Part shown: positions 1 through 24,188 of the stretch, one piece after another
Position numbering within the stretch: position 1 is the first letter of the stretch
Layout: each line of letters begins with the position of its first letter
IMG/VR virus record: IMGVR_UViG_2531839374_000011
Reading direction: 5' to 3' (one strand)
Source: a virus
Taxonomy: Duplodnaviria > Heunggongvirae > Uroviricota > Caudoviricetes
DNA length: 24,188 nucleotides
The notes under the pieces: model-generated
What the model was told of the DNA's origin: nothing
Database searches by the model: none
Seen by the model: the letters and a program-made list of their open reading frames with translations, nothing else
Position numbers and translations under genes: made by a program

Positions 1-375
<375 letters not shown>

Positions 376-1237
376 CAAACGTATGGCGCAGAACGTGTGT
401 GAGTTGACCGCGAGGGAGCACGATAGACGTTTTTTCCATCACGGATAAAAATTGAAAATAGCAGTCTGTGAAGAAATTGAACCCATCAAGCGCCATGATC
501 TCTTCGTAAAGCTCTTTACTGATAGGGATGCTTCTGTTTTTCTTCCCCTTCGTTCTGACAAAGGTAATTCGGTATTTGGTCACCTGTGAGCGGGTAAGAT
601 TTACGGCTTCACGCTAGCGTGCGCCTGTGCTTAAGCATATCTTAACTACCAGTGCCAGAATTGGGTCCTGACGTTTGCAATCAGCCAGCAATTCAACAAT
701 CTGCTCATGGGTAAGCCATGCCATCTCTTTTTCTGCGATGGTGAATTTTCGCATGTTCTCCAGTGGGTTCGGATACGACCATTCGCCCAGACGGGATAGT
801 TCGCTAAAAACACTACTTAGATAGCTTTGCTCCAGGTTAATGGTGACCGGGCTTGCTCCTTTCTTCCATTTCTCGCTGAAGTAGATCCCGCCTGTCAGGC
901 GTTTATCTCGATAGTGGGCAAACATTTTAGAGGTGAGATCGGTTGCAAGAGGATTGCCCAGAGCGTCAACCATCAACAGCAATTTGTCATAGACATGCTG
1001 CCCAGCTGTCAGAGATTTACCATGTAGTTTGAACCATAGCTCAACCACGTCTTTCAGTGTTCGACGATCCACTGATTCACCCAGCCAGGGCTTTGCTTCG
1101 GTTTCTTCCATCGTGTGGCGCTCAAAAGCCAGTGCTTCGCCTTTGGTGGCGAATTGTTTACGCACACGACGCCCACTTCGTCCGGCGGGGTAACATTCGC
1201 AAAGCCATTTCCCAGTGGTGAGTTTTCGTACTGCCAT
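376..1237 (-). pseudogene. int: P2/186-type tyrosine integrase, disrupted (in-frame TAG at 614-616, 3' end cut by IS911 at 375)
   Basis: N-terminus MAVRKLTTGKWLCECYPAGRSGRRVRKQF... preceded by GGAGGG RBS; track ORFs 614..1393 and 284..583 are in the same frame separated by TAG exactly where the box-I motif TGAR-W-SEA is expected; HVLRHTF (HxxR) is present but the catalytic Tyr region is replaced by the IS911 end. Confidence 0.85.
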
Positions 1238-1416
1238 AAAAAATGCCCTCCAGTAGAGAGTATTTTTACTGTATGTATAACCAGTGTCAATGTATGAAAT
1301 CCTACGACCATACATCTCACTGAAGCCATAATGAAGTTGGCTATTCTTTTTGCTATGTGAGCATGTAACTTTTGCGGTTAACCTGCGGCTCATTTTTATT
1401 TTAGACGCAGATATAA

Positions 1417-1425
1417 AAGCAAAAG
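1417..1425. repeat. 9-bp target-site duplication AAGCAAAAG (left) of IS1 copy 1
   Basis: Identical 9-mer immediately flanks both IS1 ends (1417-1425 and 2195-2203). Confidence 0.9.
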
Positions 1426-2194
1426 GGTAATGACTCCAACTTACTGATAGTGTTTTATGTTCAGATAATGCCCGATGACCTTGTCATGCAGCTCCACCGA
1501 TTTTGAGAACGACAGTGACTTCCGTCCCAGCCTTGCCAGATGTTGTCTCAGATTCAGATTATGTCGCTCAATGCGCTGAGTGTAACGCTTGCTGATAACG
1601 TGCAGCTTTCCCTTCAGGCGTGATTCATACAGCGGCCAGCCATCCGTCATCCATACCACGACCTCAAAGGCCGACAGCAGGCTCAGAAGACGCTCCAGTG
1701 TGGCCAGAGTGCGTTCACCGAAGACGTGCGCCACAACCGTCCTCCGTATCCTGTCATACGCGTAAAACAGCCAGCGCTGACGTGATTTAGCACCGACGTA
1801 GCCCCACTGTTCGTCCATTTCAGCGCAGACAATCACATCACTGCCCGGTTGTATGCGCGAGGTTACCGACTGCGGCCTGAGTTTTTTAAGTGACGTAAAA
1901 CCGTGTTCGAGGCCAACGCCCATAATGCGTGCACTGGCGCGACATCCGACGCCATTCATGGCCATATCAATGATTTTCTGGTGCGTACCGGGCTGAGAGG
2001 CGGTGTAAGTGAACTGTAGTTGCCATGTTTTACGGCAATGAGAGCAGAGATAGCGCTGATGTCCGGCAGTGCTTTTGCCGTTACGCACCACGCCTTCAGT
2101 AGCGGAGCAGGAAGGACATCTGATGGAAATGGAAGCCACGCAAGCACCTTAAAATCACCATCATACACTAAATCAGTAAGTTGGCAGCATTACC
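1426..2194 (-). mobile_element. IS1, 769 bp, with terminal inverted repeats GGTAATG(A/C)T(C/G)CCAACTTACTGAT
   Basis: Ends match the second IS1 at 20101-20868; internal proteins are identical; one extra base relative to copy 2. Confidence 0.95.
1441..2139 (-). CDS. IS1 transposase as a single fused InsAB' reading frame (232 aa)
   Basis: Continuous ORF ...[21 protein letters not shown]...; versus copy 2 the sequence GGCCTCGAACACGG carries one extra base (plus-strand C at about 1908) that places insA in the insB frame upstream of the A6C slippery run. Confidence 0.85.
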
Positions 2195-2203
2195 AAGCAA
2201 AAG
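2195..2203. repeat. 9-bp target-site duplication AAGCAAAAG (right) of IS1 copy 1
   Basis: Same 9-mer as 1417-1425. Confidence 0.9.
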
Positions 2204-2395
2204 TTATCGTGAGTTTTTAGTACAGATTTTTTTGGATTTACTAATAGTTCCATCATTGCAAACAAATTTTCCATCGGAGGTACAGTGAGAGACACCTCCC
2301 TTTTTCCCAGAACAAGGATAATTTTTAGCATAGGTAGTTAGTGGGCTTAATAACAAAGAGCATGATAAAACCACAAAAAATACTTTACCAAGCAT
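2204..2395 (-). CDS. Small secreted Cys-rich protein (63 aa; predicted signal peptide ending ...TTYA, about 40-aa mature part with 4 Cys)
   Basis: ATG at 2393-2395 preceded by GGGAGGA RBS with 4-nt spacer; hydrophobic N-terminus [23 protein letters not shown]; lies in an AT-rich patch between IS1 and cI. Confidence 0.5.
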
Positions 2396-2410
2396 AGTTT
2401 CCTCCCGGTA

Positions 2411-2986
2411 TTATCTAACATATTTAACTGTTAAACTTATAATTTTACCAATTATTTCAATGTCTTCTATCTTACATTCGAAGGCTCTGTTTCCACCCTC
2501 GACGAAGATTCTTCCACCGGGTAAACGAGTAATGTCACGGATCGTTACTTCGCCATCAATACTTATTACCCATTTACCATCACGTATGTCATCAAATTCT
2601 TTATCACAAATAAATTCAGAATTGTTATCTGTGATGACAAAAGGTTTTTTAAACGTAGAGGGTAGAAATCCCTTATCAAAAATATAAAAACCGTCTTCAC
2701 GCAAGGCACCATCAGATAATACATATTTAGCAACTTCCATAGTATTTGTATTACCTGAAGTTTGCTTTGAACCATGTCCGGTTGTGAGCCAATTAAGCGA
2801 GGTGCCCGTTTCAAGGGCGCACTGGATTACCCATTCTGCTGGGAATGAGTCACGCATGTAGCGTGTGGCGAGTGTACTTTTAGAGATTCCTAAATGATCG
2901 CACAACGCCTGTCGAGTCTTGAATCCATAAGCTTCTACCATGCGCTCTATGGCGCCTCGTCCGCCTTTCTCCAAATTCATGGTCAC
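2411..2986 (-). CDS. cI: Phage 186 CI-like immunity repressor (191 aa), apparently intact
   Basis: EAYGF...LGISKSTLATRYMR...CALETG...NWLTTG N-terminal HTH pattern and ...LPGGRIFVEGG..FECKIEDIEIIG C-terminal pattern as recalled for 186 CI; position between int and a divergently transcribed apl-like gene. Confidence 0.75.
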   Translation of the reverse strand: MTMNLEKGGRGAIERMVEAYGFKTRQALCDHLGISKSTLATRYMRDSFPAEWVIQCALETGTSLNWLTTGHGSKQTSGNTNTMEVAKYVLSDGALREDGFYIFDKGFLPSTFKKPFVITDNNSEFICDKEFDDIRDGKWVISIDGEVTIRDITRLPGGRIFVEGGNRAFECKIEDIEIIGKIISLTVKYVR

Positions 2987-3004
2987 TCCAAGTGAACTTT
3001 TATC

Positions 3005-3033
3005 TTGACGATTTCACTGTGCAATCGTATGTT
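3005..3033 (+). promoter_or_regulatory. Candidate sigma70 promoter, rightward (pR-like), in the cI/apl switch region
   Basis: TTGACG (3005-3010), 17-bp spacer, TATGTT (3028-3033), about 70 bp upstream of the apl-like start. Confidence 0.45.
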
Positions 3034-3105
3034 TATGGTGTTCACAAAATACAAACGATCCGTATTCGTCCTGATTAATCATCATTAAACGAGGAATGTT
3101 GCATC

Positions 3106-3327
3106 ATGAGACCTAACATTTCAATCACTCTTACCACGCCTCATGTGACTATTGAACGCTATAGCGAGCTGACAGGGCTATCCATCGATACCATCAATGA
3201 CATGTTGGCTGATGGACGCCTTATCCGTCACCGTCTGCGCAAAGATAAAAAACGCGAAAAAGTGATGATCAACATAGCAGCAATGACCGTTGATGCGCTT
3301 TCAGAATGCAATCTAAACCTTAATTAG
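3106..3327 (+). CDS. Apl/Cox-like small DNA-binding protein (excisionase/repressor of lysogenic promoter), 73 aa
   Basis: Size, basic C-terminus and position first in the rightward early operon opposite cI; assignment is by synteny with 186 rather than recognised sequence. Confidence 0.5.
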
Positions 3328-3353
3328 TTCGATTCTGAAATACATCAGAGGCA

Positions 3354-3536
3354 TTGACCATGTTTGATTACCAAGTTTCCAAACATCCACATTTTGATGA
3401 AGCCTGTCGTGCATTTGCACTGCGCCACAATCTGGTGCAACTGGCAGAACGTGCAGGCATGAATGTGCAGATTCTGCGGAACAAGCTGAACCCAGCTCAG
3501 CCTCATTTATTAACCGCACCAGAAATCTGGCTGCTT
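3354..3536 (+). pseudogene. cII: 186 CII-like lysogeny-establishment regulator, truncated after residue 61 by IS911
   Basis: [26 protein letters not shown]...[23 protein letters not shown] matches the recalled 186 CII N-terminus; the reading frame runs directly into the IS911 terminal repeat at 3537. Confidence 0.75.
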
Positions 3537-3608
3537 TGAAGTGGCACACTGAATTTGGCCACCTGAACAGAGGTGATATGCTCACCTCAGAACAACACAG
3601 GTGCTCCA

Positions 3609-4777
<1,169 letters not shown>

Positions 4778-4785
4778 CCACTTCA

Positions 4786-5425
4786 CGCCAGAGTTTTATT
4801 TGAGATCGCAAACAGGGAGGTGGCTTATTACAACATAAGGCAGGAGTTTAATTACTCAACTGAAATTACTGATTTCATGAAAGCGGTATATTTCCTGTAT
4901 CTCAATCGTCACGGTTACCGTGGTTTATGTCGCTATAACAAGAGCGGGCATTTCAACATTCCCTACGGCAATTATAAAAATCCGTATTTCCCTGAAAAAG
5001 AAATTCGCGCATTTGCAGAAAAAGCCCAGCGAGCAACGTTTATCTGCGCCAGCTTTGATGAAACGCTGGCGATGTTGAAGGCGGGGGATGTGGTGTATTG
5101 CGATCCACCGTATGACGGTACGTTTTCCGGCTATCACACTGATGGTTTCACTGAAGATGACCAGTATCACCTAGCATCCGTTCTTGAACATCGGTCATCA
5201 GAAGGACATCCGGTCATTGTTTCTAACAGTGACACATCCCTGATCCGTTCGCTGTATCGCAATTTTACTCACCACTATATCAAGGTAAAACGCAGCATCG
5301 GTGTGGCAGCTGGCGAGGGTAAATCAGCAACAGAAATCATTGCTGTTTCCGGGCCGCGCTGCTGGGTGGGATTTGATTATTCGCGTGGCGTGGATAGTTC
5401 TGCCGTGTACGGAGTACGTGCATGA
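4786..5425 (+). pseudogene. dam: Dam-like N6-adenine DNA methyltransferase lacking its N-terminal about 90 residues (removed by IS911)
   Basis: ...[22 protein letters not shown]...VYCDPPY... aligns with E. coli Dam from about residue 95 (FRRAVLFLYLNRYGYNGLCRYN...VYCDPPY); the frame is open back to the IS911 end at 4785 and the SAM-binding motif I region is absent. Confidence 0.85.
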
Positions 5426-7835
5426 GCCATGCCGATATGAACAACTGCTGCGGCTTTAACGAGGCTGCCGCAGCGTTCTCATGGAACAGCCCGAAAAAGG
5501 CCATTAACCCTTATCTGGACCCGGCGGAAGTTGCGCCGGTTTCTGCGCTTTCAAACCTGATCACTCTGTACGCTGCCGATAACGAGCAGGAACAGTTGCG
5601 CCGCGAGGCACTGAGTGATCAGGTCTGGGAGCGTTATTTTTTTATGAATCACGTGATCCTGTCCAGCACGAAATGGAGCAGGATAAGCTCATTAGCCGGG
5701 CAAAGCTGGCGCATGAGCAGCAGCGTTTTAATCCGGATATGGTCATTCTGGCGGACGTCAACGCCCAGCCTTCCCATATCAGCAAGCCGCTGATGCAACG
5801 TATTGAATACTTCAGCAGCCTGGGCAGGCCAAAGGCTTATTCCCGCTATTTACGTGAGACGATTAAGCCATGTCTGGAACGACTGGAGCATGTACGCGAC
5901 AGCCAGCTATCTGCATCTTTTCGTTTTATGGCAAGCCATGTAGGGCTGGACGGCCTGCTGATTCTGCCTGAAATGAGTCAGGATCAGGTGAAACGCCTGT
6001 CTACCCTTGTCGCTGCGCATATGAGCATGTGCCTTGATGCAGCTTGTGGTGATTTGTATGCCACCGATGACGTTAAGCCAGAAGAAATCCGCAAGACATG
6101 GGAAAAGGTGGCAGCGGAAACCCTGCGTCTGGATGTCATCCCGCCTGCGTTTGAGCAACTCCGTCGGAAAAGAAACCGCCGTAAACCCGTGCCCTATGAA
6201 CTCATTCCGGGTTCGCTGGCGCGTATGTTGTGCGCCGACTGGTGGTACCGGAAATTATGGAAAATGCGTTGCGAATGGCGGGAAGAGCAGTTGCGTGCTG
6301 TCTGCCTGGTCAGCAAAAAAGCATCTCCCTATGTCAGCTATGAAGCCGTGATGCATAAACGTGAGCAGCGCCGCAAGTCATTGGAGTTTTTCCGTTCTCA
6401 TGAACTGGTGAACGAAGAGGGCGACACGCTGGATATGGAAGACGTGGTAAACGCCAGCAGCAGCAACCCGGCGCACCGCCGCAATGAGATGATGGCCTGT
6501 GTTAAAGGTCTGGAGCTTATCGCGGAAATGCGCGGTGACTGCGCCGTTTTCTACACCATTACCTGTCCGTCACGTTTCCATTCCACGCTCAATAACGGCA
6601 GACCAAACCCAACCTGGACAAATGCGACGGTAAGACAAAGCAGCGATTATCTGGTCGGCATGTTTGCTGCATTTCGTAAGGCGATGCACAAAGCCGGGTT
6701 GCGCTGGTATGGCGTGCGGGTGGCTGAGCCGCATCATGACGGTACAGTTCACTGGCACCTGTTGTGTTTTATGCGCAAAAAAGACCGCCGCGCCATTACT
6801 GCATTGTTGCGTAAGTTTGCCATCCGTGAAGACCGCGAGGAACTGGGTAATAACACTGGTCCACGCTTTAAATCTGAGCTGATAAACCCGCGCAAAGGAA
6901 CGCCGACAAGCTACATCGCGAAATACATCAGTAAGAACATTGACGGGCGTGGTCTGGCTGGCGAGATCAGCAAGGAAACGGGTAAATCCCTGCGTGATAA
7001 CGCTGAATACGTTAATCCCTGGGCGTCTCTGCATCGTGTTCAGCAATTCCGCTTCTTTGGTATTCCAGGGCGTCAGGCTTACCGTGAACTGCGGTTGTTG
7101 GCTGGTCAGGCGGCAAGGCAGCAGGGTGACAAAAAAGCAGGTGCGCCGGTACTGGATAACCCGCGCCTTGATGCCATCCTGGCTGCTGCTGATGCTGGCT
7201 GTTTTGCCACCTACATTATGAGGCAGGGCGGCGTGCTGGTTCCTCGCAAATATCACTTGATCAGAACCGCTTATGAAATCAATGAAGAGCCGACCGCCTA
7301 TGGCGATCACGGTATTCGTATTTATGGCATCTGGTCACCCATTGCAGAAGGCAAGATCTGCACTCATGCAGTGAAGTGGAAAATGGTTCGTAAAGCCGTT
7401 GACGTTCAGGAGGCGGCAGCCGACCAGGGCGCTTGCGCCCCTTGGACTCGTGGCAATAACTGTCTCCTTGCTGAAAATTTGAACCAACAGGAGAAAGATA
7501 AATCAGCTGATGGGAACCCCAGAACGGACATTACCAGCATGGATGACAAGGAGTTGCACGATTACCTGCACAGTATGAGCAAAAAAGAGCGCCGGGAACT
7601 GGCAGCAAGGTTACGCCTGGTGAAACCGAAACGGCGTAAAGACTACAAACAGCGAATTACAGACCATCAGCGACTGCAGCTCGTGTATGAGCTGAAGTCC
7701 AGAGGATTTGATGGCAGCGAGAAAGAGGTCGATTTACTCCTTCGCGGAGGCAGTATTCCGTCAGGAGCAGGCCTGCGTATCTTCTATCGGAACCAGCGTT
7801 TGCAGGAAGATGATCAGTGGCGGAACCTGTATTAA
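5422..7835 (+). pseudogene. Replication initiation protein (P2 gpA / 186 RepA rolling-circle endonuclease family) with a -1 frameshift in a T7 run
   Basis: Hallmark [13 protein letters not shown] and [11 protein letters not shown] motifs; N-terminal segment (track ORF 5422..5793) and main body (5673..7835) are in different frames, and both would be joined if the T7 run at 5637-5643 were T8 ([16 protein letters not shown]); start codon overlaps the dam stop (ATGA at 5422-5425). Confidence 0.85.
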
Positions 7836-7927
7836 TTACGCGGGTTAACAATTCGTGCTCTTAATAATACCAGGCATATCAGGCTGATGAACGTAAAAAA
7901 ACGTTTTACATCAGTAAGATTATTATA

Positions 7928-7947
7928 TACTGTAAATATAAACAGTG
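7928..7947. promoter_or_regulatory. LexA (SOS) box taCTGTaaatataaACAGtg
   Basis: Perfect CTGT-N8-ACAG with AT-rich spacer (CTGT 7930-7933, ACAG 7942-7945), about 45 bp upstream of the tum-like start. Confidence 0.7.
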
Positions 7948-7988
7948 GTTATGCATACAGTATTGCGTGTGGTGTCATAGGAGGAAAG

Positions 7989-8177
7989 ATGCAGGACTAT
8001 TTTTTGGAGTCTTTGAAGCTCCAGCGCATTGATTTTTTTCTTAAGCTTGTAGCGGCTAGTGAGTGTAGTGATGAAGAGAAGGGGCTGGCTCTGCAGTGGG
8101 TTTCTGAATTGACTGATGAACTCATGGCAAAAATCAGAACCCACGAATACAACCGCTCAATGGATGTCATCAGCTGA
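7989..8177 (+). CDS. SOS-regulated small protein, candidate Tum-like antirepressor (62 aa)
   Basis: ATG at 7989 with AGGAGG RBS directly downstream of the LexA box; position equivalent to 186 tum at the right end of the early region; function inferred from context only. Confidence 0.45.
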   Translation: MQDYFLESLKLQRIDFFLKLVAASECSDEEKGLALQWVSELTDELMAKIRTHEYNRSMDVIS

Positions 8178-8187
8178 GGTGACTTTT

Positions 8188-8421
8188 ATGCGCATTGAAA
8201 TAATGATCGATAAAGAGCAGAAGATTAGCCAGTCTACCCTGGACGCTCTTGAATCCGAGCTTTACCGCAATCTGCGCCCTCTGTATCCCAAAACGGTAAT
8301 TCGTATCCGCAAAGGTAGCTCTAACGGTGTGGAACTTACTGGATTGCAACTGGACGAAGAAAGAAAACAAGTGATGAAAATTATGCAGAAGGTGTGGGAA
8401 GACGACAGCTGGCTGCATTAA
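8188..8421 (+). CDS. DinI-like protein (77 aa)
   Basis: MRIEIMIDKEQKISQSTLDALESELYRNLRPLYP...KIMQKVWEDDSWL resembles E. coli DinI (MRIEVTIAK...ILQETWESADDWF); GAGG RBS overlaps the stop of the upstream gene. Confidence 0.8.
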   Translation: MRIEIMIDKEQKISQSTLDALESELYRNLRPLYPKTVIRIRKGSSNGVELTGLQLDEERKQVMKIMQKVWEDDSWLH

Positions 8422-8556
8422 GAAACGTTGCTGGCGTCTGAACTAGCTTCTGGCGTCAGCAAGGTTGAACAACGAGCCCTTGCGAGGCGTTAGCTCTGTA
8501 GTGCATGTCTATGCCGCATGAGATCGCATGATCGTTTGAGGATCGTTTTTGCTAAG

Positions 8557-8581
8557 GCCCGCCAGAACTGGCGGGCTTTTG
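8557..8581 (+). terminator. Rho-independent terminator after the tum/dinI-like operon
   Basis: GC-rich hairpin GCCCGCC-AGAACT-GGCGGGC followed by TTTT. Confidence 0.6.
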
Positions 8582-8625
8582 CGTAGATCATGCAGGTGCA
8601 TGAAAACCTCTACATAAAGCGGGCA

Positions 8626-8644
8626 GGCGTGGCGGGGATACGAT
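8626..8644. other. cos-like motif GGCGTGGCGGGGATACGAT (candidate cohesive-end site)
   Basis: First 12 nt identical to the 19-nt cohesive end I recall for 186/P2 (GGCG(T/A)GGCGGGGAAAGCA-); location between the early/right-arm genes and the portal side. Confidence 0.3.
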
Positions 8645-8713
8645 TGCGCGCTAGGTATAAGTGTGTAAAATAATTCCAAAATAAATCATCACTAATGAAG
8701 TGAGAGGGTAATA

Positions 8714-10264
8714 ATGTTAGTCAAGAAAAATAAAAATTATAGTTTATATTTTTTAATTACAAATAATCAACAGATATCTGATTCTGGTAATTATATAAAA
8801 ATAGTCCCATCAAGAAGCGATTGGAATGATTTTGGATATTTGAGTAGAGTCGAAATATCTATTTTTAATAAAAAAGAGTGTAAGGATATAATTTCACTGA
8901 ATGGTTATATTGGTTTTTTGAATTCAGAGGAGGAACGAAATGGAAAAGCAGAACTGATAAGGCGAGTGAAGAAAAAGGAAGAATCTAATTTAAAGGATGA
9001 GGGGTTTAATGATTATTTTGTCATGCTTCAGGATATGAATAATTATCGAAGACTAGTAAGATTTTTTGGGGTGAATGAATCCAAATATATATTAAATTTC
9101 ATTAATGATGTTGTTTCTAAGAAAAGTGACGCTAGTGCAGAGAATTTGAGGAAAAAAGCAATCTCTTCTGATATCTTTAATAAATCTTTCATTAGAGAGT
9201 CTGAGTCGTATTTTACTTTCAAAAATGCAGGAACAGTTCTTTCCGGTATTCAATATGAGGAGTTGGGTAATTTATCACAGCACATCAAGATTAGCTATTC
9301 GAATAAAGTTAATGAAGAAGATGTATCTTATGTTTTTAATTTTGATCACGAGCATGATTTACCAAAAAGAATTTCCATAATTATAGGCGAGAATGGTGTA
9401 GGAAAAAGCCAAACGCTTAGAGAAATCGCATTGGCTGCGATTAAAGGAAAGGATAATTTGGTGGCTGTAGTTGATTCTAACGGTGTGAGCATTGAAGAAC
9501 GAATTCAAATTAGTAGGCTCATTGCTTTTTCTCCAACAAATGAAAGTAAGTGTTCATTTCCAACCGATAAAAGAATAAAATCATTGATATGGTACAAAAG
9601 ATTGACTTTAAATCGTGAATCAAAATCCAAATTAAACTTGAATGATTTAATAGTGCAACTAGCGAGGAGTAACGACGCTATCGGCTATAATCAAAGGTGG
9701 AATATATTTGTTGATGCACTGAGTGTTCTAAATAGTAACAACGATTTAGTAATCAAATGTGGCGGTGAAAATTCACCATTTGTTAAATTAAATGAGCTTA
9801 ATTCTCGAGGCGAAGAATCTAGACTATCATTATATTCTGAAATTATTCTCTCTGGCGAGCCTTTGAGGCTTATTGAAAATAAATGTTACCCTTTGAGTAG
9901 TGGGGAAATATCGTTTATTAAGTTTTGTGTACAAGTCTGTTTGTATATTGAGAATGGGACTCTTCTATTAATAGATGAGCCAGAAACACATCTCCATCCT
10001 TCATTTATTAATAAATTTATGGCATTGCTTGATAATTTATTAGAAAAGACAGGCTCTTCAGCTATCATAGCAACGCATTCGGTTTATCTTGTTCGGGAGG
10101 TTTTTAAGGAGCAAGTGACAATACTCAGAAGACGAGATGATGGGGTAATTGTTAGCGAAAAACCGAGATTGAGTACTTTTGGGGCGAATATAGGAAATAT
10201 CTCATATTTTGTTTTCGGTGAGAGTGAACCAACTCAAATTTTAAATAAAGTAAAAACAATATAA
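8714..10264 (+). CDS. ABC-type P-loop ATPase (516 aa) with about 220-aa uncharacterised N-terminal domain; candidate defence-system ATPase
   Basis: Walker A GENGVGKSQT (near residue 225), signature-like LSSGE, Walker B LLLIDEPETHLHP, H-loop ATHSVYL; strongly AT-rich coding sequence unlike flanking phage genes; GAGAGGG RBS. Confidence 0.75.
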   Translation: MLVKKNKNYSLYFLITNNQQISDSGNYIKIVPSRSDWNDFGYLSRVEISIFNKKECKDIISLNGYIGFLNSEEERNGKAELIRRVKKKEESNLKDEGFNDYFVMLQDMNNYRRLVRFFGVNESKYILNFINDVVSKKSDASAENLRKKAISSDIFNKSFIRESESYFTFKNAGTVLSGIQYEELGNLSQHIKISYSNKVNEEDVSYVFNFDHEHDLPKRISIIIGENGVGKSQTLREIALAAIKGKDNLVAVVDSNGVSIEERIQISRLIAFSPTNESKCSFPTDKRIKSLIWYKRLTLNRESKSKLNLNDLIVQLARSNDAIGYNQRWNIFVDALSVLNSNNDLVIKCGGENSPFVKLNELNSRGEESRLSLYSEIILSGEPLRLIENKCYPLSSGEISFIKFCVQVCLYIENGTLLLIDEPETHLHPSFINKFMALLDNLLEKTGSSAIIATHSVYLVREVFKEQVTILRRRDDGVIVSEKPRLSTFGANIGNISYFVFGESEPTQILNKVKTI

Positions 10265-10345
10265 TTGCAAAGAATATGTCTTGGGATGATGTTGAATCTA
10301 AATATAGCGAGGACTTATCACTTAATGTATTAACTGCGTTGAGAA

Positions 10346-11227
10346 ATGAAATGGGCAATTGAAATGAATAAATTAAAAAGACCTGTTTTTAAAGATTATT
10401 CTGCATTTAAAAAACTATCTGCAAATAAGAGATTAAAACATCATTCTGTTCTGAATGGACAGGATACATTTATACTTAATGCATATAGATCGTACATAAA
10501 GAATAAAGGGTATCTTAATGTCAATTCTTGTGGCGTATTGAGTAACAATATTGCTGAAGCTTTGAGATATTATTATAACAATCCCGCAAAGTGTTTATCT
10601 ATAATTGATGATATAAGAGCAGCTAATTCTAACTCTCTATGTCCAATGTGTGGTTCAATGCATAGCGGGACTTTGGATCATGTTTTACCCAAGGAAAACT
10701 ATCCAGAATTTTCTTTATTCACTAAGAATTTGGTTCCTGCTTGCAAATGTAATACTTTCAAAAGTACTACTATAGCTAATTCTGCAGGCCATCGGATGCT
10801 GCATCCATATTTTGATAATATATTAAAACAAAGATTAATATGTGCTAATTTTTCTAAATTAGGGCGAACACCTACAATTGATGTAAAAATCATAATTGAC
10901 CCAATGTCACCAGAATATAACAATGTTAAGTATCATCTTGATAATGTTGTTATCAAGAATAATATTAAGGGGTATTTGTCTGAACAATGGGAGTCGTTTT
11001 ACTTATATCCTGAGCTTGTTATTAGAGGACTGAATAAGAGTCTTTCTACTTATAGCGATGTATATGAGTTGTTGACTCGCGAGTTGTTGCTGTTGGATGA
11101 AAAACATAAAGGTAAAAATAATTGGAATTCGGTTTTTGTAGCTGGGTTAATTCGACCTGATGTGATTAGGTGGATACTCTGTGAATTACATTTAGGTAAC
11201 AGAAGTCCAGACGGTCGTCTCATATGA
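10346..11227 (+). CDS. HNH-motif nuclease (293 aa from ATG 10346; alternative start at 10364); candidate defence effector
   Basis: CPMCGSMHSGTLDHVLPKENYPEFSLFTKNLVPACKCN = CxxC...DH...N...CxC pattern typical of Zn-bound HNH/His-Me finger nucleases; same AT-rich composition and orientation as the upstream ATPase. Confidence 0.7.
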   Translation: MKWAIEMNKLKRPVFKDYSAFKKLSANKRLKHHSVLNGQDTFILNAYRSYIKNKGYLNVNSCGVLSNNIAEALRYYYNNPAKCLSIIDDIRAANSNSLCPMCGSMHSGTLDHVLPKENYPEFSLFTKNLVPACKCNTFKSTTIANSAGHRMLHPYFDNILKQRLICANFSKLGRTPTIDVKIIIDPMSPEYNNVKYHLDNVVIKNNIKGYLSEQWESFYLYPELVIRGLNKSLSTYSDVYELLTRELLLLDEKHKGKNNWNSVFVAGLIRPDVIRWILCELHLGNRSPDGRLI

Positions 11228-11237
11228 TTTTTTGCAT

Positions 11238-11263
11238 CTTCAGCGTGTATCTGCACGCTGAAG
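11238..11263. repeat. Perfect 10-bp inverted repeat hairpin (CTTCAGCGTG-TATCTG-CACGCTGAAG) just after the HNH gene
   Basis: Seen directly; T6 run precedes rather than follows it on the + strand, so it is not a canonical intrinsic terminator. Confidence 0.4.
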
Positions 11264-11333
11264 AAATTCATAAAAACTGCTGGCTATTAATAAATTTTTT
11301 AGCTGTGTTAAAGAACCTCATTTAGTGATTACG

Positions 11334-12367
11334 TTAAGTAGCTAGTTTATAACTATCAAATTTAACAATGTTCTCACTTACCAATTTATTTATTTCCATC
11401 ATTCTTTTTTGTAACGGTATTAACTCGTTACGTACAAACTCCAGGCTCGCCTTCTCCACATCCCCAAACCCCCGACATTATTAGGCATAATCCCCATCAT
11501 TTGCGGTGGCACACGATGCGCCGCCATCATGTCATCCCGGCTCACGTTCTTGATGTTCAGAAACTCATCCTTCGCCGCGACTTCTGACAACGGGATGATC
11601 TGAAGCCCGTCCTTTTTGCCGTTAGGCGAGTACATAAACAGATTGCGGAAGTTACCTGGTCCTTTGGCGCTTTTCATCGCATTGCGGAGGTTGTTCACAT
11701 CCTCCTGGTTTTGCGCGGCATCGGTCATGTACATGATGAAGCCTGCATGACTGCCGTTAATGTAATACTATCGGCGGAACAGCGTGGCGGACTCGTTGAG
11801 CAGGGCTGACGGAATGGCAGAAAGGTAACCTGGCAGGCCGTAGATCTCTTGGTTGATGTCCGGTTCCATCAGATGAAAGATGCTTCCTTTCGTGAACTGA
11901 TACGGCTGCGTGGTCATGCCGTATTGCACAAACCAGTAGGTATCCAGGTCTAATCCGCGTCGGGTGTATTTTGCCAGAGCAGGCTCAAGAGCGATGACCT
12001 CTCCGAACCGGTTTGTGCGTTTCTCCAGGTAAGCGTTACCAAATACCAGATAATCCTGCACAAAACGTGAAAAAGCCTGCTGGCTGAGCAGCGGGTGAGG
12101 GATGTAGGTACTGATCAGAATGTTGCATTTCACCGCAATTGGTGAACTGTGATGCACGGCGGCGCGGAAGGTGCGCGCCAGTCCGTCAAAACTCACTGGC
12201 GGCTCATACCAGCGATCTGTCTGTACGCATTCCACATAGTCCAGTAGTTCACGGCGGTCCAGAACCGGAACGGGATCGCCGAAGCTGAATGCTTCGGCTG
12301 AAGTCTGGTTTTTATGCTGGGTCTGTTTCGTCGCCGCAGCGCGGTTCTTCTTACTCTTTCCCATCAA
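11334..12367 (-). pseudogene. Portal protein (P2 gpQ family) with in-frame TAG at 11768-11770 and a -1 frameshift in a G4 run at 11463-11466
   Basis: Track ORFs 11768..12367 and 11420..11734 are in the same frame separated by TAG (...ATLFRR*YYINGSHAG...); after ...NNVGGLG the native-looking continuation GDVEKASLEFVRNELIPLQ... is in another frame reachable by adding one G; restored length would be about 344 aa. Confidence 0.8.
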
Positions 12368-14130
12368 AAAATCTCCACAATATTGCTGGTATTGGCGGAC
12401 TCGCCCTGCAGCGGTTCGTTAAACAGTGCGTGCATTGTTGCCCAGGCCAGATCGGCATGGCTGGCTTCTTCGCTGCGGCTGGCTTCATAGGTCGGGCGGT
12501 TGCCGCTGGCGGTGGTGGCGCGACGGATTGCCATGAATGACTGCGCAATGTCGGTGTGCCCGGCGTCAAACTCAAGACGGCGGTGGCTGATAATGTCGTA
12601 GGCCTTGAGTACCAGGGCGTTTTTAACGTTGGGGTTGTAGACAAACTCCCGGACGGCAGGAAAAAACGCTTTCACGTTCTCGTAAACCCCGTGACCAACG
12701 CCGGTTGAGTCGATGCCGATATAGGTCACGTTGTACTGTTCAGTCAGTTTTTTGATGGCGTCAGCCTGGGCGCGAAAGTCCATTCCGCGCCACTGGTGAC
12801 GCTCAAGAATGCGGAACTTACCGCCTGGCACGGCTGGCGGTGCCACCACCACGCATCCGGCGCTGTCGCCGTTCTGCGTACCTTTTGCCGGGTCATAACC
12901 GATCCACACTTCGCGCCAGCCAAACGGGCGCAGGGCCAGTGCATGAAAGTCGGTCCAGACTTCCCAGCTGTCCACCATGCACGCCTGCAATTCGCTGAGC
13001 GGGAACACGGACGCGAGATCGTCCACGAACTCGCACATCAGCAGGTTCTGGTATTCGTCAGGGCTGTACTCCATGCGCAACTGGTCAAGGTCGAACAGGT
13101 TACAGGCGCCGCGCACCGCATCTTCCACGGTGACTATCTGGCGGTATTGCCCGTCTGCGCACAGCAGGCCGGGGGCCAGATTGCTGTGGGACAGGTCGAT
13201 GTCCACCTTGTCAGCTTTGTTGCGCCCACGGTTGAACAGCGCACCGGACCAGAACGGATAAGCACTGTGGGTCAGACTGGATGGTGTGGAAAAATAGGTC
13301 TGCCGCCATTTCTTGTGAATAGCCATACCGGAAGCCACTTTGCGTAGCTCCTGAAATTTCGGTATCCAGAAATATTCATCCAGATACAGGTTACCGTGAT
13401 AACTCTGGGCAGTGCGGGCATTGGTGCCGAGGAAATACAGTGTGGCCCCGTTGGGAAGCACCATCGGATCGCCTTTCAGCTCCACCTCCACTTCTTTGGC
13501 AAAGTCGATGATGTACTGTTTGAAGACGTGGGCCTGTGCCTTACTGGCAGAAAGGAAAATCTGGTTACGTCCGGTAAGCAGGGCGTCAATCAGGGCTTCA
13601 CGGGCAAAATAGAAGGTCGCGCCGATCTGGCGTGACTTCAGCAGGTTGCGGATGCGGTTGGTTTTTCCGGCTTCCCACCAGTGGCGCTGGTAGTTGAACA
13701 TGGAGGAATGGAAAATTTTTTCCAGCTTCTCAATCTGGTCATCGGTGAAAACATTCTTTTCAGGCTGACGGCGTGGGCCTTTGTTGCGGTTGGCGACGTT
13801 AGGGTTTAAGTCGGCTTCGTTGCCGCCATTGTTAAACTTGCCGATCCGCGCGTGGCGCTCAGACTGGCGCGCCAGCAGGTCAATCTCTTTGAAATCTTTC
13901 CCTTCTTTGTGCTCCTTCATGATGAGCTGGCAGTAGCGTGCGGCGGTGGTGAGCTGCATCTGATCCAGAGGCCCATAGTCACCCCACTTGTCGCGTTTTT
14001 TCCAGCTGTGAACGGTTGCAACTTTCTCGCCCAGCATTTCAGCAATGCGGGCTACGCGGTATCCCTGAAAGTACAGCAGCATGGCCTGCCGACGGGGATC
14101 GAGATCTGCGGGTGTCAGTGTGGTGTTCAT
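12364..14130 (-). CDS. Terminase large (ATPase) subunit, P2 gpP family (588 aa)
   Basis: Size, position upstream of the portal gene on the leftward late operon, divergent from the O-N-M operon; terminase-like sequence. Confidence 0.85.
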   Translation of the reverse strand: MNTTLTPADLDPRRQAMLLYFQGYRVARIAEMLGEKVATVHSWKKRDKWGDYGPLDQMQLTTAARYCQLIMKEHKEGKDFKEIDLLARQSERHARIGKFNNGGNEADLNPNVANRNKGPRRQPEKNVFTDDQIEKLEKIFHSSMFNYQRHWWEAGKTNRIRNLLKSRQIGATFYFAREALIDALLTGRNQIFLSASKAQAHVFKQYIIDFAKEVEVELKGDPMVLPNGATLYFLGTNARTAQSYHGNLYLDEYFWIPKFQELRKVASGMAIHKKWRQTYFSTPSSLTHSAYPFWSGALFNRGRNKADKVDIDLSHSNLAPGLLCADGQYRQIVTVEDAVRGACNLFDLDQLRMEYSPDEYQNLLMCEFVDDLASVFPLSELQACMVDSWEVWTDFHALALRPFGWREVWIGYDPAKGTQNGDSAGCVVVAPPAVPGGKFRILERHQWRGMDFRAQADAIKKLTEQYNVTYIGIDSTGVGHGVYENVKAFFPAVREFVYNPNVKNALVLKAYDIISHRRLEFDAGHTDIAQSFMAIRRATTASGNRPTYEASRSEEASHADLAWATMHALFNEPLQGESANTSNIVEIF

Positions 14131-14176
14131 GGCACAAACCTACAGCCTTGAATGAAGGCTTTCCCCGCCTGCGGTT

Positions 14177-14194
14177 TGTGTGGTTGTCGGTACA
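14177..14194. promoter_or_regulatory. TGT-N12-ACA dyad, candidate Ogr/Delta-dependent late promoter element (upstream of gpO)
   Basis: TGTgtggttgtcggtACA in the divergent P/O intergenic region, about 80 bp upstream of the scaffold gene start; consensus recalled from P2 late promoters. Confidence 0.4.
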
Positions 14195-14272
14195 AATACC
14201 GCGCATTGTTTCACTGCCCCTATCACCGCAACCATAAGGCTCCAGTAAGTTTTTTCTAACGGAGCACGGCTC

Positions 14273-15106
14273 ATGACAGTGAAAGCAAAGCGTTTTCGCA
14301 TCGGGGTGGAAGGTGCCACCACCGACGGACGCGAAATCCAGCGTGAATGGCTGGAACAGATGGCAGCCAGCTATAACCCGGCGGTGTATACCGCGCTGAT
14401 TAACCTTGAGCACATCAAGTCTTATCTGCCGGACAGCACCTTTAACCGCTACGGCAAGGTGACGGCGCTGTTTGCTGAAGAAATCACGGAAGGTCCGCTG
14501 GCAGGCAAGATGGCGCTGTATGCTGACGTTGAGCCAACGGAGTCCCTGGTGGAACTGGTGAAAAAAGGCCAGAAATTATTCACCTTTATGGAAGTCAGCC
14601 CGAAGTTCGCTGATACGGGCAAAGCCTACCTGGTCGGCCTGGCTGCCACTGATGACCCTGCCAGTCTGGGCACTGAAATGCTGACATTCAGCGCCAGTGC
14701 AGCCCATAACCCGCTGGCAAACCGCAAGCAGAATCCCGCCAATCTCTTTACCGCCGCAGAGGAAACGGTGATCGAACTGGAAGAAGTCCAGGACGACAAA
14801 CCGTCCCTGTTTGCCCGCGTCACGGCGCTGTTTACCAAAAAAGAGCAGTCCGATGACGCCCGGTTCTCTGATGTGCATAAGGCCGTGGAGCTGGTCGCCA
14901 CTGAGCAGCAGAACCTGAGCGCACGCACCGAAAAATCCCTGTCTGAGCAGGAAGAACGCCTGTCTGAGCTGGAGACTGCCCTGCAGGCACAGCAAACCGC
15001 CTTTAACGAACTGGTGGACAAGCTGAGTCATGAAGACAGCCGCCAGGACTACCGCCAGCGTGCAACAGGCGGTAACGCCCCCGCTGACACTCTGACCAAT
15101 TGCTGA
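14273..15106 (+). CDS. Capsid scaffolding protein (P2 gpO family)
   Basis: Position and size (277 aa) first in the rightward head operon; acidic C-terminal coiled-coil-like region. Confidence 0.8.
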   Translation: MTVKAKRFRIGVEGATTDGREIQREWLEQMAASYNPAVYTALINLEHIKSYLPDSTFNRYGKVTALFAEEITEGPLAGKMALYADVEPTESLVELVKKGQKLFTFMEVSPKFADTGKAYLVGLAATDDPASLGTEMLTFSASAAHNPLANRKQNPANLFTAAEETVIELEEVQDDKPSLFARVTALFTKKEQSDDARFSDVHKAVELVATEQQNLSARTEKSLSEQEERLSELETALQAQQTAFNELVDKLSHEDSRQDYRQRATGGNAPADTLTNC

Positions 15107-15122
15107 TGGAGCACAAAACCTG

Positions 15123-16181
15123 ATGAAGAAGAATACCCGCTTTGCTTTTAACGCTTACCTGCAGCAACTGGCGCGTCTGAACGGTGTGGCAGTTGAAGAA
15201 CTGTCCAGCAAGTTCACCGTAGAGCCGTCCGTGCAGCAGACGCTGGAAGACCAGATCCAGCAGTCCGCCGCTTTCCTGACTCTGATTAACGTCACGCCAG
15301 TGACTGAGCAGTCCGGTCAGCTGCTGGGGTTGGGAGTTGGCAGCACCATTGCCGGAACCACTGATACCACTGCGAAAGAGCGTGAACCTGTCGATCCGAC
15401 GCTGATGGTCGATGTGGAATATAAATGCGAGCAGACCAACTTTGACACGGTGCTGACCTACGCGAAGCTGGACCTGTGGGCGAAGTTTCAGGATTTTCAG
15501 GTGCGTATCCGTGACGCCATCGTGAAACGTCAGGCACTGGACCGCATCATGATCGGCTTTAATGGCGTGAAGCGTGCGAAAACCTCCAACCGTAGCGAAA
15601 ACCCGCTGCTGCAGGATGTGAATAAAGGCTGGCTGCAGAAAATCCGTGAGGATGCACCGGATCACGTCATGGGCAGCACCACCACGGGCGGTGAAACCAC
15701 ACCGGGCGCAGTGAAAGTCGGGAAAGGTGGCGAATATGCCAACCTGGACGCCGTGGTGATGGATGCCGTCAATGAGCTTATCGACGTGGTCTACCAGGAC
15801 GATGACGATCTGGTGGTGATTTGCGGTCGTGAACTGCTGTCTGACAAGTATTTCCCGCTGGTCAACAAAGAGCAGGAAAACAGTGAAAAACTGGCTGCCG
15901 ATATGATCATCAGTCAGAAACGCATGGGTGGCCTGCAGGCCGTGCGTGCGCCGTTCTTCCCGCCGAATGCGCTGCTGATCACCCGTCTGGATAACCTGTC
16001 CATCTACTGGCAGGAAGACACCCGCCGCCGTTCAGTTATCGACAACCCGAAACGTGACCGGATTGAAAACTTTGAATCCGTTAACGAAGCCTATGTGGTT
16101 GAGGACTACCGCTGCGCCGCACTGGTGGAAAACATCCAGATTAGTGATTTCAGCGCCGCCGCAGCCGAAACCGGAGCGTAA
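15123..16181 (+). CDS. Major capsid protein (P2 gpN family)
   Basis: 352 aa immediately after the scaffold gene; P2-type head gene order O-N-M-L. Confidence 0.85.
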   Translation: MKKNTRFAFNAYLQQLARLNGVAVEELSSKFTVEPSVQQTLEDQIQQSAAFLTLINVTPVTEQSGQLLGLGVGSTIAGTTDTTAKEREPVDPTLMVDVEYKCEQTNFDTVLTYAKLDLWAKFQDFQVRIRDAIVKRQALDRIMIGFNGVKRAKTSNRSENPLLQDVNKGWLQKIREDAPDHVMGSTTTGGETTPGAVKVGKGGEYANLDAVVMDAVNELIDVVYQDDDDLVVICGRELLSDKYFPLVNKEQENSEKLAADMIISQKRMGGLQAVRAPFFPPNALLITRLDNLSIYWQEDTRRRSVIDNPKRDRIENFESVNEAYVVEDYRCAALVENIQISDFSAAAAETGA

Positions 16182-16184
16182 TCC

Positions 16185-16835
16185 ATGAGCCTGAGTCCCG
16201 CACGGCAGCATCGCCTGCGCGTTCAGGCTGAACAGGCCGTCCGTGAGGGTGGCAGTGTTCGCCACGCATCGGGCTATGACCTGATGCTGCTGCAACTGGC
16301 GGAAGACCGCCGCCGTCTCAAGGGCGTTCAGTCCACGGTCAAAAAAGCGGAAATCAAAGTGGAGCTGCTGCCGAAGTACGCCGCCTGGGCGGAGGGTGTC
16401 CTGGCTGCCGGAGGCGCTCAACAGGATGACGTGCTGATGTACGTGATGTTGTGGCGCATTGATGCCGGAGATTATGCCGGGGCGCTGGAGATCGGGCGTC
16501 ATGCCCTGCGTCATGGATGGGTGATGCCGCTGGGCAACCGCAACGTGCAGACCGTGCTGACAGAGGAAATGGCAGATGCAGCGCAGAGCGCAATGCTTGC
16601 CGCCACCGGCTTTGATGCCGATCTGTTGCTGCAGACGCTGGAGCTGACAGACGGTCTGGATATGCCGGACCAGTCACGGGCACGTCTGCATAAAGCGATT
16701 GGCGCGGTCCTGAGTGAAAGCAATCCGGCTTCCGCCCTTAATCATCTCAACCATGCGTTACAGCTCGATCCCCGCTGTGGCGTGAAAAAAGACAAACAGC
16801 AGCTGGAGCGCAGACTGCGCAATGACAGCCGCTGA
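16185..16835 (+). CDS. Terminase small (endonuclease) subunit (P2 gpM family)
   Basis: 216 aa, third gene of the O-N-M-L operon. Confidence 0.8.
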   Translation: MSLSPARQHRLRVQAEQAVREGGSVRHASGYDLMLLQLAEDRRRLKGVQSTVKKAEIKVELLPKYAAWAEGVLAAGGAQQDDVLMYVMLWRIDAGDYAGALEIGRHALRHGWVMPLGNRNVQTVLTEEMADAAQSAMLAATGFDADLLLQTLELTDGLDMPDQSRARLHKAIGAVLSESNPASALNHLNHALQLDPRCGVKKDKQQLERRLRNDSR

Positions 16836-16930
16836 CAGAACGTGCCCCCGCGCACGGGCGGCACGGGGTGGCGAAAGGCACAGCCACATCAAAACCCCGT
16901 CCACCGCCCTTTATTTCAGGAGAAAGCAGC

Positions 16931-17395
16931 ATGAAGTTTGTTGCGCCAGAACAGGCACCGGAACAGGCGGAAATCATTAGAAATACGCCGTTCTGGCCTG
17001 ATGTGGACCTGTCGGAGTTTCGCAGTGTCATGCGCACTGACGGCACGGTGACGCAGCCGCGTTTAAAGCAGGTTGCACTGTCGGCAATTTCGGAGGTTAA
17101 CGCAGAGCTGTATGAGTTTCGCAGACGCCAGCAGATGCTGGGGTATGCGTCGCTGGCTGAGGTTCCGGCGGAACAGCTGGACGGGAAAAGTGAGCGCATT
17201 CAGCACTATTTCAACGCGGTTTACTGCTGGGCTCGCGCCATGCTCAACGAACGTTTCCAGGACTATGACGCCACGGCATCCGGTGCGAAGCGGGGCGAAG
17301 AACTGGCGGAAGCAAGCGGTGATTTGTGGCGTGACGCCCGCTGGGCCATCAGCCGGGTGCAGGACGCGCCGCACTGCACAGTGGAGCTTATCTGA
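16931..17395 (+). CDS. Head completion/stabilisation protein (P2 gpL family)
   Basis: ATG at 16931 with AGGAG RBS; the track ORF 16868..17395 starts earlier at an alternative codon. Confidence 0.75.
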   Translation: MKFVAPEQAPEQAEIIRNTPFWPDVDLSEFRSVMRTDGTVTQPRLKQVALSAISEVNAELYEFRRRQQMLGYASLAEVPAEQLDGKSERIQHYFNAVYCWARAMLNERFQDYDATASGAKRGEELAEASGDLWRDARWAISRVQDAPHCTVELI

Positions 17396-17598
17396 TGAAA
17401 GTGCGTGCGCATCAGTATGACACGGTGGACGCGCTTTGCTGGCGTCATTACGGGCGCACGCAGGGTGTCACGGAGCAGGTACTGAAGGCAAATCCGGGGC
17501 TTGCCGAATACGGCCCCTTTTTACCTCACGGGCTGCAGGTGGAGCTGCCGGACATTCCGACCACCACCACCGTGCAGACCGTCCAGCTATGGGACTGA
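17395..17598 (+). CDS. Tail protein X (P2 gpX family, 67 aa)
   Basis: Size and position; start overlaps the gpL stop (TGATG). Confidence 0.75.
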   Translation: MKVRAHQYDTVDALCWRHYGRTQGVTEQVLKANPGLAEYGPFLPHGLQVELPDIPTTTTVQTVQLWD

Positions 17599-17601
17599 AT
17601 T

Positions 17602-17817
17602 ATGACGCTTGAGCGAATCAGCGCCTTTATCACGTATTGCATCGCCGTCGTGCTGGCCTGGCTGGGCGATTTGTCCATCAAGGATGCCTCAACGCTGGGC
17701 GGCCTGATGATTGGTGTGCTGATGCTGGCTATCAACTGGTACTACAAACACAAAGCCTACCAGCTTCTGCGCGACGGGCAGATCTCGCGGGAGGACTATG
17801 AATCCATCAATCGTTAA
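17602..17817 (+). CDS. Holin, probably pinholin-type (71 aa, two hydrophobic segments)
   Basis: Two predicted TM helices (ISAFITYCIAVVLAWLG, LGGLMIGVLMLAINWYY), charged C-terminus, immediately upstream of and overlapping a SAR endolysin. Confidence 0.6.
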   Translation: MTLERISAFITYCIAVVLAWLGDLSIKDASTLGGLMIGVLMLAINWYYKHKAYQLLRDGQISREDYESINR

Positions 17818-18310
17818 ACGCTGCCTTGTCGGGGCCGTGCTGGCTATTGCTGCCACGCTGCCGGGTTTTCAGCAGCTTCACACCTCCGTGGAGGGACTGA
17901 AACTGATTGCCGATTACGAAGGTTGTCGTCTGCAGCCGTATCAGTGCAGCGCGGGTGTCTGGACCGACGGTATTGGTAATACGTCGGGCGTCATTCCCGG
18001 CAAAACCATTACGGAGCGACAGGCAGCAGAAGGGCTGATCTCCAACGTGCTGCGTGTGGAGCGGGCGCTGGAAAAGTGTGTGAAGCAACAGCCGCCGCAG
18101 AAGGTGTATGACGCTGCGGTGTCGTTTGCCTTCAACGTGGGTACGGGCAATGCCTGCAGTTCCACGCTGGTGAAATTGCTCAATCAGCGGCGCTGGGCGG
18201 ATGCGTGCCGACAGTTGCCGCGCTGGGTTTATGTGAAAGGTGTTTTTAATCAGGGGCTGGATAACCGCCGTGCGCGGGAGATGGCCTGGTGTTTACAGGG
18301 AGCAAACTGA
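17798..18310 (+). CDS. SAR endolysin (T4-lysozyme-like, phage P21 R type)
   Basis: N-terminal Gly/Ala-rich weakly hydrophobic segment KRCLVGAVLAIAATLPGF followed by E...GVWTDGIGNT catalytic region and FNVGTGN...LPRWVY, matching the recalled P21 R pattern. Confidence 0.85.
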   Translation: MNPSIVKRCLVGAVLAIAATLPGFQQLHTSVEGLKLIADYEGCRLQPYQCSAGVWTDGIGNTSGVIPGKTITERQAAEGLISNVLRVERALEKCVKQQPPQKVYDAAVSFAFNVGTGNACSSTLVKLLNQRRWADACRQLPRWVYVKGVFNQGLDNRRAREMAWCLQGAN

Positions 18311-18311
18311 A

Positions 18312-18689
18312 ATGAAAAAGAAATTAATCAGCGGGCTGTTTCTGATGTTATGGATGGCGCTGTTAATCGCAGCAATGGTGTATCCGCAGGGGATTTTTCC
18401 GGTACTGGCAGCGTCCGGCGTTTGGGTAGCCTGTTTACTGACATGGGCGGTAATTCCGGTAGCACTGGCTTCGTTAATTAAGAATGGCCCGCTCTGGCAG
18501 GAGTTGAGGGCATCTTTACTGAAGACAATTACCCGAAAAGAAAACGTATTTATCAGCTGGGTGATACGATTGCTGATTGTCGTCAGTCTCGCCTGGACGG
18601 GGTGGGCCATTACCCTGGTCTTTTATCTGCTGACCGTTATTGCCTTCTGGATCACCCATAATCAGATGGCGCAACAGGTAGCCGCATGA
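18312..18689 (+). CDS. LysA-like integral membrane lysis-accessory protein (about 125 aa, four hydrophobic helices)
   Basis: ATG at 18312; hydrophobic profile; position after the endolysin as in P2. Confidence 0.6.
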   Translation: MKKKLISGLFLMLWMALLIAAMVYPQGIFPVLAASGVWVACLLTWAVIPVALASLIKNGPLWQELRASLLKTITRKENVFISWVIRLLIVVSLAWTGWAITLVFYLLTVIAFWITHNQMAQQVAA

Positions 18690-19114
18690 ACCGGTTGCTG
18701 CTGGTTGTGCTGGCGTTATTATTGGCGGCGCTGGGCTGGCAGACGTGGCGGCTGGCTGATGCCAGCCAGACCATCAGCACGCAGGCAGACGAGCTGCAGA
18801 GCAAAAGCCAGGCACTGGCAAAGAGCAACAGCCAGCTTATCAGCCTGTCCATTCTGACTGAAACCAATAACCGGGAGCAGGCGCGGCTCTATGCCGAAGC
18901 AGAACAGACCAGTGTACTGCTGAGACAACGACAACGCCGGATTGAGGAACTGAAACGTGAGAACGAGGATTTACGTCGCTGGGCTGATACTCCTTTGCCT
19001 GCTGACATTATCCGGCTGCGGGAACGTCCGGCACTCACCGGAGGTGCAGCTTACCGTCAGTGGTTGTCCGCGAGTGACGCCGTGTCGGCTGGAGCAGGCA
19101 GCGCCGCGCACTAA
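18686..19114 (+). CDS. LysB / Rz-like inner-membrane spanin
   Basis: N-terminal TM helix then coiled-coil-like charged region; an Rz1-like lipoprotein ORF is embedded in the +1 frame. Confidence 0.7.
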   Translation: MNRLLLVVLALLLAALGWQTWRLADASQTISTQADELQSKSQALAKSNSQLISLSILTETNNREQARLYAEAEQTSVLLRQRQRRIEELKRENEDLRRWADTPLPADIIRLRERPALTGGAAYRQWLSASDAVSAGAGSAAH

Positions 19115-19247
19115 CGGTGATCTGAATGCGTTGCTGGATGAAACGGAGGCCGCCTGGGCGGTCTGTGCAGACAAAGTGGACATGATTATTGCGTGTCAGG
19201 AGCGAAACAGTGAACAAACCACAATCCCTGCGCCACGCCCTCAATAA
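18957..19247 (+). CDS. LysC / Rz1-like outer-membrane lipoprotein spanin, embedded in and extending beyond lysB
   Basis: Signal peptide with lipobox LTLSGC, Pro-rich mature part, overlapping frame within the Rz-like gene. Confidence 0.65.
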   Translation: MRTRIYVAGLILLCLLTLSGCGNVRHSPEVQLTVSGCPRVTPCRLEQAAPRTNGDLNALLDETEAAWAVCADKVDMIIACQERNSEQTTIPAPRPQ

Positions 19248-19641
19248 AGCAGTGCCTTATGTCCGTAATAACCCGGACAAACTGCATCTGTTTGTGGATA
19301 ACGGTTCGCTGGTTGCCTCCGGGGCTAGCTCCATGTCATGGGAGTACCGCTACACCCTGAACGTGGTGATTGAAGATTTCAGCGGCGACCAGAATCTGCT
19401 GATGGCCCCGGTTTTGCTGTGGCTGCGGGATAACCAGCCCGATGCGATCAATAACCCGGCGTTACGGGAAAAGCTATTCACCTTTGAGGTGGATATTCTG
19501 CGCAACGATGTCTGTGATATCAGCCTTAACCTGCAACTGACGGAGCGTGTGCTGGTCAGCACTGACGGCAGTGTGTCGAACGTTGAAGCGGTAGCGGAAC
19601 CTGATGAACCTGAAGAAATGTGGACGGTGAAACGTGGCTGA
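19210..19641 (+). CDS. Tail completion protein (P2 gpR family)
   Basis: GTG at 19210 with AGGAG RBS 7 nt upstream; the track ORF begins at 19189 with TTG. Confidence 0.7.
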   Translation: MNKPQSLRHALNKAVPYVRNNPDKLHLFVDNGSLVASGASSMSWEYRYTLNVVIEDFSGDQNLLMAPVLLWLRDNQPDAINNPALREKLFTFEVDILRNDVCDISLNLQLTERVLVSTDGSVSNVEAVAEPDEPEEMWTVKRG

Positions 19642-20077
19642 ATTGCAGAAGGTGGACGACTGGCTGAGTGCATTATTGGCGAATCTGGAGCCAGCCGCAA
19701 GAAGCCGCATGATGCGCCAGCTGGCGCAGGAACTGCGCCGGACACAGCAGCAGAACATCAGGATGCAGCGCAATCCTGATGGCAGCAGTTATGAGCCGCG
19801 CAGGGTAACAGCACGCAGCAAAAAGGGGTGCATCAAACGTCAGATGTTTACAAAGCTGCGCACCACAAAATACCTGAAAACTGCAGCCAGCGCCGATTCT
19901 GCCAGCGTACAGTTTGAAGGTAGGGTGCAGCGCATTGCCCGTATTCACCATTACGGCTTGAGTGATCGCGTCAGTCGAAAAGGTATTTATACCATCTATG
20001 CGAAAAGGCAGTTATTAGGTTTTAATGTCCAATCTATTGAGTTAATTGAAAGAATGTTCATTAAAAACCTAACTTGA
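19634..20077 (+). pseudogene. Tail completion protein (P2 gpS family) with replaced/AT-rich 3' end adjacent to IS1
   Basis: GTG start overlapping the gpR stop; composition changes abruptly to AT-rich at about 19990 and the downstream tail genes are missing. Confidence 0.55.
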
Positions 20078-20155
20078 TTTTTATTTGTTTTCAATTGAGT
20101 GGTAATGCTGCCAACTTACTGATTTAGTGTATGATGGTGATTTTAAGGTGCTTGC

Positions 20156-20431
20156 GTGGCTTCCATTTCCATCAGATGTCCTTCCTGCTCCGCTACTGAA
20201 GGCGTGGTGCGTAACGGCAAAAGCACTGCCGGACATCAGCGCTATCTCTGCTCTCATTGCCGTAAAACATGGCAACTACAGTTCACTTACACCGCCTCTC
20301 AGCCCGGTACGCACCAGAAAATCATTGATATGGCCATGAATGGCGTCGGATGTCGCGCCAGTGCACGCATTATGGGCGTTGGCCTCAACACGGTTTTACG
20401 TCACTTAAAAAACTCAGGCCGCAGTCGGTAA
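20156..20431 (+). CDS. insA: IS1 InsA (91 aa)
   Basis: [43 protein letters not shown]... ending ...[14 protein letters not shown]. Confidence 0.95.
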
Positions 20432-20853
20432 CCTCGCGCATACAACCGGGCAGTGATGTGATTGTCTGCGCTGAAATGGACGAACAGTGGGGCTACGTCG
20501 GTGCTAAATCACGTCAGCGCTGGCTGTTTTACGCGTATGACAGGATACGGAGGACGGTTGTGGCGCACGTCTTCGGTGAACGCACTCTGGCCACACTGGA
20601 GCGTCTTCTGAGCCTGCTGTCGGCCTTTGAGGTCGTGGTATGGATGACGGATGGCTGGCCGCTGTATGAATCACGCCTGAAGGGAAAGCTGCACGTTATC
20701 AGCAAGCGTTACACTCAGCGCATTGAGCGACATAATCTGAATCTGAGACAACATCTGGCAAGGCTGGGACGGAAGTCACTGTCGTTCTCAAAATCGGTGG
20801 AGCTGCATGACAAGGTCATCGGGCATTATCTGAACATAAAACACTATCAGTAA
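20350..20853 (+). CDS. insB: IS1 InsB frame (expressed as InsAB' by -1 frameshift at the A6C run 20407-20413)
   Basis: -1 frame overlapping insA; TTAAAAAAC slippery run present. Confidence 0.9.
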
Positions 20854-20868
20854 GTTGGAGTCATTACC

Positions 20869-21024
20869 TACACAGAAATGCCTGTGAAGGTCAGTGGCTT
20901 TAAACAGCCGCTAGATGATGCGGAATGGACCATTACGACTCTGACGCATACTGTCAGCCCGGATAACGGTTTTACGACCAGTCTGGAGCTTGAAGTGAGG
21001 ATTGATGATTTCGAAATGGAATGA
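20869..21024 (+). pseudogene. C-terminal fragment (about 50 codons) of tail protein D (P2 gpD family), abutting IS1
   Basis: Open frame from the IS1 end ...EMPVKVSGFKQPLDDAEWTITTLTHTVSPDNGFTTSLELEVRIDDFEME* with no start codon; sits just upstream of ogr as gpD does in P2. Confidence 0.55.
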
Positions 21025-21114
21025 TTCTTCGCAATGGAGAACTTTTAAGTTTGCAAAATGGAATAATGCGGTATCATTATTGTGAATTTAGCAAAAATGG
21101 GGAGAACTCGAAAA

Positions 21115-21333
21115 ATGATGATTTGCCCACTGTGTGGAAGTGCCGCCCATACTCGCAGCAGTTTTCAGGTATCTTCATTGACCAAAGAGCGTTACAACCA
21201 GTGCCAGAACATTAACTGCAGCCATACTTTTGTTACCCATGAAACTTTTGTTCGTTCGATTGCAACGCCAAAAGAGTCAAATCCGGTTCAGCCGCATCCA
21301 ATGAAATCAGGACAGGTGGCGCTCTCTCTTTGA
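21115..21333 (+). CDS. ogr: Ogr/Delta-family zinc-finger late-gene transcriptional activator (72 aa)
   Basis: MMICPLCGSAAHTRSS...KERYNQCQNINCSHTF... = CxxC...CxxxxC Zn-finger matching the recalled P2 Ogr (CPLCQHAAH...KERYHQCQNVNCSATF). Confidence 0.85.
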   Translation: MMICPLCGSAAHTRSSFQVSSLTKERYNQCQNINCSHTFVTHETFVRSIATPKESNPVQPHPMKSGQVALSL

Positions 21334-21412
21334 CGCTGCCGCCATTTTGTCGCCATCGTTAAAAAACAGTGCTTCTAACATCATGATTTTAAAAGGCATA
21401 AATTTCAGACAA

Positions 21413-21456
21413 CAAAAAACCCATCAACCTTGAACCGAAATGGCGGGGTTGATGGG
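21413..21456 (-). terminator. Rho-independent terminator downstream of ybjL
   Basis: Minus strand: 10-bp stem CCCATCAACC/GGTTGATGGG followed by a T6 run. Confidence 0.55.
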
Positions 21457-21568
21457 CTCCACAAAATGGGGACATCAAAGAAAAGCAGTGGCACTAATTA
21501 AGACTGATGCCCTGCGGAAAAGTTCTGCGGTTGTGCAAAAAAATTTCATTTTCAGGGCAACTTCAGTT

Positions 21569-23254
21569 TTATCCTAATCCTGGCCATACCATGACGATGA
21601 TTGTCCCTGCCAGCGTCAGCAGGACGTTGGCGATTGCGTAGGTGCCCGCATAGCCCAGCGCAGGGATGTTACTGCGAGCTGTATCACTGATGATCTCCAT
21701 TGCCGGCGCGCAGGTGCGTGCGCCCATCATTGCGCCGAACAACAGTGCGCGGTTCATTCGCAATACATAAGCACCGAACAAGAAACAGATAACCACGGGC
21801 ACAAGACTGACAATTAATCCGGCAATCAACATCTGACCGCCAATCGCGCCCAGGCCGTTATTAATACCGCTACCGGCGCTCAGACCAACGCCTGCCATAA
21901 ACACCATCAAGCCGAACTCTTTCACCATGCTTAATGCACCTTGCGGAATGTAACCGAAGGTCGGGTGGTTAGCACGCATAAAGCCCAGCATAATTCCGGC
22001 GAATAACAACCCGGCAGCGTTCCCCATGCCGAAACTGAATGTGCTGAACTGGAAGGTGATCATCCCGATCATCAGCCCAATAACAAAGAAGGCGCAAAAT
22101 GCCAGCAGGTCAGTGACCTGGCTGTGAATCGAGATAAAGCCGATGCGATCGGCGATGGTTTTTACGCGACGGGCATCACCGCTGACTTGTAAAACGTCAC
22201 CTTTGTTAAGCACGACGTTGTCATCTATCGGCATCTCAATCTGGCTACGAATGACGCGGTTAAGGAAGCAACCGTGATCGGTCAACTTCAGTTGTGCGAG
22301 ACGTTTACCTACAGCGTTATGGTTTTTAACGACCACTTCTTCAGTGACGATACGCATGTCGAGAAGGTCACGATCGAAAACTTCTTTACCGTTACGGAAG
22401 CTGGGATCGAGTCGGGCATGGGCGTCGGGATAGCCTACCAACGCTATTTCATCGCCCATTTGTAGCACGGCATCACCGTCTGGATTTGCCAGAATCCCGT
22501 TACGTCGAATACGTTCAATGTAGCAGCCGGTTTGTCGATAAATACCCAGTTCACGCAGATTTTTGCCGTCGGTCCAGGCCACCAGCTCCGGGCCGACGCG
22601 ATAGGCGCGGATCACCGGTAAATAAACCTTACGGTTGGCATCAGTGTCCAGGCCACGTTCGCGGGCGATTTGCTGGGCGCTGGTCTGTAAGTCCTGATGC
22701 TGCAATTTCGGCAAGTAACGCGCACCAACAATCAAACTCACCAGACCGATTAAATAGGTTAAGGCATACCCGAGGCTCAGATTATCCAGTGCCAGTGAGA
22801 GCTGCCTGCTTTCCATGCCGGAATGACGCAGTGTATCGCCAGCACCGACCAGAACCGGTGTCGACGTCATAGAGCCTGCTAACATACCGGCCGTCAGGCC
22901 AATATCCCAGCCAAACAGCTTACCTAACCCTAAGGCGATCACCAGCGCACTGCCAACCATCACCAGTGCTAACATTAGGTAATTTTTCCCATCGCGAAAA
23001 AAAATGGAAAAAAAGTTCGGTCCGGCTTCGACCCCGACGCAGAAAATAAACAGCATAAAGCCAAGATTAAGCGCATCGGTGTTAATGCTGAAATGTTGTT
23101 GGCCTAATAACAGCGATACGACTAAAACGCCAATGGAATTACCCAGTTGGATCGAACCAAGTCGTAACTTTCCGAGACATAGCCCAAGCGCGAGGACCAC
23201 AAATAATAACAGAATGTAATTCCCATTTAACAATTCGGCGACGTTTATATTCAC
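21569..23254 (-). CDS. ybjL: Putative transporter YbjL (AAE-family membrane protein with TrkA-C domains)
   Basis: 561 aa starting [33 protein letters not shown]..., recognised as E. coli YbjL. Confidence 0.85.
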
Positions 23255-23523
23255 GGAGGCTAACTTCTTGTTTACTAGTAAGCTGTTGAAAGAAATGGTA
23301 ATTTACGATAATGTTTTTTACCAGAATTCAGGGCGCAGATTCATTCAGCGCACCTAAACGATAGTAAAGTAACAATATATTTTACTAGTGTAATCACATT
23401 AGGTATCAACGGCTATATGAATTGCGTTGGCCTATATTAGCATGGAATGCGAAGCGGCTTTATCTTACTGAACGCCACACTGGCGAAAAATGTGTTCGAT
23501 AGACGCAGTGTCAGGAGGAACGA

Positions 23524-23901
23524 GTGAAACATAAACAACGTTGGGCGGGGGCAATCTGCTGTTTTGTCCTCTTCATTGTGGTGTGCCTTTTTCTGGCGAC
23601 GCACATGAAAGGCGCTTTTCGGGCTGCCGGGCATCCTGAAATCGGCTTGCTGTTTTTCATTCTTCCTGGAGCAGTTGCCAGTTTCTTTTCACAGCGTAGA
23701 GAAGTCCTGAAACCTCTATTTGGCGCAATGCTGGCGGCACCCTGTTCAATGCTCATTATGCGGCTGTTTTTTTCACCGACGCGCTCATTCTGGCAAGAGC
23801 TGGCATGGTTACTAAGCGCGGTGTTCTGGTGTGCGCTGGGGGCACTGTGTTTCTTATTTATCAGTAGTTTGTTTAAACCACAGCACAGAAAAAATCAGTA
23901 A
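23524..23901 (+). CDS. ybjM: Inner membrane protein YbjM (125 aa)
   Basis: Hydrophobic 125-aa protein between ybjL and grxA, as in E. coli. Confidence 0.75.
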   Translation: MKHKQRWAGAICCFVLFIVVCLFLATHMKGAFRAAGHPEIGLLFFILPGAVASFFSQRREVLKPLFGAMLAAPCSMLIMRLFFSPTRSFWQELAWLLSAVFWCALGALCFLFISSLFKPQHRKNQ

Positions 23902-23921
23902 AGCCCTCAACGCGAGGGCTT
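23901..23921. terminator. Hairpin between convergent ybjM and grxA (likely bidirectional terminator)
   Basis: AAGCCCTC-AACGC-GAGGGCTT with an A/T run on the ybjM-proximal side. Confidence 0.45.
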
Positions 23922-23930
23922 GTCAGACGA

Positions 23931-24188
23931 TCAGGCGTCCAGATTTTCTTTCACCCATGCAGCAAAATCGGTATAGCCGCCGATATGTTGCTGATCGACA
24001 AAAATCTGCGGCACGGTTTCTACGGGTTTACCTGCCTTTTGTTGTAGATCTTCTTTAGTGATCCCTTCCGCACGAATATCTACATACTGATACTGAAAAT
24101 CATCGCGTTCATTGCTCAATTTCTCAGCCAGATCTTTTGCACGCACACAGTAAGGGCAACCCGAACGACCAAAAATAACGGTTTGCAT
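23931..24188 (-). CDS. grxA: Glutaredoxin 1
   Basis: 85 aa, MQTVIFGRSGCPYCVRAKDLAEKL... with CPYC active site; start codon is the last three bases of the window. Confidence 0.9.
   Translation of the reverse strand: MQTVIFGRSGCPYCVRAKDLAEKLSNERDDFQYQYVDIRAEGITKEDLQQKAGKPVETVPQIFVDQQHIGGYTDFAAWVKENLDA

Follow-up and report, generated by a model that had tools for sequence, protein, structure and literature searches.

We examined a 24,188-nt stretch of a Caudoviricetes genome (IMG/VR record IMGVR_UViG_2531839374_000011; the whole stretch is hereafter called the window), with a focus on the small open reading frame (ORF) at positions 2204-2395, which lies between int and cI in a heavily degraded prophage resembling phage 186. 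The features of this region are the following, with the evidence for each.

376-1237, minus strand: int pseudogene, delimited by alignment to intact int.
1417-1425: left copy of the IS1 target duplication, AAGCAAAAG, 9 bp.
1426-2194, minus strand: IS1, between the ydcA-like gene and int, with its transposase reading in the operon direction; terminal inverted repeats located.
2195-2203, no strand assigned: right copy of the IS1 target duplication, AAGCAAAAG, immediately next to the stop codon; defined against the uninterrupted intact prophage (L001).
2204-2395, minus strand: YdcA-family gene of 63 codons plus stop, with an ATG start; ORF list, NF007463, phrog_6000, PF27300 on homologues and purifying selection.
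2204-2206, minus strand: TAA stop codon of the YdcA-family gene.
2207-2326, minus strand: mature Cys-rich cationic peptide following the predicted signal peptide, codons 24-63, 40 residues.
2276-2306, plus strand: reported hairpin and T-run, a by-product of the ORF codons and no significant structure; fold z-score and terminator scan.
2327-2395, minus strand: predicted Sec signal peptide, codons 1-23.
2401-2406, minus strand: Shine-Dalgarno sequence GGGAGG, 5 nt before the ATG, within the cI-ydcA spacer (2396-2410); read from the sequence.
2411-2980, minus strand: cI repressor gene, intact, the upstream gene of the same operon; Pfam Phage_CI_repr and Phage_CI_C.
2981-3105, no strand assigned: divergent cI/apl switch region, with pR and pL assigned by analogy with 186; near-identical to the intact prophage and to BL21.
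3106-3327: apl/cox-like gene.

The genes cI (2411-2980), the ORF (2204-2395) and int follow one another in this order, all on the minus strand, and the cI stop codon (2411-2413) is separated from the ATG of the ORF by a 15-nt spacer that reads TACCGGGAGGAAACT on the coding strand. The initial annotation had described a secreted, Cys-rich product with a strong ribosome-binding site, a typical signal peptide and four cysteines in a mature part of roughly 40 residues, encoded in an AT-rich patch, and this description holds. GGGAGG is placed 5 nt upstream of the ATG, and the GC content of the ORF is 34% against 49% for the window. The N-terminus, judged by eye and by alignment, shows the n/h/c pattern of a predicted signal peptide, with a basic n-region (MLGK), a hydrophobic core and a putative cleavage site between TYA and K. 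The resulting mature peptide would have 40 residues, with four Cys and nine Lys or Arg against two Asp or Glu (pI 9.6, net charge +7). Across the homologue alignment, the signal-peptide region varies freely in sequence yet stays hydrophobic, and Ala at position -1 is kept in at least 90% of the sequences; K-12 YdcA, a relative of this protein, has likewise been described as predicted periplasmic. Cys12 sits in a lipobox-like VLSC context, but a lipoprotein is unlikely, as Cys12 is missing from most homologues and the Ala-x-Ala-type site is conserved. The hairpin with a T-run that had been reported as an element inside the ORF (2276-2306, plus strand) did not survive analysis: its folding energy of -8.7 kcal/mol corresponds to z = -0.44 and was equalled by 59 of 200 shuffles, and the terminator scan did not call it. 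It is thus attributable to chance, and a role as intrinsic terminator is ruled out.

The protein had been treated as an orphan, whereas comparison with family models placed it in the catalogued YdcA family, to which chromosomal ydcA of E. coli K-12 also belongs. It matched the NCBIfam model NF007463 (PRK10040.1-2) with an E-value of 7.7e-34 over model positions 1-58 of 58, at 115.3 bits where the curated threshold is 93, and phrog_6000 with an E-value of 9.2e-34 over positions 1-56 of 56; precomputed matches to Pfam PF27300 ("YdcA") were present on close homologues. A Pfam-A scan with a model set that did not hold PF27300 gave only a sub-threshold GULLO2-like match (E = 0.068). Invariant columns were drawn from an alignment of 29 homologues, E. 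coli K-12 YdcA (b1419) included, in which the core behind the signal peptide is almost invariant. All 15 of these columns, which form the motif P-C-S-x-x-K-G-G...C...F-x-C-x-D-G-x-x-S-x-S-K...C, are present in the window protein. Members of the family (PF27300, NF007462-NF007464, phrog_6000), K-12 YdcA among them, are alike in size (57-63 aa), in their variable signal peptide and in the four-Cys core. K-12 YdcA is 51% identical to the window protein and has the whole core motif in common with it, but differs in being chromosomal and in matching model NF007462, while the window gene represents the prophage subtype NF007463 within a lysogenic operon. The gene is therefore already known, in the sense that it is catalogued and that curated models exist; in RefSeq, its copies in E. 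coli appear either as "YdcA family protein" or as "hypothetical protein". When 1.84 billion representatives were searched with a family profile, built from an alignment without the K-12 sequence (as was the structure model below), 461 clusters were recovered at E-values up to 0.001.

We further compared the 29-codon core with other prophage copies from E. coli, Klebsiella and Yersinia, and obtained pN values of 0.015-0.03 against pS values of 0.8-1.0. Synonymous sites are saturated and replacement changes are almost absent in the core codons, and the YdcA core is under very strong purifying selection. Saturated pS with pN near nil excludes a fortuitous frame in AT-rich DNA, the objection that the initial annotation had raised against its own reading of a real gene; with the full-length matches to curated models, that reading stands. 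Conservation in related prophages, which had been proposed as a further check, was found in prophages of E. coli, Klebsiella, Yersinia and Hafnia.

Several observations suggest that expression of the ORF is tied to that of the repressor gene. The cI protein of the window is identical at 189 of 189 residues to that of the intact E. coli prophage. A terminator scan of the coding strand from cI to int in the intact relative called no terminator, and a promoter and terminator scan of the coding strand from cI to the ORF start in the window called neither; the 15-nt spacer between cI and the ORF is itself too short for a terminator. The 186 record describes a lysogenic operon that starts at pL/pE, includes cI and int and ends at a terminator past int, and by this analogy the switch region is the presumed source of a cI-ydcA transcript. 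Given the missing terminator calls, the short spacer, the 186 operon, and the intact cI and switch region, we infer that one transcript from the lysogenic promoter(s) covers both cI and the ORF, and that lysogens make the protein. The literature searched contained no expression data, phenotype or functional study for the prophage copy.

Insertion sequences have reshaped both flanks of this operon. The AAGCAAAAG 9-mer is present once and uninterrupted in the intact E. coli prophage, and the earlier observation that the IS1 target duplication abuts the stop codon is correct, with 2195-2203 touching 2204-2206 and the ORF undamaged. IS1 splits int from the presumed cI-ORF transcript yet leaves the ORF whole. 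Within this IS1, the ORF at 1441-2139 is a continuous frame of 232 codons with a GTG start, which looks like a fused InsAB' and not like the frameshift-dependent insA/insB' pair. A second, independent IS1 insertion, with CAGATATAA in place of AAGCAAAAG as its target duplication, was located at a distance of 9 bp within the AT-rich ydcA-int spacer, in identical orientation, in E. coli F1267 (L002, NZ_OY754416, 3207-3992). The stretch between ydcA and int appears to be a hotspot for IS1, with the ORF unharmed by either insertion. Compared with the intact prophage, int has a nonsense change at W208 (TGG to TAG, window position 615), and an inverted IS911 copy (1-375), which itself runs off the window edge, ends the gene after nt 862 of 1053. 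Hence, int is inactivated twice, whereas cI and the ydcA-like gene stay intact.

Decay extends well beyond int. The two IS911 copies, at 1-375 and 3537-4786, are inverted to each other and bracket the segment int'-IS1-ydcA-cI-apl-cII'. The right copy interrupts cII after codon 61 and is directly followed by a 5'-truncated dam methylase gene (4820-5425), a junction that points to an IS-adjacent deletion of the remaining cII together with the fil, DUF5347, DUF2732 and traR-like genes. The second IS1 of the window (20101-20868) is located at the distal end of the late region of the prophage, and the rybB sRNA gene (Rfam RF00110, 105 bits) was located about 540 bp past it, at 21411-21489 on the minus strand. 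Since intact relatives adjoin rcdA, the prophage probably occupies the rcdA-rybB interval.

The gene is widespread. The exact 63-residue protein occurs on at least 1000 contigs in the protein collection, and a full-length copy of the ORF region adjoining cI was detected in 627 of the 5426 complete E. coli genomes (about 12%), BL21 among them, where it lies at 842867-843058 of CP060121. Shigella strains also appear to be carriers, and a 100%-identical partial protein entry is labelled Shigella flexneri. This label and the number of IS1 and IS911 copies suggest that the window itself may come from a Shigella-like host. Relatives were further found on 505 IMG/VR viral contigs. Intact E. coli prophages beside rcdA have the order int, YdcA-family gene, cI, with the same 15-nt spacing from cI, and divergent members (58-70% identical) lie directly after cI in prophages of E. 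coli, Klebsiella, Yersinia and Hafnia and in Haemophilus phages HP2/S2, where the 60-codon homologue is unannotated in the record. The family is also found in quite different places. It adjoins ogr, and not cI, in a P2-like prophage of Xenorhabdus, and lies within the head/tail module in unrelated phages of Moraxella and Acinetobacter. In Moraxella and other bacteria it is, in addition, a single-copy gene in ordinary or core chromosomal neighbourhoods, and in K-12 the context is rydC-ydcA-hokB. YdcA was not found in those enterobacterial Peduoviridae of the phage collection that have been cultured. This scattered placement is the pattern of a moron captured repeatedly.

In phage 186, the cI stop codon meets the int start with no gene between them, just as the initial annotation had stated. 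The corresponding gap in other members of the group holds varied cargo. In E. coli and Klebsiella prophages, YdcA is followed, before int, by a KAP-NTPase gene (L098, 4198-5529) that matches the PADLOC candidate PDC-S20; in phage vB_EcoM-813R9, a PD-Lambda-1 protein (L097, 3591-5267) fills the gap instead of YdcA; and in Hafnia, the gap also holds a 347-aa protein without a family (L109, 3247-4290). The cI-int gap is thus a hotspot for defence-type cargo in 186-like prophages, and earlier work described this gap as a hotspot of defence genes in K139-like phages (PMC9122126), as well as a minor integrase-primase hotspot for P2-like prophages (PMC13586616). The earlier suggestion of a moron or lysogenic-conversion peptide is therefore upheld for position and moron behaviour, on the evidence of the cargo gap and of the homologues in unrelated phages, but not for conversion, a function demonstrated neither by this analysis nor by the literature searched.

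Structural comparison offered a further lead. AlphaFold2, run with the family alignment, predicted a small beta-hairpin domain at residues 30-58 with confident scores (block pLDDT of 84-92). In a profile HMM search against the PDB, the full profile had Legionella Dis2 (Lpg0823) as its top match (E = 1.5e-4), which became weak (E = 0.1) when the signal peptide was removed. Foldseek against the PDB also returned Dis2 (E = 0.056, probability 0.98, 38% identity over 39 columns), with the next match at E > 3; hhalign of the family alignment against a Dis2 orthologue gave 57% over 15 columns, and the Dis2 orthologue P0227 carries a precomputed PF27300 match. No other solved structure is a plausible relative, and a relationship between YdcA and Dis2 is probable but unproven. 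The two have the motif CSxxGG-x3-C...VCNxGxxS in common, and the window protein would be exported and disulfide-rich like Dis2, but Dis2 consists of two tandem lobes within the Dot/Icm type IVB machine, whereas the window protein is a single free domain with prophage lysogeny neighbours. Dis2 (PDB 7MUC/7MUD, chain AN) looks like a tandem duplication of a YdcA-type Cys-rich domain, with weak but independent support from sequence, fold and Pfam. Previous studies described Dis2 as having two similar lobes and five disulfides and as a part of the Dot/Icm cap that lies beside the outer membrane (PMC8486379), and as touching DotK, DotC and DotD while being dispensable and without known function (PMC12716638). 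The Dis2 papers regarded the protein as species-specific and without structural relatives.

Domain fusions and neighbouring genes were examined for similar clues. Among the 150 best representatives, we found a recurrent layout of signal peptide, YdcA domain, low-complexity linker and nuclease, in which the nuclease belongs to one of three unrelated folds: SNase (P0111, P0225), Endonuclease_NS (P0150, P0173, P0190) and PLDc_2 (P0195). Another protein (P0117) has a YdcA domain fused to a T6SS VasL segment, and five (P0078-P0082) contain two or three tandem YdcA copies. The partner of YdcA in HP2 and in a metagenomic relative is a secreted protein of family PF12869 (OB-fold-like), in swapped gene order. 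In Moraxella, a cassette of YdcA and a membrane-anchored gene of about 220 aa occurs both on the chromosome (L085, 5001-5884) and in phage Mcat15 (L093, 3938-4764); this partner has an N-terminal membrane anchor, no family match, and 38% identity between the two loci. Comparison of the Moraxella partner with the HP2-type PF12869 partner showed them to be unrelated. The idea of a universal two-gene system was dropped, given the unrelated partners and the E. coli prophage copy, which has no fixed partner. The median net charge of the YdcA core domain is +4, and nuclease-fused domains are the least basic (0 to +3), which weakens simple electrostatic DNA binding and favours docking or tethering. 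Taken together, the fold, fusion and neighbour leads would fit a periplasmic domain with a loose link to machinery or enzymes that handle nucleic acids on their way across the envelope.

We consider it very probable that the ORF is a functional YdcA-family moron in the lysogenic operon, encoding an exported, disulfide-bonded mini-protein; this high confidence covers identity and the logic of expression, and not an exclusion function. The peptide would be made in lysogens from a cI-ydcA co-transcript that starts at the lysogenic promoter(s), exported by Sec and cleaved by signal peptidase I after TYA. Oxidation of the four invariant cysteines would then form two disulfides, and the product would be a strongly basic periplasmic mini-domain of 4.3 kDa. 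The mature peptide has a calculated mass of 4265 Da in reduced form, which two disulfides would lower by about 4 Da. Such a domain might dock on a component of the outer-membrane-proximal periplasm and alter how the lysogen envelope handles incoming phage or foreign DNA, with superinfection exclusion or another defence-type lysogenic conversion as the outcome. This last step, an action at the envelope against incoming phage or foreign DNA, is put forward only tentatively and may well prove wrong. An exclusion-type role is proposed because Glo of Vibrio phage K139 (Peduoviridae) is alike in position and compartment. In K139, where the order is cI-orf2-glo-int, Glo lies in the corresponding slot and orientation, and the K139 GenBank record annotates it as periplasmic and as acting in phage exclusion, the exclusion phenotype being known for Glo only. 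Glo has 137 aa against 63 aa for the window protein, and BLASTP between the two indicated no homology (E = 0.22 over 30 residues). Glo is nevertheless the best working analogy for the window protein. A search of PADLOC-DB 2.0 with the window protein gave no family match at E-values up to 0.01. The ordinary chromosomal contexts of the family fit a housekeeping or stress role equally well as a phage-directed one.

Such a host-directed role was weighed as an explanation in its own right. The prophage copy might act like chromosomal YdcA in tolerance of envelope stress or of acid and organic-acid stress, directly benefiting the lysogen. The 51% identity and shared core motif of the two proteins point in this direction, as does the presence of the family in core chromosomal contexts of Moraxella and other bacteria. 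In E. coli W, a ydcA deletion mutant grows poorly in 300 mM 3-hydroxypropionate, and ydcA has been reported to be acid-induced under YdcI (PMC7642389). However, this phenotype comes from a single condition, has no mechanism and is overridden by yieP deletion, and the repeated placement in prophage cargo hotspots beside defence genes points more to conflict between phages; we regard a host-fitness role as plausible but unlikely. Alternatively, the fusions to three unrelated nuclease folds (150 best representatives) and the pairing with secreted OB-fold-like PF12869 proteins in HP2 and its metagenomic relative could mean that YdcA binds DNA, or sits where DNA enters, and that the free form hinders phage, transformation or conjugation DNA. 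The basic core domain (median net charge +4) is consistent with this, and phage-borne copies occur in Haemophilus, Moraxella and Acinetobacter, which are naturally competent genera. Yet the nuclease-fused domains, with net charges of 0 to +3, are the least basic and better suited to anchoring, and tethers typically have such an N-terminal place, followed by an extended low-complexity linker; moreover, PF12869 has no shown function and E. coli is not notably competent. A periplasmic nucleic-acid module is thus rather improbable.

Two other explanations fared worse. With 40 residues, a net charge of +7, four Cys and hence a defensin-like composition, the peptide could be imagined as a secreted antimicrobial or bacteriocin-like toxin against competitors, and a comparative-genomics study of Pseudomonas protegens lists a YdcA family gene among the loci that it associates with antimicrobial activity (PMC13541209). 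That association is correlative, though, and neither in the window nor in the relatives examined is YdcA adjoined by an immunity, maturation or export gene. A peptide exported by Sec alone would stay in the periplasm, and YdcA also serves as the N-terminal module of enzymes and as a single-copy gene in core chromosomal contexts, so that a toxin is very unlikely. The heavy degradation of the prophage (int nonsense change and truncation, cut cII, IS1 and IS911 copies) and the shortness and AT-richness of the ORF could in turn suggest a fortuitous frame or a functionless, decaying remnant. The fortuitous part of this explanation is refuted by synonymous saturation with near-absent replacement change, and the full-length matches to curated family models also speak against it. 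The ORF, its RBS, cI and the switch region are all intact, and two independent IS1 insertions fell just outside the stop codon, which together make a functionless ORF scarcely credible. A functional moron with a tentative role at the lysogen envelope is therefore the reading we retain.

That reading would place the window protein beside other small phage or prophage envelope proteins, namely Llp of T5, Cor of phi80 and N15, Sim of P1 and SieA of P22. All four block superinfection. Two of them, Llp and Cor, are lipoproteins with FhuA as the specific receptor that they bind, and phages of the 186/P2 type use LPS. The broadest interpretation we can offer is that YdcA is a widespread, unrecognised periplasmic docking module at outer-membrane-proximal crossings of macromolecules, which would form the lobes of Dis2, tether three classes of nuclease and, in the free Peduoviridae form expressed from the cI operon, block competing phage or foreign DNA. 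We hold this to be a long shot; if it were true, it would amount to a new class of superinfection exclusion in about one eighth of complete E. coli genomes, including BL21.

Overall, a large group of 186-like prophages carries, directly behind the repressor gene, an almost invariant exported mini-protein of 40 residues. YdcA is easily testable, being tiny, nearly invariant, probably expressed with the repressor and present in BL21. Should it prove to be an exclusion or envelope-conversion factor, the prophage defences would gain a protein of very small size, the YdcA family and with it ydcA of K-12 would acquire a function, and Dis2 in the Legionella Dot/Icm machine would have a first functional handle.

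Follow-up and report, generated by a model that had tools for sequence, protein, structure and literature searches.

The segment between positions 7905 and 8494 of the window (the whole stretch of viral DNA that was analysed, 24,188 nucleotides in length) is very probably the split-form (tumA-tumB) SOS operon of a 186/Fels-2-type (Peduoviridae) prophage, and it would work as an antirepressor switch. The module is real but ordinary, being a 186/Fels-2-type DNA-damage switch that is intact in a badly decayed E. coli-type prophage, and it is already known as the split tum operon, represented by tumA/tumB of PSP3 and STM2728/STM2726.1 of Fels-2. It adjoins the 3' side of replication gene A, which ends at 7835, and is the last transcription unit before cos. 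An earlier note on this DNA had assigned it the position that tum occupies in 186 and had described the two parts of Tum as separate genes in different frames; both descriptions are accurate. The features of the module and of its surroundings are collected in Table 1.

Table 1. Coordinates of the tum operon, its control elements and associated features in the window
Feature	Position	Strand	Basis or remark
cI, 186-type immunity repressor, presumed TumA target	2411-2980	-	Pfam
SOS promoter (186 p95 equivalent), putative -35 hexamer TTTACA	7905-7910	+	A-run precedes
LexA operator, whole	7928-7962	+	Two overlapping boxes
LexA box 1, TACTGTAAATATAAACAGTG	7928-7947	+	Begins with the putative -10 hexamer TACTGT
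LexA box 2, CAGTGGTTATGCATACAGTA	7943-7962	+	Shares 5 nt with box 1
Shine-Dalgarno AGGAGG of tumA	7979-7984	+	Sequence; TAGGAGG(G/A)AA(A/G)ATG kept in relatives
tumA, gene for a 62-aa acidic antirepressor (homologous to the 186 Tum N-terminal half)	7989-8177	+	Profile links, conservation
Shine-Dalgarno GAGGTGA of tumB	8176-8182	+	Overlaps the tumA stop codon (8175-8177)
tumB, 77-aa DinI-family gene (equivalent of the 186 Tum C-terminal half and PSP3 TumB)	8188-8421	+	Pfam DinI
Conserved hairpin and invariant tail, GGTTGAACAACGAG-N5-GCGAGGCGTTAG	8424-8494	+	Directly 3' of the operon
cos region	8498-8654	+	Right genome end at 8625; cohesive-end sequence GGCGTGGCGGGGATACGAT at 8626-8644
Defence genes PDC-M01A/B	8714-11227		About 300 nt past tumB in the integrated prophage

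A near-consensus LexA box had been noted directly upstream of the 62-aa open reading frame, and this box (box 1) is present, with three mismatches to the 20-nt consensus TACTGTATATATATACAGTA and an exact CTGT-N8-ACAG core. It is the sole match of its grade in the window, none of 100 dinucleotide shuffles yielded any, and a LexA motif is located upstream of tumA in 33 of 35 related loci. The operator is double, however, and not single as previously described, with a second box that the first reading had missed overlapping the first one. By itself box 2 is a poor LexA site, with six mismatches and GTG replacing CTG. Over positions 7930-7960 the two boxes are offset by 15 nt, follow the pattern CTG-N10-CAG-N12-CAG and meet in the junction ACAGTGG; this pattern is found in 24 of the 35 tumA loci, compared with two occurrences in 252 kb of background. 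They can be aligned, position by position, with the 33-35-nt double operators of ColE1 cea, of pesticin pst and of the promoter of a Klebsiella bacteriocin, and at box 2 Fels-2 and ColE1 cea agree in 20 of 20 positions. Judged from these alignments, boxes 1 and 2 form a colicin-type double overlapping SOS operator. The likeness is confined to the operator, with the genes controlled in colicin and tum operons being unrelated, and in the colicin promoters the boxes are positioned downstream of the -10 hexamer, whereas in the window the putative -10 hexamer is located within box 1. Colicin double boxes are bound by two LexA dimers, and such operators result in very tight repression of a lethal function (PMC2994835); by this precedent, occupancy of the tum operator by two LexA dimers would be expected. 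A literature search on the double SOS box at tum promoters and on tumA/tumB returned nothing relevant. The double SOS box by which colicin genes are silenced is also the tum operator in this clade.

A sigma-70 scan of positions 7700-8800 called no promoter, because TACTGT fits the generic hexamer at just three of six positions, so that the case for a promoter here comes from conservation and from the annotation of 186. TTTACA or one of its near variants (TTCACA, TTCAAT) is found 17 nt before TACTGT in nearly all related loci, separated from it by a spacer of variable sequence, and the annotated p95 promoter of 186 has the same layout (TTCACA-18 nt-TACTGT). The -35 and -10 hexamers are accordingly putative assignments, in which the LexA box overlaps the -10 hexamer as in the 186 Tum/PSP3 TumA family, the layout TTTACA-17 nt-TACTGT being present in the window and kept across loci. 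Regulation of the window operator by LexA is predicted; induction of DuoHS, which has the same operator, is blocked by lexA(Ind-) (PMC12055606). It is highly unlikely that the LexA-like sequence lacks operator function, or that the SOS promoter mainly serves the defence genes PDC-M01A/B by read-through. Read-through would be in keeping with the p95 transcript of 186, which partly runs on into orf97, and with the short distance of just about 300 nt between tumB and the defence genes in the integrated prophage. Against these explanations, the operator is kept across genera while its flanks vary, DuoHS induction is blocked when LexA is of the Ind- type, and a strong conserved hairpin, cos and a GC-rich stem-loop with a T-run (GCCCGCCAGAACTGGCGGGCTTTTG) are all located between tumB and the defence genes. 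The cargo genes beyond cos also vary between relatives and therefore fall outside the conserved unit.

The conserved hairpin that follows the operon has a 17-bp stem in which eight pairs are changed on both sides across 18 sequences, and the element is found in 186 and twice in PSP3. An Rfam search of positions 7800-8750 gave no match. The element is possibly a 3' end, a processing element or a cassette boundary. With regard to cos, positions 8560-8625 align to the final bases of the linear genomes of 186 and PSP3, in a block that is kept in most related loci, and the alignment of the cos sequence to the right-hand ends of these two genomes covers positions 8611-8644. The GC-rich stem-loop at approximately 8557-8583 was rejected as the operon's own terminator, as it sits within the conserved cos block; it may still terminate transcription, though not specifically for this operon.

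The start codon of tumA is the ATG at 7989 and not at 7990, and the strong ribosome-binding site ascribed to the gene is there in the form of an AGGAGG. A longer, 96-aa reading from the ATG at 7887 was rejected, as it begins upstream of the promoter and operator. The tumA frame is open in 31 of 31 relatives tested, with the other five frames carrying 46-190 stops in total, and dN/dS values of 0.02-0.13 relative to the window point to strong purifying selection on the gene among relatives. The encoded protein is acidic (pI 4.6) and is predicted by AlphaFold2 to be a two-helix hairpin (pLDDT 90.9), for which a Foldseek search against the PDB returned generic or designed helical hairpins alone, none of them with E ≤ 0.001. 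Pfam, PADLOC and PDB sequence searches with TumA gave no match. The resemblance of the 62-aa product to 186 Tum suggested previously is not found by BLASTP, which gave no alignment between the two proteins, but it does hold at the level of PHROG and HMM profiles. TumA matches phrog_698 (3.6e-38), phrog_8554 (2.4e-8) and phrog_1993 (2e-3), and residues 1-69 of 186 Tum match the same columns of these profiles (6.4e-6, 3.2e-12 and 1.9e-23, respectively). An HMM constructed from 27 TumA relatives places 186 Tum as the top foreign match among 477 six-frame pieces (E 8.8e-4) and gives a marginal value for PSP3 TumA (E 1.7). Sequence identity is approximately 20-22% to these proteins, being about 22% to PSP3 TumA and about 20% to the 186 Tum N-terminal half. 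At the profile level, TumA is thus assigned as remotely homologous to this half of Tum.

TumA is 61/62 identical both to Fels-2 STM2728 and to DuoHS ECHS_RS04495, and the names given to the family in databases are essentially all "hypothetical protein" (482 clusters, no Pfam family). The negative BLASTP result, the lack of a Pfam or PDB match and this uninformative naming would also fit an unrelated small SOS-induced protein with a fortuitous resemblance to the Tum N terminus, particularly as short helical proteins readily give weak profile matches. Such an explanation is scarcely credible, however, considering that the PHROG matches are reciprocal and fall on the same columns, with E values for phrog_8554 down to 1e-8 and 1e-12, and that position, promoter layout and downstream DinI partner are all shared with 186 and PSP3. 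The finding that deletion of the 61/62-identical DuoHS gene abolishes induction (PMC12055606) leaves it close to refuted. As an antirepressor, TumA is proposed by homology to bind CI and lift repression; the requirement for SOS induction in the literature is that of the 61/62-identical DuoHS gene alone, and CI binding has been demonstrated only for 186 Tum, according to Shearwin et al. (1998) as cited in PMC3121763.

The downstream gene had been called a translationally coupled DinI homologue. The DinI assignment is secure, with TumB matching Pfam DinI (PF06183) over profile positions 1-63 of 63 with an E value of 6.6e-23 and a score of 81.3 bits (cut-off 24.2), and matching E. coli DinI (PDB ID 1GHH) with an E value of 2.7e-6. 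TumB covers positions 71-148 of the 151-position profile phrog_189 and aligns with residues 71-145 of 186 Tum (41% identity, E 3e-24), in agreement with the proposal that the C-terminal part of 186 Tum is DinI-like. The protein is 77/77 identical to its Fels-2 and DuoHS counterparts. From its membership in the DinI family, TumB presumably acts on RecA filaments. The gene is missing from 13 of 33 related loci and broken in three, and is therefore not needed for the switch. Deletion of the Gifsy dinI homologues had no effect on induction (Lemire et al. 2011, PMC3121763). Coupling of the two genes is plausible from the sequence of the junction, where the reading frames differ and are separated by 10 nt with no overlap, the gap being 9-12 nt in relatives. 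The sigma-70 scan also flagged a terminator-like hairpin at 8166-8183, which covers the stop codon of tumA along with the Shine-Dalgarno sequence of tumB; it was considered as a coupling or attenuation element and rejected as incidental, given that it is not kept in relatives, where the junctions differ. The DinI-like partner is dispensable in many lineages.

Among the closest known systems is DuoHS (E. coli HS; ECHS_RS04495 tum and ECHS_RS04500 DinI-like), which occupies the same chromosomal site, rcdA-ybjL. The two share the promoter and double SOS box, with 91 of 100 upstream bases identical, two base differences in the box 2 spacer and a single substitution in TumA (T51S). Unlike the defective prophage of the window, DuoHS is intact and inducible, and the cargo genes past tumB differ. 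In DuoHS an in-frame deletion of tum (the 62-aa ECHS_RS04495) abolishes mitomycin C induced lysis and virion foci, and lexA(Ind-) likewise abolishes mitomycin C induction (Nat Microbiol 2025, PMC12055606). Experimental demonstration of LexA dependence and of the requirement for the gene thus comes from the near-identical DuoHS alone, and the predicted switch in the window is described here by its anatomy, homologies and conservation. Fels-2 (Salmonella LT2; STM2728/STM2726.1) has the same double SOS box and genome position, but its CI is only 38-39% identical to the window CI, an orf97-like gene is located between tumB and cos, and the conserved hairpin element is absent. Bunny and co-workers are said to have reported, on genetic grounds and in 2002, both the LexA dependence of Fels-2 and the requirement of the gene for its induction. 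The lethality of a lexA-null mutation is ascribed to the Fels-2 tum homologue in the account of Bunny et al. (2002) cited in PMC3121763. Both Fels-2 and PSP3 have tum split in two, and in PSP3 the upstream half has the antirepressor activity (Lemire et al. 2011, PMC3121763).

PSP3 shows the same split arrangement between gene A and cos, in which a DinI-like gene comes after a small antirepressor gene. The description of tumA in its record reads "similar to 5' end 186 tum; UV induction of prophage", and tumB is annotated there too. In contrast to the window, PSP3 has a single LexA box, and its tumA and tumB are in the same frame and 3 nt apart. The p95-tum unit of 186 (Tum, 146 aa) resembles the window in its LexA-repressed promoter with the -10 hexamer inside the box, its genome position and its non-cleavable CI target, but has the two halves fused in one frame, a single LexA box, and orf97 following the gene. 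The 186 record lists separate in-frame tum products, the smallest of which is DinI-like, has 76 aa and "modulates SOS induction." The dinI-gfoA/gftA operons of Gifsy-1/2/3 (Salmonella; Lemire et al. 2011, PMC3121763) are similarly LexA-controlled, and in them a DinI homologue is paired with a small antirepressor that acts in trans on a non-cleavable repressor; they differ in that dinI comes first, the phages are lambdoid, and the antirepressor and repressor families are unrelated.

The intact CI-like repressor reported earlier is confirmed by matches to Phage_CI_repr (2.7e-33) and Phage_CI_C (5.3e-29), with no S24 peptidase domain. The window CI is by its domains of the 186 type and not self-cleaving. 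It is identical to DuoHS CI at 181 of 189 residues, and its gene differs at one base from that of the intact UPEC-245U prophage. The pR region that it would repress is at about 2980-3110. The window prophage as a whole is 99.7-99.9% identical to this intact prophage, with one substitution in the SOS region (7836-8421). The damage comprises four 1-nt deletions together with two copies each of IS911 and IS1. Int is without its C terminus, the early operon is cut by replacement of cII to dam with IS911, frameshifts affect gene A and the portal gene, and tail genes have been lost. This decay is of very recent date, and an intact module of approximately 500 bp is therefore expected by chance and is no sign of selection; by our own arithmetic, four point indels in 15.3 kb would spare a 0.5-kb module about nine times in ten. 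The earlier view that an SOS-responsive circuit was kept despite decay is thus correct as to the sequence but carries no sign of selection. The near identity to UPEC-245U, the short list of lesions and the loss of essential parts from Int to the portal gene would all agree with the module being an inert leftover, intact only because the prophage was wrecked recently, without consequence in its host and not selected, an explanation whose chances fall just short of even. This explanation concerns the consequence of the module and not its identity, and is compatible with a split tum operon. However, as no damage has reached CI, apl or the operator region, CI immunity could still be lost in an SOS-dependent manner, or the module could act in trans on a related prophage. 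Little is left of what CI would release, and in this defective prophage the circuit can at most lift CI repression or immunity, yielding no phage; it possibly acts in trans on related prophages.

Taking the module as a split tum operon, LexA would in the uninduced state occupy the double overlapping SOS operator predicted from the sequence, and since box 1 covers the -10 hexamer the promoter would be tightly shut. On DNA damage, as suggested by homology and the literature, RecA-stimulated cleavage of LexA would open the promoter and the two small proteins would be produced. TumA, as an acidic protein with a predicted helical hairpin, would bind the non-cleavable 186-type CI and remove it from its operators, and in an intact phage this loss of CI would release the early lytic promoter and lead to induction. 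TumB would serve as an accessory modulator, presumably acting on RecA filaments and tuning the strength or duration of the SOS signal.

In different phages, TumA proteins that are 98-100% identical are paired with CIs that are just 38-57% identical overall, examples being Fels-2, Cartapus and vB_EcoM-813R9. The CIs paired with near-identical TumA have in common a near-invariant motif of the DNA-binding domain, SKST[LM]A.R..RD.FPA[ED]W[VI]IQC, and across 13 phages TumA identity tracks the identity of the CI N-terminal domain (Spearman 0.84) and not that of the rest of CI (0.18). From these correlations it may be proposed, tentatively and with the balance of probability against it, that TumA of the Fels-2/DuoHS type is a broad-range antirepressor, which would recognise the conserved N-terminal DNA-binding domain of CI and not an immunity-specific surface. 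One TumA sequence serves many divergent CIs, which gives a hint at the binding place on CI and at possible cross-induction between prophages.

The module confirms textbook biology, in which 186-like prophages sense DNA damage via a LexA-repressed antirepressor and not by self-cleavage of the repressor. It also has value for annotation, as a "hypothetical protein" becomes the induction switch of this prophage type, for which 1281 of 5426 complete E. coli genomes gave a match to a query that also took in the 3' end of gene A. If the broad-range reading of TumA were true, a dead prophage in which tumA is retained under a double SOS operator of colicin grade could influence other phages, with DNA damage triggering co-resident heteroimmune Peduoviridae prophages or stripping them of their immunity, and such cross-talk would resemble that shown for the Gifsy phages.

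The earlier note had described a near-consensus LexA box followed by a small tum-like gene and a DinI-like gene under SOS control, and this observation is confirmed because the box, both open reading frames, the DinI match and the differing frames were all found. Box 1, the LexA box after replication gene A, has 3 mismatches to the 20-nt LexA consensus and is the single match in the window, with 0 of 100 shuffles giving one. The 62-codon frame, here called tumA, has the ribosome-binding site claimed for it, whereas its start codon is shifted by one base, to 7989. The DinI homologue, tumB, follows after 10 bases in a different frame, and the antirepressor and DinI parts are indeed separate genes. 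Its product matches the DinI family over the full length (Pfam, 6.6e-23) and the E. coli DinI structure 1GHH at 2.7e-6. The two genes may be translationally coupled, the sole basis for which is their 10-nt spacing; a hairpin at the junction (8166-8183) is not conserved among relatives.

Features of the SOS module and of the surrounding prophage
Feature	Position	Strand	Remarks
IS911 end	1-376		cuts off integrase C-terminus at window edge
IS1	1426-2194		simple insertion between int and cI; 9-bp target duplication AAGCAAAAG
IS911, full copy	3537-4782		in place of cII 3' end through dam 5' end
Replication gene A (P2/186-type), 3' end	stop at 7835	+	read within 7600-8800
LexA box 1, TACTGTAAATATAAACAGTG	7928-7947	+	intergenic, after gene A
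LexA box 2, CAGTGGTTATGCATACAGTA	7943-7962		directly overlaps box 1
tumA, 62 codons	ATG 7989, stop 8175-8177	+	AGGAGG upstream
tumB, 77 codons	ATG 8188, stop 8419-8421	+	GAGGTGA upstream, overlapping tumA stop codon
Block 1, ~70 nt	8424-8494		17-bp hairpin, then invariant GGTTGAACAACGAG-N5-GCGAGGCGTTAG; directly after tum operon
Block 2, cos region	8498-8654		8611-8625 aligned with last bases of linear 186 and PSP3 genomes; then cohesive-end-like GGCGTGGCGGGGATACGAT
AAA-ATPase and HNH-type genes	8714-11227		PADLOC candidate system PDC-M01 (PDC-M01A/B), Septu-like
Single-base deletions vs intact UPEC-245U	5643 (gene A), 10251 (ATPase), 11293, 11468 (portal)		
IS1, second copy	about 20101-20868		accompanies absence of every tail and baseplate gene
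ogr	21082-21333		retained
RybB sRNA gene	21411-21489	-	Rfam RF00110, 105 bits; immediately beyond prophage end
ybjL	21569-23254	-	next after RybB

TumB corresponds to the C-terminal part of coliphage 186 Tum (146 aa), with 41% identity over Tum residues 71-145 (E 3e-24). The likeness proposed between the 62-aa product and 186 Tum escaped BLASTP, which gave no alignment, but emerged with PHROG profiles and an HMM. The protein matches phrog_698 (3.6e-38), phrog_8554 (2.4e-8) and phrog_1993 (2e-3), and residues 1-69 of 186 Tum match the same columns of these profiles (6.4e-6, 3.2e-12 and 1.9e-23, respectively). An HMM of TumA from 27 relatives had 186 Tum as its top foreign match among 477 six-frame pieces (E 8.8e-4). 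The 62-aa protein and the N-terminal part of Tum are thus connected at the profile level. TumA is acidic (12 D+E vs 7 K+R, pI 4.6) and is predicted by AlphaFold2 to fold into a hairpin of two helices (2-23 and 28-61, pLDDT 90.9); a Pfam search found no family for it and a fold search with the model added nothing informative.

The system itself is already known from 186 tum, PSP3 tumA/tumB, Fels-2 and DuoHS, the intact prophage of E. coli HS. In the PSP3 GenBank record the two genes are tumA, annotated "similar to 5' end 186 tum; UV induction of prophage", and tumB; their Fels-2 counterparts, STM2728 and STM2726.1, are identical to TumA and TumB of the window at 61/62 and 77/77 residues. In both phages tum is split in two, and in PSP3 the antirepressor activity belongs to the upstream gene (Lemire et al. 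2011, PMC3121763). For DuoHS, identity to the window is 61/62 for TumA, 77/77 for TumB, 181/189 for the repressor CI and 91/100 bases for the upstream region, both LexA boxes included. The tum gene of the DuoHS authors is ECHS_RS04495 (supplement of PMC12055606), listed in RefSeq as a "hypothetical protein" of 62 aa with a DinI-like gene behind it; the antirepressor gene still carries that name in public annotation. DuoHS with an in-frame tum deletion, or in a lexA(Ind-) background, no longer causes lysis or forms virions upon mitomycin C treatment (PMC12055606, Extended Data Fig. 1), and because these genetics concern essentially the same module, the reading of the region as an SOS induction switch is supported.

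Scanning relatives with one genome per species gave 33 loci, with tumA in Escherichia, Citrobacter, Klebsiella, Enterobacter, Serratia, Pantoea, Erwinia, Tatumella and others. No stop interrupts the tumA frame in any of the 31 loci of comparable length, compared with 46-190 stops in total in the other five frames, and dN/dS relative to the window is 0.02-0.13, which indicates a real and constrained gene. A complete tumB lies 9-12 nt after tumA in 17 of the 33 species loci and is broken in 3; in the other 13 none was found within 1.5 kb. Phage 186 has its DinI-like part in two forms, one fused to the antirepressor and the other annotated as a 76-aa product of its own that "modulates SOS induction". 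This, together with the absence of tumB from 13 loci, fits a modular arrangement in which TumA would be the switch and the DinI module an optional, accessory modulator.

The operator is double in the window and single in 186 and PSP3. The motif CTG-N10-CAG-N12-CAG precedes tumA at 24 of 35 loci (background, 2 double motifs in 252 kb); nine loci, mostly of Pantoea, Erwinia and Tatumella, have a single LexA box, and two have none, one of them truncated at a contig end and the other containing a decayed gene. TTTACA is conserved exactly 17 nt upstream of TACTGT across loci, with a variable spacer sequence. Since this layout mirrors 186 p95 as annotated (TTCACA-18 nt-TACTGT), LexA on box 1 would occlude the -10 hexamer. 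Because a generic promoter scan called no promoter at the tumA operator, we can only infer an SOS promoter here. In Fels-2, box 2 of the tum operator, CAGTGGTTATATGTACAGTA, agrees at 20/20 positions with its counterpart in the ColE1 cea operator. Searched against plasmids, a 35-42-nt stretch of the Fels-2 operator matched >1100 records, mostly small mobilizable plasmids. The matches inspected sit in promoters of colicin E1 (cea), pesticin and a Klebsiella bacteriocin, whose operators align base for base with the tum operator over ~35 nt. The likeness between colicin plasmids and P2-like phages may reflect either a constraint common to both or an operator exchanged between them.

Two conserved blocks were found downstream of tumB. 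The stem of block 1 shows paired changes that retain pairing in 8 of its 17 pairs (18 sequences). The block lies directly 3' of tumA where tumB is missing and after orf97 in 186, and PSP3 carries two copies that flank a cargo gene. Block 1 lacks a U-tract and matches no Rfam family; it may mark the boundary of cargo cassettes or signal mRNA 3'-end formation or processing. The cos region contains a GC-rich stem-loop with a T-run at ~8557-8583. No transcription unit thus lies between the SOS operon and the right genome end, the same arrangement as in 186. The PDC-M01 genes, a two-gene candidate defence system between cos and the portal gene, belong to the variable cargo.

The window comes from an E. 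coli-type chromosome in which a 186-like (Peduoviridae) prophage has inserted between rcdA and rybB/ybjL, the site also used by DuoHS; RybB and ybjL adjoin the prophage end. This prophage shares 99.7-99.9% identity with the intact one of strain UPEC-245U and ~97% with DuoHS. The full IS911 substitutes ~1.8 kb of the early operon (cII 3' end, fil, DUF5347, DUF2732, traR/dksA-like genes and dam 5' end), and baseplate, tail-fibre, sheath, tube and tape-measure genes were lost at the second IS1. Both element pairs are inverted (IS911, 99.7% identical over the shared part; IS1, 99.9%). Frameshifts split gene A (5422-5793 and 5673-7835) and the portal gene (11420-11734 and 11768-12367), and the 1-nt deletion in the PDC-M01 ATPase acts near its 3' end (516 aa vs 549 aa in the intact relative). 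With these insertions, frameshifts and tail-gene losses the element is dead as a phage. Between it and the intact relative, the SOS region (7836-8421) shows a single base difference, at 8340; because the damage is recent, an intact 0.5-kb module is the chance expectation.

The CI-like repressor of the window (cI, 2411-2980, minus strand) is of the 186 type, with Phage_CI_repr and Phage_CI_C and no peptidase domain. Phages with TumA 98-100% identical to that of the window have a CI only 38-57% identical, the divergence being concentrated in the linker and the C-terminal (oligomerisation) domain. The N-terminal DNA-binding (HTH) domain retains a near-invariant SKST[LM]A.R..RD.FPA[ED]W[VI]IQC; the corresponding stretch of 186, PSP3 and the Yersinia phages is different. 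Across 13 phages, TumA identity correlates with that of CI residues 8-82 (Spearman 0.84, p 4e-4) and not with that of the rest of CI (0.18). With so few phages and kinship ignored, the correlation is no more than a hint that TumA contacts the DNA-binding domain of CI and may act on several immunity types. What is added to the known system is modest: a double operator of the colicin type, a tumB that can be dispensed with, one TumA paired with many CIs, and the hairpin conserved downstream. None of these was found in the literature searched, which lacked most subscription papers.

What the first reader, a model, noticed from the sequence alone, without database searches (positions are those of the whole stretch)
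8650..11420. Compositional island boundaries coincide with the portal 3' end and a cos-like motif
GC content drops sharply at about 8650 and returns at about 11420. The right boundary falls inside the last roughly 30 codons of the portal gene, whose C-terminal coding sequence is itself AT-rich. This suggests cargo exchange at a recombination hotspot that overwrote the portal 3' end.
Basis: partly seen in the sequence, partly recalled or inferred. Interest (0 to 1): 0.55.

Follow-up and report, generated by a model that had tools for sequence, protein, structure and literature searches.

The report
Swappable defence cassette beside phage cos
The AT-rich island is one of many interchangeable anti-phage gene cassettes at the already-described hotspot between the cos site and the portal gene of P2-like prophages; the one less familiar detail is that each cassette carries its own version of the last ~25-40 codons of the portal gene.

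Summary
GC falls from 0.49 to 0.32 at about 8656 and returns to 0.55 at about 11439, which is 34 codons before the portal stop codon (11334-11336). The left edge lies 6-8 nt after the homolog of the P2 19-nt cohesive end (8626-8644).

The island holds two genes: a PtuA-like ABC ATPase and an HNH-like partner. Their best PADLOC matches are to the candidate system PDC-M01, so the pair is Septu-like. It sits in the published cos-proximal gpA-gpQ defence hotspot of P2-like phages (Rousset 2022).

In 133 related loci I found 85 different cargos at this same site.
- On the cos side, identity drops from about 1.0 to chance within 2 nt.
- On the portal side, identity decays over the last ~40 codons.
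- The portal tail travels with the cargo. Same-cargo pairs are 98% identical in the tail, and different-cargo pairs are 61% identical, on backbones that are about 94% identical.
- Tail GC tracks cargo GC (r=0.74).
- Empty sites, P2 included, have GC-rich tails.

So the portal end was not destroyed. It was replaced by a diverged, apparently functional homolog that belongs to the cassette.

This copy lies in an IS-riddled, decaying prophage whose portal, gpA and ATPase genes are all broken. The kind of system is already known, and the interest is modest.

The parts
8503..8650 (.). Conserved cos block, which is the right end of the virion DNA. It is the left homology arm of the cassette and contains a terminator-like hairpin at 8551-8582.
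   Evidence: Identity among 46 cassette representatives is 0.8-1.0 in this block. It is 0.36-0.46 further left (8452-8500) and at chance to the right of 8652. The hairpin is inverted repeat I3.
8626..8644 (+). Homolog of the P2 19-nt cohesive end (cos cleavage region), GGCGTGGCGGGGATACGAT
   Evidence: The alignment to the P2 cosR/cosL junction has 47/59 identities over 8594-8652, E=2e-11. The stretch is 93% identical to the cos annotated as putative in Cartapus. There is a single match in the window and 0 in shuffles. It is nearly invariant across relatives.
8651..8652 (.). Left cassette boundary, which is very sharp
   Evidence: All-pairs identity per column is 1.00 at 8646-8649, then 0.87, 0.63 and 0.40 at 8650-8652, and 0.26-0.35 beyond.
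8653..8713 (+). Cassette-specific AT-rich leader upstream of the ATPase gene. A promoter here is presumed, not shown.
   Evidence: It has no homology to relatives with other cargo. The consensus promoter scan found no site in this stretch. Cargo genes run from cos toward the portal in 78 of 80 cassette types.
8714..10362 (+). Cargo gene 1: PtuA-like ABC/AAA_21 ATPase (PADLOC PDC-M01A). It is frameshifted in this window: a 1-nt deletion at 10251 brings a stop codon at 10262-10264, giving 516 aa instead of 549.
   Evidence: Pfam AAA_21 2e-16 and AAA_15 2e-9. PADLOC PDC-M01A 1e-54 and PtuA 2e-31. The intact 549-aa version is in L009. The deletion is listed.
10364..11227 (+). Cargo gene 2: HNH-like partner (PADLOC PDC-M01B), 287 aa
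   Evidence: PADLOC PDC-M01B 1e-33. RefSeq names the 99%-identical protein 'HNH endonuclease'. The sequence contains CPMC...DH...CKCN. No Pfam, NCBIfam or PDB sequence hit.
11228..11333 (.). Cassette-specific intergenic spacer with a perfect 10-bp inverted repeat (11238-11247 / 11254-11263)
   Evidence: Read directly from the sequence. It has no homology to other cassettes. It did not match the intrinsic-terminator pattern.
11334..11459 (-). Cassette-linked portal C-terminal tail (VEKASLEFVRNELIPLQKRMMEINKLVSENIVKFDSYKLAT*). It is AT-rich from about 11439 to the stop codon at 11334-11336.
   Evidence: For the last 28 codons GC is 0.25 and GC3 is 0.21, against 0.52 GC in the portal core. Identity to other cassettes falls from above 0.9 to 0.6-0.7 (11445-11385) and then 0.3-0.55. 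The tail is 98% identical between same-cargo loci and 61% between different-cargo loci.
11460..12367 (-). Conserved portal (gpQ) core, which is the right homology arm. It is a pseudogene in this window: TAG at 11768-11770 and a 1-nt deletion in the C-run at 11468.
   Evidence: Three-frame translation. Differences from the intact L009 copy. Pfam Phage_portal 7.5e-17 for the intact homolog.

Best explanation
Window 8652 to about 11440 is one allele of a swappable cassette in the cos-proximal (gpA-gpQ) hotspot of a P2-like prophage of the Fels-2/Elveevirus type. The cassette consists of an AT-rich leader, two defence-type genes (a PtuA-like ATPase and an HNH-like partner, Septu-like / PADLOC PDC-M01) transcribed toward the portal, a spacer, and the last ~25-40 codons of the convergent portal gene.

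Shown here: the left end abuts the cos cleavage region, with only about 6 conserved bp after the 19-nt cohesive end, so the cassette lies at the extreme left end of the packaged chromosome. The right end has no fixed edge. Sequence identity decays over the last ~40 portal codons.

Inferred: cassettes move between related phages by homologous recombination, with one arm in the conserved cos block (or the cos-cut DNA end itself) and the other in the conserved portal core. The portal's last codons touch the cargo, so recombination almost never separates them from it. They therefore share the cassette's deep genealogy and its AT-biased composition. Purifying selection keeps the structural residues of the tail.

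In this particular window the prophage is a decaying remnant, so neither the portal nor the ATPase is likely to be functional.
For: The hotspot and the gene order cos-cargo-Q are seen in annotated relatives that carry different cargo. There are 85 cargo clusters in 133 loci, with cos-Q spacing from 140 to 3491 bp. The left boundary is sharp and sits at the same nucleotide in 46 cassette types. The right boundary is graded, with change points mostly at 11383-11409 and some at 11443-11454.

Tail-cargo linkage: no tail variant is shared between cargo clusters. Tail identity is 0.981 for same-cargo pairs and 0.606 for different-cargo pairs, and 0 of 3184 different-cargo pairs reach 0.9. The 600-nt portal core is 0.959 and 0.935 identical for the same two groups.

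Composition: tail GC against cargo GC gives r=0.74 over 85 clusters, and r=0.57 within close backbones (bootstrap CI 0.31-0.78). Core GC correlates only weakly, r=0.22 over all clusters and r=0.15 (not significant) within close backbones. GC3 steps from about 0.65 to about 0.35 six codons after VEKAS, and only where the site is occupied. P2 and the empty sites have GC-rich tails.

Direct recombinant tracts: in L097/L157 mismatches occur about every 15 nt in the portal up to -132 from the stop, then 0 in the tail and 7 in 1879 nt of cargo, and they resume just past cos. Similar tracts are seen in L095/L110, L159/L143 and L104/L158.

Defence-type cargo. No flanking direct repeats and no mobility genes. 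The same cassette and tail are present in three complete E. coli genomes at 99.4-99.7% identity, while 1159 of 5426 genomes match only the flanks. The hotspot, and a cos-end recombination idea, are published (Rousset et al. 2022, PMC9122126; Moura de Sousa et al. 2026, PMC13586616).
Against: No experiment shows that this ATPase/HNH pair defends against phage. The match is to a PADLOC candidate family, and the curated NCBIfam PtuA model is far below its cutoff (39.9 bits against 500).

The recombination mechanism is inferred from sequence patterns. The four recombinant pairs were chosen because their cores differ, which biases the apparent crossover points toward the tail.

The sharp cos edge could reflect only purifying selection on cos and say nothing about DNA-end-driven recombination.

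Linkage alone does not explain why the tails are AT-rich. The empty-site comparison rests on only 5 clusters plus P2.
Confidence: 0.85

Rival explanations
1. The island is a recent insertion of foreign low-GC DNA into this particular prophage, by illegitimate recombination, transposition or site-specific integration, and it happened to clip the portal 3' end.
For: The composition contrast is strong (0.317 against about 0.52). The window holds several IS elements, so insertions do occur in this genome.
Against: The island edges have no direct repeats, and the island encodes no transposase or integrase. Both edges coincide with the boundaries used by 85 other cargos. The clipped portal end is a full-length, conserved-motif portal tail, not foreign sequence. 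The same cassette and tail have co-diverged with the backbone in Scandinavium, at about 79% against about 80% identity.
Confidence: 0.04
2. The portal tail is functionally coupled to its cargo. For example, it might act as a self-immunity determinant against a defence system that senses portal or packaging proteins, or it might carry cassette-specific regulatory sequence. Selection, and not mere adjacency, would then keep each tail with its cargo.
For: Tail-cargo pairing is strictly one-to-one in 133 loci. Tails are far more diverged than the rest of the portal.
Against: Adjacency alone predicts this linkage. Divergence decays gradually with distance from the cargo. Tail composition and amino-acid usage simply follow cargo AT content (FYMINK fraction r=-0.52), which is what neutral hitchhiking would give. 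The conserved residues are the same in every cassette. Very different defence types all show the effect.
Confidence: 0.07
3. The AT-rich portal tail shows that each cassette was imported, together with the adjacent portal end, from P2-like phages of low-GC hosts. On this reading there is no long-lived polymorphism within enterobacterial phages.
For: Tail GC matches cargo GC. The tails are as diverged as portals from distant genera.
Against: About 80 different cassettes would each need a separate low-GC phage donor. In the loci sampled, the same cassettes occur only in Enterobacterales hosts of 50-57% GC, and they stay AT-rich after about 20% divergence. Tail divergence from the empty-site consensus forms a continuum (r=-0.75 with tail GC), not discrete donor classes.
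Confidence: 0.1

Closest known systems
P2-like phage cos-proximal defence hotspot between gpA and gpQ (Rousset et al. 2022, Cell Host Microbe, PMC9122126; Odegrip et al. 2006; Moura de Sousa et al. 2026, NAR, PMC13586616)
   Same: The position is the same: between the replication gene A and the portal gene Q, next to cos, in a P2-like prophage. Cargo is hypervariable on near-identical backbones. The content is defence-type. Exchange is thought to occur by recombination involving cos.
   Different: The papers I could read define the hotspot at gene level. The text I searched does not state that the swapped module includes the portal's last codons, that the left edge is about 6 bp from the cohesive end, or that tail composition tracks the cargo. 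I could not read Odegrip 2006.
P2 tin/old locus (phage P2, NC_001895)
   Same: It is the prototype cargo of the same hotspot. It also includes an AAA-type ATPase nuclease (Old) used for excluding other phages.
   Different: In P2 the cargo lies on the other side of cos, in the order orf91-tin-old-cos, and the cos-Q interval is empty (167 bp, GC 0.60) with a GC-rich portal tail. In the window the tin/old-side sub-site is nearly empty (83 bp, 8420-8502) and the cos-Q side is occupied.
Septu defence system (PtuA ATPase + PtuB HNH nuclease; Doron et al. 2018) and PADLOC candidate system PDC-M01
   Same: It is a two-gene operon of an ABC-type ATPase (AAA_15/AAA_21) followed by an HNH-like protein. 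PADLOC PDC-M01A/B are the best hits and PtuA models also hit at 2e-31.
   Different: It scores far below the curated NCBIfam PtuA cutoff (39.9 against 500 bits). It has no sequence-detectable relative among solved PtuA/PtuB structures. Pfam detects no HNH domain in the partner. Activity is untested.

Membership tests
P2-like cos-proximal (gpA-gpQ) defence hotspot cassette | Lies between the replication gene A and the portal gene Q, adjacent to cos, in a P2-like prophage | tested here: met
   gpA is at 5673-7835, DinI at 8116-8421, cos at 8626-8644, cargo at 8714-11227 and the portal at 11334-12367 on the minus strand. The order is identical in annotated relatives.
P2-like cos-proximal (gpA-gpQ) defence hotspot cassette | The locus is hypervariable among phages with near-identical core genes | tested here: met
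   There are 85 cargo clusters in 133 loci, 48 of them on backbones whose portal is at least 92% identical. Only 3 of 1159 E. coli genomes that match the flanks carry this cargo.
P2-like cos-proximal (gpA-gpQ) defence hotspot cassette | The cargo confers anti-phage defence | not testable with these tools
   There is only family-level similarity to PADLOC PDC-M01 and PtuA. In this window the ATPase gene is frameshifted.
Septu (PtuA/PtuB) | PtuA: ATPase of the AAA_15/AAA_21 (ABC-like) type | tested here: met
   Pfam AAA_21 2.1e-16 and AAA_15 2.4e-9. PADLOC PtuA models reach 2e-31.
Septu (PtuA/PtuB) | PtuB: HNH nuclease encoded immediately downstream | tested here: inconclusive
   The gene is adjacent, with a 1-nt gap in the intact copy. 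The sequence contains CxxC...DH...CxCN, and RefSeq names it HNH endonuclease. Pfam and NCBIfam detect no HNH domain, and only PDC-M01B models appear in the PADLOC top hits.
Septu (PtuA/PtuB) | Reaches the curated family threshold for PtuA | tested here: not met
   NCBIfam NF041760 PtuA scores 39.9 bits against a cutoff of 500. The best PADLOC family is PDC-M01A, not PtuA.
P2-type cos site | Sequence homologous to the 19-nt cohesive end and flanking core of P2 | tested here: met
   47/59 identities to the P2 cos junction, E=2e-11, and 14/19 within the cohesive end itself. The stretch is 93% identical to the putative cos of Cartapus and nearly invariant in 46 relatives.
P2-type cos site | Cleaved by terminase to give cohesive ends | not testable with these tools
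   This needs virion DNA end mapping. This prophage copy has a broken portal gene and has lost its late-gene region beyond about 20100, so it cannot make particles.
Integrative or transposable genomic islet | Flanking direct repeats (att or target-site duplication) and a recombinase or transposase gene | tested here: not met
   No direct repeat pairs the two edges. The only ORFs of 60 aa or more with family matches in the island are the ATPase and the HNH-like gene.

The most novel reading that the evidence does not exclude
The last ~25-40 codons of an essential structural gene, the portal, may behave as part of a hypervariable defence locus. Each of 80 or more cassettes keeps its own deeply diverged, AT-shifted portal tail. 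Two readings remain open: (a) a footprint of long-term diversifying or balancing selection on cassette alleles, with local recombination suppression driving AT drift into the coding end, or (b) real functional coupling between the portal C-terminus and the resident defence system. Either would give a nucleotide-level handle on how cos-proximal hotspots exchange cargo: one crossover in the portal plus the cos end.
Probability: 0.2. Interest if true: 0.55.

Novelty: already known. Interest (0 to 1): 0.33.

Why it matters
The island itself is a textbook example of the P2-like defence hotspot, so it adds little on its own. The useful increment is the base-pair definition of the exchangeable module: it runs from about 6 bp after the cos cohesive end to inside the portal's last codons, with cassette-specific portal tails. 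That definition has three uses. It gives a simple rule for delimiting cassettes, since cos plus the VEKAS motif of gpQ can serve as anchors. It is consistent with the published idea that the cos end plus one homologous crossover drives swapping. It also shows that an essential gene's terminus can be carried along with, and compositionally reshaped by, a neighbouring hypervariable locus. Anyone engineering P2-like phages or mining these hotspots should keep the cognate portal tail in mind.

Tried and rejected
- **Flanking repeats or mobility genes.** I looked for direct or inverted repeats and mobility genes that would mark a site-specific or transposon insertion. None were found at the edges.
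- **Promoter and terminator scan of the island.** Counts did not differ from shuffles. There was no hit in the leader 8653-8713 and none at the 11238-11263 inverted repeat, so expression signals remain unassigned.
- **PDB sequence searches.** The ATPase gave only generic UvrA/ABC hits. The HNH-like protein and the portal gave nothing, so the tail could not be mapped onto a solved portal.
- **NCBIfam and Pfam for the HNH-like protein.** No family was detected.
- **Odegrip et al. 2006.** The paper is not held in the library, and one literature search failed on a term that was too short.
- **Structure prediction of the portal.** I considered it and did not run it. The window's own copy is interrupted, and building an admissible alignment would have needed a costly database search for a side issue.
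- **Assembly artefact.** Rejected, because three complete E. coli genomes carry the same island and tail at 99.4-99.7% identity.
- **Sequencing error as the cause of the portal lesions.** I cannot fully exclude this for the three homopolymer deletions. The nonsense substitution and the three IS insertions argue for real decay.
Full report
**1. Observation**

The window is a P2-like prophage of the Fels-2/Elveevirus type. It is 99.8% identical over 15.3 kb to a prophage of E. coli UPEC-245U.

GC in 300-nt windows drops from 0.50 to 0.27-0.36 between about 8650 and 11400. Maximum-likelihood segmentation puts the change points at 8656 and 11439, with GC 0.492 on the left, 0.317 in the island and 0.554 on the right. 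No other stretch of the same size in the window goes below 0.444.

The portal ORF on the minus strand has its stop codon at 11334-11336.

The cos-like motif is also real. Window 8594-8652 aligns to the P2 cosR/cosL junction at 47/59 identities, E=2e-11. This places the homolog of the 19-nt cohesive end at 8626-8644. The same 59 nt are 93% identical to the cos annotated as putative in phage Cartapus. The motif is unique in the window.

**2. Content of the island**

There are two plus-strand genes.
- The first (8714-10264 as it stands) is an ABC-type ATPase. Its matches are Pfam AAA_21 2e-16, PADLOC PDC-M01A 1e-54 and PtuA 2e-31.
- The second (10364-11227) matches PADLOC PDC-M01B at 1e-33. It carries a CxxC...DH...CxCN pattern, and RefSeq names it HNH endonuclease. 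Pfam, NCBIfam and PDB sequence searches do not detect it.

The pair is Septu-like but does not pass the curated PtuA threshold (39.9 against 500 bits). I file it as a PDC-M01-type candidate defence system and not as Septu proper.

**3. The locus in relatives**

Annotated relatives have the same order: gpA, small ORF, DinI, cos, cargo, then portal Q and terminase P on the opposite strand. Their cargo differs and includes a retron St85 effector plus RT, AIPR/Abi, DUF4145 and Hypoth_Ymh.

This is the published cos-proximal gpA-gpQ defence hotspot of P2-like phages (Rousset et al. 2022, PMC9122126; Moura de Sousa et al. 2026, PMC13586616; iLund4u preprint).

One refinement concerns which side of cos is used. 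In P2 itself the cargo (tin, old) lies on the other side of cos, and the cos-Q interval is empty at 167 bp. In the window the tin/old-side sub-site (8420-8502) is nearly empty and the cos-Q side is filled. Among 89 relatives the DinI-to-cos spacing ranges from about 0 to 4384 bp. There are therefore two sub-hotspots flanking a conserved cos block of about 150 bp (8503-8650).

**4. Exact boundaries across many cassettes**

I fetched 160 loci that encode close portal relatives. I located the portal stop codon and the cos core in 142 of them. Of these, 133 passed filtering, and they carry 85 distinct cargos with cos-Q spacing from 140 to 3491 bp.
- **cos side.** All-pairs identity per column is 1.00 up to 8649, then 0.87, 0.63 and 0.40 at 8650-8652, and at chance beyond. 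The edge is very sharp and lies 6-8 nt after the cohesive end.
- **Portal side.** There is no sharp edge. Identity is 0.9-0.97 down to about 11460, 0.6-0.7 from 11445 to 11385, 0.3-0.55 to the stop codon, and at chance after it. Change points against the window cluster at 11383-11409, with a few at 11443-11454.

**5. The portal tail belongs to the cassette**

On backbones whose portal is at least 92% identical, I compared the last 24 aligned codons.
- Loci with the same cargo are 98.1% identical in this tail.
- Loci with different cargo are 60.6% identical, with a maximum of 81.9%. None of 3184 such pairs reaches 90%.
- The preceding 600 nt of portal are 95.9% and 93.5% identical for the same two groups.
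- No tail peptide is shared by two cargo clusters.

The tails remain portal tails. Positions P, L, Q, E, N, W, I, F and Y are nearly invariant across all 85 clusters.

Recent exchanges can be seen directly. In L097 vs L157, mismatches occur about every 15 nt in the portal up to 132 nt before the stop. There are then none in the tail and 7 in 1879 nt of cargo, and they resume just past cos. Three other pairs behave in the same way. These pairs were chosen for having divergent cores, so the apparent crossover positions are biased toward the tail.

**6. Composition**

Tail GC follows cargo GC.
- Over 85 clusters r=0.74. Within close backbones r=0.57, with a bootstrap CI of 0.31-0.78.
- Portal core GC correlates only weakly: r=0.22 overall and r=0.15 (not significant) within close backbones.
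- GC3 steps from about 0.65 to about 0.35 six codons after the V of VEKAS, and only in occupied sites.
- Amino-acid usage shifts toward residues encoded by AT-rich codons (FYMINK r=-0.52).
- Empty sites have GC-rich tails. Five clusters average 0.54. P2 has 0.53 with GC3 0.77, against 0.25 and 0.21 for the window.
- The association is old. A Scandinavium prophage (L013) has the same cassette at 79% identity, still with GC 0.335. Its tail is 72% identical and its portal core 80.5% identical.

**7. Mechanism (inferred)**

The cassette occupies the extreme left end of the packaged chromosome. Exchange needs homology in the cos block, or the cos-cut end as Rousset et al. proposed, together with a crossover in the portal. 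The nearest usable homology to the cargo is the portal segment just upstream of the tail.

Because the tail touches the cargo, it shares the cargo's deep genealogy. This is the kind of linked-diversity peak expected next to a locus kept polymorphic by selection.

Linkage alone does not explain why the tail is AT-rich. Candidate explanations are AT-biased mutation with little homogenising recombination, or import from AT-rich donors. I could not discriminate between them.

Functional coupling of tail and cargo is possible but is not required by any of the data.

**8. State of this copy**

Compared with the intact E. coli copy, the window has the following lesions.
- 1-nt homopolymer deletions in gpA (5643), the ATPase gene (10251) and the portal (11468).
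- A T-to-A change that creates TAG at 11768-11770.
- A V-to-E change in the tail at 11440.

The prophage also carries three IS elements.
- An IS1 at 1426-2194 with a 9-bp target duplication.
- An IS3-family element at about 3537-4782 that replaces part of the early region and truncates the Dam methylase gene.
- A second IS1 at about 20100-20870, after which a chromosomal ybjL-like permease follows.

The prophage is therefore a decaying remnant. The portal lesions have nothing to do with the cassette boundary.

**9. Verdict**

The portal end was exchanged for a homologous tail and was not destroyed. The event is an old allelic association at a known hotspot, not a recent insertion.

The kind of system is already known. 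In the literature I could read, I did not find the nucleotide-level description, including the cassette-linked and compositionally matched portal tails. That part is a modest increment.

Noticed in passing
window 11460-12367 (-), 5643, 10251: Compared with the 99.8% identical intact prophage of E. coli UPEC-245U, the window has an in-frame TAG in the portal (11768-11770). It also has 1-nt homopolymer deletions in the portal (11468), gpA (5643) and the defence ATPase gene (10251), and a V-to-E change in the portal tail (11440). This could be real pseudogenisation or homopolymer sequencing error.
   Followed up: partly
window 1426-2194: An IS1 copy (InsA/InsB domains) is inserted between the integrase and the next gene. 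The 9 bp at L009 5006-5014 are present on both sides, as expected for an IS1 target duplication.
   Followed up: partly
window 3537-4782: An IS3-family element (orfA 3573-3911, rve-domain orfB 3938-4777) replaces about 1.8 kb of the early region found in the intact relative (CII, Fil, DUF5347, DUF2732, TraR). Only the C-terminal part of the Dam methylase gene remains (4820-5425).
   Followed up: partly
window 20100-23254: Homology to the phage ends at 20100 at a second IS1 (transposase 20350-20853). It is followed by a chromosomal Asp-Al_Ex/TrkA_C permease (ybjL-like, 21569-23254, minus strand). The late-gene region beyond about 20100 appears to have been deleted.
   Followed up: partly
window 8420-8502: There is a second variable sub-site between the DinI stop codon and the conserved cos block. 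It is 83 bp here, about 845 bp with a 225-aa hypothetical gene in Fels-2 and Klebsiella phages, and 0-4384 bp across 89 relatives. This corresponds to the side of cos where P2 carries tin/old.
   Followed up: partly
window 8551-8582: A GC-rich hairpin followed by a T-run (GCCCGCCAG-AA-CTGGCGGGC-TTTT) lies inside the conserved cos block. It looks like an intrinsic terminator for the DinI/early transcript and is conserved in relatives.
   Followed up: no
L017, L034, L038 (Enterobacter, Citrobacter, Pantoea), about 140-150 bp after the portal stop: An 'empty' cos-Q allele (spacer GC 0.62-0.64) has an identical portal tail peptide (…EPYTLGLTEDKRND) in three genera whose portal cores differ. This suggests that the empty state is itself an exchangeable allele.
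   Followed up: no
80 cassette clusters in L001-L169: The longest cargo ORF is convergent with the portal, transcribed from cos toward Q, in 78 of 80 cassette types. That is a strong orientation bias with no explanation so far.
   Followed up: no

Follow-up and report, generated by a model that had tools for sequence, protein, structure and literature searches.

What is the AT-rich pair of genes lodged between the early region and the portal gene of this P2/186-like prophage? Within the window (the whole stretch of 24,188 nucleotides that was analysed), the cassette occupies positions 8714–11227 on the plus strand and consists of two co-oriented genes at 32% GC, compared with 51% elsewhere. 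We read it as a Septu-type (PtuA/PtuB-like) two-gene anti-phage module of the PADLOC-DB candidate clade PDC-M01, horizontally acquired as AT-rich cargo in the cos-proximal gpA–gpQ hotspot of the prophage, and assign this reading a probability of roughly 0.78. The cassette and its borders include the following elements.

8553..8583, plus strand: G+C-rich hairpin followed by a T-run (11-bp GC stem and TTTT; fold of 8531–8600, –28.8 kcal/mol), upstream of the cassette
8626..8643, plus strand: cos-like sequence GGCGTGGCGGGGATACGA, matched once with 3 mismatches, at the module's left edge
8652..11400, no strand assigned: variable AT-rich cargo module, 31.8% GC, its edges set by homology to phage vB_EcoM-813R9
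11237..11264, no strand assigned: 12-bp hairpin flanked by the stop codons of the nuclease and portal genes (fold of 11225–11300, –20.3 kcal/mol in total)

GC content stays at 0.30–0.34 over 8801–11200 and ranges from 0.45 to 0.62 in the flanks, the variable module as a whole contrasting with 51.4% in the rest of the window. Homology to vB_EcoM-813R9, which carries other cargo, stops at 8651 and restarts at 11401. Annotation of the near-identical E. coli record NZ_CP049845 places the slot between a DinI-like gene and the portal gene, in agreement with the first-pass annotation, which had located two co-oriented genes of low GC between tum/dinI and the portal gene. The flanks are present in ~1,200 E. 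coli genomes, the cassette itself in three of 5,426, and none of 50,697 deposited phage records contains it. The slot holds other cargo in other phages, and the same gpA–portal slot of a Scandinavium P2-like prophage is filled by a homologous pair; recurrence at this position, raised as a question in the first-pass annotation, is thereby observed in one further P2-like prophage.

The cos-like match is to the P2/186 cohesive-end consensus and is weak on its own; 8 of 100 shuffled sequences also match. Its position is consistent with the published cos-proximal cargo hotspot between gpA and gpQ of P2 (PMC9122126), and the cassette occupies just this site: it lies between gpA/DinI and gpQ, adjacent to cos, and is swapped for other genes in relatives. 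It shares this placement, from the replication/DinI genes to the portal gene, with the known hotspot cargo (old, tin, retrons, DprA+PRTase and others), and resembles such cargo in being AT-rich and exchanged among otherwise near-identical prophages, which bears out the earlier suggestion that the pair is variable-region cargo. The hairpin at 8553..8583 is the probable terminator of the DinI-like early gene. A promoter and terminator scan of 8300–11500 gave counts at the shuffled expectation and called no site upstream of 8714; reading by eye, TTGCGC-N16-TAAAAT at 8644–8671 is a possible promoter. The hairpin at 11237..11264 has no T-run on either strand, and its role is uncertain. At 2.7 kb, with two genes and apparently its own upstream region, the module illustrates, cleanly and in small compass, the defence cargo of the P2 cos-proximal hotspot.

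The genes and their parts, all on the plus strand, are these.

8714..10362, plus strand: ptuA-like ABC-type ATPase gene, 549 aa when intact; here 516 aa (8714–10264) through a frameshift
8714..9325, plus strand: ATPase N-terminal domain specific to this family, ~200 aa, beta-rich followed by helical
9386..10081, plus strand: ABC ATPase catalytic motifs, Walker A to H-loop
9386..9409, plus strand: Walker A of the ATPase, GENGVGKS
9893..9907, plus strand: signature of the ATPase, LSSGE
9962..9985, plus strand: Walker B of the ATPase, LLLIDEPE, with D-loop
10070..10081, plus strand: H-loop of the ATPase, ATHS
10252..10256, plus strand: A5 run, one A short of the A6 in relatives; frameshift that cuts the ATPase short
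10257..10362, plus strand: out-of-frame remainder of the ATPase (shifted-frame translation KNNIIAKNMSWDDVESKYSEDLSLNVLTALRNEMGN, then stop), conserved C-terminal helices lost here
10364..11227, plus strand: ptuB-like HNH nuclease gene, 287 aa
10640..10804, plus strand: HNH (beta-beta-alpha metal) core of the nuclease, CPMCGS..DH..N..CKCN..H (CxxC, DH, N, CxC-N, H)

The first gene encodes an ABC/SMC-type ATPase whose catalytic motif set is complete and invariant. Two Pfam families score above their gathering cut-offs (AAA_21, 61.3 bits against 27; AAA_15, 37.8 bits against 32.1), and the motif residues are unchanged in an alignment of 26 homologues down to ~40% identity. The second gene encodes an HNH nuclease, with C93, C96, D105, H106, N122, C127, C129, N130 and H147 invariant among 30 homologues, again down to ~40% identity. 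All motifs quoted in the first-pass annotation are thus confirmed, each where it would be expected. In the predicted structure, strands at 102–106 and 123–126 precede a helix, and the predicted fold is nearest that of PtuB, the four best PDB structural matches of the model all being PtuB. A Foldseek search of the nuclease against the PDB returned no match, and sequence and profile searches of the PDB gave noise (Spo0B, S100-A9) and one weak generic HNH match, PtuB being absent from the results. The nuclease family is large, 3,884 clusters (50% identity) matching at E ≤ 1e-3. An in-frame ATG at 10346 would extend the gene to a 293-aa ORF (10346–11227, plus strand); the start is most likely at 10364, because this one is annotated in relatives and found in all homologues.

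All 17 of 17 loci with a nuclease homologue, down to 35% identity, have an ATPase homologue immediately upstream of it, and 35 or more ATPase–nuclease homologue pairs agree in the size of their longest contig across two lists of the top 120 matches. In all loci examined, the ATPase comes first and the nuclease is adjacent, with stop and start overlapping or a few bases apart. Because stop and start overlap or nearly touch, the two genes probably form one operon with coupled translation. Further contexts include Providencia, Bradyrhizobium and Enterobacter.

To which known family, then, does this pair belong? In PADLOC, the ATPase matches PDC-M01A at 1.1e-54 (residues 27–507) and the nuclease PDC-M01B at 1.2e-33 (residues 8–270), the best 25 nuclease matches listed all being PDC-M01B. 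These are the best matches of both proteins and run nearly end to end, the ATPase N-terminal domain included; the cassette also shares the gene order and adjacency of PDC-M01 (a single base separates its genes after correction of the frameshift), and we see no difference in kind between the two. PDC-M01 was itself proposed computationally, is unpublished and comes with neither a phenotype nor a mechanism (PMC11811056). Gene pairs of the Bacillus cereus group that PADLOC labels 'PDC-M01' receive the label 'Septu' from DefenseFinder (PMC11811056, Supplementary Data). The PADLOC PtuA profile PDLC00282 matches the cassette ATPase at 2e-31 over residues 32–502, and the earlier proposal of a Septu-like ATPase–HNH pair gains support from these profiles and from the PtuB-like fold. 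The Septu layout, an ABC-type ATPase gene followed by a co-oriented HNH nuclease gene in one operon (PtuA/PtuB of Bacillus and E. coli; complexes 8EE4, 8EE7 and 8EEA), is present in the window and in all 17 related loci. As in PtuA, the ATPase is of the ABC-type AAA_15/AAA_21 class with Walker A, Walker B and signature intact; as in PtuB, the nuclease is predicted to combine an HNH domain with a C-terminal domain. The spacing from catalytic His to Asn is 16 residues in the nuclease (H106/N122), likewise in PtuB of E. coli Septu (H75/N91; PMC13096335).

The cassette is nonetheless not canonical Septu, because its ATPase has a family-specific N-terminal domain of ~200 residues and the curated NCBIfam PtuA and PtuB models score far below their cut-offs. 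Identity to Septu proteins is ~13–15%. The NCBIfam PtuA equivalog NF041760 gives the ATPase 39 bits against a cut-off of 500, and TIGR02646 gives the nuclease 13 against 52. The weak NCBIfam matches of the nuclease are to PtuB families only, TIGR02646 here and TIGR02646 together with NF041761 in family members, the divergent members reaching sub-threshold values (E 0.01–0.08). Among PDB entries, solved PtuA (E 2e-3) is no nearer the ATPase than UvrA (7e-6) or AriA (7e-4), and solved PtuB has no significant sequence match to the nuclease. Compared with canonical PtuA, the ATPase carries an extra ~190–200 residues at its N-terminus, so that the Walker A lysine is residue 231 rather than K43 as in E. 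coli (PMC13096335), and 190 residues instead of 273 separate Walker A from Walker B; the nuclease has ~30 more residues ahead of its catalytic His than Septu PtuB. The domain ahead of Walker A, which the first-pass annotation had rightly flagged as unfamiliar, has no Pfam match, gives noise in a PDB profile search and is matched in PADLOC by PDC-M01A only. A database search with a profile of this domain was uninformative: its 10 matches were all short fragments from within the family, none with a different architecture.

The retron-borne relatives of Septu are likewise distinct. Type I-A retrons (Retron-Eco7, or Ec78, and Eco4, or Ec83) encode PtuA/PtuB together with a reverse transcriptase and an ncRNA, neither of which accompanies the cassette: 8652–11400 holds only two ORFs of at least 100 aa, and an Rfam scan of 7800–11600 for retron or other ncRNAs gave no match at E ≤ 1. 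The ATPase-ATPase coiled-coil domain of retron PtuA has no counterpart in the alignment with the cassette ATPase, which spans the ATPase head only, and the PtuA equivalog score given above applies here too.

Of the two options in the first-pass annotation, a divergent or an undescribed variant, these results support the divergent one. The cassette is not new: an identical one was catalogued as candidate #155 of the P2 hotspot, with 12 occurrences and the note 'NLR-like' plus nuclease (Rousset 2022, Table S5B; PMC9122126), and it is also covered by the PADLOC-DB models. The text of PMC9122126 does not name it with the systems that were tested, and the literature searched contained no phenotype for the PDC-M01-type family. 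The labels PDC-M01 (PADLOC), Septu (DefenseFinder) and 'NLR-like + nuclease' #155 probably denote one and the same thing.

How might the module act? If the solved complexes of Septu and retron PtuAB are a guide, dimers of the ATPase would bind the nuclease with their C-terminal domains and hold it in an inactive state; in retron-Eco7, two PtuA C-terminal domains enclose that of PtuB (PMC12673091), and alignment and predicted structure give the intact cassette ATPase a conserved C-terminal tail of two helices. Infection would then release or activate the nuclease, the signal perhaps arriving via the family-specific N-terminal domain, declining ATP levels or a phage protein. Once active, the nuclease might cut phage DNA or a host tRNA and so stop phage production, probably at the expense of host growth. 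Precedents exist for both substrates: E. coli Septu and retron PtuAB cleave tRNA-Tyr, with growth arrest following (PMC13096335, PMC12673091), and Bacillus-type Septu PtuAB has been reported to degrade DNA (PMC12673091). A more tentative extension, which we regard as rather doubtful, is that the PDC-M01 clade forms a mechanistically distinct branch of Septu, its conserved N-terminal domain (with no detectable relative outside the family) serving as a dedicated phage-sensing or nucleic-acid-binding module where canonical PtuA has inserted or coiled-coil domains; the clade would then respond to a trigger of its own and might act on a substrate different from the tRNA-Tyr or DNA of characterised PtuAB. 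Since the candidate sensor is a discrete N-terminal domain, the family is a reasonable target for studying how Septu-type ATPases sense infection.

Whether this particular copy still works is a separate matter. The two ORFs of the first-pass annotation, 516 aa (8714–10264) and 293 aa, do exist, but it overlooked a one-base deletion in the A-run at 10252–10256 that shortens the ATPase from 549 to 516 residues, and the nuclease most likely starts downstream of the 293-aa ORF's ATG. With the base restored, the 549-aa ATPase extends to 10362, and a single base separates it from the nuclease ATG at 10364; what looks like an 80-nt gap between the ORFs is thus ATPase coding sequence, an effect of the frameshift. 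The deletion costs the ATPase 36 conserved C-terminal residues, including the invariant W524, S536, L540 and R544 of the homologue alignment and the predicted helices 508–519 and 524–535. Going by the PtuAB complexes, nuclease docking is expected in this region; if the missing base is not a sequencing error, this copy may therefore be impaired.

The strongest competing view accordingly keeps the Septu-type assignment and holds that the frameshift is real, the truncated ATPase unable to dock or control the nuclease, and the cassette an inactivated remnant in a decaying prophage; we give this a substantial chance, though one short of even. Besides the conserved residues lost, the portal gene is broken twice, by a frameshift at 11468 and by a nonsense substitution at 11770 that is no homopolymer error, and the replication gene is frameshifted at 5643. 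A protein with exactly this truncation is on deposit from Shigella flexneri 1485-80, and pseudogenes abound in Shigella genomes. On the other hand, each of the four indels is the loss of one base within or next to a single-base run, as is typical of 454 or long-read errors, and the truncated ATPase occurs on that one contig only, as against hundreds of contigs with the unchanged nuclease. All other copies examined are intact, among them two from E. coli and all five in IMG/VR whose nuclease is 100% identical. An unrestrained PtuB-like nuclease could moreover be toxic, which disfavours stable truncation, although this argument is weakened by retron PtuAB, whose toxicity in the absence of its retron antitoxin required active PtuA (PMC12673091). 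What the window holds is thus a candidate system that is already catalogued and may have been inactivated, within a prophage bearing several gene-breaking lesions.

Turning from the state of this copy to the Septu-type reading itself, an improbable alternative is an ATP-dependent, restriction-like nuclease that strikes incoming (e.g. modified) DNA and leaves the host unharmed, unlike an abortive Septu. Its appeal stems from the best NCBIfam match of the ATPase, TIGR04435 ('restriction system-associated AAA ATPase'; 1.7e-20), whose positions 396–516 of 568 align with residues 392–505 and suggest a similar overall layout, as well as from the DNA degradation reported for Bacillus-type PtuAB. Yet the match scores 73 bits where the cut-off is 300 and is confined to the stretch around Walker B and the H-loop, a methyltransferase or specificity gene is linked in none of seven distinct contexts, and the tRNA-Tyr cleavage and growth arrest caused by the E. 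coli and retron systems speak for abortive action.

Less probable still is the reading noted for #155, in which an NLR/STAND-like NTPase acts together with a nuclease effector on a separate protein. Weak Pfam matches to NACHT, nSTAND3 and nSTAND_NTPase5 could be cited in its favour, but these cover the Walker A loop only (residues 214–262; 15–17 bits against cut-offs of 27–34). The ATPase has the invariant LSSGE, a Walker B with D-loop and an H-loop, none of which STAND NTPases possess, and it lacks a C-terminal repeat sensor. Neither NB-ARC nor NACHT scored above threshold, the ABC signature is present, and the published 'NLR-like' note is not supported by the motif and fold evidence. PARIS (AriA/AriB), OLD and Gabija were also considered and rejected: the partner here is a separate protein with HNH motifs and a PtuB-like fold rather than a TOPRIM or DUF4435 protein or a fused domain, and no TOPRIM or DUF4435 match was found.

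Least credible of all, and likewise rejected, is that the HNH protein assists packaging, as HNH endonucleases aid terminase in HK97-like cos phages, or acts as a homing endonuclease, and hence sits by cos, portal and terminase. Its gene does adjoin the portal and terminase genes and the cos-like site, and HNH genes occur at that position in other cos phages. The cassette is missing, however, from ~99.7% of P2-like prophages with the same flanks and from all 50,697 deposited phage records, so it is not needed for packaging; the nuclease gene interrupts no host gene, unlike typical homing endonuclease genes, and the fold is nearest PtuB. Moreover, the nuclease is always paired with the ATPase, also at non-phage chromosomal sites in Providencia, Bradyrhizobium and Stenotrophomonas. 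In Stenotrophomonas, the pair adjoins genes for AbiJ, a Lit-like peptidase and a Shedu-domain protein.

Two co-oriented genes occupy window positions 8714–11227, forming a block of 30–34% GC next to phage genes of 45–62% GC; the whole module (8652–11400) has a GC content of 31.8%, compared with 51.4% in the remainder of the window. The open reading frames and motifs, as read in the window, are:

8714–10264, plus strand, ATPase open reading frame (516 aa)
9386–9409, plus strand, Walker A motif GENGVGKS of the ATPase
9893–9907, plus strand, signature motif LSSGE of the ATPase
9962–9985, plus strand, Walker B motif LLLIDEPE of the ATPase
10070–10081, plus strand, H-loop ATHS of the ATPase
10346–11227, plus strand, nuclease open reading frame (293 aa)
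10640–10804, plus strand, HNH core CPMCGS...DH...N...CKCN...H of the nuclease

The first-pass annotation had described two AT-rich genes on the same strand with these motifs, all of which were recovered, and the motif residues of both proteins proved invariant when 26 homologues of the ATPase and 30 of the nuclease, down to ~40% identity, were aligned.

Among PADLOC profiles, the ATPase scored best against PDC-M01A (1e-54), the ATPase of a PADLOC-DB candidate system, followed by the profile for PtuA (2e-31) of the anti-phage system Septu (PtuA/PtuB); Pfam matches to AAA_21 (61 bits) and AAA_15 (38 bits) both exceeded the cut-off. Sequence likeness to solved structures (UvrA, 7e-6; AriA, 7e-4; PtuA, 2e-3) amounts to generic ABC similarity, and the part alignable to structures spans 218–243 residues, i.e. 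the ATPase head alone. The N-terminal ~200 residues are kept within the family, matched only PDC-M01A profiles in PADLOC and had no PDB match by sequence. The earlier caveat that an unrecognized domain precedes Walker A thus held, the Walker A lysine being residue 231. As the corresponding residue of E. coli Septu PtuA is K43 (with Walker B D316; PMC13096335), the cassette ATPase carries an N-terminal extension of ~190 residues, whereas its Walker A-to-Walker B span is shorter (190 vs. 273 residues).

The nuclease had no Pfam match, but was hit by PDC-M01B in PADLOC (1e-33), and its only NCBIfam match was to the retron/PtuB HNH family TIGR02646, below threshold. Some divergent family members likewise showed weak matches to TIGR02646 and, in one case, to PtuB NF041761. 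AlphaFold gave a good model (pLDDT 86, pTM 0.84), and the His-to-Asn spacing (H106–N122) equals that of the catalytic pair of E. coli PtuB (H75 and N91; PMC13096335). At 50% clustering, the nuclease family comprises 3,884 representatives (E up to 1e-3); in nearly all of the best 150, some fragments excepted, protein length is ~275–300 aa.

Of the two cassette proteins, one is an ABC-type ATPase whose catalytic motif set is intact and the other an HNH nuclease of PtuB fold; the cassette is a divergent Septu-type (PDC-M01) pair in the P2 hotspot. The initial reading as Septu-like but divergent was essentially right, PDC-M01A and PDC-M01B being the best matches. In a published comparison covering the Bacillus cereus group, DefenseFinder labels as Septu the gene pairs that PADLOC assigns to PDC-M01 (text and supplement of PMC11811056). 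The cassette is already catalogued and so not new: Rousset 2022 (PMC9122126) includes the identical protein pair among the P2 hotspot systems as #155 (Table S5B), although the main text of that study neither discusses this system nor reports it as tested, and no test of the cassette was found in the literature. A published note has read the cassette as NLR-like, which the evidence does not support: STAND matches score below cut-off and extend over the Walker A loop only, both the ABC signature and the H-loop show no variation, and the structural neighbours of the ATPase are ABC and SMC heads. Having neither reverse transcriptase nor ncRNA, the cassette is no retron system; nor, with an HNH instead of a TOPRIM nuclease, is it PARIS, OLD or Gabija.

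For retron PtuAB, both enzymatic activities are required and PtuAB on its own is toxic, while DNA degradation and restraint by ATP were reported for the Septu system with a solved structure (PMC12673091). By analogy with the solved PtuAB systems, an ATPase dimer or oligomer would be expected to keep the nuclease of the Septu-type pair inactive until infection, whereupon the nuclease would act on nucleic acid and the phage would be stopped. The family-specific N-terminal domain of the ATPase would be the obvious candidate sensor.

Linkage of the two genes is obligate. An HMM search of the related loci placed an ATPase homologue directly upstream of the nuclease homologue in 17/17 cases, among them viral contigs whose nucleases share 53% and 35% identity, and at least 35 ATPase/nuclease entry pairs from the two top-120 homologue lists have equally long longest contigs. 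In Stenotrophomonas, Providencia, Bradyrhizobium, Enterobacter and Scandinavium, the ATPase gene comes first and stop and start overlap or almost abut; the two cassette genes probably form one operon. Pairs of the PDC-M01 type live in defence hotspots and islands. The Stenotrophomonas pair adjoins AbiJ/Abi_C, a Lit-like peptidase and a Shedu-domain gene, and recurrence in the P2-like prophage slot, a check named in the first-pass annotation, was seen in Scandinavium at the same gpA–portal position. In Enterobacter asburiae (L009/L010, 8046–8521), the pair neighbours DUF3800 and GIY-YIG genes and is followed by a P2-type portal fragment (61% identity over 143 aa), the only phage gene beside the cassette; this locus is a decayed prophage with its defence cargo retained.

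In the window, gpA is followed by a small ORF, then by a DinI-like gene and the cassette; next come the portal and terminase genes, which lie on the other strand. This slot is the cos-proximal gpA–gpQ hotspot of P2-like phages (Rousset et al. 2022, PMC9122126). Its landmarks are:

5422–7835, plus strand, replication endonuclease gene gpA
~8553–8583, strong terminator hairpin just left of the module
8626–8643, cos-like sequence GGCGTGGCGGGGATACGA just left of the module (weak match, 3 mismatches)
11334–12367, minus strand, portal gene

The cassette occurs in 3, and its flanks in ~1,200, of 5,426 complete E. coli genomes; elsewhere, the same slot holds DUF4062 and DUF2971 genes or a Ymh-domain gene. 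The cassette is absent from all deposited phage genomes. Homology of the P2-like phage vB_EcoM-813R9, whose cargo differs, to the window ends at 8651 and restarts only at 11401; since the last ~22 portal codons (11334–11400) fall within the AT-rich variable module, the portal C-terminus seems swapped along with the cargo. The cos-like sequence was scored against the P2/186 cos consensus and, if rightly assigned, puts the cassette on the portal side of cos.

Window 4783–20100 is 99.8% identical to a prophage of E. coli UPEC-245U (NZ_CP049845), whose intact 549-aa ATPase stops one base before a 287-aa nuclease gene. The A-run at 10252–10256 is A5 in the window, one A fewer than in this reference. 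Putting one A back gives the 549-aa ATPase, which then ends at 10362, and the nuclease begins with the ATG at 10364; the apparent 80-nt spacer between the ORFs is thus the last part of the ATPase gene, out of frame in the window. The tail lost from the window copy contains the invariant residues W524, S536, L540 and R544 and two predicted helices. Its position is that of the PtuA docking domain; the truncation, if real, would therefore be likely to leave the system disabled or deregulated.

A protein identical to the truncated ATPase has been deposited from Shigella flexneri 1485-80 and is present on a single contig. The 549-aa form is intact in S. boydii, Salmonella and the E. coli genomes examined (both copies, L001 and L002), as is the ATPase in 5/5 IMG/VR copies with a 100%-identical nuclease; the nuclease sequence is unchanged across hundreds of contigs. 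Deposited length variants include P0121 (537 aa, a different C-terminal frameshift) and P0392 (507 aa, beginning at residue 43, on 6 contigs). Given several such variants, the AT-rich ATPase gene seems prone to indels or miscalled starts.

Relative to NZ_CP049845, the window carries four single-base deletions over 15 kb (5643, 10252–10256, 11293 and 11468), all at or next to single-base runs and three of them gene-breaking (gpA, ATPase, portal). The deletion by the T-run at 5643 leaves only 5673–7835 of gpA readable as an ORF (720 vs. 804 aa), and in the portal gene the deletion in the C-run at 11468 is joined by a nonsense change, Lys to stop, at 11770. Deletions in such a pattern typify 454 or long-read sequencing errors and the indels look error-like, whereas the portal nonsense codon does not resemble a sequencing error. 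Either sequencing error or real decay may thus underlie the lesions, and this copy is frameshifted as read; if the portal lesions are real, the prophage would make no virions.

Outside the shared stretch, the early/lysogeny region (1–4782) is mosaic, matching the NZ_CP049845 prophage only at 376–1425 and 2195–3536. At about the point where homology ends, NZ_CP049845 has a DUF5677 gene. Past this end, the window shows GC dips (0.40–0.45) at 20000–21600 and 23200–23600, which may represent further cargo slots.

Follow-up and report, generated by a model that had tools for sequence, protein, structure and literature searches.

Loss of the tail genes beside an IS1 copy in a defective P2/186-like prophage at the rcdA-ybjL locus

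In the stretch of prophage DNA analysed here (24,188 nucleotides, hereafter the window), the tail completion gene S is followed by a copy of IS1 and, immediately beyond it, by the 3′ end of gene D. How did an insertion sequence come to stand between S and D, and what was lost when it did so? The first-pass annotation had proposed that an IS1-mediated adjacent deletion removed the tail gene block and left the prophage tail-less. The features on which the answer depends are listed below.

1-375 and 3537-4786: two IS911 copies, inverted with respect to each other (99.8% identity to annotated IS911)
1426-2194 (1417-2203 with its duplication), minus strand: IS1 copy 1, 769 bp, a simple insertion
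19210-19641, plus strand: gpR, tail completion protein, intact (Pfam P2_Phage_GpR; full match by tblastn)
19634-20077, plus strand: gpS, tail completion and virion morphogenesis, full length at 147 aa (Pfam, tblastn)
20081-20100, minus strand: remnant of a DUF5677 cargo gene, its last 20 nt including the stop codon (comparison with the intact locus L002)
20101-20868, plus strand: IS1 copy 2, 768 bp, without target-site duplication, marking the deletion
20869-21024, plus strand: 3′ fragment of gpD, residues 316-366 and stop, in frame (tblastn, 50/51)
21115-21333, plus strand: ogr, late-gene activator, intact, 72 aa, the rightmost gene of the prophage, next to its right attachment region
21569-23254, minus strand: ybjL, aspartate:alanine antiporter family, the chromosomal right flank

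The prophage is P2/186-like (Peduoviridae). It follows the order int-cI / apl-cII ... A ... Q-P / O-N-M-L-X-Y-K-lysA-lysB-R-S ... D-ogr, matches the Pfam families Int_N, Phage_CI_repr, Phage_GPA, Phage_portal, P2_Phage_GpR and Phage_tail_S, and is 95% identical to Escherichia phage 500465-1 (Peduoviridae). The contractile-tail module (V W J I H G FI FII E E′ T U D) is not complete. The remnant keeps the regulatory, replication, head and lysis genes together with R, S and ogr, R and S being the last tail-related genes left before the deletion; it is without baseplate, fibre, sheath, tube and tape-measure genes, without U and without a functional D.

IS1 copy 2 has the size and the architecture of the IS1 family. 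Its terminal inverted repeats are 23 nt long and imperfect, with arms 87% complementary, and it carries insA (20156-20431, 91 aa) and insB (20350-20853, 167 aa), which overlap around an A6C frameshift motif, TTAAAAAAC, at 20405; a simulated -1 shift at this motif yields the 232-aa InsAB′. The element is 100% identical to copies annotated as ‘IS1 family transposase’ in complete E. coli genomes, and Pfam Zn_ribbon_InsA, HTH_Tnp_IS1 and DDE_Tnp_IS1 match the same element in relatives. No target duplication is found at its ends, the 9 bp on the left being caattgagt and the 9 bp on the right tacacagaa, as the first-pass annotation had noticed. The missing 9-bp duplication is thus the signature of a later rearrangement and no argument against the identity of the element as IS1.

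IS1 copy 1 sits between int and a 63-aa ORF. The same 9 bp, aagcaaaag, stand on either side of it (1417-1425 and 2195-2203), a perfect duplication, and this copy serves as an internal control for an undisturbed IS1 insertion in the same window. A 6-nt inverted match past the IS ends had suggested that an inversion between the two IS1 copies might have swapped their target duplications. This reading was rejected, since only 4/6 bases match (aagcaa vs actcaa) and copy 1 has a perfect duplication of its own.

The extent of the loss could be sized against E. coli UPEC-245U (locus L002), which carries a complete P2/186-like prophage between rcdA and ybjL, that is, at the same site as the window, and so holds the intact tail region at this locus. 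After R, the order in this prophage is S (147 aa), a convergent DUF5677 gene, V, W, J, I, H, G, an alternative fibre cassette with an invertase, FI, FII, E, E′, T, U, D, ogr and ybjL. Wherever the two prophages have DNA in common, they are 99.8% identical. The two flanks of IS1 copy 2 are collinear and in the same orientation in L002, where they lie 13,864 bp apart; the missing segment of that length corresponds to L002 20602-34465, its right junction being ambiguous by one base. It comprises DUF5677, V, W, J, I, H, G, the invertible fibre cassette, FI, FII, E, E′, T, U and codons 1-315 of D. When the 15 proteins of this segment were compared with the whole window by tblastn, none gave a match except D, and D only through residues 316-366, while S (residues 1-147) and R and ogr in full all matched. 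The absence of the baseplate, fibre, sheath, tube and tape-measure genes, claimed at first reading, thus holds across the whole window.

The prophage also proved to end where it appears to end. The source contig, AMGB01000027.1 (L020; GCA_000296305.1), which was traced by an exact search with the 516-aa ATPase of the window, shows no differences from the window over 20,264 common bases and continues on the left with the rest of IS911, the last 59 codons of int and then rcdA, so that the prophage is bounded by int′/rcdA on the left and ogr/ybjL on the right. No tail genes adjoin the prophage on either side in this contig, and the suspicion that they might lie elsewhere, contiguous with it, was thereby answered.

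At the right end of IS1 copy 2, the first-pass annotation had recognized an in-frame C-terminal fragment of gpD, and the match to gpD is clear: residues 316-366 are 50/51 identical (98%, E = 1e-28) to the product of a gene that the annotation of the intact relative calls ‘phage late control D family protein’. The right deletion breakpoint (20868/20869) corresponds to L002 34466, which is codon 316 of D.

The left side needs a different account from the one first given, in which an AT-rich patch replaced the end of gpS and the breakpoint would by implication lie in S. The flank is indeed AT-rich (27-36% G+C over about 19950-20100). However, gpS is complete at 147 aa, covers positions 2-147 of the 148 positions of the Pfam model Phage_tail_S, and differs by 3 residues from the S protein of UPEC-245U, whose gene has the same AT-rich 3′ end without any IS1. 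Set against the common S allele of other P2-like phages, its last ~31 residues (from 19984) are a divergent variant whose length is unchanged. Three pieces make up the patch: the variant S end just described (19984-20077), a spacer of 3 nt, and the 3′-terminal 20 nt of DUF5677 (20081-20100). The left breakpoint (20100/20101, L002 20601) lies 20 nt inside the 3′ end of DUF5677 and 23 nt past the S stop codon, hence in the cargo gene and not in S.

The patch is rare among E. coli prophages. In a megablast search of complete genomes with positions 19500-20130, similarity ended at 19983 in 1,053 of the 1,057 matching E. coli genomes, and likewise in phage records, while in the other 4 genomes the patch was matched right up to the IS1 boundary. 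We had considered that the patch might be foreign DNA brought by IS1, or junk in place of the end of S; both were rejected because it is identical base for base in four E. coli prophages without IS1. On sequence comparison, the patch is a mosaic boundary native to the phage lineage and linked with the DUF5677 cargo gene, and no scar of IS1. The switch to the variant S 3′ end falls exactly where the convergent gene for a 339-aa DUF5677 protein is inserted between S and V (L002 20485-21601), an arrangement present in 4 of 5,426 complete E. coli genomes; a search with PADLOC found no match for the DUF5677 protein.

Further evidence on the origin of the loss comes from relatives. An exact look-up of the window gpS returned five long loci (L003-L007), among them CP000036.1, which we take to be Shigella boydii Sb227. 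All five share the left junction, ttttcaattgagt abutting ggtaatgctgcc, with the window without any difference, and their IS1 differs from that of the window by 0 bases in four loci and by one substitution in L003; through S and IS1 the identity is 99.92-99.96%. The right end of their IS1 abuts the last ~100 nt of G (L002 26147), compared with D (L002 34466) in the window. Beyond this G′ they continue with the alternative fibre cassette, the invertase, FI, FII, E, E′, T, U, D (366 aa), ogr and ybjL. In L004, the segment missing relative to the intact prophage is L002 20602-26146 (5,545 bp). Compared with the five relatives, the window further lacks exactly 8,317 bp, counted from the outer end of the right repeat of IS1. 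Two deletion alleles therefore exist, with a common left endpoint marked by IS1 and different far endpoints, G′ and D′.

The allele of the window is rare in the records searched. The exact pattern of the right junction gave no match in the GTDB representative genomes, nor did that of the left junction in the GTDB representatives and the JGI metagenomes; among 5,426 complete E. coli genomes, BLAST recovered neither junction. A look-up of the 48-aa D′ ORF brought up no other genome with the window allele, so that the IS1/D′ allele is known from its own source contig alone. The corresponding look-up of ogr, with 71,578 blocks, was too broad to single out genomes. No relative was found with the ancestral simple insertion, that is, IS1 with its 9-bp duplication in an intact DUF5677. 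As a separate observation, ten relatives recovered through the truncated cII (L010-L019) carry an extra IS3-family element of ~1.26 kb between the start of int and IS1 copy 1 (at about 6780-8040 in the coordinates of these loci). The window is without it, so that the lineage of the source strain may have branched off earlier.

In an IS-mediated adjacent deletion, one end of the element attacks another site of its own DNA molecule, and the stretch between the two is lost on a circle. The classical properties of such deletions are a retained IS, no target duplication, one invariant junction and variable endpoints on the other side. The present locus shows each of them: the IS is kept, it has no duplication, its flanks are collinear yet far apart in the intact reference, and one of its junctions is invariant while the other endpoint varies between alleles. 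The relatives with the same left junction and a shorter deletion strengthen this interpretation. We consider it the more probable explanation, though far from certain, that the 13,864 bp were lost by IS1-mediated adjacent deletion, either extending the G′ allele or arising independently from the same insertion. The proposal made at first reading is thus supported, on comparative evidence, by the collinear gap of 13,864 bp and by nested alleles that share the left junction.

The sequence of events would be as follows. IS1 would first have entered the AT-rich 3′ end of DUF5677 between S and V, in a prophage already resident between rcdA and ybjL; its position is observed, and this would be the primary insertion site because it is the junction common to the alleles. 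IS1 prefers AT-rich DNA for insertion, and the G+C content is 27% at the common left junction vs about 47-50% at the variable right endpoints, so that the common junction fits a primary insertion site. The right end of IS1 would then have been joined to sites further right in the same molecule, the DNA between being lost and IS1 kept; the resulting structure is seen directly, and intramolecular transposition is its presumed cause. The allele that ends in G, with 5,545 bp lost, occurs in the complete genomes examined, and that of the window ends at D codon 316, with 13,864 bp lost vs the intact prophage and 8,317 bp vs the short allele. The latter could have grown out of the short allele or have arisen separately from the same insertion. 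The loss probably proceeded in steps, or at least gave rise to nested alleles. Insertion sequences without target duplications are known to come from adjacent deletions or from recombination between IS copies (PMC11708052), and those deletions of the long-term evolution experiment that were anchored at an IS already in place were often small at first and then grew (PMC11708052).

The first alternative to be weighed is RecA-dependent recombination between two direct IS1 copies, which would call for a second IS1 at codon 316 of D and for one in G before that. It would give the same end product, namely a single IS1 without duplication, flanks from two separate sites and the same left junction, and it is a frequent cause of missing target duplications (PMC11708052). 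The setting is favorable as well: the genome is IS-rich, with two IS1 and two IS911 copies within 21 kb, the IS1 copies of the window differ by one base and would be good substrates for recombination, and recombination between IS911 copies of the same prophage is seen as an inversion in a relative (L015). Nevertheless, it needs extra events, as two more direct IS1 insertions and two crossovers would be required to account for both alleles. In the five relatives with the short allele, D is free of IS1 and intact with 366 aa (5/5), and no second IS1 lies among their tail genes; IS1 at the tacacagaa site in D occurs in 0 complete E. coli genomes. We therefore regard this recombination as a possible but rather unlikely origin of the loss.

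An artefact of assembly is less probable still. Here, two real IS1 copies, one beside S and the other in D, would have been joined across in the draft and the segment between them omitted. The source is a whole-genome-shotgun contig (AMGB01000027.1), it has three homopolymer contractions that are absent from all relatives and typical of error-prone data of the pyrosequencing type, and the window allele is found in no other record. However, even such an artefact would need the junction between IS1 and D′ to be real, so that an IS1 end does abut D codon 316 in the source strain. Moreover, four IS copies are resolved in this contig, which in other respects runs collinear with complete genomes, and the baseplate and fibre genes are missing regardless, as they are in the complete genomes of the relatives. 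Such an error is accordingly improbable.

The least tenable alternative is a deletion unrelated to IS1 (e.g., by illegitimate recombination) followed by insertion of IS1 exactly at the scar: although losses from dam to U (L021) and from terminase to U (L025) occur without annotated IS at the junctions, a later insertion would leave a 9-bp duplication, which is not present, and the same left junction with a different right endpoint in relatives means that IS1 was in place before the loss specific to the window, so that the common junction and the missing duplication effectively exclude a deletion preceding the insertion, to which we give next to no credence. L021 and L025 are E. coli genomes in which this prophage family likewise occupies the ybjL site, with different internal deletions.

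Returning to the IS1-mediated adjacent deletion, its consequence for the phage should not be overstated. The statement that the deletion leaves the prophage tail-less is correct in that the tail genes are absent; on the other hand, the prophage was already defective beforehand. The gene int is split by a simple insertion of IS911 with a 3-bp duplication, CAA. The other IS911 lies in cII, lacks a duplication and adjoins a deletion of 1,835 bp (L002 3445-5279) running from cII into dam, which takes the 3′ end of cII, fil, DUF5347, DUF2732, traR and the 5′ end of dam and is common to the relatives. This makes two IS-anchored deletions in one prophage. The portal gene is disrupted, and it is split in several relatives as well. 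Since the progenitor was already without baseplate and fibre genes, with int, the cII-dam region and the portal gene disrupted, the IS1 deletion of the window is not the cause of the defectiveness. It adds a further step to the decay of a prophage that was already dead, in an IS-rich genome of the Shigella type.

Comparable systems place this locus among familiar cases. The classical IS1-mediated deletions of the gal region in E. coli K-12, reportedly described by Reif and Saedler in 1975, likewise start exactly at the end of a resident IS1, extend to a variable degree on one side, keep IS1 and leave no duplication. Unlike these, the present alleles are a natural series in prophages, known from comparative genomics and not selected in the laboratory, and a dependence on the transposase is presumed. 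The P2 remnant of E. coli K-12 has a C-terminal fragment of gpD beside ogrK at the attachment site; it resembles the window in being cryptic, with a 3′ fragment of D and ogr at the right end beside the attachment site. In contrast to the K-12 remnant, which is far more reduced and lies at a different site, the window keeps the left arm (cI, A, head, lysis, R, S), and IS1 marks its breakpoint. The IS150 deletions of the long-term evolution experiment (PMC11708052) are similar in that an IS came first and an adjacent deletion without duplication followed, often to be extended; there, however, the element belongs to the IS3 family and the order of events was observed, whereas here it is IS1 and the order is deduced. 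The window also resembles the IS-driven pseudogenization and rearrangement of Shigella genomes (e.g., PMC8072062): the host lineage is rich in IS, a number of IS1 and IS911 copies interrupt or remove genes at a single locus, and relatives show an inversion between IS copies. It does not differ from these in kind and is one concrete case.

IS-driven decay of prophages is a well-known phenomenon, of which the window is one ordinary instance. For annotation, the locus should be described as a defective P2/186-like prophage remnant with an IS1-anchored tail-module deletion of 13.9 kb, in which gpS is intact and D is a 3′ pseudogene fragment. The nested alleles of 5.5 kb and 13.9 kb on one IS1 end are a clean natural case of stepwise, IS-driven erosion of a prophage, and the pair could be used as a lineage marker. 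The importance of the finding goes little beyond annotation, and it opens no new question.

A few minor observations concern IS1 copy 1. It has an extra base at 1908, upstream of its A6C motif, which fuses insA and insB′ into a 232-aa ORF; the product equals the predicted InsAB′ except at residues 78-83, where NTVLRH is replaced by EHGFTS, and the extra base is absent from all relatives examined. Such a fusion would make no InsA repressor and would instead give a constitutive, InsAB′-like transposase. Residues 78-83 presumably fall in the recognition helix of the helix-turn-helix, as we take it from InsA, in which case the change of six residues may inactivate the fused protein. The extra base could be an activating mutation, an inactivating mutation, or an error of sequencing or assembly. 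That copy 1, with its fused insA-insB′, drove a second, strain-specific deletion step in trans is very improbable; if true, it would be a natural ‘up’ mutation of IS1 that speeds reductive decay.

The three homopolymer contractions mentioned above are specific to the source assembly, namely T8 to T7 at 5637 in gpA, A6 to A5 at 10252 in an ATPase gene, and C6 to C5 at 11469 in the portal gene; gpA is split into ORFs of 123 aa and 720 aa. They may be real slippage mutations or errors of the pyrosequencing type.

The locus has been rearranged in other relatives as well. In L015 (CP026811.1), the segment between the IS911 copies (int′ - IS - IS1 - cI - apl - cII′) is inverted with respect to its flanks, which is consistent with recombination between inverted IS911 copies. 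Two other relatives (L013, L014) have unrelated DNA to the left of IS911 or of an IS600-like element, pointing to further IS-mediated rearrangements at the locus.

Between the dinI-like gene and the portal gene (8714-11227), the prophage carries an AAA ATPase with a 293-aa partner. In PADLOC, the pair hits the candidate defence system PDC-M01 (A: E = 1e-54; B: E = 1e-33) and, less strongly, Septu PtuA. In the intact relative, the partner bears the annotation of an HNH endonuclease. The ATPase has 516 aa vs 549 because of the one-base contraction of the A-run at 10252.
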